Positions 1 through 64,000 of a stretch of 64,000 nucleotides of DNA are shown piece by piece. The DNA is from Fistulifera solaris (lineage: Eukaryota), in the NCBI GenBank assembly GCA_030295235.1, contig AP026167.1:372001-436000 (forward strand). The letters are read 5' to 3'. A program made the position numbers and the translations under genes. Under the pieces are notes generated by a model, which was not told the DNA's origin, did no database searches, and saw nothing but the letters and a program-made list of their open reading frames with translations. Positions within the stretch are counted from its first letter, which is position 1, and every line of letters starts with the position of its first letter.

Positions 1-204
1 TGATTTAAGTGTTAAGAGACGCTGCAGCTCTCCTTCCACGGTTTGCTCTTCCGCTTCAGGATCCGGAACAGGAAGAATCCAGTCGGGTGTTTTTGAGTCA
101 CCGGGAAGATTTCGCGAGGAAACCGACAGCAAGGCTTCTTTGAGCTCGTCTTCCGTAATATAGTCCTGTACAGAACGCCCAAATGCAGATGTTTGTGTTG
201 CCAT
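1..204 (-). CDS. 5' part of a probable GAF-domain sensor protein (runs off the window)
   Basis: Not in ORF track. ATG at 204 reads open to base 1: MATQTSAFGRSVQDYITEDELKEALL...PDPEAEEQTVEGELQRLLTLKS. The E-x-x-R-L-x-x-L-K-S end resembles the helix that starts GAF domains. An upstream exon is possible (ttttacag acceptor near 240). Confidence 0.45.
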   Translation of the reverse strand, partial: MATQTSAFGRSVQDYITEDELKEALLSVSSRNLPGDSKTPDWILPVPDPEAEEQTVEGELQRLLTLKS

Positions 205-430
205 AATGTGTAAATTAGTTGCAGATTGAGATGATGCCGCTGTAAAAACTGCCCCTCAAGGCTGTGTGTGGTTTTCTCGAAAGACTCCGATATCAAATCA
301 AAGGAAGTTAAGCTGCTATAAAGGCAAGCTATTTCACGGATACAAATAGCAATTTCTATTTCCCGACTGTTCTAAAGTAATAAATAAACGCTTGAAGACG
401 TTTATTGTTTGAATGATATTCTAATCGTCG

Positions 431-680
431 TGACGTGACACCGAGTGGCGGGGGCGACAAATAATGGAAACGTCTTGCATTGCAATCGTAGTTCCACGGC
501 ACTGCCCTGGCAAAAGTGGACAGCAACGATCGTTTGAAACAAAGGTTTGAAAGTTGAAAAGACCTTCGTGGTCGTTCGTGGCCAACCAAAGTCTACATCA
601 AAGTAGTACGTTTCTCGCATACGTCAGCAAACAACGTCATGTTGGACACTTTGGTTGCCATTCTTTCTAAATACTGACGT
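431..680. promoter_or_regulatory. Cluster of four TGACGT/ACGTCA (bZIP/aureochrome-type) motifs
   Basis: TGACGT 431-436, ACGTCA 621-626, ACGTCA 634-639 and TGACGT 675-680, in the divergent intergenic region between the GAF-like gene and RPS29. Confidence 0.35.
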
Positions 681-1245
681 GGTTTGAAGTAACAAGGAAG
701 TAACGCTTTTCCCGTGTTTCTGTTCTCTGTTCTGCGTCTGCCTTTGCATCCGACGTGCTTCGGACATTCGGAATAATATAGGCAGATTAACCTCTACCCT
801 AATCGGTAAATATGTTTCATTTACCTATTTACTAAACTTTGTTGACAAAACGTCCGTGCTGCGAGCCTGTTGTGATTACATCGACGACAAGCACTTGACC
901 TTGTCACAATCATCTGTAATCAATTTAATCAACAAAAGGTACGGCGGACTAATGATTGTAAATAAATGACGAAATACGTTGTAGCCTTCGTCGAGCAGCA
1001 GTGTGATTCTTTGCATTCGAGGAGGGGGGATTTTGCTAAATGACGACAGAGTTTCATTCAATCAACATTCCGATAGTCAGGCATGAACGTTGAATTCTAT
1101 GAGCTCAATTTTCAAGTCTCCATTGAATAGATACGTGTCGGATTTTCGCGTCTTTTGTTAAAACGAAGCCACAGTTAGCGTGTGAACAACAAACGACATA
1201 AATTTTCTCACATTTTCTCTCTGCTCTTTCAACACAGAATTAAAC

Positions 1246-1434
1246 ATGGTTGAATCACGTAAACCTGATAAGCTTTATGCCACACATCCTTCTGGTTACG
1301 GAAAGGGATCTCGTGCCTGCCGCGTCACTGGACGATTGGGCGGTATGGGACTTGTTCGAAAGTACGGCATCAACATGAAGCGTCAAGTGTTCCGTGAGCG
1401 CGCACTCGATATGGGCTGGGAGAAATACAACTAA
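1246..1434 (+). CDS. RPS29: 40S ribosomal protein S29 (uS14), Cys-depleted form
   Basis: HP..YGKGSRACRV...GLVRKYGINM.RQ.FRE.A.D.G..KY matches eukaryotic S29. Intronless; pyrimidine tract at about 1213-1230 just upstream. Confidence 0.95.
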   Translation: MVESRKPDKLYATHPSGYGKGSRACRVTGRLGGMGLVRKYGINMKRQVFRERALDMGWEKYN

Positions 1435-2222
1435 ACTATGTTAGATGTAACAACTATTGCACTCTATAGTTTCGATTGTTTTCATGATATCTTGCCATGT
1501 TTTCCAGTTATTTTCGCTAAGGGCGTTTGAAGTTATTGTTGTATGCTGTGGTGCTACTTGATTTACTACTGATTGTGTATGATGTTCTGCCTTTGACTCC
1601 TTCCTAAATCCGGAGCTTGATCAGTTGATTCTTCATTGTGTTGCTTGTTGATGGACTAGCTTCTACTACCTAGCTAGCAAAGGGCAATTAATTGCAAACT
1701 TAATTTTTACAAATAGTTAACATTTGAAAATTCATTCCCCTAAAACTGTCGTACAGGTTCTTGATTATTCAGGGATGACGTTTTGCTGATGCTGTTGTGA
1801 CCAGGTTGTGACTCGCCACATCTACATTTCGTCGGCGTCGACACGTACTTTGTAGTGAAAGAGGTGTGAATACGGGTGTGTACTTGTACGTTGTGTACCG
1901 CCGTCGATCAACAGCTGCTTCATGCTTCACCCACCACATGCCGCAGTTGCTGTTGAAAAGACGTCGGGAAGGATCCTTTTGTGTTTTCATATCGGCGAGG
2001 AGATAGAATAGTTCGCATAGTCGAGCACGCGCTCCTACTTGTATTTATTATCTGCAACGACAGGCCCGGCTGGTTTTTGTCTCTACCCGAGTCACAGTGT
2101 TCCTGTTGTTTTCAGCAGAATTGCTTTCGAATCTATTGTTGGTTTAAGGCGGATTGATTTTCTCGTGTCTTTCTGGTTCGCTATATCAATAGATAAAAGG
2201 AGAAGCAACGGAGGCAAGAGAT

Positions 2223-3563
2223 ATGGGTTGCGGCGCGTCCACTGATAAAGGCCCGGGCGGTGGGCCGCAAAATCAATACGCAGCCCCTCATAATCCGAAG
2301 AAAGATGATCCGCAAGAAGTGGCGAAATCGTCAGGCATTGACAGAGATCTGGACCGAGCGAAACAAAACGAAGAATTAAAAGTGAAACTGTTATTACTAG
2401 GAGCCGGAGAGAGCGGAAAATCAACCATTTTTAAACAAATGAGGATTTTGCACGGGGCTCCACGAAGTGAAGAAGATCAGCGCATGTATGGTGTTGTCAT
2501 CCGCTCGAACGTAATCACTGCTATGCGAAAGCTCTGTTCGCATTTGAGAAGTCTGGGCTTGGAGGGCCAGCTGGCAAGAGAGCCCAAACCCGATGATAGC
2601 GATCTCACACCGAAGGCTGCGTACGATTTAATAGTTGCGCATGTAGTCGACAACACCGCCTCTTCTGCTGACTTGCCTATTCCTCCCGAAAATTCCGACG
2701 GGAGAGACTGGGTGGGTCAGAGTCCACGAGCAGGACTTGGTGCTAACAACGATGCCAAGCAGTTTCTACAGTTATGGCGCGCTATGAAAACACTATGGGA
2801 GGTAAGTGATCGATTATGGTAAACATCCTTGGCTGGGAATGTATTCTGATTCAATGCATCTTTTTTCATTTTTGTAGTCCAAGACAATGAAAGAAGTTTG
2901 GATGAAACGGGCGGCTGTCAACGTCATTGATGGCCACAAGGAGTACTTGCAAGATTTATCACGTATTGCATCTCCTTCTTTTCGTCCAACCACCCAAGAT
3001 ATCCTTCTCGCCCGTGTCAAGACGACACAGGTAGTAATGGAGCGTTACCGAATCGACGGTATTGAATTTGAAATGTATGATGTTGGAGGCCAGCGGTCAG
3101 AACGGCGTAAATGGATCGACTGCTTCGATAACGTCGATGCGGTCATCTTTGTTGCGGCTTTGTCGGAGTACGACCAAGCCCTAGCAGAAGCAAAAAGAAC
3201 CAACCGAATGGCGGAGGCCCTAGAGCTTTTCCGATCTGTCTGTAATAACAGGGCGTTTGCGAATACTTCCATTATGCTGTTTCTAAACAAAAGGACGTGT
3301 TTGCGGAGAAGATAATGAGTAGCGACATTGCCGCTCAGAAGCCTTTTGCGGACTACGCTGGTCCGCCGCAAGACTTCAACAGTGGCGTGCTCTATTTCAT
3401 TCAAAAATTCAAAGAATGTTTGATTGATGACGATTTCAACGACTCTTTTATTCATGTGACGTGTGCAACCGACACGAATAACATGGAGTTTGTTCTAGAC
3501 TCGACTAGAACTATTATCATGACAGATAATCTTCGACGATCAGGGTTCCTCGGCTCGGGTTAG
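2223..3563 (+). CDS. Heterotrimeric G-protein alpha subunit
   Basis: MGCGAS lipidation start, [27 protein letters not shown](K)D and TCATDT boxes. Intron 2802-2877 (GTAAGT..TAG). One A missing in the run at about 3289-3292. Confidence 0.95.
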
Positions 3564-4358
3564 ACATTTTCGATCGTACATTACATCGCGAAGTCGAAGC
3601 TAAATTTCTCGTAAACACCTTAATCTCGTTCTTAAAGTAAATTAATTGTTCTTTTGAACTTCATTGCGGTATTCAAATCTTGCCGTATGAAAAGTTAGCA
3701 AGGAGGAGAGTTCGAGGTGGACGTCGCTATTCTTTGTTTTCTCTAGGTCAGAAGTGAAGCTACAAATGAATTTGAAACACTAAAAATCAAAAAAGTCGAT
3801 TGCCAAGACAACAATCTTATTTAAATTTTGAAAGTCTCGGACTTTACGCGATAATTCAATCCTACGGACATCAATAACAACAAAAGAGTCAATTATGCTT
3901 TATGAAGTTTATTCAATGCCCGTCAAGAGTCAAGAACACTTATACAAGATCACATGATTTATATAATTTAGGTCGTCGCCAGCCGGGACTGATGCTGAGT
4001 CACAGAAAAAATCTTTACATTTTACCATATGGTTCCATATCACGTTCTCCAACATAAGAGAAATGCCAAGTGCGACTAAATCTTGGCTGTATTTAGGAGA
4101 ACCGCATTACCGTAGCCTATGTAAAAATGTTGAGCATTGGGATTACTATGAAGAAATGGATGGATACAATATTGTACAAGACTCGCCGTCTGCAAAACCC
4201 CGCTGAAAAAAGAAAAAGCGCAACAAGGGTCGAAATCGAATTGCTGCAATCCGCAACAGAGCAACAACAGAGGGATTATTTGACAGCATCGATGATTCAA
4301 GTATCCCGTTGACTGTTGTTACTTTTATCTTTTTTTCATTTCATTGTTGTACTTAACC

Positions 4359-5604
4359 ATGCCGACTGCTCCACCCAAAGGTGCTACAGGCGATTTGACG
4401 ACGTTCAACGTCTTTCACGGTTTCCCTGAAGCGTTGGTTCGTGGTATGCGATCGTCTTTTCTTACGGATGCTGACTACCATCATTTGACGCAGTGTGAGA
4501 CTGTGGATGATGTAAGACTCAACTTATCGGAAAGTGACTATTCTTCTGCATTAGCGGATATGGCAGTCATGACGCCGGCTTCGTTACAAAAGGCGGCAAT
4601 TGAAAAGGTTAGTTGCTCGAGCAGAAAACGAATGTTTACTTTGTTGTATTAAATCTAACGATCGCCGCTCTAACCTAATTAAGCTTGTAACCGAGTTCAA
4701 GTACTTGCGAAGTCAAGCGGTTGAGCCTTTGTCTACCTTCCTCGACTTTGTCACTTACGAGTACATGATCGAGAACGTTATGCTTTTATTGAAGGGTGCT
4801 CTGAGTGGTCGCGATATCAACGAATTGATTGCGCAATGCCACCCTCTTGGCATGTTTAAAGAGAGCACTATGCGCAGCATTCCAACCTTGAAAACAGTGC
4901 TAAGGGTTACGCGGATTTGTATCAGACTGTGTTGGTAGACACTCCGGTAGGCCCCTATTTTGCCATGTTTTTGCAGGAGAGTGCCGAGCACCGCGGTGAC
5001 AGCCGAAATGTCTTGGAAGAAGTTGAAATCGAGATTATCAAGTCTTCGTTGATTAAGTACTGGTTAGAGGATTTTGCTCAGTTTGTGGAGAAACTTGGCG
5101 GTGACACGGCTTCTATTATGGGTGACTTGTTGAAGGTCCGAGCTGATACAAATGCTATCAATATTACGCTAAACTCCTTCGGAACGCCCCTAAATGAGCC
5201 TGCTATGCGTGCTTCCGATCGAAAGCGACTCTATCCTGCTGTCGGGCATCTTTATCCCGTCGGCTCGACCATGTTGGTGGATGTTGCGAACGAAGAAGAG
5301 CTCGGACGCGTGCTTGAACTTTTCCCCCCAGTACAAAGCGATTTGGAACATTCATGCTTCGGGACAGGGCGATATCAGTATCGACGATGCATTCTACGAG
5401 CGTGACGTCCAGACCCTGGAATTGGCATTCGAGAGCCAGTTCCACTTTGCCGTTTTCTATGCTTACGTGAAGCTCAAAGAACAAGAGATTCGAAATTTGG
5501 TTTGGATTTCGGAATGCATCTTGCAACAGCAAAAGGATGAGATTTCGAAGTTCGTTCCCGTGTTCAGCTTCCATTCGCCGTGGCGTGAAAAGAAGAGATC
5601 ATAG
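4359..5604 (+). CDS. ATP6V0D: V-type H+-ATPase V0 subunit d
   Basis: [54 protein letters not shown]. Intron 4608-4683; homopolymer frameshifts near 4888 and 5325. Confidence 0.95.
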
Positions 5605-5747
5605 ATTGATTTATTGGCAAACGGTTTATGTTATGACATTCGTCTTTTAAGCATCGGTATAAAACACTACTTTATCTACATGGCACCAACTCCTGTATGT
5701 ATTCTTGCCAGTAGTGCGTATTCGACCGGACTGAAAATGAAGAGGGA

Positions 5748-7270
5748 TTACGCGTGATCTGCTCGTTTCTCTTCAAGCTTTTGCATGGTACCCGTTTCAC
5801 AGAACTCTTTGATCTTTTGAGCAAACGCTGTACCGATACCTTCTACTTTCGTTTTGCCTTTGCTCAAGGACATAGCATTCTCGGCAGTGATTTCGTAGTC
5901 CAGGCCTCGGATGGCATTGAGACACTTGGAGTAAGTAAACACCGCTCGTTGATTTGCTGAAAAGAATTTAGTTCAGTTACACAATGTAATAGGAAAAGAG
6001 GATTGTGTTGCGGATGTTGGTACCGCACTTACCTTCTTTGGAATAGTATTCGGAAAGTTCCTGAAACGCGGCGACCAATTTCGCGTTTGCATCGACTTTG
6101 GTCGTCTTTTCGAGTGCTTTGTCTTTTGTTCTTTCTCTTCGTTCGACAATTGCTTGCCAACTTCTTTCCAAAGAGCTGCAATAATATCTTCTGGTGTTTC
6201 TCGTTTGTGTGCCAAGATCACGGGACCGATTTTTTGTTTCGCCTTGGTGGCATCTTCCGGGAGTTTTGCATTGTACTTTTTCAACAAACCAATGGCGTCT
6301 TCGGTGGCGGAACGAATTCCTTCCTTGTTCGAGAGGTTCCACTCCAAGCTCGCCGCTTCCTTCTTCATACTAGCTAGATCGCCATGACTGTCCCCCGCAC
6401 CTTCGCCAGTAGCATCTGCTTCAAGTTTGTCCATCTTTTCTTTTCCTCTTCCGAGGGCTCTTCGGTGAACCTAATCGTTTTCAAATTGTTGAATAAATAA
6501 AATAATTCGAAGCAATAGTTCAAGAACAACAAACGACTTACCATGGCTTCCAACGGGGTGCGTCTTCGATACTGCACTGAAAGGTGCAGGGGATGCGTTG
6601 CTGCGCATCTTCGTCAAACTGGCCGTTGCACAGCACGATGGAACAGTTCTTCTCATCAATTTTCAATCTGCCGCCTTGACAAAGTTGACAACGAGCCAAG
6701 CGACCATTGACATGACCATCCAAGACCTTGACCAGTAAATAGTTCTTGGTACCAGAGACGAATTGACGATTCCATTTTAGTACATCTTTCAGCTCATCGT
6801 TCTTTTCCTTCTGATACACACGGTAGGCCGCCACGAACTCGTTCGACGAGTAATGATCGTCTCTCTTTGCTTTTTTTCGTTTGCGGCTCGTTCTCCCCGT
6901 CATCAACCATTGCTTTGATTTTTTCAATGATAGCATCGGCGGAAGAAGCAGAACCCGGAGCTTTATTGCTTTTCTTGGTGGCTGAAGAGCTTGTCTTGAT
7001 GGCTTCAACGAGCGCATCGCGTTCTTTCGGCAAAATTTGTCCCTCGGTAGTGTCCCGCAATGTTTCATCAACAAAGTCATCAACAGTACCGGCGAATTTT
7101 CGCGGCAAAGTGTAGCATTTGGGATGAAAGCTTTGCGTGACATCGAATCTCCCTCCCGTAGTAGTCGTCAAGATTTTGATGTCACCTATCTCGATGATAT
7201 CGCTGCATTTCTTGCATTTGGCGCGGCTCGTCTTGGCAAACTCCACTGCGTAGGTTGTCTCGGAACTCAT
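5748..7270 (-). CDS. zf-PARP + PADR1 (PARP1 Zn3-like) + PolX N-terminal helix-hairpin-helix protein, no PARP catalytic domain
   Basis: N-terminal YAVEFAKTSRAKCKKC...FHPKC (PARP Zn finger); LKDVLKWNRQ..SGTK...RCQLC..G.L...C.G.F......PC (PADR1); C-terminal YSKCLNAI...VEGIGTAFAQKIKEFCETG (HhH). Introns 6541-6471 and 6032-5957; frameshifts near 6870, 6440 and 6125. Confidence 0.8.
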
Positions 7271-7539
7271 CGTTAGTGTTGAACAGGTGATAAAGAATCT
7301 CTTTATTGAAGGCAGGATGTTGTACGCTTGCGAAAGGTAATGCAAATGCCTAAATGCATTGACATGTCACTCATGTTTTTCCCATACTCCTTTGTTTTTC
7401 CCGCCAAAGCGCGCGAGGGCGAAGATGCGAACGGATCACAAGCGTACACACACTCTCTATAAGGGGGTGTAGATTGTAGATAGAGTGGCGGGACAGAAAT
7501 AATGATGTTCGTAGAAATCGACGTAGAAAAATGTACCAC

Positions 7540-7618
7540 GGGGGAACGACATTGGAATTCTGCCTTCAGTACAAGATTCTACGTAGAGTCCACGACGCCT
7601 AAGAATTTTAACGCCGTT
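7540..7618. repeat. Diverged copy of an ~80-bp dispersed inverted-repeat element
   Basis: AATTCTGCC-TCAGTACAAGATTCTACGTA...ACGACG...AGAATTTTAACGCCGTT shared with 45975-46057. Confidence 0.75.
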
Positions 7619-8436
7619 ATTTCTGGTATACGTCTGTGAAGGTGCGGCCTCAAGCCTCAATAAATCAGTAAAGGTGCCAAAGAAATAACAATCACAAAGA
7701 TAGAAACAAATTTGATGTGCATCATTTGAAGGACGACGTGCTGTCGACCTCATTACTATAGCCAAGTTTCCCTCTTTGTTCGTTAAGATTTTTTATCTTT
7801 GACAAATGATTACCTTCTTTCATATGAAGCTAAATCAGGCTTGTTTACGTGGAAAGCCTCAAAATGTAAATTAGATCTTTCGCCACAGGAATTCAGTCAT
7901 GAGAGACAAATCCTTCCCATCTCCTAAAACCGAAACCTTAATCGTGTCTATCACCTCGCCTCTCACTTTCTGGAGCCCGCGAAGCGCACGGCGCACCTAT
8001 TGCGTCCAAAATTGCGTCTCGTGAACAAAAGGTTTTAGCCACGGATGACGGATGCGGGGCATTTTCGTCGAGGAAGGTCATTGCTCGTGATTTCATAAGT
8101 GCGAAGTTGGCTAGTTAAATTTTTAGTATACTGATGGAAGTAAAAACAAGACCATGATTCTCCATCCAGGGACATTTCTGCTCTCGTGCACAAAGTGGCT
8201 GAGGTCTTAGGGGGAATCGATTATCGAATAGAAAGCACACTGTTGTTTCAAAATTCCGAAACCGGTACGTCGGACAAAATGGTGGATGCCCGCGTTCGCT
8301 CGCGATGCCTCGTCGACGACAAGTCAACAAAACTTGGTGGCAAATTGGGGAATGGTTCCAAATAAATGGATGAGCGAAAAACCACCATTTCAATACGAAA
8401 TACTCCTACAATTTACCATAACAATAAGCATTTACG

Positions 8437-9543
8437 ATGAAGTATACGCATCAGCTCTACTCCGCGCTTCTAATAGCTTTAATAAGGATCACATCAGCTG
8501 AAACAATACGTGGGGGAGTCACTGTGGAAGAGGGGAACATTTTAGAATATGACCGATCGCGTCTGTCGCGAATACTGAAACTGTTTCACAAGCAGTCGCG
8601 AAGAGCAATGCAGGGAAAAGAAGAGTATGATCCTGTATTTGATCAGCAATATGAAAAGCGGCAAGCAAATCTGGATCCAGCTTTGTTGTATTTCCCGAAA
8701 TTTATCCCCGTGTTTCAGATGAATCCTCCGACCCTGTCTCCGGCCCCTTCCACGCAAGGGCCTACCCTAATAAGCACTTCGAATCCTCCTTCAGCATCAA
8801 CTCCGACGGGTGGTGGTGCAACGCCTGCTCCCACATCTCCGACGAACAGTTTTACGACTGCACCGACTCCCGTTCCGACGGCGCCCTCCTTCGCTACCCC
8901 ATCACCGACCACGGGTGGTGTCACTTCTGCTCCTGCTCGTCCCACCATTTCGCCTAAACCAACACTCACGAACTCTCCTTCTGCCGTGAGTGTACCGATA
9001 CCGAGCACCCCTCCGTTGTTGACGAGTCTTCCGACGACTGGTGGAACGTTTGGGACCCCCACACCCGGAGTGACGGGTACGCCGACCTTTGGCCTCGGCA
9101 CGCCGGCACCGTCCATGGGTTCCGCCGTTCTTACCAGTACTCCGACATTTGCTGCGGCAACCACTTTAGCTCCTACTATAGCGAGCTCCATATCTTCGAC
9201 GACCGCGGGATCCATGAGTGCGGTGCGAATGTCGGTGCCGACATCTATGTCGCCAGTGGTGTCTTCTTTTCCGAGTATGGTTCCGACGTATTCGAGTGCG
9301 CCCATGTCTTCCTTGTTTCCGACACCGCCGTCGACTAGCGACGAACCTACGACTGGTTTGAGTAGTTTGGAGTCCAGTCAATCGTTGTTACCGACGTTAG
9401 ACAACTCGACGGAGGACGTCTCACAGCGATCAGAGGCTCTCTATTCAGAATCATTTCTTCTAGGGCAAAAGTCTTACTTAAAAGAGATGAAAATGGAGGA
9501 GTTTTGGTCCACGCTATTTCGACGTAAACAAGATCCTTCATAA
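8437..9543 (+). CDS. Secreted Pro/Thr/Ser-rich mucin-like protein A
   Basis: Signal peptide MKYTHQLYSALLIALIRITSA, RIL/RRAM basic sites, about 230 aa of PT/PS-rich sequence, charged C-terminal tail. Confidence 0.8.
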   Translation: MKYTHQLYSALLIALIRITSAETIRGGVTVEEGNILEYDRSRLSRILKLFHKQSRRAMQGKEEYDPVFDQQYEKRQANLDPALLYFPKFIPVFQMNPPTLSPAPSTQGPTLISTSNPPSASTPTGGGATPAPTSPTNSFTTAPTPVPTAPSFATPSPTTGGVTSAPARPTISPKPTLTNSPSAVSVPIPSTPPLLTSLPTTGGTFGTPTPGVTGTPTFGLGTPAPSMGSAVLTSTPTFAAATTLAPTIASSISSTTAGSMSAVRMSVPTSMSPVVSSFPSMVPTYSSAPMSSLFPTPPSTSDEPTTGLSSLESSQSLLPTLDNSTEDVSQRSEALYSESFLLGQKSYLKEMKMEEFWSTLFRRKQDPS

Positions 9544-10149
9544 CAAGTTTTCGGAGAAGGAAAAAGATTTGGGAGAGGTCTAGTTTTGCTGCTACAGATA
9601 GGAAAACAATCAGAATGAAACAATGATTTGCTATTGGATACGTGGTCAAGGTTGAAAAGAGGCGGTGCGTCTTGTCTAGTGGTCGAACATCCTATTTCCG
9701 CGACAAAACGTAACCGTAATTGTAAAGTTTACTAGATGTTCATGATGTTTGTTAGGAGTATAAGGTTTTAGGGCTTTGGCTAGAGTGGGTTGATGGTTCG
9801 CCTCGATGACCTGTGATTTCTTTTTTAGCTTGCATGTTTTGCAAAAAGCGCTCCCATTTCTCATAATCATAGCAATTGTCAACAAAACACACCGTAGTTT
9901 TTACTATCAAACCGTCGATGGCCGACCGGTATCTCGTTGTATAAATGAACGGAACAAAAATTTTGAAAAATGACCGCTGAGTACTGTGTTGTCAATTCTA
10001 CCGGAGTGCCATTTTCCATAATAATTATCACTATAGGATGAGAGGTACATTATTTTGTCACGTACCCGCCAAATGAGGTGACCACTTTTTGAAGCTAACG
10101 AAAAAATGTTGACATCCACAACGAAGCATTATAATAAAATGGAGTCACC

Positions 10150-12496
10150 ATGAGAAAGACGCTCACGGTATGCAACATGCTGCCGATATACCTAAAGCGG
10201 CTGTGGCTTCTTCTGATACCAGCTTTATGGATTATATGCGATGAAAACGGGTTTGAGCGGGCGCGGATGGCATTCACAAGCATATTCAATCCAATTCACA
10301 CAGAAACAGGTTGGAGCAACGATAAAATAGTCAAGCACGCTGATACAAAAAGAACCACACGGCGGGTGAGAGAGGAGAAGTACTGGCCTGATTTTGGAAA
10401 CAATTTATTTCGGACTTCGCCCTTCGCACACGATGAGCCAACTATGAGTCCCAGTGAGGAGAAAGTTCCATTCGCTGTCCCGGCATCGCCGCAAAATCAA
10501 GTGGAAAAAGGGAACCGAAATATTCCCGTCTCTTCGTCGTCTTTAACTGGTAGGTCCAAAATTGGGAAAACGTTATTCGAGAAAGATAATGGAGCGGAGA
10601 AGGCAAACCTCGACCATGATTCAAATGGAGCCAAAGTAGACATGCTGCCATCTCAGAATACGCATGACCAGTTCTCAGCCGTCCCAACACTAGTCATATC
10701 TCCTTTGATGTCTCCAACTCCTATAGAAGGTTCGGCTATGACAAACTTCAAACTGGAAACGACCTTGACATCGTTGTTTCAGCCTAGAGATAACGCAGAC
10801 CAGTGGGCAAGTGTCAAGAATTTAGCAGACGGCACAAACACAGCTGTCGGCTACGGCCCAACCAACGATCCTTCATATGTACCGAATCTAGCGCTTCCGC
10901 CATCCCGTCCTGCGGTATCGAATCTTGTGGATAAAGTCATCAGCTCCACAACTGCAAAGTATATTCGCTCTGAGTCTCCACATCTACCCATATCATACAA
11001 AGCATCTTCTTCAAAAAGGCATATGCTTCCCAAGGAAAGGGTACGGGGAAAGCGCAGACCTTAGAAAAATTATATAAATTGACAGAGAAATCGAAAGCGT
11101 CGTCGTCTGGAGAATACGATTCCAAACGAAAAGGGAAAGCATCTTACGGAAAGGCCAAAAATTCGAAAGGGAAGGGAGAGGCTTCCTATGGAAAATCAAA
11201 TAGTTCTAAAGGAAAAGGAAAATCGTCTAAAGGAGAGGGGAAAGGATCACGAAGCAAATCATCTAAAGGAAAGGGGAAAGGATCAGATAGCAAATCATCT
11301 GCATCGGGAAAGAAATCTTCAAAATCTGGCAAAAAGTCATCGAAAAGAGCAAGCCGAAAACGAAGGCACCAAATTCGAGCAATGTACCTAGCGTTATGCC
11401 GACTATTACAAGTGCTCCGACAAACACCGCGAGGCCGACGGGTGCACCTACTTCTAGTGTGCCGCCCACGATATCGCCCAGACCTACAGCTACAATATTG
11501 AGTGAATCTCCAAGCGCGAGCGTAATTAATGAGACGGACTTACCTTCTTCGTTGCCGACGAGCTTAGGCCAGTCTGTTGTCCCGACTATACTGCCTACTG
11601 CGAAACCAACTGGAGGAATAATAAGCACTTCTTCGCCGACTTTCGGATCAACTATCAGCTCCCTTCCAACGAAATTTCCAACAGCTCTCCCATCTGCCAC
11701 GCCTATTATTGGTTCTCGCGTGCCAACATCTGCGCCGTCTGTTGCCCCTTTCATTGATTCGCCAGAACCTTCTTCTCTGGAAAGTGAGGGCCCCACGTCC
11801 AATCCAAGTGCTTCTATCCTAGCACCTAGTCGTGCACCATCTTCCATAGCCAGTAGCACACCCAGTCTGACTGAAAGCACTGTTCCTAGCCAGACTTTGA
11901 GCATTGCTCCGTCATCTGCGCCGACTACCACAGTCCCATCTGATACACCGAGCAGTGGGTCGGAGCTGCCCTCAATATCACCTTCTACACCATGGCCTTC
12001 TGATGAACCTAGCGCAACACCAACAATAGATGAATCCGTTTCTCCAACTATTTCACCCAGTGGTCGGCCAAGTCTGAGGCCTTCGCCTTTTCCTTCACAG
12101 GGGCCCTCGACGGGACCTAGTATTGATCCGTCTCTCGAGCCGACCTCGCAACCGAGCGAAGGACCCAGTCGGCGCCCATCTGTCGAACCCAGTCTTTCTC
12201 CTACCTCTTCTCCATCGTCAAGTCCTAGCATCGACCCAACAAGTCAGCCAGTGGCAGCCCGAATTGGGGAAGAAGATTTTGATGCAGACTCGGATACTCA
12301 ATCTGAAGGACAAGAAGCAGGGTTTTTAGGAGGCGCAACTATTATTCGTCATGAGTCAACAGGACACGAACAAAAGTATGAGACTCAGTTGGGTGAAAGC
12401 GTACATCCCACTGACACGACACAGGTTATTCAGAGACAAACCCAAGGAGCCAGATCCTGGAACATAATTGGAAACAACAAAACGGGCGCTGGTTGA
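10150..12496 (+). CDS. Secreted/signal-anchored mucin-like protein B with silaffin-like Lys/Ser/Gly block
   Basis: Three ORFs join by restoring single As at about 11015 and 11345. Hydrophobic N-terminus, KSSKGKGK repeats (about 11085-11365), PxxxP PTS repeats, acidic tail. Confidence 0.8.
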
Positions 12497-12825
12497 AATA
12501 CGCTATGTTTCACTAAAAGAACGGATCTACTTTCGAAAGAGCAGATACTAAGAAGGCACTTCAACTCTTTAAAGGAGTCAGTGGCCATGTGACCTAGCGG
12601 TTTGACTGAGATTTCGATGTGCTGCGCCCGTCGCGTAGGTACTTTTTGGATGGAATTCAGTTGCGAAATGGAGAGCGTCGCTGTCTCATCAGCATGATGA
12701 ATATGCTAAAGGGAAACCATTTATATTATCATGTGTTTTCGCAACTCCGGATTCGCTTTAGTCTAAAACCTGGAAGCTTACGAACGAGTATACAAGTCCT
12801 AGCTAGAATGCTTGTAGCCTTCTAA

Positions 12826-13133
12826 GGGCCATTTCTAACCGGAAGTTTCGTATTTCGTATTTTCGTATTTCGCGTGCTCCCACACTTGCCCAATTTGCCC
12901 AAACGGGAGAGAAATGAAAAATAGAGAAGTTATCGTCTGTCACTTTCTCCGTAAAACCTTGGATACAAACGCAAAATGCGAAAATACGAATACGAAACTT
13001 CCGGTTAGAAATGGCCCTCAAAAATAAATAGAGAAGTTATCGTCTGTCACTTTCTCCGTGAAACCTTGGATACAAACGCAAAATACGAAAATACGAAAAT
13101 ATGAAATACGAAACTTCCGGTTAGAAATGGCCC
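12826..13133. mobile_element. Non-autonomous MITE, PIF/Harbinger (Tourist)-like, with duplicated right end
   Basis: TIR GGGCCATTTCTAACCGGAAGTTTCGTATT at 12826; its reverse complement ends at both 13017 and 13133. TAA flanks at 12823-12825 and 13134-13136 form the target-site duplication. Confidence 0.85.
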
Positions 13134-13573
13134 TAATCTTGCCCCCTCAAAACTGCGAAGATTCCAAGTTCGCCCTTCGCTACAGTGCGGAGTGCAGACT
13201 GACTGGATGAAACGAATTTTTTAATCAGTGAGGATCGATACAAGTAAGTTAGCGATAAATCTCTGTTACGGAGTACCCCCGGAGTAGTAGTTAACACAGT
13301 GAACAGCGTCGTCTTACGTAAGCCTTAAGCTGTTACTTGTCACTTTCACAAGTTAAAAGGGCTAGATCGATATCCCGAAAATGACTGAAGCCTACTGTAA
13401 GGATTACAGTTCCTAATGACTAGTGACTAAAACTTTCTACCAAGATCCGATAACAAGAAACGGGTTTCTTGTTTTCCGTCCACGGACATCACTTTTCGAA
13501 ATCTCGACGGCGGGCGCATTTGTTTCTTGTATATTAGCTGAACGAAAGCATCAGAATCATAAGAAATTAAGCC

Positions 13574-14715
13574 ATGGCAATCGCTCCTAGAATGAGAAAA
13601 GCACTTCTGCTCTGCGTGAGCCGATCGTGGCTTTTGCTTTTCCCAACTTTGTTGATCATGTGCAGTAAAAACGAGTTTGAGTGGGTTCGAAAGGATTTTG
13701 TGCATCATACATTTGGGCCAAATTTCCAAGAAGCCGGTCGAAGTCAGCATGACATACGGAGACACACAGGAGAATACAGCGGAAGACTCGACGAAGTATC
13801 CGAAGATGGATTTGACCAAAGTTCATGGCGTTTTCTCAATTCAAAGCCTTGGTCATCTCGCGCGGACGCACTGAATCCTGAGAGAACGCCTCCAAAGTTC
13901 AAGACCGAACGTCGTTTATCGAATATTTTCTACCGATTACATGACTCATCAAATCATGAGAAAACTACAAAGTCTGCAAAGTCTACCGGAAAGACTAAAA
14001 CACCGTCTTCCAAGAAATCAAGCGGCCCCACGAAGAAAGCAAAGTCACTTTCTGATACAGAACCCAAGAAAACGAAAGGCAAAGATACGAGCAGCGACAA
14101 CAACTCTACTAGTAAAATAGGAAAGGGAAAAAAGGAATCGAAAAAGAGTCAATCGACAAGGAACTCACCTGTGAGTGCACCCTCTCGGAGCGACAGATCT
14201 CCTGTAAAAGCTCCAGTCTTTATATGGAGGCCAATAGATCGTGAGCCCTCTCGGCCTCGTTCTCCAGCTCCAGTTGGAGTCCCGATGCAAGCTCCGGATC
14301 GAGTTCCGACTTCGACTTTAGCTCCAACTCCGACGATGACAACAGAACCTGGAAGTCCGCCGCCGGTTACCGAGAATGACAGTTCGTCTTCGTCGCCGAC
14401 CATGCTAACCGAAATTCCAACGATGAATTCAAGTCTGGGTTCTTCTGATTTTCCTACTTCACAAATGATTGCTCAACTCTCTCCTCGACCATCATCATCG
14501 AATCAGCCGAGTGCACTATCAAGTTTTGAGTCAACTATGGGATCCAGCGATGAGGCAAGTGATGTGCCTACTTTCTTTTTAGCGATCCACCATCTTTGCT
14601 ACAATCATTCTCTCCAACACGCGTCGGCAATTCGGAACGTCTTGATGAAAACCGTCGGAATGGGCAGAAGAAGTTTGCTTTCCGCAGCGAAAATTTGGAT
14701 AAGAAATGGGCATAG
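13574..14715 (+). CDS. Mucin-like protein C, paralog of B
   Basis: N-terminal RSWLLLFPTLLIMCSKNEFE vs B RLWLLLIPALWIICDENGFE; ERRL site, then a K/S/T-rich block, SPV/APV motifs and a PTS region. Probable frameshift in the T-run near 14575 (corrected stop 14713-14715; uncorrected ORF ends at 14803). Confidence 0.75.
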
Positions 14716-15513
14716 GCATTGTGCACTGCCCAAAAGGGTATCGCTATCATCCATTGGCATCACTGGCCTTGTCCAAGATGTAGACATTGCAATTAGAATT
14801 TGACGACTGATTTCATTTTTACTGAATAGAGAATATAATAAGGTATGGGTTTCCGCTGCTAATCAATCTCCATAATTTATCGACCTTGTCTTTGAAAGTG
14901 AATAGCAAGAGACTTCTTGTTATTATCAGACTATCGATGGCCGGACAATCATGACAATGAGATAACTGATGAGGGATGAGAGATGGGATTTTTGGACTCG
15001 GGACCAAAGCTCGGGTGTCGCATGCCGCCTCCTCTCCTCCCTTCCCTTCTAAATACTCAGTAATCGGGAATTGGACGATAACAGACATGCGGACAGACGA
15101 CAGACAGGATATGACACAAGAAAATAACACGTACCGGGTACCGGGTACCTGTACCACGTAGACACGGAGACACTGGACAGTAAACCGCGAAGTAGTAAAG
15201 AAATATACCGATTGCTTATTACTGCAGGGCAGAAAGGCGCGCCACCGAATGCTGCAAAGATTATTGCCCATAGGCCCAAGTTACATCCATTCCCGATTAT
15301 TTTCTATAAAGATTTTCCGTGGGTCCTGGTTCCTGGTCGTAAATCCTAGCTTTGGGCTTCCAATTTTAGTACTCCGCATGTTTTTTTTCCGTAGTAGGCT
15401 CACTGTTCACTCTTTCTCGACCAATTCAGACATCCGGTCACCTTTTCTCGAACACTTTTCCAAAACAACGAAAATAATTCCACCACGATTGCACCAACGA
15501 CGAAAACGAAACG

Positions 15514-18500
15514 ATGTTGATGGCGCTCAAAGCATCAAACGTGATAATGATTTGCCTTTTGATACATCTATGGTGGATCTTGATGGTGTCATCAAGTGCT
15601 GTCGAAAAAACAGATACGACAGCGGCCTCGAAGTCAACTATTATTTCACAAACACCAGGACGCGTCGGCAGAGGGTTTTATTCCAACGAACCGACACGAC
15701 GAAAACAAGCCACCGGTGTAGTGTACGCAGATCTCGTATGGAGCCCGCTAAATGAATATTCATCTTTCAGGAATTTTCCGACTTTAGCATCTCAACTATC
15801 CAGCCCCGATGACCCTGATATTAAGGATGCATCTCCTAGATTGACGACCAGTCAACGAGCACTCTCTGAACGTTTCCTTAAAGGCAAAAATACGTCGACA
15901 ACAACTGGAAACAACAAGACCAAGACGTCATCGGGGAAAGGGAAAATCTGCGTCTCCTGGAAAGTCGACTCAACCCGCAAAAAAGACGAAGGATACGAAA
16001 GGTAAAGACAAAAAGTCGGGCAGCAAGTCAGAAAAATCGGACAAGAAGAATAAAAAAACTGATGATGGGAAAATGGGAGCAAAGTCACCAGTTCGTTCGC
16101 CAGTTCGGTCACCGGTACGGTCGCCAGTTCGATCCCCGGTGCGCTCACCGGCAGGCTCGCCAGTTCGCTCGCCAGTACGCCCGCCAACTCGAATGTTTCA
16201 GGATAAAGCCCCAACATTCATAAAAAGAATAATAGAGTTCGTACCCACAGTGCTTGAGGAGCTTCCAACTTTAAGAACCCCGCGAGAAACAAAGGCCCCG
16301 GTCATTGAAGACAGAACACCTACCTTGAAGCCGTCAAGCTCCCCGAGCGAGTCACCAAGTCGCTCGCCGATAAAAGACCATCTTCGGCTCCGTCTCGAGA
16401 TCCCACGCCTGCACCGAGCGTTCGTCCTTCTGCTTCACCGATTGTACGGCCAAGTGCTGCACCTACAAGTCAACCATCGCCTTCACCGACTGACAACCCG
16501 ACTGTAGCACCAAGCGACAAACCAACAAGTGGGCCAACCAATGTGCCCAGCATGAATCCGACCTCGAAACCGAGTACCCTGCCGACTGATCGACCGAGTC
16601 GTCAACCAACAACAAGTCCTTCGCGAAAGCCGAGCTCTGAACCAACAACCCAACCGTCCAGCTCTCCCACTGTGTTGCCTAGTAGCACGCCGACACAAAA
16701 GCCTTCTCAATCGCCATCGCGAGTACCAACGCCAGAGCCAAGTGTCGGACCTTCTCCTTCACCCACCACAGAGCCAAGTTCTGTTCCAACAGCACTGCCA
16801 TCAAAATCACCGACTGCTGGCCCAACTGTCGTACCAAGTATGAATCCGACTAGAATACCGAGCAATGAGCCAAGTACAGAACCGTCAGTGACACCGACAG
16901 AAGTTCCCTCGCTATCGCCGAGTATTCAACCAACAATTGGACCTTCGCGGAAACCTTCGAGTGCTCCCTCAACGAATCCTTCGACATCGCCTACGTTCAA
17001 TCCAAGTGCTGCTCCCACCACGCCGCCATCGAGAAGCCCAACAGACAATCCGACGGTTTCTCCTAGTAGGAATCCCACCACGGTACCAAGCAGTGGACCC
17101 ACCATGACTCCGACATCATCACCAAGCGCAGTCCCAATTGCTTTGCCGAGCCATCAGCCCACAACCGGTCCCTCTCGTGAACCTTCCGTGGCTCCTTCTC
17201 TCGGTCCTTCTGTTTCGCCCACGTCAAAACCGAGCGCTTCACCCAGTACTTCACCGTCGACTTCGCCTACAAAGACCCCTTCAGCATTACCGACTATTCA
17301 ACCAACACCTGTGCGAAGTGCGGTGCCCAGTTCAGATCCGACCGTTTCGCAGTCGCCGACATCGCCACAAAGCGCAGTTCCATCTGTATCACCGAGCCAC
17401 AATCCCACAACCGTTCCATCGGGCGAAGCTTCGATGGCACCGAAGTCTTGAACCCTCCGCATCAACAATACCGAGCGCTTCACCCACTACGTCACCATCG
17501 ATTTCGCCTACAAAGAACCCCTCCGAAGTACCGAGTGTGCAACCAACTTCAGGAGGAAATGGGGTGCCCAGTTCCGTTCCGACCTTGTTGGTGTCGCCGA
17601 CATCATCACAAAGTGCAATCCCATCTGTATCACCGAGCCGAAACCCTACAGATGGTCCATCGGGAGAAGATTCGATGGCACCAAGTTTTGGACCTTCTGT
17701 TTCGTCCAGAACGAGACCTTCCGTGGCTCCTTCTCTCGGTCCTTCTGTTTCGCCCACGTCAAAACCGAGTACTACGCCATCGGTTCGTCCTTCAACTGAA
17801 CCGACTCGCAACCCGTCTGTTGTACCGAGTATACTGCCGACCAGTGTTCGAAGTGCAGTGCCGAGTTTAGATCCGACCGTGTCGCCGATCATCGTTCCGT
17901 CTGTTCCACCGAGCCGTCAACCTACAATAGTCCCTTCCATGGAGCCCAGCGTTGAACCGACTGTAAAGGCATCCAGCACACCCAGTCTATCGCCTAGTAG
18001 ACTTCCAACTGCAAAACCTTCTTCGTCTCCGTCGCAAGAGCCCTCACCGGCACCGAGCATTCGTCCTTCGGCTTCGCCGACGACGAATCCGAGTGCTGTA
18101 CCAACAAGTCCTCCCTCGACGTCACCGACAGATAGCCCAACCATTCTGCCAAGTTCAAGACCGACAGCTGTGCCAACCATTATGCCGAGCATGAGTCCGA
18201 CGTCAAAACCGAGCGTTGTACCGACTAATCAACCGAGTCAGCAGCCCACCAGAGGCCCTTCCAGAGAGCCCAGCACAGGGCCGACAACTCAGCCATCCAG
18301 CTCTCCAACCATGTCACCAACTATCGTTCCAACTCAGCAGCCATCACGCTTACCATCTCGAGTGCCATCACTAGAGCCTTCAGAGGGTCCTACTTTCGAA
18401 CCATCTGCGTCGCCTACAGCAAGTCCAAGTAGTGTACCTACTGCACGACCCTCTACTACACCAACGGATGGACCGACCGTTGCACCGAGTATAGGGCCAA

Positions 18501-21237
18501 CCAGTGCCCCAAGCAATAAGCCATCAGAAAAGCCGTCATCGTCGCCAACCGCAAGCCCAACTATTTCCCAAAGCGATCAGCCCACAAAAGGACCTTCGAG
18601 GGAGCCTTCGAGTGCTCCAACAACGGTACCTTCAGTCACGCCAACGTCAAGACCGAGTGCTGTTCCTACTTCTCGACCATCGACTAGCCCGACAGAGAAT
18701 CCGACCGTCGCACCTAGCATGAATCCCACGAAAGAACCGTCTAGTGAGCCTACAATAATTCCGACTTCGGCACCAACAATAGTCCCATCCAGTACGCCGA
18801 GCCGTCAGCCCACATCCGGTCCCTCCCGCGAACCTTCGGCGGCGCCTTCTCCTGATCCTTCGGCTTCGCCCACGTCAAGACCGAGTACTACGCCATCGGT
18901 TCGTCCTTCAGCTGAACCGACTCGCACCCCGTCTCTTGTGCCAAGCCTCTTGCCAACTTCTGTTCGAAGTGCCGTCCCCAGCTCAGATCCGACCGTGTCG
19001 CCGAGCATCGCCCCGTCTGTTCCACCGAGCCGTCAACCAACGACAAGACCGAAGCGTCGCACCAACAAGTCCTCCATCGATGCTTCCGACAGCTAGCCCG
19101 ACGGTAACACCAAGTGCGAGACCGACAAGTGGACCAACGGCTGTACCGAGCATGAGTCCGACAACAAAACCGAGCGCAGTCCCAACAGTACAGCCAACTC
19201 GTCAACCGACTACAAGTCCTTCAAAAGAGCCCAGCGCCGAGCCTACAATCCAGCCGTCTCGCTCTCCGACGGTGTCGCCTACTAGTGTTCCGACGCATCA
19301 GCCATCACATTTACCATCGAGACAGCCTTCGCCAGCACCGAGCGCCGAACCATCCGTTTCGCCCACTTCGCGACCTAGTACTATCCCAACTGCACGACCA
19401 TCGGGTGCTCCAACAGATGGGCCGACCGTTGCACCAAGTACGAGGCCTTCCAGTGAACCAAGCAGCCAGCCGAGTACGAAACCGTCATCGTCTCCGACTC
19501 AAGGTCCGACAGTTTCACCGAGCACTCAACCCACAAGAGGACCTTCAAAAGAACCATCGTCTTCACCGAGCAGCCAGCCCACAAAAGGACCTTCGAGGGA
19601 GCCTTCGAGTGCTCCAACAACGGTACCTTCAGTCACGCCAACGTCAAGACCGAGTGCTGTTCCTACTTCTCGACCATCGACTAGCCCGACAGAGAATCCG
19701 ACCGTCGCACCTAGCATGAATCCCACGAAAGAACCGTCTAGTGAGCCTACAATAATTCCGACTTCGGCACCAACAATAGTCCCATCCAGTACGCCGAGCC
19801 GTCAGCCCACATCCGGTCCCTCCCGCGAACCTTCGGCGGCGCCTTCTCCTGATCCTTCGGCTTCGCCCACGTCAAGACCGAGTACTACGCCATCGGTTCG
19901 TCCTTCAGCTGAACCGACTCGCACCCCGTCTCTTGTGCCAAGCCTCTTGCCAACTTCTGTTCGAAGTGCCGTCCCCAGCTCAGATCCGACCGTGTCGCCG
20001 AGCATCGCCCCGTCTGTTCCACCGAGCCGTCAACCAACGACAAGACCGAGCGTCGCACCAACAAGTCCTCCATCGATGCTTCCGACAGCTAGCCCGACGG
20101 TAACACCAAGTGCGAGACCGACAAGTGGACCAACGGCTGTACCGAGCATGAGTCCGACAACAAAACCGAGCGCAGTCCCAACAGTACAGCCAACTCGTCA
20201 ACCGACTACAAGTCCTTCGAAAGAGCCCAGCGCCGAGCCTACAATCCAGCCGTCTCGCTCTCCGACGGTGTCGCCTACTAGTGTTCCGACGCATCAGCCA
20301 TCGCATTTACCATCGAGACAGCCTTCGCCAGGACCGAGCGCCGAACCCACAACTTCGCCCACTTCGCGACCTAGTAGTATCCCAACTACTGGACCAAGCG
20401 CCGAACCCACAACTTCTCTTCCCACTTCGCGACCTAGCACTATCCCAACTGCACGACCATCGGGTGCTCCAACAGATGGGCCGACCGTTGCACCAAGTAC
20501 GAGGCCATCCAGTGAACCAAGCAGCCAGCCGAGTACGAAACCGTCATCGTCTCCGACTCAAGGTCCGACAGTTTCACCGAGCACTCAACCCACGAGAGGA
20601 CCTTCAAAGGAACCAAGCGCCCAACCAACAACAAAGCCCTCTACAGCTCCAAGCTTTTCACCCAGTAGTAGTCCGACCAAGAAACCTTCGCAAGCACCAT
20701 CGCGAGAACCTTCACCGGGGCCTAGCATCGAACCTTCGTTTGCGCCAACGTCGAGTCCAAGTAGTCGGCCATCTCTTTCGCCGACCGACAGCCCAACCGT
20801 TTCTCCAAGCACGAAGCCAACCAGTGCTCCTAGCCGAGCACCAAGCTCAAAACCGTCGGCTACTCCGAGCAGAAGACCGTCGTCGGCGCCTTCTGAGGCT
20901 CCAACAAAATCCCCTTCTGAGGCTCCATCCGTCGCACCAACTATGAAACCGAGTAGCTCACCGGTTGTAGGCGGACGCCTCTTGGAAGAAGAGACAGTTG
21001 TGGAAGATGGAGAGTCGTTTGAAGGATGCAAAAGCAAAATTCGAGCCTCATTCGATAAACAAAATGAATTTGTCAATGACGTTGCCGCTGAAATAGAGGA
21101 TAGCGTCGATATTCAAACAGAAGGAAGGGAATCTCTCTAGATTGCCGCTTGATGACACAGCTCAAAGTCGTGAAGGGAACAGACGTCTAGCCCGATTATT
21201 TGATATTATAAGAAAGCGAAAGAAAGCAACTGTTTAG
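15514..21237 (+). CDS. Giant secreted mucin-like protein D (~1900 aa after frameshift repair)
   Basis: Hydrophobic leader, QRALSERFL, K-rich block, (SPVR)n, about 4.6 kb of P-S/T-x-x tetrapeptides, then GGRLLEEE acidic tail. 1-bp frameshifts near 15945, 16373, 17445 and 19052. ORF-track stop at 21140; removing one G near 21128 extends it to 21237 (..GNRRLARLFDIIRKRKKATV). Confidence 0.8.
18578..20613 (+). repeat. Near-identical ~1-kb internal tandem duplication in gene D
   Basis: 18578-~19555 recurs at 19575-~20613 (offset 997, i.e. 996 = 332 codons plus one indel). A few SNPs and an extra ~60-nt subrepeat in copy 2. Confidence 0.9.
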
Positions 21238-22627
21238 AGTCGCCCCAATGGGATGTAAAACAAAGAGGATTCGATGAGCGTGAATAATTCGGTCTTTCGC
21301 CGTCTTGTCATGTCATTTCACTCCCGACGGTTCGACCCACTCCAGATATACATGATCGTTATATTTTTGACTCCAAAGGCGAAGGCAAAAAAATATTCGA
21401 ACTGAATGGGTTACCTGGTAATGCAATGCCTTAACAGCAATGCATGTTCCGCAGCAAAACGTTCGGAACGATTTTGGCGGAGGAAAAAAAAAAACACAAA
21501 CAAAATAACTAAAGCCGGGTGTCGCATGCCAGAAACCCTGTCCTTAATGAATATTCAAATACATGCTTCTTGAATGAAGCATGAACTGCATAATAGTGGT
21601 TTAATAATGGAAGAACTGTATAACAATACCTGGTATAGTCAGTGATCTAAATTTAAACAATTTTCTTCGTGAAGCCACCGAAGAACTGAATGCTCCGAGA
21701 GGGGCACGTTGAACAAGCGGCGCTCTCTTTTCAAAATTAAAAACAAAGTGGGAGTAGACATTCACTCATATCCGCCATCCGTAACAAAACCATGCTTCGC
21801 TTTAGATTAGCACCATTCGGCCATTTCATTAGACCAAACACACATACTAGGACCTACGACCTACCAGTTACTGGTACTGTCCCTATCGGTAATACTTCAA
21901 AGATAATCTTACTCGCCCCTTGCTCTAAACTCTACATGAGTGATGAGTGATGAACGATGAAGGGGAAGCATGACGATTGACGAGTGACGAGTGGCAATGA
22001 TTTAGCTATGATTTGCAACATTACAACGCTTCGTCCTATAAACAGTTTCAGTTGCTTTATTTCCACACTTTTCATCCAACTTGGAACATCAACACAGAGT
22101 AAATCATCTCAAGCTTTCTTCTTATGAGCCTTAAGCCGAGATATCCGTAAGGCTTACCATTAAGGTTAGAAATATGTTTTCAAGACACTACAATGACCAA
22201 TTAACTGATGACCGGCCGTTTCTGGTTACTTTAAATGACATTTGAGTGTGCGCTAATACATTTTGTTCGTGCATGTAAATACCCATTTCTCTTTTGGGTA
22301 CACGAAAACTTATATTGTTCACGCCCTGTTTGCTTGCAATAGTTTGGAATTAAGGTGTAACAACGGCTATTCTCAACTTCTTGGCTTTCCCTACATTGAC
22401 TTCGTGGTCGTAGAACTAAACTCTTGCTTCTCTAGGGTACTAATATTGAAAGGCAATTACGAACTTTTGTATTAAGTACAATTCTGTTCCCTGTTTCCTG
22501 TGTCTGTGGGGAGCCGGGATTTTTTTCGCGATTCCGAAATCAGGTCACCTTTTCACGGACGCGTTTTGCGTCGGTCGATTGGACGAAGAAAATTATTTTC
22601 GCCCTGTAAACAACCAAGAGAACATCC

Positions 22628-25600
22628 ATGAGGACAGGAAATTGGACCATGATAGTGGCGCGCAAGCTAGGAAAAATGCAATTCACTTATCTTTTAGTAA
22701 CAATAATGTGGATGTTGACAGGGTCATCCAGTCCTACGGAAAGCGGTAGTTCGTCAGCTCTGACATTAATTTCACGACCGACCGACGGCCTCGGCAATGA
22801 GAAAGCGTCAAGTCAACAGAGATCCACAAGCGGGCTGCACGCAAATCAACAATCAAGTCCGGTGACTGACTTTACTGAGGCTCTTTCTTTCCCGACTCAA
22901 CAGCCGTCACTTGCTGTTGAGCTCAATCAAATGAGAACGATTCCAACGTCGACAACCAGTCAACGAACACTGACTGATCGTTTCTTAAAAGAGAAAAAGG
23001 AAACGAAATCAAGCTCTAGCGGCAAGAAAAATAAACCAGCAGGAAAAGACAAGACAAACAACCAGAAGGGAAAAGGAAAGCAGTACTCAGATAGTAAATC
23101 AAGCAAAAGAGCAAAAGTTCAACGGGTAAAGGAAAGAAAGGAGCGACAGCCCCCGTGCGCTCGCCAGTTCGCGCTCCTGTTCGTGCACCAGTTCGCTCGC
23201 CAGTTCGTGCACCAGTTCGCTCGCCAGTACGCCCGCCAACCCGAATGTTTCAGGATAAAGCCCCAACATTCATAAAAAGAATAATAGAGTTCGTACCCAC
23301 AGTGCTTGAGGAGCTTCCAACTTTAAGAACCCCGCGAGAAACAAAGGCCCCGGTCATTGAAGACAGAACACCTACCTTGAAGCCGTCAAGCTCCCCGAGC
23401 GAGTCACCAAGTCGCTCGCCGATAAAAGACCATCTTCGGCTCCGTCTCGAGATCCCACGCCTGCACCGAGCGTTCGTCCTTCTGCTTCACCGATTGTACG
23501 GCCAAGTGCTGCACCTACAAGTCAACCATCGCCTTCACCGACTGACAACCCGACTGTAGCACCAAGCGACAAACCAACAAGTGGGCCAACCAATGTGCCC
23601 AGCATGAATCCGACCTCGAAACCGAGTACCCTGCCGACTGATCGACCGAGTCGTCAACCAACAACAAGTCCTTCGCGAAAGCCGAGCTCTGAACCAACAA
23701 CCCAACCGTCCAGCTCTCCCACTGTGTTGCCTAGTAGCACGCCGACACAAAAGCCTTCTCAATCGCCATCGCGAGTACCAACGCCAGAGCCAAGTGTCGG
23801 ACCTTCTCCTTCACCCACCACAGAGCCAAGTTCTGTTCCAACAGCACTGCCATCAAAATCACCGACTGCTGGCCCAACTGTCGTACCAAGTATGAATCCG
23901 ACTAGAATACCGAGCAATGAGCCAAGTACAGAACCGTCAGTGACACCGACAGAAGTTCCCTCGCTATCGCCGAGTATTCAACCAACAATTGGACCTTCGC
24001 GGAAACCTTCGAGTGCTCCCTCAACGAATCCTTCGACATCGCCTACGTTCAATCCAAGTGCTGCTCCCACCACGCCGCCATCGAGAAGCCCAACAGACAA
24101 TCCGACGGTTTCTCCTAGTAGGAATCCCACCACGGTACCAAGCAGTGGACCCACCATGACTCCGACATCATCACCAAGCGCAGTCCCAATTGCTTTGCCG
24201 AGCCATCAGCCCACAACCGGTCCCTCTCGTGAACCTTCCGTGGCTCCTTCTCTCGGTCCTTCTGTTTCGCCCACGTCAAAACCGAGCGCTTCACCCAGTA
24301 CTTCACCGTCAACTTCGCCCCACAAAGACCCCTTCAGCATTACCGACTATTCAACCAACACCTGTGCGAAGTGCGGTGCCCAGTTCAGATCCGACCGTTT
24401 CGCAGTCGCCGACATCGCCACAAAGCGCAGTCCCATCTGTATCACCGAGCCACAATCCCACAACCGTTCCATCGGGCGAAGCTTCGATGGCACCGAGTCC
24501 TGAACCCTCCGCATCAACAATACCGAGCGCTTCACCCACTACGTCACCATCGATTTCGCCTACAAAGAACCCCTCCGAAGTACCGAGTGTGCAACCAACT
24601 TCTGTAGGAAATGGGGTGCCCAGTTCCGTTCCGACCTTGTTGGTGTCGCCGACATCATCACAAAGTGCAATCCCATCTGTAAACCCTACAGACGGTCCAT
24701 CCGGAGAAGATTCGATGGCACCAAGTTTTGGACCTTCTGTTTCGTCCAGCACGAGACCGAGCGCTACACCCACTTCGTTACCATCGACTACCCCGTCCGC
24801 AGTGCCGAGTATCCAACCAACACCTGTTAGCAGTGGGATACCAAGCTTGAACCCGACCTCGTCGCTGAGCAAACGACCGACGTCAGCTCCTTCTAGAGGA
24901 CCAAGCGGTGAGCCGACCATCGCTGAGTCCGGCTCTCCTAGCCTCTCCGAGTAGACTTCCCACAACCGCACCATCTATTGCCCCGTCACGAACCTTCCCC
25001 AGGACCGAGCATTGGCCCTTCGCCATCACCGACGTCACAGCCGACTGTTGGACCCACTAGCCGTCCATCCATTTTGCCTACGGACAATCCAACCATAACA
25101 CCAAGTACCATACCAACAAGTGGGCCGACAATTGTACCCAGCATACATCCGACATCAGAACCGAGCGTTGTGCCGACAGATGCACCGAGTCGCCAGCCGA
25201 CTACAGGCCCTTCGAGAGAGCCTACTGCAAGGCCGACAATCCAGCCGTCCAGCTCTCCTACCGTGTCACCAAGTAGCATTCCGTCTCAGCAGACATCAAA
25301 CTCGCCGTCGCGAAGAGCCTTCCCCAGGGCCTAGCGTCGAACCAACTTTCTCGCCAACATCGAAACCGAAGTTCTGCACCCACCATCCGACCGTCAAGTT
25401 CACCGACTGATGGGCCGACTAATGCACCGAGTATGAATCCAACCGGTTTACCAAGTCAAGAACCGAGCGTGAAGCCGTCTTCTTCTCCAACAGAAGGTCC
25501 GTCATTATCACCGAGCCGTCAGCCGACAGAAGAACCGTCGATGGAACCTACGGTTGCTCCGTCAAACGGTCCTTCGTCCTCGCCAACGTCACAACCGGAA

Positions 25601-27206
25601 GCGCTGCACCCACTTCTCTTCCATCGATTGCCCCAACTGAAAGTCCAACTGTCACGCCAAGTTTGAACCCGACAAAGGTGCCAAGCAATGGGCCCACAAT
25701 GACGCCGACCTCGTTACCGACAACAGTCCCATCCTCAGCGCCGAGCCACAAGCCCACGGACGGTCCATCGCAAGTAGCTTCGGTGGCACCCAGTCGTGGG
25801 CCTTCTGTTACACCCACAACAAAACCGAGCAGATCGCCGACTACTCAACCATCGATATCACCGACGGATACCCCGACTGTTGTGCCCACTTTGCTGCCAA
25901 CTCCTGTAAGAAGTGGAGTGCCCAGTACAGACCCAACCTTGTCGCCGAGCATCGTTCCAACTGTTCCGCCGAGCCATCAACCGACGACGACCCCTTCGAT
26001 TAGGCCCAGCGGTGAGCCGACTTTATCAGGGTCGAACTCTCCTAGCGTCTCTCCAAGTAGACTTCCAACCGCAAAACCATCTATTGCTCCGTCCACGAGG
26101 ACCTTCGCCGGGACCGAGCATTGGTCCTTCGCCATTACCGACGTCGCAGCCGAGTGATGGACCAACAAGTCCTCCATCGATGCTTCCGACAGCTAGCCCG
26201 ACGGTAACACCAAGTGCGAGACCGACAAGTGGACCAACGGCTGTACCGAGCATGAGTCCGACAACAAAACCGAGCGCAGTCCCAACAGTACAGCCAACTC
26301 GTCAACCGACTACAAGTCCTTCAAAAGAGCCCAGCGCCGAGCCTACAATCCAGCCGTCTCGCTCTCCGGACGGTGTCGCCTACTAGTGTTCCGACGCATC
26401 AGCCATCGCATTTACCATCGAGACAGCCTTCGCCAGGACCGGCCGAACCCACAACTTCGCCCACTTCGCGACCTAGTAGTATCCCAACTACTGGACCAAG
26501 CGCCGAACCCACAACTTCGCCCACTTCGCGACCTAGCACTATCCCAACTGCACGACCATCGGGTGCTCCAACAGATGGGCCGACCGTTGCACCAAGTACG
26601 AGGCCATCCAGTGAACCAAGCAGCCAGCCGAGTACGAAACCGTCATCGTCTCCGACTCAAGGTCCGACAGTTTCACCCGAGCACTCAACCCACGAGAGGA
26701 CCTTCAAAGGAACCAAGCTCAACCAACAACAAAGCCCTCTACAGCTCCAAGCTTTTCACCCAGTAGTAGTCCGACCAAGAAACCTTCGCAAGCACCATCG
26801 CGAGAACCTTCACCGGGGCCTAGCATCGAACCTTCGTTTGCGCCAACGTCGAGTCCAAGTAGTCGGCCATCTCTTTCGCCGACCGACAGCCCAACCGTTT
26901 CTCCAAGCACGAAGCCAACCAGTGCTCCTAGCCGAGCACCAAGCTCAAAACCGTCGGCTACTCCGGAGCAGAAGACCGTCGTCGGCGCCTTCTGAGGCTC
27001 CATCAAAATATCCAACTTTCTCACCGTCGACTATATAAAGCACCAAATTGTCGAGTCAAGTGATAGTATTGAGCCGTCGCTCAGAAGTTGATCTCGACGA
27101 GGAAACAAAATGGTCTCGACGAGGAAACAAGATGGCCAATCTAGCTCAAGATGGCGTCTACGTTTCAATAGACTTAGCTGAGGATCTGAGCCTACCGCTC
27201 AGTTGA
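22628..27206 (+). CDS. Giant secreted mucin-like protein E, paralog of D
   Basis: Leader YLLVTIMWML, TTSQRTLTDRFLK vs D TTSQRALSERFLK, K-rich block, (S/A)PVR repeats, PTS array with many 1-bp frameshifts. TAA at 27036-27038, but the same frame stays open with an acidic tail to TGA at 27206. Confidence 0.75.
23212..24758 (+). repeat. Near-identical copy of 16160-17718 (gene D) inside gene E
   Basis: Offset 7052; identical ORF translations (16543 vs 23595; 16463 vs 23515). Confidence 0.92.
26161..27002 (+). repeat. Near-identical copy of 20057-20903 (gene D) inside gene E
   Basis: Direct sequence match from ACCAACAAGTCCTCCATCG to TCTGAGGCTCCA. Confidence 0.9.
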
Positions 27207-27742
27207 ATAAGTCACGGTGGACAAGCTTAATGGAAAGACGTTTCCGTGAATTCAAAAGCTTACGTTTTTGTGTGAACGTTGCAAAATGACGTGGACGTCA
27301 CACACGGAAAACTACTTTAGTGACGCAAGAAAGCTTTCACGAGTGATGACGTGTATGATATGCACAAAGCCATGAAAGAAAGAGAATAAGACAACTGGTT
27401 GTTAAGGAAGATTGTATCATAACAACATGAATGAATCATCATTCATGAACATCTTAACATCATTGCTCCTCACTCGATTATTCCTCACCCAGGATTTTCG
27501 AACAAATCGAAGTCACCGTGCCCGTCAAACCCTATTCTTAATTCGAAAAGTTCATAAAATGAACCCGCTTAACAGACGATGCATCTTGTAGTTCCGTACC
27601 AGGTATCATATATAATAATACTCCGTAACATTTCATAATAAAAGAGACGACTAAACATTTTTTTCTGTTGTAAAATACGACATAACACGGGATGGATACA
27701 TAGTACGGATAACTTGATATGCCTATATTCTTCTTCACTGAA

Positions 27743-29225
27743 TTAAGGAGCCGCCGCTTCGGTCTTTTCTTCGGCTAGTTTGACACTCTTGGGATCCAAA
27801 TCCGCACACGCTTCCGCACGCTTCTTGTTCCAGAAGGATGCTGGCAAGATCTTCTGTGGGTTGCACCGGCTCTTGTATTTCTTCACGACTTCTGTCACTT
27901 CATCGAACAAACCCGTGTCCAAGGTAATGGGGTCCAGACCGAGGTTGCAGAACTTTTTGTTGGACACGTCGAGCTCATTCTCATCGGCTTCCTGACGAGG
28001 ATTCGGGATATAATTGACTTCCACTCCCGTCAATTTGGCGACCAAGTTGGCAATGTCCCGAACACGTCGTGTTTCGGCGACTTGATTGAAGATCTCTACG
28101 CGATCACCTGGCTTGGGGGGGATTGTTGATGGCGAGTTCAATGCAGCGAGCCGTGTCAGAGATATGAATGAAAGCCCGAGTCTGACCTCCAGTACCGTAG
28201 ACAGTAAGAGGAACGCCCATGGCACCTTGCATCAAGAAGCGGTTCAGCACAGTACCGTAGTCTCCGTCGTAATCGAATCGGTTGATTAAGCGTTCATCGA
28301 GAGCGGTCTGAGGAGTGTTCGTTCCCCAAACAATACCTTGATGCAAGTCTGTCACACGAAGCTGATCGTTTTTATTGTAAAATTGCCACAAAAGCGCATC
28401 CAAACACTTGGTAGCATGATAGACCGATCCGGGATACGCCGGGTGCAGAATGTTGGATTCGCGTCCTCCCGGGAGAATGACATCAATGTATCCTTCCGGA
28501 ATTTCACCACCCGAAGTGCCGTAACCGTACACACCCATGGTACCCAAATGAACAATGTGCGCATCGACACCGCTGTCAATCACCGCACAGCACAAGTTGT
28601 TGGAACCACCGACGTTGTTGTCGACCGTGTAGCGCTTGGTTTTCGATGTCTTCATAGAATAAGGAGCAGCACGCTGTTCCGCGAAATGAACGATCGAGTC
28701 GGGCTTTTCCTTCTCGATCAATTGAACGAGGAGATCGTACTCCTTGGCGACATCGAGATTGACGAAACGAATATCTTTTCCGGTCACCTCTTTCCATGCT
28801 TGGCAACGGACCTGCAGGGGAGAGCGAAGAGAAGGAAAGCAATGGGTGAGATAGTTATCATCTTTCAATAGAGAAAACGATTCTCCGCTTGCATGTAAAA
28901 AGAAAACCAGATGAATGAAGAAAAACTGCTCGATGAGACTGACCTCCATGGGTTGAATCGGTGTCAAAGAATCGCAACCCAACTCTAGATCGATATTTCT
29001 GCGAGACAAGTTATCTACGACCACAACATCGTGTCCTTGATCAGAAAGGTACAAACTAGTAGGCCAGCCGCAGAAACCATCACCTCCAAGAACGAGAATT
29101 TTCTTGGGTGCGGCGGAGCCATTGGCTTCAGCAAACAATGCCGACGAGGAACGAGGAACACTCGTCTTGGGCACAGAGAAAGACACGACGGCCTGTAACA
29201 AACTAGCCCAGATAATGATCTTCAT
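27743..29225 (-). CDS. SQD1: UDP-sulfoquinovose synthase, plastid-targeted
   Basis: ILVLGGDGFCGWPT, HFAEQRAAPYSMK, HLGTMGVYG, YHATK, DLHQGIVWG, RFDYDGDYGTVLNRF. Bipartite leader MKIIIWASLLQAVVS-F. Intron 28943-28812; frameshift in the G-run at about 28115-28121. Confidence 0.95.
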
Positions 29226-29714
29226 TCTTATTAGTTTTGTTGAATACAGATAAATTACTTCAATTTGGCAATCGTCAAACTTAAAGTAGACAACAGCAAA
29301 GAGATGAAACTCTTGCCACCGCGCGGGGATGATGTGCAAGCGGCGGCAGAAATGTCGAAGGTCGAGTGCTCTCACTCGTCTGTGCATGCGACGTTGAATC
29401 TTGATACTTTTCGCGTGTGTGGCTTGCGGCGCGGCTTTTGGTCGAGTGCGTAAGTAAGCGCGCCGGGCTCGTTTAAACCCTGTACGACAGGATGTATCAA
29501 ATGAAATAATTCACAAAAACCAGTGCGATGAATAAAATAAAACGGATGGACACGGAAACAACGGAGAACCATCCTTCGTCCTGAAAGCTTGATGAGTACC
29601 ATGTGATATTACCATAATGCATTTACTATCAGCATTGTTTGCCATACACACCCTCAATTCTTTGTTTTTTCGAAATCAATGCACCCCACCAATTGAAACG
29701 GATCGTAATCACGG

Positions 29715-30152
29715 TTGCACCCCAGTCATGAATTATGAAAATACTGTTATTGCAGCTCCTTCCGTTCGGCTACTTGTAGCTTTGTAAATGACTTTATCAC
29801 ATACCATGTACCTTTAGCAGCATTGGCAATGCACGCCTCGATTATTTACTTCGGTAATCCTTGAATAATCGCTGTCTTCCAGATTCACTATAGTCGAAAC
29901 TGTAGGCCACCTTTTACCAGGACTGCATTCCAATCATGAATCATGATGTACAAACCGAGCGTTACTGGAGCTCCATTCCTTCCGCTAGCTTGGTAAGCCA
30001 TGACCGATTTCATTATAATACGTTTCTGCTTAGCAGCACTTTCAAGGCACGCCTCGATTGCTTACGTCGGAAATGCTTTAAACATCGGTGTTTTCATAAT
30101 TACTATAGTCCAAAATGTAAAATGGGTTTGACTGTATTCCAGTCATGAATGA
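29715..30152. repeat. Degenerate ~210-bp tandem repeat (~2 copies) in intergenic DNA
   Basis: CCA(G/A)TCATGAAT at about 29722, 29930 and 30139; GCACGCCTCGATT at 29831 and 30047; ACTATAGTC in both units. Confidence 0.7.
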
Positions 30153-30295
30153 TTCATCGTGAACTAGGTCTAAGGTGTGTCATGGTTGACATCATTTCAA
30201 TACATTATTTTGCAGCATTTGCAATATATAATTGTTTACATCGCTAATCCACTATAGAGTGAAGATATCAAGGAAGTATTTCAGGCTTCTGATTT

Positions 30296-31778
30296 TTACA
30301 ACTTCTTGCCTTTGCTGCTGGACTTTTCGCTACCATCTCCGCTGGAACTACTTTTCTTGCTCGCCTTGCCCTTGCCGCGGTGCTTTCTTCGTTTCCTTTT
30401 TCCTTTGCTCTTTCTCTTTTTAAATTCTTTCCCAGAGAGAGATTCACGGTTGCTTCCCATAACTTGTTTGGATACTGTGTCTTTGTTCTTTCCGAACACG
30501 GAACTAAATCCTTTCTCCTTTCCGTTGCTTACTACAAACAATTCATTATGCGGTATGCTAATCAGCGGTCGAGGCGTAGGACGTTGCACGGGTGCAGCAA
30601 TCACGGGCAAGGGTGCTAGCGTTGGCGAAGAAGTTGTACTATTTACCACAGTAGGTGCCGCCGTCGGTAGGGTTTCTGGTTCCACAGGACTATCGACTGG
30701 TGGCCTCTCTGGACAATCTGAGGGAGGGTTTTCCGAAAGTGAGCAAATACCTTCGCGAATCCAATCTGCAAACGCACTTAGGCGAGTGTAAACAGCGGGT
30801 CGATTCGGTTGACCGCATCCAATACCGTACGACACCACGCCGTATTGTTGTCCATCGAGACTCAGCAACGGACCACCCGAATCTCCGGCACAACTGATTG
30901 ATTGATGGTGAGTTCTTTTCACTGTGTGGCAACTTTGCAATAGAACAGGCATCAAGCCCTTGAACAACTTACCTATCACGACCTCCATCCATATTGCCTG
31001 CGCATATTTGCGAGTCGGCGAAAATCGGTACCCCCAACAGGGCATCGCACGTTTCGAAATCAATGATATTAATGTTAACTTCTTGAAGCTCAATAGATAC
31101 TGCAGCGCCTTCAGTTTCAGGTTCAGCTGTATATCCAAATCCAAGTACTGTCACTTCTTCGTCGTCTGCTGGTTCGACAGGATTGAGATTGAGAGTGACT
31201 AGAGACGAGTTACTCGATGAGCGAAGCTTCAGCAGCATGATATCATTTTGTTCCGTTTGATTGGAATACAGTGGGTGGGGAAGCGTCATTTCTACTGGTA
31301 TTCTTTCTGCGCCGTCTCGCCCAAAAATGTCGTTGGACCCAATTATTACATCTTCGGTAAACGTATCAAAGCAGTGCGCCGCAGTGAGGACAATATCTTC
31401 ATGAATAAGTGTGCCACCACAAAGAGCTGATCCTGTAGAGTGGACGTAGAAAGGAAAAGCTCCTTGGGGTGATGGTAATCCTCCGACAATTCTCGCTTTG
31501 AAATCCTCCTCGAGACTGACAACCTTGTCCATCCCAACTGGTCGCGACATGTATTCACGATGGGGATCATTAGTCGCTGACTTAATAAAGTGGGATTTTA
31601 GCCTCCGAAAGCTGTTAAAATCTCTAACGGACACACCAGAATCAGTCGCACTATTTTGACTGCTCCATCGAGCAGAAGATAAGCCACTGATTGCACCATA
31701 GGCTAATGTTGCTAGGATCACGCATATGACGGCTCGCTTCTGAGTGTCCTTTGACATTGACAGGACTGATGCATCCAT
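30296..31778 (-). CDS. Trypsin-like S1 serine protease with N-terminal signal anchor, PT stalk and Lys/Ser-rich tail
   Basis: R-IVGG activation site, [20 protein letters not shown]. Intron 30972-30894 joins [14 protein letters not shown]-terminus [25 protein letters not shown]. Confidence 0.93.
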
Positions 31779-32322
31779 ATTTATTTCTAAATGCTGATTT
31801 GGAAGTGTTGCGAAGGGTAGACCGAGATAGACGATGGAAGTAAATGTTTATTGGTGTGAGTTTTTGTTGTTCGACCGGAATACGAACTCGGCTTGCGCGG
31901 GAGGAATTTGTGCACTAGGTACAAGCACTAAGTACCGCACAGGACGAGTGTCTTAATCCGTTTTTCGAAGCTTGTTTTGATATTAATTAATTTATTCTAT
32001 GTATTACATCTGATGTAGAGGAGTCATACACCAATTTGTCGTGGTGACAGTGAAGCCGAATGTACTGCCTTTGGGGGAGTCAATTTTCGGCCATCGTTTT
32101 CGGCTGATCCAGTCACGATTTTGTTGACCAAAAACATCTCGGAAAGGAGCTGTTGACTGGTGGTGATTCACGCCATGCTATGGTTGTGAAATATCGACAG
32201 GTAAGAGAATCAGGTGACAATTGTTACTGCGCTGCGTAACTTTCGCCCAAGATGTTTTGAACGTAGAATGCTGGTAATTGAATTTCTTGATAAAACAAAA
32301 ATGTCATTTTATTGAGCTACTA

Positions 32323-34718
32323 TTAGCAAATAACACAGGTATTTTGGCTCGATTGTGAGCCAACCTGTGAATAATCCTGGCCGTTCAGGTGTCTAGTCAG
32401 CCATGGATGGTGCATCGCTTGTTCGACATCAACTCGCTCGTTCGGATCCCTGTGCATCATCTTTTCACCAAATCCTTAGCAAAAGGAGAAACTTTTGACC
32501 ACTCTTCATCCGGAAAATCTACTTCGGCAACTTTATTGGCCTCCACAAGTTCCGCATCGGTTTCCCCATAAAATGGTTCGTATCCACAGAGCATGACGTA
32601 TAGTGTGACTCCAGCGGAAAAGACGTCGATTTTGTTATCGTAGCCACCGTAGACTCCGGCAGTGAATATTTCTGGAGCGACGTATCCGGGTGTACCGCAC
32701 CGTCCTCTCACTTTACCGTCTACTCCAACGAATGTGGCCATTCCAAAGTCCCCAACCTTTACAATAGCATCGGAACCGGAGCACATGAGAAGATTGGCGG
32801 GCTTAATGTCGCGATGAGCAATACCTGCTTTTTTCATAGCTTGCAGACTTTGTAGCAAGTCCTTTAAAATTTTTGCGGCGTCTGTCTCTTCCAAAGCACC
32901 CTTAGCTTGCGTGATGTGATGAAATAGATCGCGTCCGTCTAAAAGCTCCAGTTCCAAGACAACGTGCTCAGACGTTTCAAAGAAGCCCAGCAATTTAACT
33001 AAGGAGGGCACTGTCGGACCGTACTTCACAGTCAACACGCTCTGCACTGATGCTTCTCTAACAACTGTATCTGCTCGCTCCCTGCCCTTCATGACATGTC
33101 TCCAAAATTCTTCCTTTTTGAAAACTTTTAGAGCTCTGTCGCAGTGCTGCGATGGCATACTCCCAAATTGCTTCTGTTTGCGACGCCCTTGGTACACCGA
33201 AGAGTACGCCCCAGTTCCAAGCGGCTTCTCTGCATTGAACTCATACATAAAATCAAGATCCAGTTGACCAGCCCTGTTTATGCTAGATATCCATAGATCC
33301 CTTTCTTCCGGTTTGGTTAAGCAGATAAGGAGAAGCCTCGCATCTGATTTCGCACAAGGACTTCCAAAGCAGCGAAGTTGAAGAGCATTATCAAACAAAG
33401 GGTGCTCTTCTGCAACTGCGTACTGCAAGTGCATGTACCCTCGCGGTCTTGATCCCGATGTGCGTTTTTCTTTACTGCTGAATTCTAAAAGACAGTTTTG
33501 ATATAAAAGTAGCTCAGCGGAAGACCACTCCTCTGATGACATGTGGTCGTTAACCTTGCTCACGTCGCATATAAAACATGATCCGAGCAATGTCGTTTTG
33601 TATACGGCAGAATCATCAATAGTAGCGTCTGAGATATTAACGAGTTGATTTGCCCAAAGCGGTACAGGAGAGTCCGCTACAATTGCTGGCCCCATGAGAT
33701 ATCTACGAGCATTTTGCCATGTTTCCACACCAAGAACAGGCTTCAGCACTCGACTTCCGGTAGTATTAGAAAAGTCTAGGTGATCTAGGCGATCCACGGA
33801 AGCGAGTCTGTTCCCTAGCTGCAGTTTACGGGCAAAGAGCCCGGATGTCGCGAGAGCACTTCGCTGACGATGAACCCAGGATGTAGACGGGTCGTCACCG
33901 AGAAAAGCTGAATTCGCATCACTGCCTGTCGCTGATGAATTATGAAATTCCGTAAAGGCTTTTTTCATAGCAGATTCAGGTCTACTGAACGCTGCTTTAT
34001 CTTCTTCTTGGAATAAATCGGCGGTGAGTCCAGTCGACTCATTATAGCTAGAAGAAATTTGAGTGATATCTTCTTCCTCTGTGCATGTTGTAGGTATCGC
34101 TCCACTTGTCTCTAAAGTTAAAGCTGCAGTGGGACTAGGATTGTTCATTCGAAACGCGTCATTGACAGAACGCGAACGAGCAAGACTCAAACTGTTAAGT
34201 GATAGAGGAGCGTCCATGTCGTAGGGAGTGGCGTGCCGACTACTCCCTGGGCTTTTTGGTGTCCCATTTCGCCGAGCTCCATCGAGTTCATCTGTATGGG
34301 AGAATGATTTGGCCCGCCGATCATGGTTTTTCCATTTAGTTTTCTCGGATGAGCGAAACACATTGCCGAAGAAGCCGCCTCCGCGAACAGAGTGCTCATC
34401 TGCTGTATAATCTCCCTTTTTAACAGCAGTTTGGGTGATTTTCGGTAAATCAGGTAACGGTATTCCTTTCTGAGAGAACTGACCCTGTCCTTTCGCGTTC
34501 CTTTTCGCTAAGAAAGAACGGTATTGACGTTCCCACGTTTTTCGAACGGGCGAGTCCGGACTTGGAATGGGTAATCGAGGTGTATCATCTTCCTCTATGC
34601 TCAACATCGATTGCTTACGATTGACATCAACACCAGTTCCGCTAGAGATGCTCCGATGTCGAAGACGGCGCCCAATCAGTGATTTATTGTTCGAATCGAT
34701 CGAATTGGGTACGCTCAT
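32323..34718 (-). CDS. CaMK-like Ser/Thr kinase with PH-like domain and C-terminal CaaX
   Basis: LGTGAYSSV, ALK, HRDIKPAN, DFG, CGTPGYVAPE. Restoring one A at about 32462-32465 gives MMHRDPNERVDVEQAMHHPWL...TCVIC*. Confidence 0.88.
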
Positions 34719-36166
34719 GGCTCTTGAAAGGTAAGTCGACAATATAACAGCTCAACCAAGGTTCTCAAGTGCCCCAATAAATTTACTTCTGCTTAGCCAG
34801 CAGGTAGGCGATATTTTTCCCTGCGTTACGTGAGAAGTGCTACCAATTCAAAGAAAATAATATTGATAAATATCTAACACCCATCTCATCCCTATGTTGA
34901 CCGATGGCGTCGATGTCGATGGTCCATCACAAAAAACTTTATTCTCCTTTTTGCAAGTAAACCGGCATCGATGTTCCTCAAACTCTATACTAAGTTAACG
35001 TCCGGTACCCTGAATATGGAATATTATGTAAAGGGTACTCGGACAAGCGGAAGGATAGACTATCCTTAATGGTGTTGAACACGAAATGGGATTCCAATCG
35101 AGACAGAGGGCAAATGTCTTCGCCTTCTTTTCTCCTTCATCCTCCCTCCACCTCTCGGAAGTTCCGGGACTCCGGAGGAAGTTGGTGGCAGGTTCTCTAC
35201 AACGAGGTTCCGTGCTACGTGCTATGTCGTCCGGTGATGCAGAATACTAGCTTATAGCTTATCAGGCAAAGGAAATAACATGGTATTAGGTACACCGTAT
35301 TCAAATTGCTTTGAACTGCAAAACTACTCCATGTTCCGTATAATCTTTCTCGAACAGCTATTTGCCAGATTCCAGACAATCGTTTTTGAAGCTGCGAAAA
35401 CCATACTGCACTTCAAAGTTTTCGCAGCGAGTAGCACAGTTAGTCTAGTAGCCTTGATTGGATCTTTCATGATCATTATTTGCTTGGAAACAAGAACTAC
35501 TGTTTCATTCTTTGACTGTGGTGAACCAATACGAAATGAAGGTCCAGCGCCAATCCCTATTTGGTTCTTTCTTTCTATGCTATCCAAATTGATCGCAAGC
35601 TTGCCTTAGCCCGGGTCTATCTCGTACGTTATGATCTCTTATGTGTGATACAATAGGAGTTATTGTCACTATTGACGAGAACAACTGACACGATGATACT
35701 CTTTCACCGGTTGGGAGTTTGAACGCATGGACAACAATTAATGCAGTCAAGGTCAAGGTCGACAGGCCTGAGTCACGAGTCTCGCGCGAGTAAAGTGGAC
35801 CGTTGCAGGTTGCAGTGTCACAGTTAGAGCGAGAAAATACCCAGTACAAAAAAAGTCCGTTGGAAGTTGTGAAGTACGCAGCACACTATACTATGGTACA
35901 GTCTGTACTCTGACTTGATTCGGTACACCCAACACCCGACACCCGACCCTGCAAACCAAACCCACGGCGCTATTTATTGCGGCCACGACGCTTGCCTAAT
36001 GAATGCCTGAGCATCTTTTGTTTGTGGTTTTGTTTTGATTAAAATAGGTAAAGAGCTACGCCTTAAGAAATATAATCCAGCCTAGTGGATAACCTTGTTC
36101 AGAGTTTAGTTGAGGGGGCGGAAGCAATTAGCAGCTAAGTAGCAGATAACTTCTTTTCTCGCAATA

Positions 36167-37604
36167 ATGACAAAGGCCTCTTCAGAATCAGCAAATTTGA
36201 ACATGGATTTACAAGCCATTGCGTTAGCAATAATAGCAGGAGAAAAGTCGGGACTGCCGTCAGTGCTAACACCGTTACCTGTTGGATATGAGCCTCGTAA
36301 TCGAGATGTATGCTGCGGTCGTGGGAAGCGAAACTGGAATCACGAAGGAAACGTTTGGTTCAGGAATTTAATCCAAGCGAACGTAGACCGGTACGTCCAG
36401 GCTCCCTCAAAAACTGATAAGACTGCGGTAGTTATTTCCGTGGTAGAACAGGTGCGACAGGAGGGCGCATTTTTGTTAAACAAGATGATGATTCTGGGAG
36501 ATGGTACGATATTGGAGATATTCAAGCCAGAGAAAAGGTCGGGCATTCTCTTCGTGATCAAGTAACGGCCCAGAAAAAGAAAGAAAAAGAAAGCGATTCA
36601 CTTTCTCCTCCTCGTTCGCGGACTCCCCCTCCAGAGACAGTGCATAGCTTCGTGTCTTCTCAACATTCTAGCTCTTCAATTTCTCAACACCTTATCGATC
36701 AACAAACTGCTGCAAATCTCATTGCTCCTCAAATGGCCTTTTCGATGCCCCCAACCACGAGCACTGGCGTCAACGCAATCAATATGACTGATGAAGTTCG
36801 CCAGAGTATCAATTTTTGTATGCAAATCCGCAAACATTCGGTGACATTCAAAGTCAGCAAGCTCAACCGCACCAGTTACAGCCTTTGAATGTACAGCAAT
36901 TACACGATCTGCAACCAACGCCAATACATCCACAACTTCAGCATCAATTTCGAAACATGTATCAGCAGCCCCCTCAAGTGAATGTACAACAACTCAACCG
37001 AATGCCAGCCCCACTCAACCCGGATTATGGCTACGGTGATGTCGATTATTATGCCGAACAGACGAGAAAAACACGCGATGACAATGACCTTGTAGATCGC
37101 CGCCGATCGTCTCGTGAATCGGTGGAAGTTCTAGAGAAGTTCGGTCGTCGCCCCTCGTGGCGAGCCATGAGTATATCGTCGTCCTCAGCAAAAGGTTTAG
37201 TTAGCGATATACACGACTTTCAAAGCGAGTTTGGAGACGACCTATTCGATGACTTTGTCTTTGATCGCCGCCGGTCTTCGATTCAACCTTTTTCTATTCA
37301 AGCAGGCGCCATCGATGCACGTCGAATGTCTGCAATGAGTATGGGATCCGCTTTGGGGGACTCACTCGGTGATCTAGACAGCGTTCCAGGTGTTATGTCG
37401 CATGTTCAATTTAACAACAATTTCCGTAGTTCAATTCGAAGAAGCTCCGTCAACTGGATGAGAGACGTTCAACAGCAATTTTCTGAATTTGACAGGCAAC
37501 AAGCTAGTGATGCTGGCACTAGTCCTGGCGGTTATGATAGGCGAGCATCAACATTAGACATGTTAAAAGTTCTACAAGATATGGACTACCATGACGATGA
37601 ATAA
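36167..37604 (+). CDS. DUF6824-domain protein with Q-rich and RRSS-rich low-complexity tail
   Basis: DVCCGRG...HEGN.WFR...KT.V...V...R..G.FF.K....W......AREKVGHSLRD. T-run frameshifts near 36470 and 36815. Confidence 0.85.
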
Positions 37605-37649
37605 CTATGGGTATGCATGCAATAATAAGTCTGTGTAAAGCCGGTTATT

Positions 37650-39313
37650 CTAAACATTCAAAAAAATGTATTTTGTCTCTAAGTACTCCTCGAGGCCGAG
37701 GCTTCCACCTTCACGACCAAGGCCACTCTCTTTGACACCTCCAAACGGAGCGACACATGTGCTCATGATTCCATCATTCACTCCTACCATACCAGTCTCG
37801 AGACTAGAAAGCCAAAGGTAAGGATATATAGTGAGACGAGTTCCACGCGCAATTCTTGCTTACCGTTCTGCAAAACGGAAAGCCCTGGACATGTCTCGGG
37901 TACAGAAATAAGAAGCAAGACCGACATTGGAATCATTAGCCACTTTCAGTGCTTCCTCCTCATTACTGAAGGACCTAATGGGCACGACGGGACCAAAGTT
38001 TTCGTCATGCCATACGAGGCTCTCTGTCGACACATTAGTCAAGACAGTTGGATTGTAAAACTGTCCGCTAGGTTTTTCATCGACGTCGCCGTACACGCAT
38101 TTTGCGCCTTCCTTAACTGCCTTCTGAATTGTTTCGTACGTATTCGATGCTGCTGACTTGGTGATCAGTGGACCCATCGTCGTTCCCTCGTCCATACCAT
38201 CACCTACATGAATGCTCTCATCAATCTTTTTCAGTAAACGTTCCACGAACTCATCGTGAATGGAGTCATGTAACAAGAAGCGATCGGCGCACACACATGT
38301 TTGGCCCGCATTACGAAATTTACTTGCGACAGCCGCCCTGACAGCTTGATCCAAATCAGCATCCTCAAAAACAATAAACGGTGCATTCCCTCCCAATTCC
38401 ATCGAAACGTGTTTCACTGTAGAGCTACTCCATTCCATTAGCTGTTTTCCGACGCTAGTGGACCCCGTGAAACTTACTTTCGCCACTCCTGGATTGGTAC
38501 AAAGTTCGTGACCAATGTCAGTACCGTGCTCAGCCGTCACGACTTGCATGACCTCGGCAGGGATTCCCGCCTCTTGGGCCAGATTCTGAAGCGCCAAGGT
38601 CGTTAGCGGTGTTCGACCACTCGGTTTGATAACCACGGTGCATCCTGCAGCCAAGGCTGGTGCCCCTTTGCGTGTGATCTATAAACCGGAACGTTAGAAT
38701 GGCGCAGTCGACTTCGAGGCTGTACAACACGTACCATAGCAAGCGGGAAGTTCCATGGAGTGATCAAGGCAGCAACACCAACCGCTTGTTTAATTCCTAA
38801 CACTTTTCCTCGAGGAGATCCCTTTTCAGTAGTAAATGTAGTCGGCATTTGAAACCCTCCACCGGGACCGTTTTGACGCACTGCTTCCGCGGCAAACCAT
38901 TCGACGAACGAATTTCCGTGAGTTAATTCGCTCATGCTTTCTGCCAAGGGCTTACCGGACTCCAAGGTCATAATTTTAGCCAAATCTTCTCGATTCTCAT
39001 GAATGAGAGAATGCCATTTCTTGAGCTTTTGAGCACGGTCGGAAGCCGTCATGTCGTCGCGCCAGGAAGACAGAGCTTTTGCAGCAGTGGCAATCGCTTC
39101 CCGAGTTTCACGACGCCCCTTGTTCGATAAATACGCAACAACCTCATCGGGTCGAGCAGGATTATGAACTTGAAAGGTGTCGGAAGAGGATGATTCTTGC
39201 AACCAATTTTGAAGCAAAGAATGATTGTTGATGTGCGATAGTACGGAAGCAGTCGTCATGGTACGAGATGATATGCTTCGTAAGCGTCGAAAAAAGAGTG
39301 TTTTATGGAACAT
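37650..39313 (-). CDS. ALDH5A1: Succinate-semialdehyde dehydrogenase (ALDH5/GabD), mitochondrial-type leader
   Basis: [63 protein letters not shown]. Introns 38734-38679 and 37863-37804. Confidence 0.93.
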
Positions 39314-39965
39314 TATGAGTAAGACTGTTTCATTCGATTCGAAAAGAGTGTTCTCGGTTCACAATGTAGACAATAGCCTCCAATATTCGATCGACGTTTT
39401 GATGGATTCTTCGAATGCAATAATAACGAAGTGGGGATCGGAAGTTGAGAACGTGATGGGTCCTGCTCGTCATGTACTGAGTCATGAGTCATATGTGACA
39501 TAGTCACGGTTTTTAAATAAAAGGGACAGAAATCAAGCTTAGCAGTATAACTATTTTGAGTGCAGCACACAGTCACGTTTCTCTGTAAATATTCCGAACT
39601 GTTGGACCCAACGTACACTCCATATGATGTATCTTCTTAACTGTACCGGCGTACTTCTACCCCTGTATCAAGGACGAGCCCGAAGTTACAGCAAGGTTCC
39701 CGCCAACGCGCCAGCCGACTCGATAACGGACGAATTTTCTCGATGGGTGGATGGGGACCGCAAAACACTTTCGTTTCATCGTTGCCTATGCGTTGGTTCA
39801 TGACAATTTCTTGATGGAAAGGTTTATTTAGTGCTCTCCAACAAGTTATTGCTTTTTTAAACAAACTCAGCTTGTAAGTAATCTGATCACTATTGCCGGA
39901 CCTACGAAGGCAAGTTCACAACCCGAAGATTGCTGCAGGCGGCCCGAAAAGCGTGATAGCAAGTC

Positions 39966-42900
39966 ATGATGGAGAGTAACGGCTCGAAACAAAGGAAGGT
40001 AGATAAGCCTAATGAGGTCGAGTCGTCGTCTAGTCATGCGCGCGATCAGACTCCATCGAACCAGAATTCGGAGCGTCCAGTTGTGCCCATCCCAGTTCGA
40101 CCGGTCCCTCCTAATGAGTACACGAAGAAAGCTGACGATTCGTGTAGATCGACCGGAATCAATCCCATGACGACAATCCAAAATGGCTTACAAAACGAGC
40201 AAAATGCAAAGTCCGGGAAGGTGAATTCTTCAAATGAAAGTGGAAACAATTTCTACTTGTCTTCTTTAGTTGATCCGAACAAGGCAATAACTTCGCTTGA
40301 TCCTCAGCCGGCCACTTTTTCGCCCTCGAGTGATCGTTCCTCTCCCTTTCGACTATTTTCACCTTTTTCGACACCGGGCTCTCAAGCTTCTCCTTCAAGA
40401 GCTTCGACACCCCCAGTGATTCTGGAGGGACACGAAACTCTGCAACACTCAGACGACTCCTCCGCTCGTGGTGTACATCGCACCGCCAGCGGGAAACGTC
40501 AACTGCAACGAGGTATTTCCACCAACAGTTCGCTCGAGCTTTCTCCTCATCGAACTGGGCAAAAATCGGTACGGAACGAAGATCTCGAACCCGGAAATAC
40601 CGATGACGAAGTACTAATGGATGTTGCTCAGCTGGGTGTCCATCGACGCCACCAACCCAGTATTGTTGCTTCGCCACCTCGTCCCAATCATACTGATTTG
40701 TACCGATCTCGGAGGCAACAGCATCATCCCCGTTTTAAACGTAAGGAAACGAGCGGAATTTGGCGGCTTGGTCGTTGGATCCGGTCCTGTCTTTTGCAGG
40801 GATACCGGCCTATCTATTGGCGACGCTCTTCTTTTCCGACATGCTTCCAAGAATCGGCTGTCGTACCGCATCTTCGTCGAGTTAGCCAACGACGCAGCAA
40901 AGCTTCGCGATCAGCGTCGTTTCAAAGACCGACGAGAAGCTGATCTCTTTGAATTAGTTCAAAAGAACTAGATAAAAACGGCTCCGAGAGAAGAAATCGA
41001 TCGAAACCTCCTGCGATTACTATAGTGGATGAGCGAGTCGATTCGTATGATGTTTGGCTATCCGATCAGCATGAAAGAGCACCGCACACGAATACCAATA
41101 TCGAACACAGTCCGCCGGCTGACATGAATTCACTTTGCGGATACTTGGCACGCACAGCCTCGGTAACGAATCGCGACTCGTACGTTCAACGAGACGCTCT
41201 CAACTCAAAGGCTCGAGTTCTTATTACGGGGATACTCAATCCAACAGGCTTCCATCTCGCCTTAGCATTAAAAGAACGCTGCGGTGTCGAGTTGATGATC
41301 GGAATAGATAACATGTTCCCAAATACGGTCAAGAGTCGGTTGGACCTCATCAAGCCCATGGAAATTTTGTATACTACTATACCGAAACTTTCTCGACCAA
41401 TCTACGCTTCTTATGTTGGCATTGATCCGACCAAACAACCAAAGAAAAACAGCCCATCTCTTGATATGACGGGCGAACTCAATTTATATGGCGCATTTCA
41501 ACCCACTCACATCATTCACCTGGGTTCCATTACCGAAGATGCCTATTTTACAAGCACGGACACTAGCCACGAAAAGAATGCTATGTTTTCTTTCCGGTCG
41601 GCTCTTGCCGGAATGGAACAAATACTTTCTTCCATTGCCTCTGTCAATGACAAATCGAAACGACCTCATTTGATGTTTGCATCCTCGAACCTTTTCCACG
41701 AGCGCATACCAAATGATTGGATGGACGTGTTACAAGGAAGATCTCGAATGATGGACGAAATCATGGCAGATTTCTACTATGCGAAGTATGGTGTGGAGTC
41801 AGTGGCGCTGCGGTTACCGAACGGAATCTATGGTCCATGGGTTCGCACGTCGGACGTCGCTAACGCTGAGTTTTGGAAAGTGAGCAGCGTATTACAGTCT
41901 AGTCTCGAATCCCATTGCACGGCGGAAAACTGTATCAACTCGACTCTGACTTCCTCTTGGGAACACGACGACAAATGGGACTTTCTTTATGTGGATGATG
42001 CGGTTGACACGATTATTGCCGCGATGCAGTTTCGCTCTCCTTCTTTTCTTCCTGTGACGTTTGAAGTTACCTCAGGTGGTACATTATCTCTTTCTGACGT
42101 GAGAGAGGTCGCTCAAAGCAAATTAAGCGCTCTCAAAAAAGTCGAGGGCACCTCGTTGACTTCGACTATGCGAGCTATGACCGAATACGATAACCTAATC
42201 GCTGCCCGGAAAGCGTCAGAGGAAAAGTTGAGCTGGCACAAACCAAGAGTCACGCCAGACGAAGGCTTCACGCGTACTTTGGCATGGTTGATGGATCAGG
42301 CTCGCCCTTTTCCCTCACTACAGAAGCACCACGATGCTGCCGGTGAACAAAGCATTAACCCAGAATCGCGGACGGGCGATAACCTTTTGATCCAAAATCT
42401 GCTTCCTACTTGTGGATCCGAAGATATTCTTTGCCATCGCGGGCAAAAATATTTACCCTGTGCATCAAGCTGCACGACAAAACAGCACTGTTTGCCTTCT
42501 TTGTTTGATTCCGTGCTCGAGGTATTCAGAGAAGTTACTGAAGGTTGTGACATTGTCTTATATACACATCAGCTTGGAAAAGATGTATCGGACCTTCAAC
42601 TGCAAGCAGAATATATGGAAGAAGGCGACCCTCTAATTTGTAATGTGGCCATTGTTTCCAGAGAAAGTCCTTTGGTTGAAACTGTAATTAGAAAGGTACC
42701 CGAAGATCAGTTGGTCAAACTAGGCGTGGAAGCCAACTCTCAAGATCGAAGTAAGAAGAGCGCCTTTTATCAAAAGAAAATTTCCCAGTTGAATGGTAGA
42801 CTTCTATTCCGTGGCTGGGTTTTAATTTGGCCGGAAACCGAGACACCCCAACCTCTTCACGAGCATGAAGCTGCATTACTAAAGCTCACACCGAATGCCT

Positions 42901-43775
42901 TTTTCGCATCAGACGTGAAATACGCACTATATATTGACCAAACATTCACCGTTTCACCGAGCCTAAAGGACATCCAGTTTTTGGTCAGCGAGATGCAGCG
43001 ATCGCATTGGCCTAAGAGACTGGTGAAGAGAAAGACTACACCCAAAGCTAAGTTCGTGTTGCCTGCCGAACCAAACCGACGAGCTGTTATTCTCATGTCA
43101 GAACTAAAGTATCAGGATTCAGCAACGGCAGAGCGTCTTCCTCCTGACACAAACATCGAGGTATACGAGGCGACACGATTCATGCGCTTCGAGCTCGGCG
43201 AGGAACCTCTTGGCAAAGAACCGTTTGCTCTCAGACTCCAACGGGAATTTTATCAAAAGCTTCCATCGATTATCAATCGTGACCAAATGCGATCTTCGAC
43301 AGAAGCTTCCTACAAGTTTAACATGAGTAAGTTTTGGGCAAGGACGCGATGGATTCTTCACGACATGAAGCTTGAAGAAGCCCACCAGCTTCGTTGTGAC
43401 TGGTACCAAGAACACATTCACTGGGGTACTAAGCTTGATCAACTGAGTCTCTCCTTCGTCATGGCCAGACGAGATGTCGAGCGCCGCATCGCACATATGG
43501 AACCCGACGATAACGTTCTTAAGCCAATGCAGGAAAACATCGAAATGAAGAGACTTCTTTCGGATACTTTCGAGTGGCACTCGATGCTCACCGAGCAAAA
43601 CAAACACTTTGCGCCCTATGAAATGATCAAAGTACTACCGTACGGGATAAGTTACAATTTGGAAGAAGAGCAATATCACGGAAGCCATGGGCAAAAGCCT
43701 CCTTTATTTGCTCGTATCATTTCAGATAGGACTTTGTCTCTTGCTCGCAAAGAATGGAACCGCCGTAACAAATAG
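39966..43775 (+). CDS. Large protein: low-complexity N-terminus + degenerate NAD-dependent epimerase domain + DUF616 (TOD1/MUCI70-like) domain
   Basis: RVLITGILNPTGFHLALAL...GIDN, VALRLPNGIYGPW, DFLYVDDAV (extended SDR); KLTP..FF...KYALYID, CDWYQE, DQLSLSFV (DUF616-like). Frame junctions at about 40740-40965 are uncertain; an A-run frameshift lies near 40963. Confidence 0.7.
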
Positions 43776-44122
43776 TTTGAGCAACACGCTAGCGACATCT
43801 CAACGGCCAGTGATGAGCTTTACGTTTGACATCGAAACGAAGGGTGATACTTATCATCATGATGGCAACAAGTAGCACTCCATCGTCAACAGACGAGATA
43901 TAACATACGTAATCATTCTCATAATGAATCACTAGTTTCGCAACTCATTGCAACAATCCCATTGGCAGGCGTCTGTTCTATCTTAGGTGACATTATTTTA
44001 GTAACACATGTGTATCCATCTTTCATAGAAAGGTGTGCGTTCTGCTTCATCGTCAAACCTTACCCTCTTTGGGCCTTTTCTACTTTTCCTCTTGCTTTTA
44101 CTTTTGCTTGATCTGATTCTGC

Positions 44123-45557
44123 TCATTTGTGATACTTTTGAATACCGCGAATCATCATCTTTTGTTGACATTGTCGTTGAGCTGGAAAAAGTTTATCAGC
44201 GTATTCAATAAATTTAGCCATTGCACCTTCAATCACTTCACGCATTGTCGGCTCAATTGAAGGTTCTTGCTGGGGCGAGGAATCGTGATCCGTTGCCTGA
44301 CGAACAAGTTCATCGAGTTGTCGCAACGATGCTTCTGTAGGAGGTGCTTGTTTGGGCATGTCATGGTAATCCCTTTCCCGATGAACTAGTTCATCGAGTT
44401 GTCGGGCATGATCATTCGAAGTGTTTTGTTCCAAGTGAACATCGTCTTCCGCGGCAATAATCGTGTCTACTAACGGTGCAGTGGGCTCAGAAGGACGCTT
44501 GGAATAGTCGCCTAATGGGCTTTTCGTGACAGAATCAAACAAACTGCGAAACCCTTCACTTGACTGTTGTCCTAGAAACTTCAGCGGTAATTCTGTTGGT
44601 ACGTAGCCTTCCCCATCCATCAATTGTTTCCACTTTTCCGTGACTGAGCAAATCGAATCCACAGACGGTTGCTCTTCAATTTGTATATCATTACAATGCG
44701 GGTTCGACGCAGGCTGCTGTTGTGAATTTTCGGTACCGTGCAATTGTTCGTCTTGACCAAGATTGGCTTTTTCGTCGCTAAAAGAGGCCCTTATGGAATC
44801 GTTTTCAAGCAGTAGAGTTTCTGTTGGCTTATTTTCCGGTTGTCGTTCATCGACACTATGTGTGTGTTCTCTCTCATCGGCGGGCGCGAGGACGATGTTG
44901 GATTCACTAGCGTTCGAACCGGGCGGCGAAGTGACCTCACTGACTACTTCCTTTTTCTCATTCTGCAAGATTCCCGAATTTACGATGAATGCTTCGAGCT
45001 TATTGTGCTTTTGTGTCACGGACGTTTCTTTCACACTTCCTTGTCGACTCTCTCGAGAGCCTTTCCTCCGTTGTCCACAATTCGCCTTTTCGTCATCTCT
45101 CTTCTCTTCCTCAACCGAAACACTTTCAGATATTGATGCTGCAGGTGAGGCTTCTTCAAAGGAAATTCGTATGACTTCTTTAGGTCGTATACCAACACGA
45201 GGAGAAGGCCCATTGCATTTCCGGGTGTTTGTTGTCGCGTAGTTATTCAGATTGGTGATGGTCATAGGTTTTAGTAAAGACTGTCTTTTTACAGGAGCTT
45301 CTTCTTCTTGACTTTCTGCTATTAAGTTTTTGTACACCTGCAATATTGAATTGAATAATGCATGGTCAACGGCGTGTAAGGACGACCCCTCTTTATGACG
45401 TCGGCATAGCTCTCAGTTTTCGCAATTCACTTACCATGATGTTGATTTCTAACCCCCAGCCACACTATACAACCATTCAATCAGCTTATTAACGCTGCTC
45501 CTTCCTGAATATTCAAAAATCACCTTCGTTTGTCGGTTCGGAAAGTTGGTGTGCCAT
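44123..45557 (-). CDS. Hypothetical low-complexity protein
   Basis: 406-aa E/S/Q-rich ORF with an internal repeat RQLDELV. Apparent intron near 45434-45338 and a short upstream exon; both ends uncertain. Confidence 0.55.
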
Positions 45558-45974
45558 GGCAACAAAATTTTCGAACATAAATAATCAAAAACTCCAACCA
45601 AAATTCAAAAATCGGCGGAGACTTAGCGAGTCGCGCTCTGTAGGAAAATACTATGTGGAAAAACAGATTAGAGTCTCTGGTTTCATTACTTAATAACGTG
45701 GTACCCGTTGCACAATAAAGAAGCCTAAATGATATTATGGATTCTAAAATTATTTCCAGTAGCCACGGTGATAGTAGACAGTGAAGGCATCATTTCAACG
45801 ATGACCGGTGAGCGGGCCGGCCCGAAATCGACCTTTCATTGATTACAGTCTTTCCACAACAGCTTCTCATAGTAAACTTAGCACAAGAACGCATTGGAGA
45901 CTAAAACTTCAATATTCCCCCATCATCGGGGCTAACGACGGACGACGACTAAACCTAACTGCACTGCCGACTGC

Positions 45975-46057
45975 GGGAAGGACGTTAAAATTCTGCCTCT
46001 CAGTACAAGATTCTACGTAACGTCTACGACGAGGCAGAATTTTAACGCCGTTGCCCC
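45975..46057. repeat. Hairpin element with perfect 17-bp inverted repeat (MITE-like)
   Basis: CGTTAAAATTCTGCCTC (45983-45999) / GAGGCAGAATTTTAACG (46031-46047); a second copy lies at 7540-7618. Confidence 0.8.
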
Positions 46058-46077
46058 GGTCGGTGAAACTACTAGTT

Positions 46078-46108
46078 ACCGGTACCGGTACCCTGGTACC
46101 GGTACCCA
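46078..46108. repeat. GGTACC palindromic microsatellite
   Basis: ACCGGTACCGGTACCCTGGTACCGGTACCC; similar runs at about 15131-15155 and 48588-48607. Confidence 0.65.
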
Positions 46109-46635
46109 CTTATGATGAATTGTTACGTGCATTCCAAGTCCAGAAAGCTTACTTTGTATACACTTACTCACCCTGGAAATGTGCTAATCGTTCCAATTTC
46201 TGGCAGGGGCTCGTATTCCTGTATAACCTAAAAACAAGGACGTGCTTGTGACGAGCAGAAGCTCTCCACTCGATGATGATGTTCGTCGTTAATTCATTCA
46301 TTCGTTTGTCCTTCGACCAAGCCGAGTGCGAGGTGCGAGGTACAGACGTGTGTCTTGATTCTTTTATTTATGCCATAAACTCAATATTTCCCTCCGTTTC
46401 CAATTACTTCGTAAAGAAAAAGCTTTCAACAGCGACAACGATAATAATCTGTTTTCGTTCCAAACTTCGAAGTAACCCAGACTCACGCAAACAAAGTCGT
46501 CGCCAGTGGGAAATTGCGCATCTGATCTTTGCAATAGAAAGCTGATAGCTGTTATTCTTGTTTGGAGAAACAGATTCTACAAGGCGACACCCTCATCATT
46601 CTTTGCCGATCAGGATCGTAAAATTTCTCAACATC

Positions 46636-47549
46636 ATGAAGAAGACTCACTTCACCATGGAACCTTCGTTCGAAGCGAAGAGTCCACCGGCTTCAAGAAG
46701 ACGAGGATCGAAAGCGGATTCGACCAGCGATGACACAGAGGGGAGTTTGGACTATTCGTCAGGTAACAGCACTAGATCTACCGATAGCAGTTTTGCAGAC
46801 ATTTTGAAAGTTCTCGAAGGACCCGAAATGACAGCAGATTTAGCAAATTATCTGGAAACAACAGCAAAAGCAAAATAACAGAGATGATAAATCTATAGCA
46901 GAATCGTCGCTCGCGTACAGTTACGCGGATGGAGAGTCCCAGATGATGCGATCTCATTTCACCGGTGGTGGTTCCCTGGCCTACAGCACCATGACGGATG
47001 GAGAATCGCACATGGTGCGATCTCATTGGACTGGGACCGATGCGTCTACATTGCATGGGGCCGACTTTGTGACAACCATTCCAGGGTAAGGTCGAACACA
47101 ACTCAAATTCAGCCTGTACGCATTGAACCTACGTCAATCTTCACTCACATTGTGAACACAGGCCACTCAATGATTCGTCGACAGGGGGAACTCGACAACC
47201 GCCACCCACAGTGGATAGACCTTTATCCATCAACGACCAACTATTGTTTTCTCCTGCCGAGCACGAGGACAGTATGAAATTAAGGAAGCAACGCAAGAAG
47301 CAACGAAAGCTTGAACAGAAACTGCGCCAATTACAAGAGCAACAGCTCAAAGAGCAACAAGAGCAACAACTGAAAGACCGACAACTTTCACAAACTCCAC
47401 CACAGCATACGCCGCCACCGCCGTTGGAACGTCCTCCCAAATCCTCCCCCGTGTCTCATGAGGATCCAAAGGTTGAAGAGGATGACATCTGGTACGCGAA
47501 GTGGTGGGTTCTTTGTTTCCCGGAATTTCAGATCCGTTCTAAGCCATAA
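46636..47549 (+). CDS. Hypothetical protein (S-rich N-terminus, Q/K coiled coil, WYAKWW C-terminus)
   Basis: ORF pieces linked by a probable frameshift near 46870 and an intron starting GTAAG at 47086. Duplicated DGES...RSH motif at about 46926 and 46995. Confidence 0.5.
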
Positions 47550-47606
47550 ACATTACACGCTAGCTTTTTGTTTGGCAAACAATAATCACAAAGAGTTTAG
47601 ACGATC

Positions 47607-48408
47607 TTAACCGATAATGGTTGCATCGCGCGACATGACGCTAGCCGAAAATTTGACCAAAAAAACCGCTTTTTTCCGATCTCCTTCTTCTACCGTATGT
47701 GCTGTAACACGCGCAGGGAATCCTGCTCCTTGTAGCATGCCCGCAATTATCCCCGAAATGTACGCATCGACCGACAATCCTCCCAGATCAGCAGGGACAC
47801 TAACACTTGTGCTGTAGTAAGTGCGGGAGAATGAAGTGAAAGGATGGAAAGGATGTCAGATCCAATATTTCATCCTTTCTTGTTCTGTGTTTACAAAACT
47901 AAGCTTGTTCTTGAAAATTTCTTTCCTCTTACCTTGTTATGGGCGCGTAGTCAACAATCATGAACTCGTCGGCATGATCAATACTTTTCTCCAAAGAGTC
48001 AGCAGCCTTCCCAAAAAGAGCTTTCCATGCCGTCGTTGAAACAAACTGTAGCATGTTCATCAGTTTGGTTTGTCGCGTGTAATCTCTAGCTCGATAAGCC
48101 AGCAATTCGAGAACTTTCAGTCCGACTCCGTAGCCCGCTGCTTCGAGACGATGCTCTAATGCGCTCACCGAATCGACGCGATTTTGATGATATTGCACCA
48201 TTTCGGAAAACAAGTAACTAAAGGCACTTAAGCTGACATTTTGTTCGGCAGATCTTAACGCATAAAGCAAAAGAATCACGATGAGCGTGATTTTGCAGGC
48301 ATAGGCGATATATCACACTCGGTTGTGACAACAAAATATCCTCCCTTACCGTTGCGATCGACCAACTGGACGGTCCAGGATAGTGCTGTTGCTAAGAAAT
48401 TGACTCAT
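47607..48408 (-). CDS. TRAPPC5: TRAPP complex subunit 5 (Trs31)
   Basis: ILDRP, VSLSAFSYLFSEMVQY, WKALFGKAADSLEKS, GFPARVTAH. Introns 48349-48254 and 47932-47812. Confidence 0.93.
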
Positions 48409-48888
48409 CAATTCAGTGATAAGCGTTTTGAAGAAGATGCAATGATAGTAAGGAAAGTAAACTACGGTTTTATCTTGCTCACAGGTTTGCGAATAAAAAA
48501 ATAAGTGTCCGCGGTCAACAAGGGGCTTGTGTTTGGTCACAATAGGGATCAGCATAGCAATCGAAGACGCACACTCTCTCTCAAAGCGTACCAGTACCCA
48601 GTACCAGGATAGTCTCAACGAATTTCCGACTCAACTGCTTTCAGTCACGAAACTTTTTTACAACTTTTTCGATGCCCTATCACGCCTTAGCGACTCTATT
48701 CAACCAAAAGTGTATGACAGTTGTGACTCTATCCGGCATATAAATGTTGTGTATGTTGTTAGATTGAAATAATCGTGAGTGCATTCCGTGGAATTTCATG
48801 AACATGAACGCTCTCTCAAACGGTAGGGTTGACAGTTTTCCAACACAGCTGAATTTCAGTCCACTTGACGAAACGGTCATTTTGCTTC

Positions 48889-49713
48889 TACAGAAATTCT
48901 CTGAAAATTCAAAAAGTTCAAGACGCGGTGCTGAACGTCTGTGTAAGCTCCAGAAATTCTGGACACGATGAATTTGTTCATACAGAAGTTCTGTGGACGT
49001 TTCAAAAAATTTGGATGCAATGTATTTAGTCACACAGAAATTCTGCGTTCTTTCCAGACGGTGATTTTGATCATACAAAAATTCTGTGTTTCTTCCAGAA
49101 ATTCTGGTAACGATGTAATTTGTCATACTTACATTCTCTGTACGTTCCATAGATTCCGGATATGATGTAATTGCTCTTGCAAACCTGCTGTGTTGTTCCA
49201 GAAATATGTTGTAATTGTCCATACAGATGTTTTGTTCAATATCCAAAAAATCTGGATACGGTGTATTTGGGACTGGCCCTCTACTAGAGCGCACTAAGGC
49301 TAGAGAGTTAGAACCAAAGCTTACTCAGAGAAGTGTCAGACTGAAATATATGTGAATGAAAAATGGAAAATTCAGTCGAATGTCAAGATTAGATTCTGAC
49401 GATTAAAAAATTAGGAATAATATTACTTGTGTAAAAAAAAAAATTTGGTCCTACCGAAATGCTGTGTTCGTTCTTGAAATTCTGGAAACAGTGGTTTTAA
49501 CATACAGCAATACTGTTTACCAGGTACTGTGCCTTTTCCAAAACTTCTGGATACCAGTGTAATAAGTCATACAGATATTGAGTCCGCTCCAGAAATTCTG
49601 GATACGGTGTTTTTGATCAAAGAATTCTGTGTTTGTTCCTGAGATTCTGGATTTGGTGTTTTGATCAAACAGAAATTCTGGAGACGGAGTATTTGATCAC
49701 ACAGAACTTCTGT
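48889..49713. repeat. Degenerate ~50-bp minisatellite in two blocks (48889-49270, 49455-49713)
   Basis: Approximate unit CCAGAAATTCTGGATACGGTGTATTTGATCATACAGAAATTCTGTGTTTGTT; recurring quasi-palindrome CAGAA(A/G/C)TTCTG. Confidence 0.75.
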
Positions 49714-50214
49714 ATACTCTCCTTACTTAACCTCAAATGGAGTACGAGAGAGGTCCAATGAAACGGTGTACCAGGTAGCTTGATATGTAAAGACCTACAC
49801 ACCCAGTATTTATTTGCAAGGGGTCTGGGCTTTTTGGACCTGAAATCTAGGTTTTTGTTGACAGAGTTGGGGCGATTGGTCGGGTGCGAAAAGAACAAAT
49901 AGCTTTCATGATACGTTAACACCTTCTTAAACCCACATGGTAGCATGCTATTTTTTCACTTGCTTATGACTTAATTTGGACTAGAAATTCCTTGCACATT
50001 TGAAGCGGCGGTACTTCAGGCAAACTGGGGACGTCCCTACAGAAAATAAAAGGGTCGATACTCGATACGTGACACGTAACAAAAGTGGGCGTTAAAATAC
50101 TCTAGACACGCTCTCAGCGCACTATACTACTCAAGATATTTAAAGCAAGTACTTAGTATCCTTTTCCTATAAGGGAAGTGGCTCTCCGTTAGAGAGCGGG
50201 CATTACAAAAATCA

Positions 50215-50653
50215 TTACGGATCATTCAATTTATGTACTTTTTTTGGCGTCGCAATCTTCTTTGACACCCAATTACAACCTTTTACAAACCCTTCCGACG
50301 TCTTTTTTGTTACTTTGTGTTTTTTATCGAATTCTTTTACTCGCTCCCCCCGCGTGAGATGCCATATTTCCGGTCGCCCTCGCGACATCACCTACAGCTC
50401 CCTTCCCCTTTGCAGCCACAGCAGCAGCCCCTCCTGCAGCCACAAGCCCTATGACAGGTCCAGCAAGAATCAATCCCGCAATACCACCTACAGCCGCGGC
50501 GCCACCTATTTGTCGACGGCGGTCTTGCGGCGGGCTCCTCGTCCCTTCGCGGGCTGGATTGACGCCATCTGTCTGGGTTCCTTGCTCTTCTTGATATTCG
50601 AAATGCACGTCCGGTTCCGCCCACGGTGAGGATGGTGTATTGGTGGAGGACAT
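50215..50653 (-). CDS. Small glycine-zipper membrane-associated protein
   Basis: GGAAAVGGIAGLILAGPVIGLVAAGGAA...GDVARATG. A frameshift in the C-run near 50346-50351 restores ERVKEFDKKHKVT...NWVSKK. Confidence 0.7.
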
Positions 50654-50820
50654 CTTGAATAAAAAGAGAAAATCAGTTTACCAAAGACAAAAGGGAAAGG
50701 TGAAAATGAATGCATTCGTGCCGTTTATTATTTTTGTGTTTCGGTTTGAAACTAGTCGCAGAATGGCGTGTGTCGCGCTGAACGCACGAATGAACAACGG
50801 CCGTATGGACGGACATTTCA

Positions 50821-52055
50821 TCAGTCACGCTGGGAATCACGAATCCGAATGTGTTCTTGAATAGCATCGCGGTGTGACAAAGTCACTTCTCCCAACTTTC
50901 TAACGTGAAAAATACGCGGTCGGTGCCGATTGGGTTCATAGGAAGACGAATGTTGCAACTGAGATTGAGCATGTAGCTCCTCCAGTCGGTCGCAACAGTG
51001 TTCTTGTATCGACACAACCGTTCCCAACACAGTGTACTCCAACAATTGATGAAAGCGTGACCAGGACTGGCCCCGATTCGGTTGACACATCCAAATGGAT
51101 CCACCCACGCGTGTATGTCGCAATATAGTCCATAAGAGTTGACCATGCCATTCTTCAAAGTGCGTGCAATCGGAGACCAAAGTTGAATCGACCGAGCAGA
51201 GCAAAGTCTCGTCGTCATAACTCCAGCGCAGAATACTGCATTGAATTTGGGACGTATCCACTGAATTAGCTTGTCGAAGGAGACGTAGATTGATACGATT
51301 GTTCCTAACACAGTCGATATGGCCATCGGTAATAAATATTTGTGAACAGATTCCGTCTCCTGCCAGTGCCGCTACACCTGCCATGCCAGCCCCCACTTCG
51401 AGCAGTGTCGTTCCCTGAGCCATGCGGCAAGCACCAGGTTGCCACAGATACCACGCCAGGACAATTTCGCAGTCCCAAACGCAAATGTTTCCCGTATTGT
51501 CGATGGCTTCTGTTTGTGCATGATGATGGCTCGTCAGCTCATGTAACGACTTTCGGGCGGTCCTCAATCGTTCTCTTGTATATATGTTTGCATGAGGCAA
51601 TGAGTAACATTTTACCTGCACATCATGTGCATCGACATGAGGAGTCAATAAAAGCATCGGCGACGGGTCACTCTGAAATTCTATCATATGCGGGGATAGC
51701 AATAGTTTTAATCGTTCTTGTTGTAAGTTTTGTCTGAAGGGTATCGTCCAAAGACTCCGTTTCGGGTCTAATGCCAGTAATGCCCACACTGTCAAAGCAA
51801 ATTGCTCTTCGTCACGCTCATCGTTTGAAGCATCTTCTAATGACTTTATCAAACTGTTTGTTTCATGAACCGGCTCACACGGAATTAAATGAGAACTATA
51901 ACCAGGAAATTGATGAATACTGTGAGCTTCTTTGGGTACAGCTTTTCTCAGTAGAGCTGCACGAAGTAGCTTCCAGCGACCTTTGCTCGAGCCGATTTAT
52001 CATCTGCTGCGGGTGAGAGAATGTGGTATGATAAGGGTGTTTCGTTATTTTGCAT
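50821..52055 (-). CDS. CAMKMT: Calmodulin-lysine N-methyltransferase-like (family 16 MTase)
   Basis: RWKLLRAAL N-terminal motif (frameshift near 51983), DNTGNICVW.CE..LAWY, LEVGAGMAG, ITDG, SDC. Confidence 0.8.
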
Positions 52056-52596
52056 GATAAGAACGTGATAATTGAAATGGTTTGTTGCTATCATTTTTTG
52101 CCAAAAATTGAATCCAAAATTCCAACGACGGACGATGCAAAGACCGTCCTTAAACTAGGGAGAGTCCTTATTGTCAAGCGGTCAGACCGCAAAATCTAGG
52201 GCCGCAAGACCGCCAATTGCATGCATTGCACAATGTTTTCGTCTTCGGTTAAAATAGATAGTAGTAAGCGCACTCGATTGACTCCATACTCCTTTGTTCG
52301 ATGTAATCGCCGGCTTGATCTACTGAATCGGTATAGGCAACAATCGACCAAGCCATGGTCTCATCACTTTCAGCATCTTTGTCAACGCACTTATCGTGGC
52401 TCTATTTCGGAACTCCTTGCGGACTGCATTTCAGTCACGAAGCATGATTACGAAGCGATGCATAATTCTTGCTCCACTCACCTGAAGCCGTTCTTCTGTC
52501 CTAGAAGCGGTTGAACTGATGCCCAACATGCATTCTAGGTAAAAACGGCTACAAATTCATCCATGTCTATGTGAGTTAGCGTGTATTATTGTTATA

Positions 52597-53865
52597 TTAT
52601 TTCCGGACAACTTGCTTTTCGTTGATAAAGAACCAATTCTCGTTGAATTGCTTTACAATTTCTTGCGTAAAGTTGGGCGTATCAATTTGTTTGTACAAAT
52701 GCCCTTGCCCTTGGGCTTCCAAACCCTGAACTAGTGCTTTCGTGGCTTTTTCCAATCGATAATGCGGTATTTTCTCAAAAAACAAATGATGTATAACGTG
52801 TCCATCCATCATGTGATGCGACATTCGATTGACCAACTTGCCGTAGTTTCGATCAACCGTTTCGAAAGCTCCTTTCTCAAATGTAAAAGTATCGTCGGTG
52901 TACAATTTGCCATCCTCACTGTGATGTTGTAGATACGTGACCATGAAGAGCCAAAAAGACATGACACACCAGGGAATCATACAAACAACGGTGAAATCAG
53001 CGGTTCCCATCGAATGCCATAGAGTCGCTGCCGTGGCTAAGGATACTGCAACCGAAATCAAACCGTTGCGTTTTTCGGCATCCGATTCACCCTTCCACAT
53101 TCGTCCGTACAACCAAACATGTCCACCATCGGGTACACCCAAAACGAGATAGACGAAGTACAGAATGGGCAATTGCAAGTTCCGACTCCAATGACTGTGT
53201 TTGATTAGCGGATGTAACTGATCCCGATCTTCTCGAATGAACCACTGATGTGAATAGTCACGTGTCAAATGATTGTGACCAAGGTGGTGTTTCTTGTGTG
53301 ACTTGGCCCACGGCACAAAGGGCGTCAAGCAAAAGACGGAATGCGCGATTTCCCCTACCACGCGATTGATTGTCTTGGATTTGGAAACAACCGAATGACC
53401 GGCATCGTGGCCAATGCACCACATGCACCAGAGTGCGAACCCGGACAAGATTTGCAGGGGTGCCGCCATGGCGGCTTGTAGGATCCAGGAGGACTCGTGA
53501 TAGACGTCTGAAGTGACGACGGTATACAAAAATCCCATGGAAGCAAGGACGGCTACCGAGTCCACGGCAAAGTAAAATAATGATGTGGGTGTATGAATAT
53601 CAAATGTCTCTTTGGGTAACATTTTCATAATCGTCCCGACTTTGGGCGGGCCTTTGGGGACGACAGGGTCTAGATACAAATCATTCTCATCGAGTTCTGG
53701 TTGCATTGGGGTGGGTGACTGTGAAGTTGTAGTGAAGGGAGTCGCTGTACTCTGTAACGCCGATCGGCTCAAACCATAATATGTGGTATGAGTTGATAAT
53801 GACGAGAATCCCCAGCACGATGTCGTCGTAAAAACGACTGCGAGGCAGTATCGATTCACCAGCAT
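52597..53865 (-). CDS. Plastid-targeted membrane fatty-acid desaturase (delta12/omega-3 family)
   Basis: His boxes HDAGH, HKKHH, HVIHH; VTYLQH, TVDRNYG, IPHYRL. Bipartite leader ..SCWG-FSS. Confidence 0.92.
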   Translation of the reverse strand: MLVNRYCLAVVFTTTSCWGFSSLSTHTTYYGLSRSALQSTATPFTTTSQSPTPMQPELDENDLYLDPVVPKGPPKVGTIMKMLPKETFDIHTPTSLFYFAVDSVAVLASMGFLYTVVTSDVYHESSWILQAAMAAPLQILSGFALWCMWCIGHDAGHSVVSKSKTINRVVGEIAHSVFCLTPFVPWAKSHKKHHLGHNHLTRDYSHQWFIREDRDQLHPLIKHSHWSRNLQLPILYFVYLVLGVPDGGHVWLYGRMWKGESDAEKRNGLISVAVSLATAATLWHSMGTADFTVVCMIPWCVMSFWLFMVTYLQHHSEDGKLYTDDTFTFEKGAFETVDRNYGKLVNRMSHHMMDGHVIHHLFFEKIPHYRLEKATKALVQGLEAQGQGHLYKQIDTPNFTQEIVKQFNENWFFINEKQVVRK

Positions 53866-54353
53866 AATGTTCAATAAAATCAACTCTATGTACAAGATAA
53901 ACAGTAACGCGCGCCTTTATGTCTCTACACGAGTTCGTCTCGCGTTCGTTTTCGCTTTTTAAAGAAAGAAGGTGCGCTTGTGGTGGAACAGAAGTAAAAC
54001 AATAAAACGTGGCCGTGTGGTCTTCGCGTGTGTCTTTTCTTCAAAATGTGGCATTGCGAAAGTGACGTGGTGATCGGCATCTTGTGGTCTGTCGTTTGAC
54101 CGGAAAAATGAGGCCATGACTTTTATGACACGACATAGTTTATCGACCATACGCCGTATGCCGTATGCGTACCTGGTACGTACCAATGCAGCAATGCAGC
54201 AATGATCGTTTTGTTGATGGCAATGAAAGATACGGAGTATTGTTTTGCGGTGCAAAAATTCTTCGTTGTTTCATTGCAGATAAATTCATCAACGATATTA
54301 TAAACTCCTTTGAAACTACTAATATCTTCAAAAGAGGCAAATATCCCTCACAA

Positions 54354-56474
54354 ATGAAAAGCTTCTTGCGAATTGTGTATCTCATCCTTCTCTGGATTGC
54401 ATTCGCGTCCAAAGCAACATCAGCGACATCCTCCTCGCGAAAACTCTTCTCCCCCCGATGGGCGCTGTGGTCAAAGGAAACGAATAATAATGACAACAAC
54501 AAGCGAACGCGGTTCTTGTCGATATTAGAACGGCTAGGGGCAACAAGCGTTAGCGATACTTCATTGAATGAAAGCGAAAAGACGAATAGGAAACGCCGTC
54601 GTCGCAACAAGCGAGGCGATGATGCAACGGATAACGCAACGCCTCCAAAGAGCCCCTTTTCCTTCTTTCGACGACCGTCGAAAAGCACAAAGCCGACTCC
54701 TGTAGATGCTGCCGCTGCGGCAGATGTGCCCACGAGCAAGGCTTCGAAACGATTGACTATGCCATGGCAACGTCGGAAGTCTCTGGAAACGATCGAATCA
54801 TCCCATGATTCGACGAAGAATGTTACAACCACGACGAATGTTACCGAGAAAAGCCGTGAACTTGTTTTGTCTGATGCGCCCTCCCCGAACGCCACGACAA
54901 GTACGAACAACCCAACGAAAAAGAAAAGGTGGGGTCTTTTTCGAAAACGTCCATCGCCACAAACCCCCGAACCAACACCATCTAGCGCGAAAAATATTGT
55001 GAATACATATGTTTTGACAGACGGAGTGGAAACTGTAGAGGGTAATATAACATCATCCACAGATGAAGTAACGAATGGGACTGCTGCATTCAACACGACA
55101 GACACAAACGTCAATTCTACCATTTCCATCACGACGAATGCGACTACTACGAACGAAAGATCTACTCCACAGTCGCAATTAGTAAGCCCGACTGGCATTG
55201 TGATTTCTCAATTTCCGCCCTATGGGAACACTCCTCAACGGTACTACCGAAAACAACAACCGGGTGGACCTCTCAATAATATGTCACAACAGAACAGCGT
55301 AATATTAGCGGAAGTGCTCGTTTCCATCTTTGCGACGGCGACACGCTTGTGGTTTTTGACGTGGTTGGCACGAAGACTGGCGTCACAGGAAGAAGCCATT
55401 CAGCCAACACAGCACTTTGTCTGGGAACGACTGAATGATCGTTTTCAGCGTGATAGCTCGGCATTGAGTAAAGCATTGCAAGCACCTCCGGAAGGAATCA
55501 GTGTAGGGCAATGGAGGCGGGATCATGTTTGGAAAGTACACTCCCGCAAACGACAAGAACGAATAGACTTGGCGTCTGTTTTTACTCGAACCGTGGTAGT
55601 CATTGAGTTGAGTGACGATCCCAAGGAGGGCATCAGTCTAGAACAAATGCCTGAAGTCGTCACATTTTTGCTACAACAGCACCGCAGCGGTGCGTTCGGG
55701 ACATACAAAAGTACGGGACGTCCCATGGAAGTGGAAGTCGTGTTTTTAGTACAATCACCAGGCGGAGGTGTATCTACGTTCGGTCTGGCGGCCTCGCAAA
55801 TGCGCCGATTGTCGAACGTTGAGGGCATTACCACAACAGCGGTGGTAGACAAGATAGCCGCTTCTGGAGGGTACATGATTGCCTCTCAGGCGCACAAACT
55901 GTTAGCGGCACCTTTTTCTTCATTAGGGTCAATCGGTGTCATGATGGAAGGCTTGAACTTTAACGAATTAGCAGAAAAGTATGGCATCAAGCCTCTGATA
56001 CTCAAGGCCGGAACCAACAAGAATCCATTATCGACATTCGGACGTGTTTCGGACAAAGACATCCGCAACGAAGAAGAACGATTAGCCGCGGTTCATGAAG
56101 CATTCAAAGAACTGGTTGTGGAAGGCCGTCCCGCCTTGGGTGACGTGCTGGATCGTGTCGCGGACGGATCTGTCTTTTTGGGCAAGGAGGCGTTCGATTT
56201 GCAGATGATTGACGGTATCATGACGTCGGATGAATACATTTTGGAACGAATTTTTGCCAACGACCGAGTATTAAAACTGCACCGCTCTTACCAGGCCCGC
56301 TTCCCAAGACGGGTACTTCAAATATCACCGTTGGACCTGTTGCCGCATCTAAAATCAAGGATCAGACAAATGAATGCTAAACAACTTACCAGCTTACTTG
56401 CTGCTGCTGTGCAGGTCGGTGGTATAGTGGGAATTTTGCAGCAAGTTCTCAGTTCCTTCCACTTGAAAAGCTAA
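54354..56474 (+). CDS. Peptidase S49 (SohB/SppA-like) with signal peptide and long low-complexity N-terminus
   Basis: SPGGGV..FGLAASQ..RL, VDKIAASGGYMIAS, APFS.LGSIGV, AGTNK. Confidence 0.9.
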   Translation: MKSFLRIVYLILLWIAFASKATSATSSSRKLFSPRWALWSKETNNNDNNKRTRFLSILERLGATSVSDTSLNESEKTNRKRRRRNKRGDDATDNATPPKSPFSFFRRPSKSTKPTPVDAAAAADVPTSKASKRLTMPWQRRKSLETIESSHDSTKNVTTTTNVTEKSRELVLSDAPSPNATTSTNNPTKKKRWGLFRKRPSPQTPEPTPSSAKNIVNTYVLTDGVETVEGNITSSTDEVTNGTAAFNTTDTNVNSTISITTNATTTNERSTPQSQLVSPTGIVISQFPPYGNTPQRYYRKQQPGGPLNNMSQQNSVILAEVLVSIFATATRLWFLTWLARRLASQEEAIQPTQHFVWERLNDRFQRDSSALSKALQAPPEGISVGQWRRDHVWKVHSRKRQERIDLASVFTRTVVVIELSDDPKEGISLEQMPEVVTFLLQQHRSGAFGTYKSTGRPMEVEVVFLVQSPGGGVSTFGLAASQMRRLSNVEGITTTAVVDKIAASGGYMIASQAHKLLAAPFSSLGSIGVMMEGLNFNELAEKYGIKPLILKAGTNKNPLSTFGRVSDKDIRNEEERLAAVHEAFKELVVEGRPALGDVLDRVADGSVFLGKEAFDLQMIDGIMTSDEYILERIFANDRVLKLHRSYQARFPRRVLQISPLDLLPHLKSRIRQMNAKQLTSLLAAAVQVGGIVGILQQVLSSFHLKS

Positions 56475-56509
56475 GCAAAAATAATAAAATAATTTGCAAG
56501 AACAAAAGC

Positions 56510-58136
56510 TAACATTGAAGCTTCTTTTTCTTAGTGGACGGATTCAAACGAGCAATTTCACGTTCACTCGTCAATTTTTTGACTTTTTTCGGCCGCGAAC
56601 GAACTCGGTTGCCAAATACCTGGACCGCGCCGTAGTTGAAGGACCCAAGCTAACATGCCGCCGATGTTCACAGGGAAGGCGGCAGTGCAGGAAAATGCCA
56701 TATAAGATTATCTGCCCCATGATTGTAATTGATATATTCTAACGCCTCTAAAACAAGTTTGTAGTGCCCGCACAGGAGTACCATGTTCCCCGAATTTCTA
56801 CGCAAGACTCGTGCAATTTCATTCAACATCAAAGGTAGCAATCGCTGGAGTTTGTTGGTGTTGAGACACAATCTTCCAAATGGAAAATCCGACACAACCG
56901 CATCGACAGTACCCGTTCGAATGGGGAGATTCGCCGCATCCCAAGCTATTAATGTAGCCGCAATTCGTTGTTGTTCGTTCCGTATAGCAGCCGAATAAGT
57001 GGTGGCTTGCGGTCCGAGCAATGATGGTGTCAAAACAATATCTCCTCCCAATCCGACATATTTCAAATAGGCGCATTCGTGAGCAATGGTACCAATACCC
57101 ACACATGGATCCAAAACTATGGCTCCGGGTTTCAATCCCGCCAAATGCAACAGTAATTGCGCCGTCGAGGGTCGCAACCGAACGATTCCCGTCAGTGTCA
57201 TGTAGGGCGGAGCCACATCCGGTGGTAAAATTCCCGACGAAAAGAATGGCACCCAAGGTATTGATATGGATGTAAAGCCAAACCAACGGCAAATTGATGA
57301 CTGGAATGATCTGTTTCATCTTCTTTCAAAAACAAGACGATTTCCACATCATAATATTTCAGATCCACGGTCCAAGAGGAAGGAACTAAGTCGTTGGCAA
57401 CGGCCATGATCAAATCTCGTCGTGAATACGTAGGATCATCGGGTCGCATGCAACTTATGCGGAATTTCAAGCCAGGATTGTCTGTGTCAGTGCTGGCAAA
57501 CCACAAATCATCCACAAACCGTGAATCGTCTGTTACGCGTTGAGAAACATCTTTCCAGTTAGAGAGAGCCGCTTGTCTCCATATTCGTAAGGCAGATGGA
57601 AATTGTTGTTTCCGATACGAATCGGAACGCAAACAGGATTGTATAACTTCCGCCATTTCGTGCAGTGTCGTGATTCGTTGGTTGGAACCTGATAACTTCC
57701 AGGATCCCACCAAGGCCGTAACGGGACCGAGCGCTCGCTGATTCGCTACATCCGACGCTGGTACTGCAGTGGCAAATTGCCACCACATATACGAATGCTG
57801 TCCCGGTTTCGTCCAAATCACAGTTCGATCTGAATTATAGCCAATACTAATGTCGGGTTTTGTCTGGGAATGCACGGTCCCAATGGGCGCCGCAACAGAG
57901 CCCTTTCGCCAAGTGGTGTTTTCTTGAGTTAGATCGTCATGAGAATAGGCCTCCGATTCACTGACCCAAATGGACTGTTGCAGGAGAATTCTTTGCTGCA
58001 CCCATTCCGTGATGGCGAAATGAAGACCCCGGGGAACGAGTGTCATATATTGACAAGCGCACTCCGTCGTGCTGTCCACTGTAAATGATAGAAGGTCTAT
58101 ACAATCCTTGTGTTTTAAGGCAGCGGTTTTATCCAT
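56510..58136 (-). CDS. THUMP-domain/UPF0020-type RNA methyltransferase-like protein
   Basis: FRISC.R, WTVDL..YDVEI, LRPSTA, VLDPCVGIGTI, DAVVSDFPFG. Frameshifts near 57232 and 56690; 3' end approximate. Confidence 0.78.
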
Positions 58137-58686
58137 GATAACGCAAACAGCGGAGTAATAATCATCGAATGAATGAATGCATCAGAAATGAATGGGGAAA
58201 AAACTTGAAATTGTCAGGTATCGCATTTCAACAAGCTTGTACTCTTGGAGAGTGCAGTAGAGGATTCTTGTCTCAATTGGATTGCAGTCCCGGCATCCAT
58301 TAATCAAGCTTTTTTGCTGCCCTGACCAGTTATACTGCCTAAATTTACACACAGTCTGGAGAAAAATTTCCAAGATAAGATTGTTCAAGCCACCTAACTT
58401 ACTAATGGCTGAAAGCTGTTCTCTAGCAGCCGAGCCGAAGCATTGCTCTACTTGACAAGGTTTAAGCAAAACGTGGCTCACAACAGATCTAGCATCGATA
58501 CCCTGTATTCTCTGAATGGCTTAAACAACAATTGAAGCCTTGCTGAAAGCGTCCGCACCCTTCCGACTACTCTTTGAATGTATTGTTTCTGATTCTTTCC
58601 GTGTGCGGTTCAGAATTTACGGAATGACCTAGAGACAGGAAACTAATTAAGAGCTATTATTGGTGTCGCTTTTATCCAAATGTTTC

Positions 58687-60000
58687 TTATTTTTGTTGGG
58701 CCAATGATTTTAACAGTTCCATCCAAACCGAGGATGGCGGCGTTTCTCGCCAAGCATCGTCTAGTATTTTTCGGAGCGAATCACCATTTGGAGCATACAC
58801 GCGTTGTCGCCATTCCTCTCCATCGGGAAAGTAATTCCATATCCACGAATCTTCTGCTGGATATTGTTGATAGAAGGAACGCCACTTCCACAACAGACCC
58901 GCTAGCAAATACGCATCCCGCATGCGACTCGACTTGTCTTGCAAAATTGTTTTTGTCTTTGTTACATCACTCAAAATCCATTTCGAATCGAGAGGAAGGT
59001 CGGTCGCCGTCATGAAACGAAATGGTAACTTCGGTTTATCCAACCACATGGTCAAATCCGCGTGCGTCGATAAATGACAAGGTTGGATCGATGGATGCGA
59101 ACCGATCCAGTGTTCGGTGGCAAACCGGTCTTCACCTCGGGTATCGCGTTTTTCAGCAAAAATAGCACCCCGAATTTCCGTGGGACGCTGCGAGAGCATG
59201 GCATCGGTCCGTGCCTCGAATTCGTTCGGAGCAATCAGTTGCTGCACATAATCACAACGAGCAGTAAAGAAATTTCCCGGATAAAAAAGCGTCCAAACGG
59301 GTTGAAAGAGCAAGCCGCAGGTTGAACATTGCTGATCCGTGATACGATCGAGACAGAGTTGGTCAGTAATGGCCCGCGTCATGTGTCTACGCCATTTTTC
59401 TCTCCGTTTCCCACCATTGTACGATCCCTTGTTATGCAGATAAATCATTTGCCGATCAGGAAATTTTCGACAAAATTGGTACGCGTCTTGTAACGTAATT
59501 TCTTCAAAGCCTCGTTGATAGTGTGCCATGTGGACACAAGTCAAGCCGAGGGCTTGACATCGGGTCTGAACGGTTTGTGCGAATGCTGGACCGTGCAAAA
59601 AGGCGTGACCGACAGTATTATAGTACAATACAAGAGGAATCGTAGCCGCATGGGACTCTCCAATTTGCTGTATTTGTTCGAGCACGATCGTTGCAAAGAA
59701 GGATGTATCATTTTGTCTAGGATCGCCGTAAATGTTGTAAAAGACAGCCCGCAATGCGTCTTGTTGTTGATGAAATGGATCCGCTGTTATGATCGTTTGT
59801 ACAGCGTTCACTGAGACTTTGGCTTCTTCCGGCACGGCAGCGGGAGAGTGGGAGAAGTCTTGCAGCAATTCGGTCGAATACAGGATGGCATTGTTTTGCC
59901 ATACTATCAATGAGATGATTCCGAGCAATAGAAATACAAGAAAGCTCGTTATTATCATAAAAATCCGTGCGTTTCGTGTTTGTTGCCTCTTGATTATCAT
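58687..60000 (-). CDS. Type II membrane protein, glycosyltransferase-like family of unknown function
   Basis: N-terminal TM helix; FEEITL, YLHNKGS, GNFFTARCDYV, RFATEHWIGSHPS motifs; intact 437-aa ORF. Confidence 0.7.
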   Translation of the reverse strand: MIIKRQQTRNARIFMIITSFLVFLLLGIISLIVWQNNAILYSTELLQDFSHSPAAVPEEAKVSVNAVQTIITADPFHQQQDALRAVFYNIYGDPRQNDTSFFATIVLEQIQQIGESHAATIPLVLYYNTVGHAFLHGPAFAQTVQTRCQALGLTCVHMAHYQRGFEEITLQDAYQFCRKFPDRQMIYLHNKGSYNGGKRREKWRRHMTRAITDQLCLDRITDQQCSTCGLLFQPVWTLFYPGNFFTARCDYVQQLIAPNEFEARTDAMLSQRPTEIRGAIFAEKRDTRGEDRFATEHWIGSHPSIQPCHLSTHADLTMWLDKPKLPFRFMTATDLPLDSKWILSDVTKTKTILQDKSSRMRDAYLLAGLLWKWRSFYQQYPAEDSWIWNYFPDGEEWRQRVYAPNGDSLRKILDDAWRETPPSSVWMELLKSLAQQK

Positions 60001-60423
60001 TTTAGAATCAGTGAGAGATTTTGATAAATGAAATGAATTAAAGTGGAGACGCTGTTCGCTCTTTTTTTGTCAATCAATAACGTTTGCGTTCATTTTTTCA
60101 CCTGTCGCATCTCTCTATTATTTTCTCGCTTTATTCTATTACTACGTATCTTATTATCTTACCGGTTCTGCTTTTGTCCGTTTTTGTCGAAACTCCTCAA
60201 AATTGTAGGAACGGCTAAACGTCGGCTTCCTGTTTTTTGACAACAACACGAGAGGCTCGTATCTTTTGGTCGACGCTCTTGATCGTTCTCTTCTCCTGTT
60301 TCCACCAAGTTTCCACCTTATCGCTGGTATTAGCATGCATCGATCTGCTTTTCAAAGTCGATGTGTGAGACACCTGCGAATTCTTTTATAGAGCTCACGA
60401 CTAGTTAGGATACTGCATCAAAA

Positions 60424-63400
60424 ATGAGACCATCCTTCACCTTCTCCTTCGCCTCATTTCTACTCTGCTTAACAGCTGCTGAATTACAGAAATATAACGC
60501 CATCGATTCCGATCATGTATTAAATGTACACGTCGTTCCGCATTCCCATGACGATGTGGGGTGGCTCAAAACGGTCGAACAGTATTACTATCCCGATCAA
60601 AATTGCAGTATTTCCCCCAATTCCGTGCAGAAAATTCTCAGCACAACTATCGACGCCTTGCAGCAAAATGAAGCACGAACCTTTGTCGTCGTGGAAACCA
60701 AGTTCTTTGCCATGTGGTGGAAAGAGCAAAACGATGCGGTCAAAGATACCGTGCGTTTTCTGGTGGCGAATCAACAATTGTCGTTTGTGAATGGAGGTTG
60801 GTGTATGCACGATGAAGCCGCGACGCATTTTGTGGGAATGATCGATCAGATGACGACAGGTCACACCTTTCTGGAACGAGAATTGGGATATATACCCAAA
60901 GTGGGATGGCAATTGGATCCATTTGGTCATTCCGTGACACAGGCGTCTTTGATGACGAGCAAAATGGGATTTGATGCCGTGTATTTCGGTCGAATAGATT
61001 ATCAAGATTTGGCCTTCCGGCATTCAACACAACAATGTGAAGGCTTGTGGAATGCATCTACATCCCTTGAAGATACGACCGTATTCTGGGGACTTACTGG
61101 AAGTTACAGTGGGAATTATGGGCCACCGAAAGGATTTTGTTTTGATGCATACTGCGATCCCGAGCAGCGATTGCTGGGATTGACGGAAGATACGTTACTC
61201 GAGAGATTGAAAGACTTTGTGCAACAGTTAAGAGCCCAAAGTGATCGAACATCAGACAATCATATCATGTTGACCATGGGGGAAGATTTCAATGTAAGCA
61301 ACTTGGAAAAGGGCGTGCTTTTTCATTCGATTTCTGGTTCTTATCAAGCGTCATGTTTTTACAGTACATGGATGCGGCAACAAATTTTGCCAATCTGGAT
61401 CTATTGATCGCCAAACTCATGATTTATCAGCATTCGGGTCGTCTCGATGTACCACAGTTCCTGGGCCCTAGGCACAATCGTCTCAATATATTTTATTCTT
61501 CACCGGAGTATTACACGCAACAAAAGCACAAAGTCTGGAAGCGTCGACAGGATCTACTAAGCAATGAGACGGAATGGAAAACGAAAACGGATGATTTCTT
61601 TCCGTATTCCAGTTGTGAGAACTGCTTTTGGACGGGTTACTTTACGTCACGGACTTCATTCAAACGGCTCGAGCGAGTGGCATCCTCGCTTCTATTAGCG
61701 TCGCGACAAATCGATGTACTCATAAGCAACGAAGAACTACTGGACGAATATAACTGCGATTGCTGCCATCCTTTCTATGAGCTGGAAGATGCTCTCGGTG
61801 TCGCTCAGCATCACGATGGTGTCTCTGGAACGGCAAAGCAGCATGTTGCCGACGATTACGCGAAGCGATTATCATCTGGTATGCATCGAGCTAGTGCGCA
61901 CGTGGCTAATCTCCTGTCAGAAAGAATGTATGCGGTAAACTCAACTGTGATTCATCTTCAATATTGTCCACTCCTCAATGAAACAATTTGTCCCGTTGCA
62001 GAAGAAGCAACCAAATCAAACGGAACTGCTCTCCACGTTGTGGTCTACAATCCGCTGGGCCAAAATCAATCAACTGTTTTGCGAATCCCAGTTGCATCAT
62101 TAGCGTGCTATGAAATTACTGATTTATCCAACAATATCAGTATTTGCGATCATTCCATCAGGGCAGCCATGCAGCCTGCTGACACCTCTACATATGTCGT
62201 ATACTACGACACCGGGTCGCTACCACCTTTGGGCTACAAAACATTTCAGATCAGCAAACAATGCGATTGCCCAACGACAGATATATTTCGAAATCCCTCA
62301 CTTGTAATTGTCGAAAAGGAAAGAAGACGACTTCGAAAAGCCACCAGCACTACTATCGCAGTCACAAATGATTTCATGACAGTTGAATTCGATACGATCA
62401 CGGGGCAAATGAAAAGAGCTGTATCTGATGGGACCGGGATAGATCTTGTTCAAGATTGGGGCTACTATACGTCATTCGACCATCAGTGGGATCATTCTGA
62501 AGTTCCTGCTGTGGATCCTACGCAGAACTCGGGGGCCTACATCTTTCGACCAAGCACTCCAACTCAAGATATACACCATCTTTTGCCTCGAAAGGCGACA
62601 GTCGTCGACACTCCTCAAGGCGCGGAAGTTCGCATCGAATTCCATCAAAATTGGATACGGCAAACAACCCGTATTTTCCAGTCTCAACCGTTCATTGAAG
62701 TCGAATACGAAATAGGCCCAATCCCTATTGATGATCTTCGAGGAAAAGAAATTGTGACACGATACAGAGCGTCTATTGCCAGCAAGTCGGCCTTCTATAC
62801 TGATTCGAATGGACGTGAGTTCCTTCGACGACAACGTAATTATAGACCATCCTGGGATCTCGACGTCTTTGAGCCTGTTGCTGGAAATTTCTATCCAGTC
62901 AACACGGCCATTTTCCTTCAAGACAAAAATGCATCTCTAAGCGTAGTAGTCGACCGCTCTCAGGGTGGATCGTCACTGCAAGACGGAACGCTAGAGCTCA
63001 TGGTGCAGAGAAGGAACTTGGCCGATGATGCGAAAGGAGTCGGCGAACCATTAAATGAAACGTCTGGTGGGATGACACCATACCCACCTTATGGGAATGC
63101 GGAACGTGTTGGAGACGGTGTAATAATTCGAGGAACTCATCGAATCATGATAGGGAAAGGTTTGACCGGAGCTAAGCTTGCACGCTCGTTGATGGATTCG
63201 GCATTCGCCGAGCCGCTTATCTTTTTGGAAAATGCACAATCCCTTGCCCAGCTATCTTCCAAAGTGCTTCTTTTTCGTCTGGTCTATCAATCGGTTTGCC
63301 CAAGAATGTGATGCTCATAACGTTTGCGCGTTTGAACACGGCAAAGTACTTACTTCGACTTGGGCACCAGTATGGCGTGGACGATGATGACGAACTAGCA

Positions 63401-63634
63401 GAACCCGTAAGCGTGGATATCGGTCTCTTGTTTCTGGGCATTGGTGAAGTTGATACAATAGATGAAATGACTTTAAGTGGCAACCAAAAGTGGGAATCAT
63501 TGCAGAAGACTAAGCTGCCATGGTCAGGCGAAACTGGTAGCACTTCAGACAAGGATACTTCAAACAAGGGTAATATGGTTGTCTTGCGCCCAATGGAAAT
63601 CAGGACGTTTCACGTCACCGTAAAGGCACAATAA
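60424..63634 (+). CDS. GH38 lysosomal/vacuolar-type alpha-mannosidase
   Basis: HSHDDVGWLKT, GWQLDPFGHS, MGEDF, WTGYFTSR, QHHDGVSGT, FYTDSNG, NFYPVN. Intron 61294-61364; frameshift near 63272. Confidence 0.95.
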
Positions 63635-64000
63635 TGGATGGACCATTTTACCTACCAAGTATAGCGACCACCTTGAAACAAGATTTACCAACGCAATTCA
63701 TCAAGAACAAGAACACCAGTGTCATCAAAAATCTTGCAATTAAATGCTGTGATCCTTTGGTTGAAAGTAGACCAACGGTACCTTTTGTAGTTGTAAGTTG
63801 TAACGGCCGACCCTTTTCCGGGACTCTTTAGTCAGTCCCATTGGAAACGTCACATCGATAGTTGCGAGTTGCAACGTTGCAACAGAATATTCACTTGCGG
63901 GCGGAAACAGACGCTTTTTGTTACATCCAAGCAACGAAGAGATGCAAAATGCGAAAATGTGGCCTTTTGTTTGTTGCAAGGAAAGAAGGAACAATTATAA

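Follow-up and report, generated by a model that had tools for sequence, protein, structure and literature searches.

A window of 64,000 nucleotides from Fistulifera solaris (GenBank assembly GCA_030295235.1, contig AP026167.1, positions 372,001 to 436,000 of the forward strand) contains an array of five genes, A to E, which we interpret, with a probability of about 0.5, as coding for lineage-specific, intrinsically disordered, silaffin-like glycoproteins of the cell wall or surface, secretion and glycosylation being predicted from their sequences. A neighbouring gene has a plastid-type leader, which is in keeping with a diatom-type alga. ORF mapping of positions 8437-27206 of this window together with indel correction confirms the five plus-strand genes that an earlier sequence-only reading had proposed. 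The view that all five form one family has to be revised, since A resembles B-E in composition only and the related family thus has four members instead of five.

Gene models and quality of the assembly

The predicted genes, frame-corrected in the case of B-E, are the following (window coordinates here and below):

8437..9543, plus strand: gene A, 368 aa, single ORF, with an X1 contig over 8595-9510 without differences
10150..12496, plus strand: gene B, 782 aa after two corrections from short-read contigs
13574..14715, plus strand: gene C, about 380 aa with a single correction, inferred for a T run near 14570
15514..21140, plus strand: gene D, 1874 aa after four single-base corrections from contigs and an internal duplicate
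22628..27035, plus strand: gene E, about 1470 aa after about 12 corrections from contigs and comparison with D
14815, plus strand: probable poly(A) site of C, from 19 untemplated A in one X2 contig

In the uncorrected window only A is a single ORF, and B, C, D and E are each broken across reading frames. Frame breaks of the same kind also split conserved genes in other parts of the window, which means that the breaks reflect the quality of the assembly. For positions 8000-27500, 12 of the 25 indels of short-read contigs (public runs) are listed, and those inspected are all situated at homopolymer runs. Both edits needed in B (an A after 11012 and an A after 11342) are among the listed contig indels. 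In D the edit at 17443 is listed in X2, X3 and X4 and that at 19052 was inferred from the internal duplicate of this gene, while two further edits fit one-gap contigs and an indel listed at the matching place of E (23423). The edit in C was deduced from P0001, an NCBI protein related to C, to which the other-frame tail corresponds, and the window ORF of C that extends to 14803 is a frame error. In E five edits are listed in short-read contigs, five were inferred from D and two, within 25277-25331 and 25423-25663, are unplaced; its stop lies at 27033-27035, and because an acidic stretch continues in frame to 27206 the true end of this gene is uncertain and possibly at that position. The frame breaks of B-E are assembly indels at homopolymers and the genes are intact after correction. 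The suspicion that the frameshifts might be real is not upheld, as short-read contigs correct the breaks.

The runs X2-X4 are presumed to be RNA. Their contigs tile D in pieces between 15661 and 20903, and since A and most of C lack such cover these parts were excluded as evidence. Two hints of transcription emerge, namely the tiling of D by these presumed RNA contigs with the correction at 17443, and the untemplated A run behind C, which starts about 100 nt past the corrected stop at a place where the window continues with TTTTTA. No intragenic joints are found among those listed in the short-read contigs, and a loose end of an X2 contig before 15910 matches nothing in the window and therefore gives no sign of an intron. 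A convincing upstream motif common to the five genes was not found, matching patches being only 24-36 nt long.

The following repeated tracts are present in D and E:

18578..20387, plus strand: internal tandem duplication of D, about 1 kb (18578-19391 against 19575-20387, 98.8% match, self-comparison)
23212..24758, plus strand: E tract with 98.5% DNA identity to D 16160-17718 (D/E comparison)
26161-27009, plus strand: second E tract, 98.3% match to D 20057-20910 (D/E comparison)

Tracts of 98% identity common to D and E, the many frame breaks of the window and the fact that only five of the about 12 corrections of E are among those listed could suggest that the array consists of decaying pseudogenes or is an artefact of collapsed or duplicated repeats. 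We consider this very improbable: contigs correct the breaks at homopolymers and housekeeping genes are broken likewise, X1 contigs span the N-terminus of E and an E-specific part of its rod (21513-23271 and 25018-26066) with zero substitutions and two and four indels, respectively, and P0001 retains an intact ORF colinear with C.

Modular architecture of the predicted proteins

The proteins B-E show a common order of hydrophobic leader, variable N-terminal part, Lys/Ser-rich block, PT-rich region and charged tail. Only C, D and E additionally possess an RxL[ST]x[IR]F motif before the Lys block as well as SPVR-type repeats and an APxFI[KW]R[PI]I motif after it. The typical elements are situated as follows:

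11064..11371, plus strand: B, Lys/Ser/Gly-rich block, about 105 aa, 30% K, 28% S, net charge +27 (composition)
13910..13930, plus strand: C, RRLSNIF, RxL site immediately before the Lys block
13955..14155, plus strand: C, Lys/Ser-rich block, 24% K and 22% S over 82 aa from the RxL motif (composition)
14210..14236, plus strand: C, APVFIWRPI (motif comparison)
15856-15876, plus strand: D, RALSERF, RxL counterpart of the C motif
15874..16084, plus strand: D, Lys-rich block, 29% K over 76 aa from the RxL motif (composition)
16085..16180, plus strand: D, SPVR repeat, 7 motifs (motif count)
16208-16234, plus strand: D, APTFIKRII, counterpart of APVFIWRPI of C
22964-22984, plus strand: E, RTLTDRF, RxL counterpart of the C motif
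23149-23238, plus strand: E, SPVR repeat, counterpart of the D repeat
23260-23286, plus strand: E, APTFIKRII, counterpart of APVFIWRPI of C

For C, D and E a complete order of leader, RxL site, Lys/Ser block, (S/A)PV(R/K) motifs, Pro-periodic PTS region and tail had been claimed. All these modules are present (with seven (S/A)PV(R/K) motifs in D, seven in E and one in C), but the term Pro-periodic applies weakly to C because its lag-4 autocorrelation of Pro is about 0.1 or less, as it is in A, in comparison with 0.86 in D, 0.79 in E and 0.46 in B. In D and E Pro is found at every fourth residue across 1200 to 1550 aa. In the DNA of the PTS regions Tandem Repeats Finder reported no array of period 12, and thus the Pro pattern is kept at the protein level. 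The RxL triplets are RRL in C, RAL and RFL in D, and RTL and RFL in E. The RxL motif occupies residues 113-115 in C, D and E; a plain RxL is expected by chance about one to two times per protein of such size (residue-frequency estimate), and the longer form RxL[ST]x[IR]F was defined after inspection of these same sequences.

Complete D is composed of leader, an 85-aa N-terminal part, Lys block, seven SPVR motifs, the hydrophobic motif, a P[ST]xx rod of 1547 aa and an acidic tail that reads GGRLLEEE. B comprises a leader, a unique N-terminal part of about 275 aa, the K/S/G block, a PTS region of about 300 aa and an acidic tail (VAARIGEED..). As previously noted for B, the Lys-rich block and PTS region are there and a clear RxL is not, for QTL stands at its place and the Arg is absent. 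The N-terminal part of B has no Pfam match and zero matches in the PDB sequence search, and its AlphaFold model from the single sequence (mean pLDDT 48.9) shows low confidence past residue 80, with only the helices of the first 78 residues (leader region) predicted with any confidence. This model fits disorder and may be taken as weak evidence for it. The proposed paralog pairs are well founded: B and C share 41% identity over 64 aa (E 1e-10) and the N-termini of D and E, upstream of the nearly identical DNA tracts, only 30% over 122 aa (E 4e-8).

Gene A codes for a hydrophobic leader, an N-terminal part of about 64 aa with RIL, a PTS region of 244 aa without clear periodicity and a charged tail, and its composition and motifs agree with the former description (RIL and PTS region present, Lys-rich block absent). 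Sequence comparison of A with C gave no significant similarity. A is probably a neighbouring PTS-rich secreted protein that lacks the cassette of the other members.

The Lys/Ser-rich blocks contain 24-32% Lys and occur once per protein with a length of 60-105 aa. The silaffin-like screen of Scheffel et al. 2011, quoted in PMC3478156, sets lower limits of 18% Ser and 10% Lys per 100 aa. With 100-aa values for Lys and Ser of 32% and 28% in B, 22% and 22% in C, 22% and 18% in D and 16% and 19% in E all four proteins reach these limits, D only after frame correction; A falls below them and contains no pentalysine stretch. Among 134 six-frame ORFs of the window with at least 100 aa the screen selects four, which are pieces of B, C and E and the tail of a neighbouring protease. 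Stretches resembling pentalysine clusters (5 Lys within 14 aa, merged) number two in B, two in C, one in D and one in E, and B-E have 7-10 KxxK each, with KxxK clusters similar to lysine-enriched regions (LERs).

All five proteins start with a hydrophobic core (Kyte-Doolittle 12-aa mean 1.9-2.6), and no later membrane-type segment is present in A-E, the highest 19-aa mean being 1.05. By hydropathy and inspection small residues are found at a plausible signal cleavage site in A, D and E; in B and C an invariant Cys closes the core, unlike a classical site of this kind. The net charge of the N-terminal parts is close to zero (-2 to +3). Lys-rich blocks beside S-P-x-R repeats are reminiscent of linker-histone tails and of the target consensus of cyclin-dependent kinases, and from this likeness one might take the array products for non-secreted basic proteins, such as H1-like chromatin or nucleolar proteins with SPxR repeats as kinase sites. 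The hydrophobic leader of all five proteins, the P[ST]xx rods of 1200-1550 aa and the acidic tails, which have no counterpart in such proteins, render this hardly credible.

The protease selected by the same screen is coded outside the array:

30299..31847, minus strand: trypsin-family protease gene with leader, RRL site, PT-rich linker and Lys-rich tail

This gene uses the two kinds of low-complexity module that are found in the array. As a candidate for the RxL endopeptidase it was rejected because Asp at the specificity position, read across an uncertain frame break and presumably assigned correctly by chymotrypsin numbering, predicts cleavage after Lys or Arg rather than Leu.

Homology searches

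The suggestion of an undescribed family has stood up to database searches, which delivered P0001 as the single relative. It was the only match of residues 1-135 of C against 5.8 billion clusters. It shares 67% identity with C and follows it colinearly through all modules, which we count as a sign of constraint, and its counterpart motif RSLSNIF stands directly before the Lys block. In the search for longer proteins 0 of 461 candidates scored with the N-terminus of D and 0 of 1465 with that of B. An N-terminal profile of B, C and P0001 gave no matches at E 0.001 against 1.84 billion representatives, a search in which P0001 itself was missed, and in a metagenome scan the same profile led to 159 pattern matches and no relatives. 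The segment of D from the Lys block to the motif found 38 metagenome loci, none of them reaching past query residue 106, and each of the six inspected comprised only an SPVR-type low-complexity run. The ESM Atlas contained no usable match for A and C, and the PDB sequence search gave none for C.

A globular domain had not been recognized earlier, and the Pfam comparison agrees with this in returning a compositional match only. The piece 18783-21137 of D matches the PT disordered repeat PF04886 (E 2.5e-79, 260.9 bits, 11 stretches), a match to a compositional class that is not evidence of descent or function, and a piece of B reaches 18.3 bits, under the gathering threshold of 26.2. PT repeats of the PF04886 type are a compositional class across many unrelated secreted proteins. 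It is thus conceivable that the array codes for generic PT-rich glycoproteins of the secreted or surface type, i.e. a protective or hydrating coat, an auxospore or gamete matrix or a decoy for grazers or pathogens, in which the Lys block has nothing to do with silica. The missing homology to any characterised silica protein would agree with this, as would the fast evolution and lineage restriction of the family that are often observed in surface proteins under diversifying pressure. We regard it as rather improbable, because four paralogues and P0001 present the order of leader, RxL and Lys/Ser block of silaffin precursors (B without the Arg of RxL) and the neighbouring protease has a tail of the same kind.

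Comparison with known proteins

Silaffins (Sil1p from Cylindrotheca fusiformis, tpSil1-4 from Thalassiosira pseudonana) exhibit an order of signal peptide, N-terminal part, RxL and polycationic Lys/Ser region that the array proteins, with their predicted signal peptide and candidate RxL site, would parallel without sequence homology. Silaffins are further characterised by tight association with biosilica, lysines modified by polyamine or methyl groups, phosphoserine and an effect on silica precipitation. Their RxL processing motif stands behind the leader or closes the repeats. In silaffins Lys repeats are flanked by RxL, whereas the array proteins have a single Lys block, and the strict P[ST]xx tetrapeptide pattern of the array rod, which extends up to 1547 aa, is unlike silaffins. 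To our knowledge this rod is far longer than any known silaffin, and we know of no prior description of the SPVR repeats or of the APxFI[KW]R[PI]I motif. Silaffins of different species share no homology either, as stated in PMC4557024. For Sil1p an N-terminal part with many acidic residues is described, followed by basic repeats that begin at residue 108 (PMC3820600), an order comparable to that of C, D and E, whose N-terminal parts are near neutral in contrast to that of Sil1p. High-mass silaffins of T. pseudonana are described as highly glycosylated and as containing dihydroxyproline (PMC3820600, PMC4557024). For this reason a Lys-rich part joined to a part that would be glycosylated and bear dihydroxyproline is not new in kind.

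The cingulins and LER frustule proteins of T. pseudonana (CinW2, CinY2, Tp12162, Tp5357) have KxxK clusters, RxL motifs and the lack of a membrane segment in common with the array, as well as a signal peptide, which in the array is predicted. The block of B (..KSSKGKGKGSDSKSSASGKKSSKSGKKSSKK..) resembles the LERs given in Table 1 of PMC9650480; compared with the cingulin LERs of that source the Lys blocks of the array contain Thr, Asp and Asn and fewer Ser-Gly runs, B being closest. According to PMC4557024 the KxxK regions of cingulins alternate with regions rich in Trp or Tyr; an alternation of this type was not found in A-E (0.1-1.6% W, 0.2-2.5% Y, single Lys block). Features of frustulins and pleuralins were equally not found in A-E, which have at most two Cys per protein and no corresponding Pfam match. 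Frustulins and pleuralins are defined by acidic Cys-rich (ACR) and PSCD domains, respectively.

A further group comprises trail and surface proteins of raphid diatoms (CaTrailin4, Ca5609 and CaFAP1 of Craspedostauros australis, GDPH proteins of Amphora), which are secreted, modular and PTS-rich, as is predicted for the array products. Trailins and GDPH proteins are further defined by their presence in isolated trails. The trail and surface proteins are described in 10.1101/2023.03.06.531300 as diatom-specific, with disordered, presumably O-glycosylated regions that are properly recovered only by long-read assemblies. According to a less probable alternative the array products would be adhesive or mucilage proteins of trail, pad or capsule which are released and not bound to silica, the Lys block binding anionic polysaccharide or surfaces and the PT rod acting as tether. 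Several observations would agree with this. Raphid trails are made of PTS-rich, modular and very long secreted proteins that are expected to be heavily O-glycosylated, their material is rich in Ser, Thr and dihydroxyproline, and at 3.5 A per residue the 1547-aa rod of D would measure about 0.5 um (all after 10.1101/2023.03.06.531300); Lys-rich repeats are also described in a cell-surface protein of Amphora (PMC4220933). On the other hand known trail proteins exceed 1 MDa and the array proteins are much smaller, with a Lys/Ser block instead of CAA, GDPH, vWA or Cys-rich modules. The CAA (PF20597), GDPH and Cys-rich marks of trail proteins are absent from A-E: Pfam detected neither CAA nor vWA, no GDPH string is present (this domain was looked for only as a four-letter motif) and there are at most two Cys per protein.

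Proposed mode of action

For the preferred interpretation as silaffin-like wall or surface glycoproteins we propose the following sequence of events for the four related genes B-E, which share a cassette; secretion, RxL cleavage, silica targeting and glycosylation are inferred in it. The signal peptide would direct the protein into the secretory path, where the variable N-terminal part, probably a propeptide, would be cut in C, D and E at RxL[ST]x[IR]F; RxL is described as processing motif of silica proteins in PMC4557024. Cleavage would expose the polycationic Lys/Ser block and this block, like the Lys clusters of silaffins and cingulins, may direct the protein to the forming silica and retain it there. 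In T. pseudonana frustule targeting is ascribed to pentalysine clusters, i.e. five Lys within 12-14 aa (PMC3478156, PMC9650480), and lysine-enriched regions are reported to be neither always necessary nor always sufficient for it (PMC9650480). As an organic coat on the silica the P[ST]xx rod would then extend outwards; it comprises about 100 to 1550 residues and is probably hydroxylated and O-glycosylated. Its differences in length may have arisen via duplication and exchange between repeats, as suggested by the internal 1-kb duplicate of D and the tracts of 98% identity in D and E.

Biological implications

The organic layers that surround diatom silica have yielded few known proteins so far, for the most part from one or two model species. 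Proteins of silica layers that are disordered and fast-evolving escape cross-species homology searches because of these very properties (10.1101/2021.09.18.460806). In addition the array genes resemble pseudogenes in the assembly until their homopolymer indels are polished, so that annotation pipelines likely miss or truncate genes of this type. The array represents a compact natural series with the same head, rods from about 100 to about 1550 residues and the headless neighbour A. It is suited for asking if a Lys/Ser block is enough to target a protein to the wall in a pennate-type genome, and what the P[ST]xx rod contributes.

More speculatively, and with considerable doubt, the Lys/Ser block together with RxL[ST]x[IR]F may be regarded as a portable wall-targeting cassette of this lineage and the proteins as silica-anchored glycoprotein "brushes" of graded length, the array as a whole coding for an organic casing of the shell that defines thickness and is tuned by unequal exchange. 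If this were true, the rods of the brushes with their about 100 to 1550 residues would reach about 0.5 um when extended, and the Lys-rich stretch after the PT-rich linker of the neighbouring trypsin-type protease would be a related tail. Unequal exchange within the P[ST]xx repeats, as indicated by the duplicate of D and the D/E tracts, would then be the way in which this lineage tunes the thickness of its casing.

Array layout and reading frames

The window has a G+C content of about 45% and is eukaryotic DNA. Its plus strand carries five genes (A to E) arranged head to tail between 8437 and about 27035, an arrangement proposed by the sequence-only reading and borne out by ORF reading together with frame correction. 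In the unedited sequence B, D and E are each spread over two to seven overlapping frames, the C ORF continues into a non-repetitive tail and only A is a single ORF.

Gene A and neighbouring genes in the window
8437-9543, plus strand: gene A, one unedited ORF, 368 aa
28104-29387, minus strand: SQD1-like NAD epimerase gene
30299-31847, minus strand: trypsin-family protease, which an assembly indel breaks into two frames that overlap
36143-36885: DUF6824 gene, split across overlapping frames
37863-39358: aldehyde dehydrogenase gene, split across overlapping frames
50824-51996, minus strand: ORF matching Methyltransf_16 (lysine methyltransferase) at E 2.8e-9; distance to the array 24 kb
60409-63631: GH38 alpha-mannosidase gene, split across overlapping frames

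Short-read contigs of four public sequencing runs (X1 to X4) were aligned to 8000-27500 and indels were read relative to the window. X1 covers every bin (depth 6-123) and behaves as genomic DNA, and coverage by X2-X4 is patchy. About 25 indels were found in the 19.5 kb compared, 12 of them itemised; runs of A, T or C underlie most of the itemised ones that were inspected. An A added after 11012 and another after 11342 turn the three frames of B into one ORF of 782 aa. Removal of one base at 17443 (in X2, X3 and X4) fuses two frames of D and, with three further single-base edits, yields one ORF of 1874 aa ending at 21140. The edit near 15940 is consistent with a one-gap contig (record 25), and the A after 16371 with another (record 26) and with an itemised indel at the equivalent position of E (23423); a putative edit at 19052 comes from comparison with D's own internal duplicate. 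The frame of C shifts within a run of T near 14570, and because its tail in the alternate frame (..SDPPSLLQSFSPTRVGN..) matches the NCBI protein P0001, we place its end at 14715, not 14803. E requires about 12 edits (five itemised in contigs, five inferred from D, two unplaced) and its end is uncertain, with a stop at 27033-27035, yet an acidic stretch continuing in frame to 27206.

Genuine frameshifts would speak for pseudogenes or an artefact, a reading that we consider very improbable: the frames rejoin with contig indels at homopolymers, and since the conserved genes of the window are split likewise, the breaks are a property of the assembly and not of the array genes. Because homopolymer errors are frequent, gene calls from this assembly will be fragmented.

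Between B and C, X1 depth at 12557-13207 reaches up to 123 (about 20 elsewhere). Joints and loose ends occur there, and a direct repeat (12919-13018 / 13026-13134, 90% identical) lies inside; this is probably a dispersed repeat.

Protein architecture

All five proteins begin with a hydrophobic core and none has a later membrane-type segment. The module order first read for C, D and E is present in all three. Their leader is followed by about 80 poorly conserved residues (module 1), the motif RxL[ST]x[IR]F at residues 113-115 (module 2; RRLSNIF in C, RALSERF in D, RTLTDRF in E), a Lys/Ser-rich block (59-82 aa, 24-32% Lys) whose net charge is +16 to +17 (module 3), (S/A)PV(R/K) motifs (module 4; seven each in D and E, one in C), the short hydrophobic motif APxFI[KW]R[PI]I (module 5), a Pro/Ser/Thr-rich (PTS) region or rod and a charged tail (modules 6 and 7; VVGGRLLEEE.. 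in D). That such proteins are basic but non-secreted is scarcely credible beside the hydrophobic core of all five.

B has, as described before, a Lys block and a PTS region but no clear RxL, QTLEKLY standing at that place. Its N-terminal part is unique and longer (about 275 aa), its K/S/G block is the richest of the array (30% K over 105 aa, net charge +27), and after it come about 300 aa of PTS region and then an acidic tail. For A, too, the first description holds: RIL lies at residue 45, the PTS region is 244 aa long and a Lys block is absent. Residues 44-54 of A (8567-8599) read ..SRLSRILKLF.., like RRLSNIF (C) or RALSERF (D), 70 residues closer to the N-terminus than in C/D and with no Lys block after.

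Rod length and Pro lag-4 autocorrelation
C: 93 aa; about 0.1
A: 244 aa; about -0.1
B: 303 aa; 0.46
E: about 1220 aa; 0.79
D: 1547 aa; 0.86

Rod lengths are widely spread. The Pro periodicity proposed for C, D and E stands for D and E and is weak for C. In D a P[ST]xxP step is begun by 353 of 410 Pro. Tandem Repeats Finder reported no period-12 DNA array in the PTS regions, so recent slippage does not account for the tetrapeptide pattern, which is maintained at the protein level.

Relationships and homology

N-terminal comparison upholds both suggested paralog pairs, B/C (41% identity over 64 aa, E 1e-10) and, weakly, D/E (30% over 122 aa, E 4e-8). From the SPVR repeat on, D and E share two DNA tracts, one of 1.56 kb at 98.5% identity and one of 0.85 kb at 98.3%, and D holds an internal duplicate of 0.8 kb (98.8% identical). 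Diverged heads (the parts ahead of the rods) with near-identical rods point to recent exchange within the repeats, by gene conversion or unequal crossing-over. A had been counted with the others, a kinship that is not sustained: apart from composition it has no significant similarity to C. From its motifs, A may still be distantly related to the family and have lost the Lys block.

Pfam gave no match in the N-terminal parts, and the rods match the compositional PT repeat only (a piece of D at E 2.5e-79; a piece of B, below the threshold); PDB sequence search (B N-terminus and C) and Atlas (A and C) gave no usable match, in line with the proposed lack of a recognised globular domain. P0001, unnamed and 355 aa long, matches C with 67% over 326 aa, all modules colinear, and is the only relative found; other sequence searches were blank or returned SPVR-type low-complexity runs only. 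In these searches the N-termini match no characterised family, as expected of an undescribed one. The analysis directly establishes how the genes are built and composed, that they are intact once corrected, and that a single conserved relative exists.

Comparison with silaffins and trail proteins

A published screen for silaffin-like proteins uses an ER signal peptide with at least 18% Ser and at least 10% Lys per 100 aa (PMC3478156), and pentalysine clusters (5 Lys in 12-14 aa) direct silaffins to silica (PMC9650480). B, C, D and E reach these Ser and Lys contents and contain stretches that fit the pentalysine definition, so by the compositional part of the published operational criteria their predicted products are silaffin-like; in composition, the proposal of silaffin-type precursors holds for B-E and not for A, which has no Lys block. 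The Ser/Lys screen picks out four of the window's 134 six-frame ORFs of at least 100 aa, namely fragments of B, C and E plus the protease-gene tail. In silaffins, cingulins, frustulins and silacidins, RxL is likely to be recognised by a processing endopeptidase (PMC4557024). Sil1p runs from a leader through an N-terminal part with many acidic residues to a basic region from residue 108 (PMC3820600); the module order is similar. The array N-terminal parts are near neutral. The Trp- or Tyr-rich regions of cingulins are absent from the array proteins. In T. pseudonana, high-mass silaffins are heavily glycosylated and also contain dihydroxyproline (PMC3820600). A generic surface glycoprotein role, with which the compositional PT match would agree, is unlikely given the silaffin-like heads of B-E.

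The main rival, an adhesive or mucilage protein released from the cell, draws on the long secreted PTS-rich proteins that build raphid diatom trails (10.1101/2023.03.06.531300), but the marker modules of such proteins, CAA, GDPH (looked for as its four-letter motif) and Cys-rich repeats, were not found in the array proteins; we regard it as possible though doubtful.

Transcription and neighbouring genes

Beyond 14815 one X2 contig ends in 19 A, against TTTTTA in the window, probably a plus-strand poly(A) tail about 100 nt past the corrected C stop. Contigs of X2-X4 tile D from 15661 to 20903, and the X1-X4 contig comparison lists no joints (introns) inside array genes. Transcription of C and D is only hinted at, because the RNA nature of X2-X4 is a guess.

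The trypsin-family protease combines a hydrophobic leader and an SFRRLKS site with a PT-rich linker and a tail rich in Lys, the sole ORF beyond the array to pass the Ser/Lys screen; the protease may be wall-targeted. A tie between the Methyltransf_16 ORF and lysine-modified wall proteins is pure speculation. The SQD1-like product begins MKIIIWASLLQAVVS followed by FSVP.., a signal peptide and then Phe, the pattern of complex-plastid proteins; its leader (..AVVS before F..) we take to be ASAFAP-like, as would suit a diatom genome. A mid-gene in-frame stretch looks like an unspliced intron.

Interpretation

Silaffin-like candidates are common in diatom genomes and both building blocks are of known kinds, so the array is not categorically new. 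What appears new is the conserved motif cassette, the strict tetrapeptide rod attached to a silaffin-like head and the graded-length tandem series with signs of recent exchange. We infer secretion, cleavage, silica targeting and glycosylation from resemblance to proteins already characterised. With a probability of about 0.5, the array would encode lineage-specific, secreted, disordered wall or surface glycoproteins, in which cleavage at the RxL motif probably exposes a cationic silaffin-type head that would tether a length-graded P[ST]xx rod to silica.
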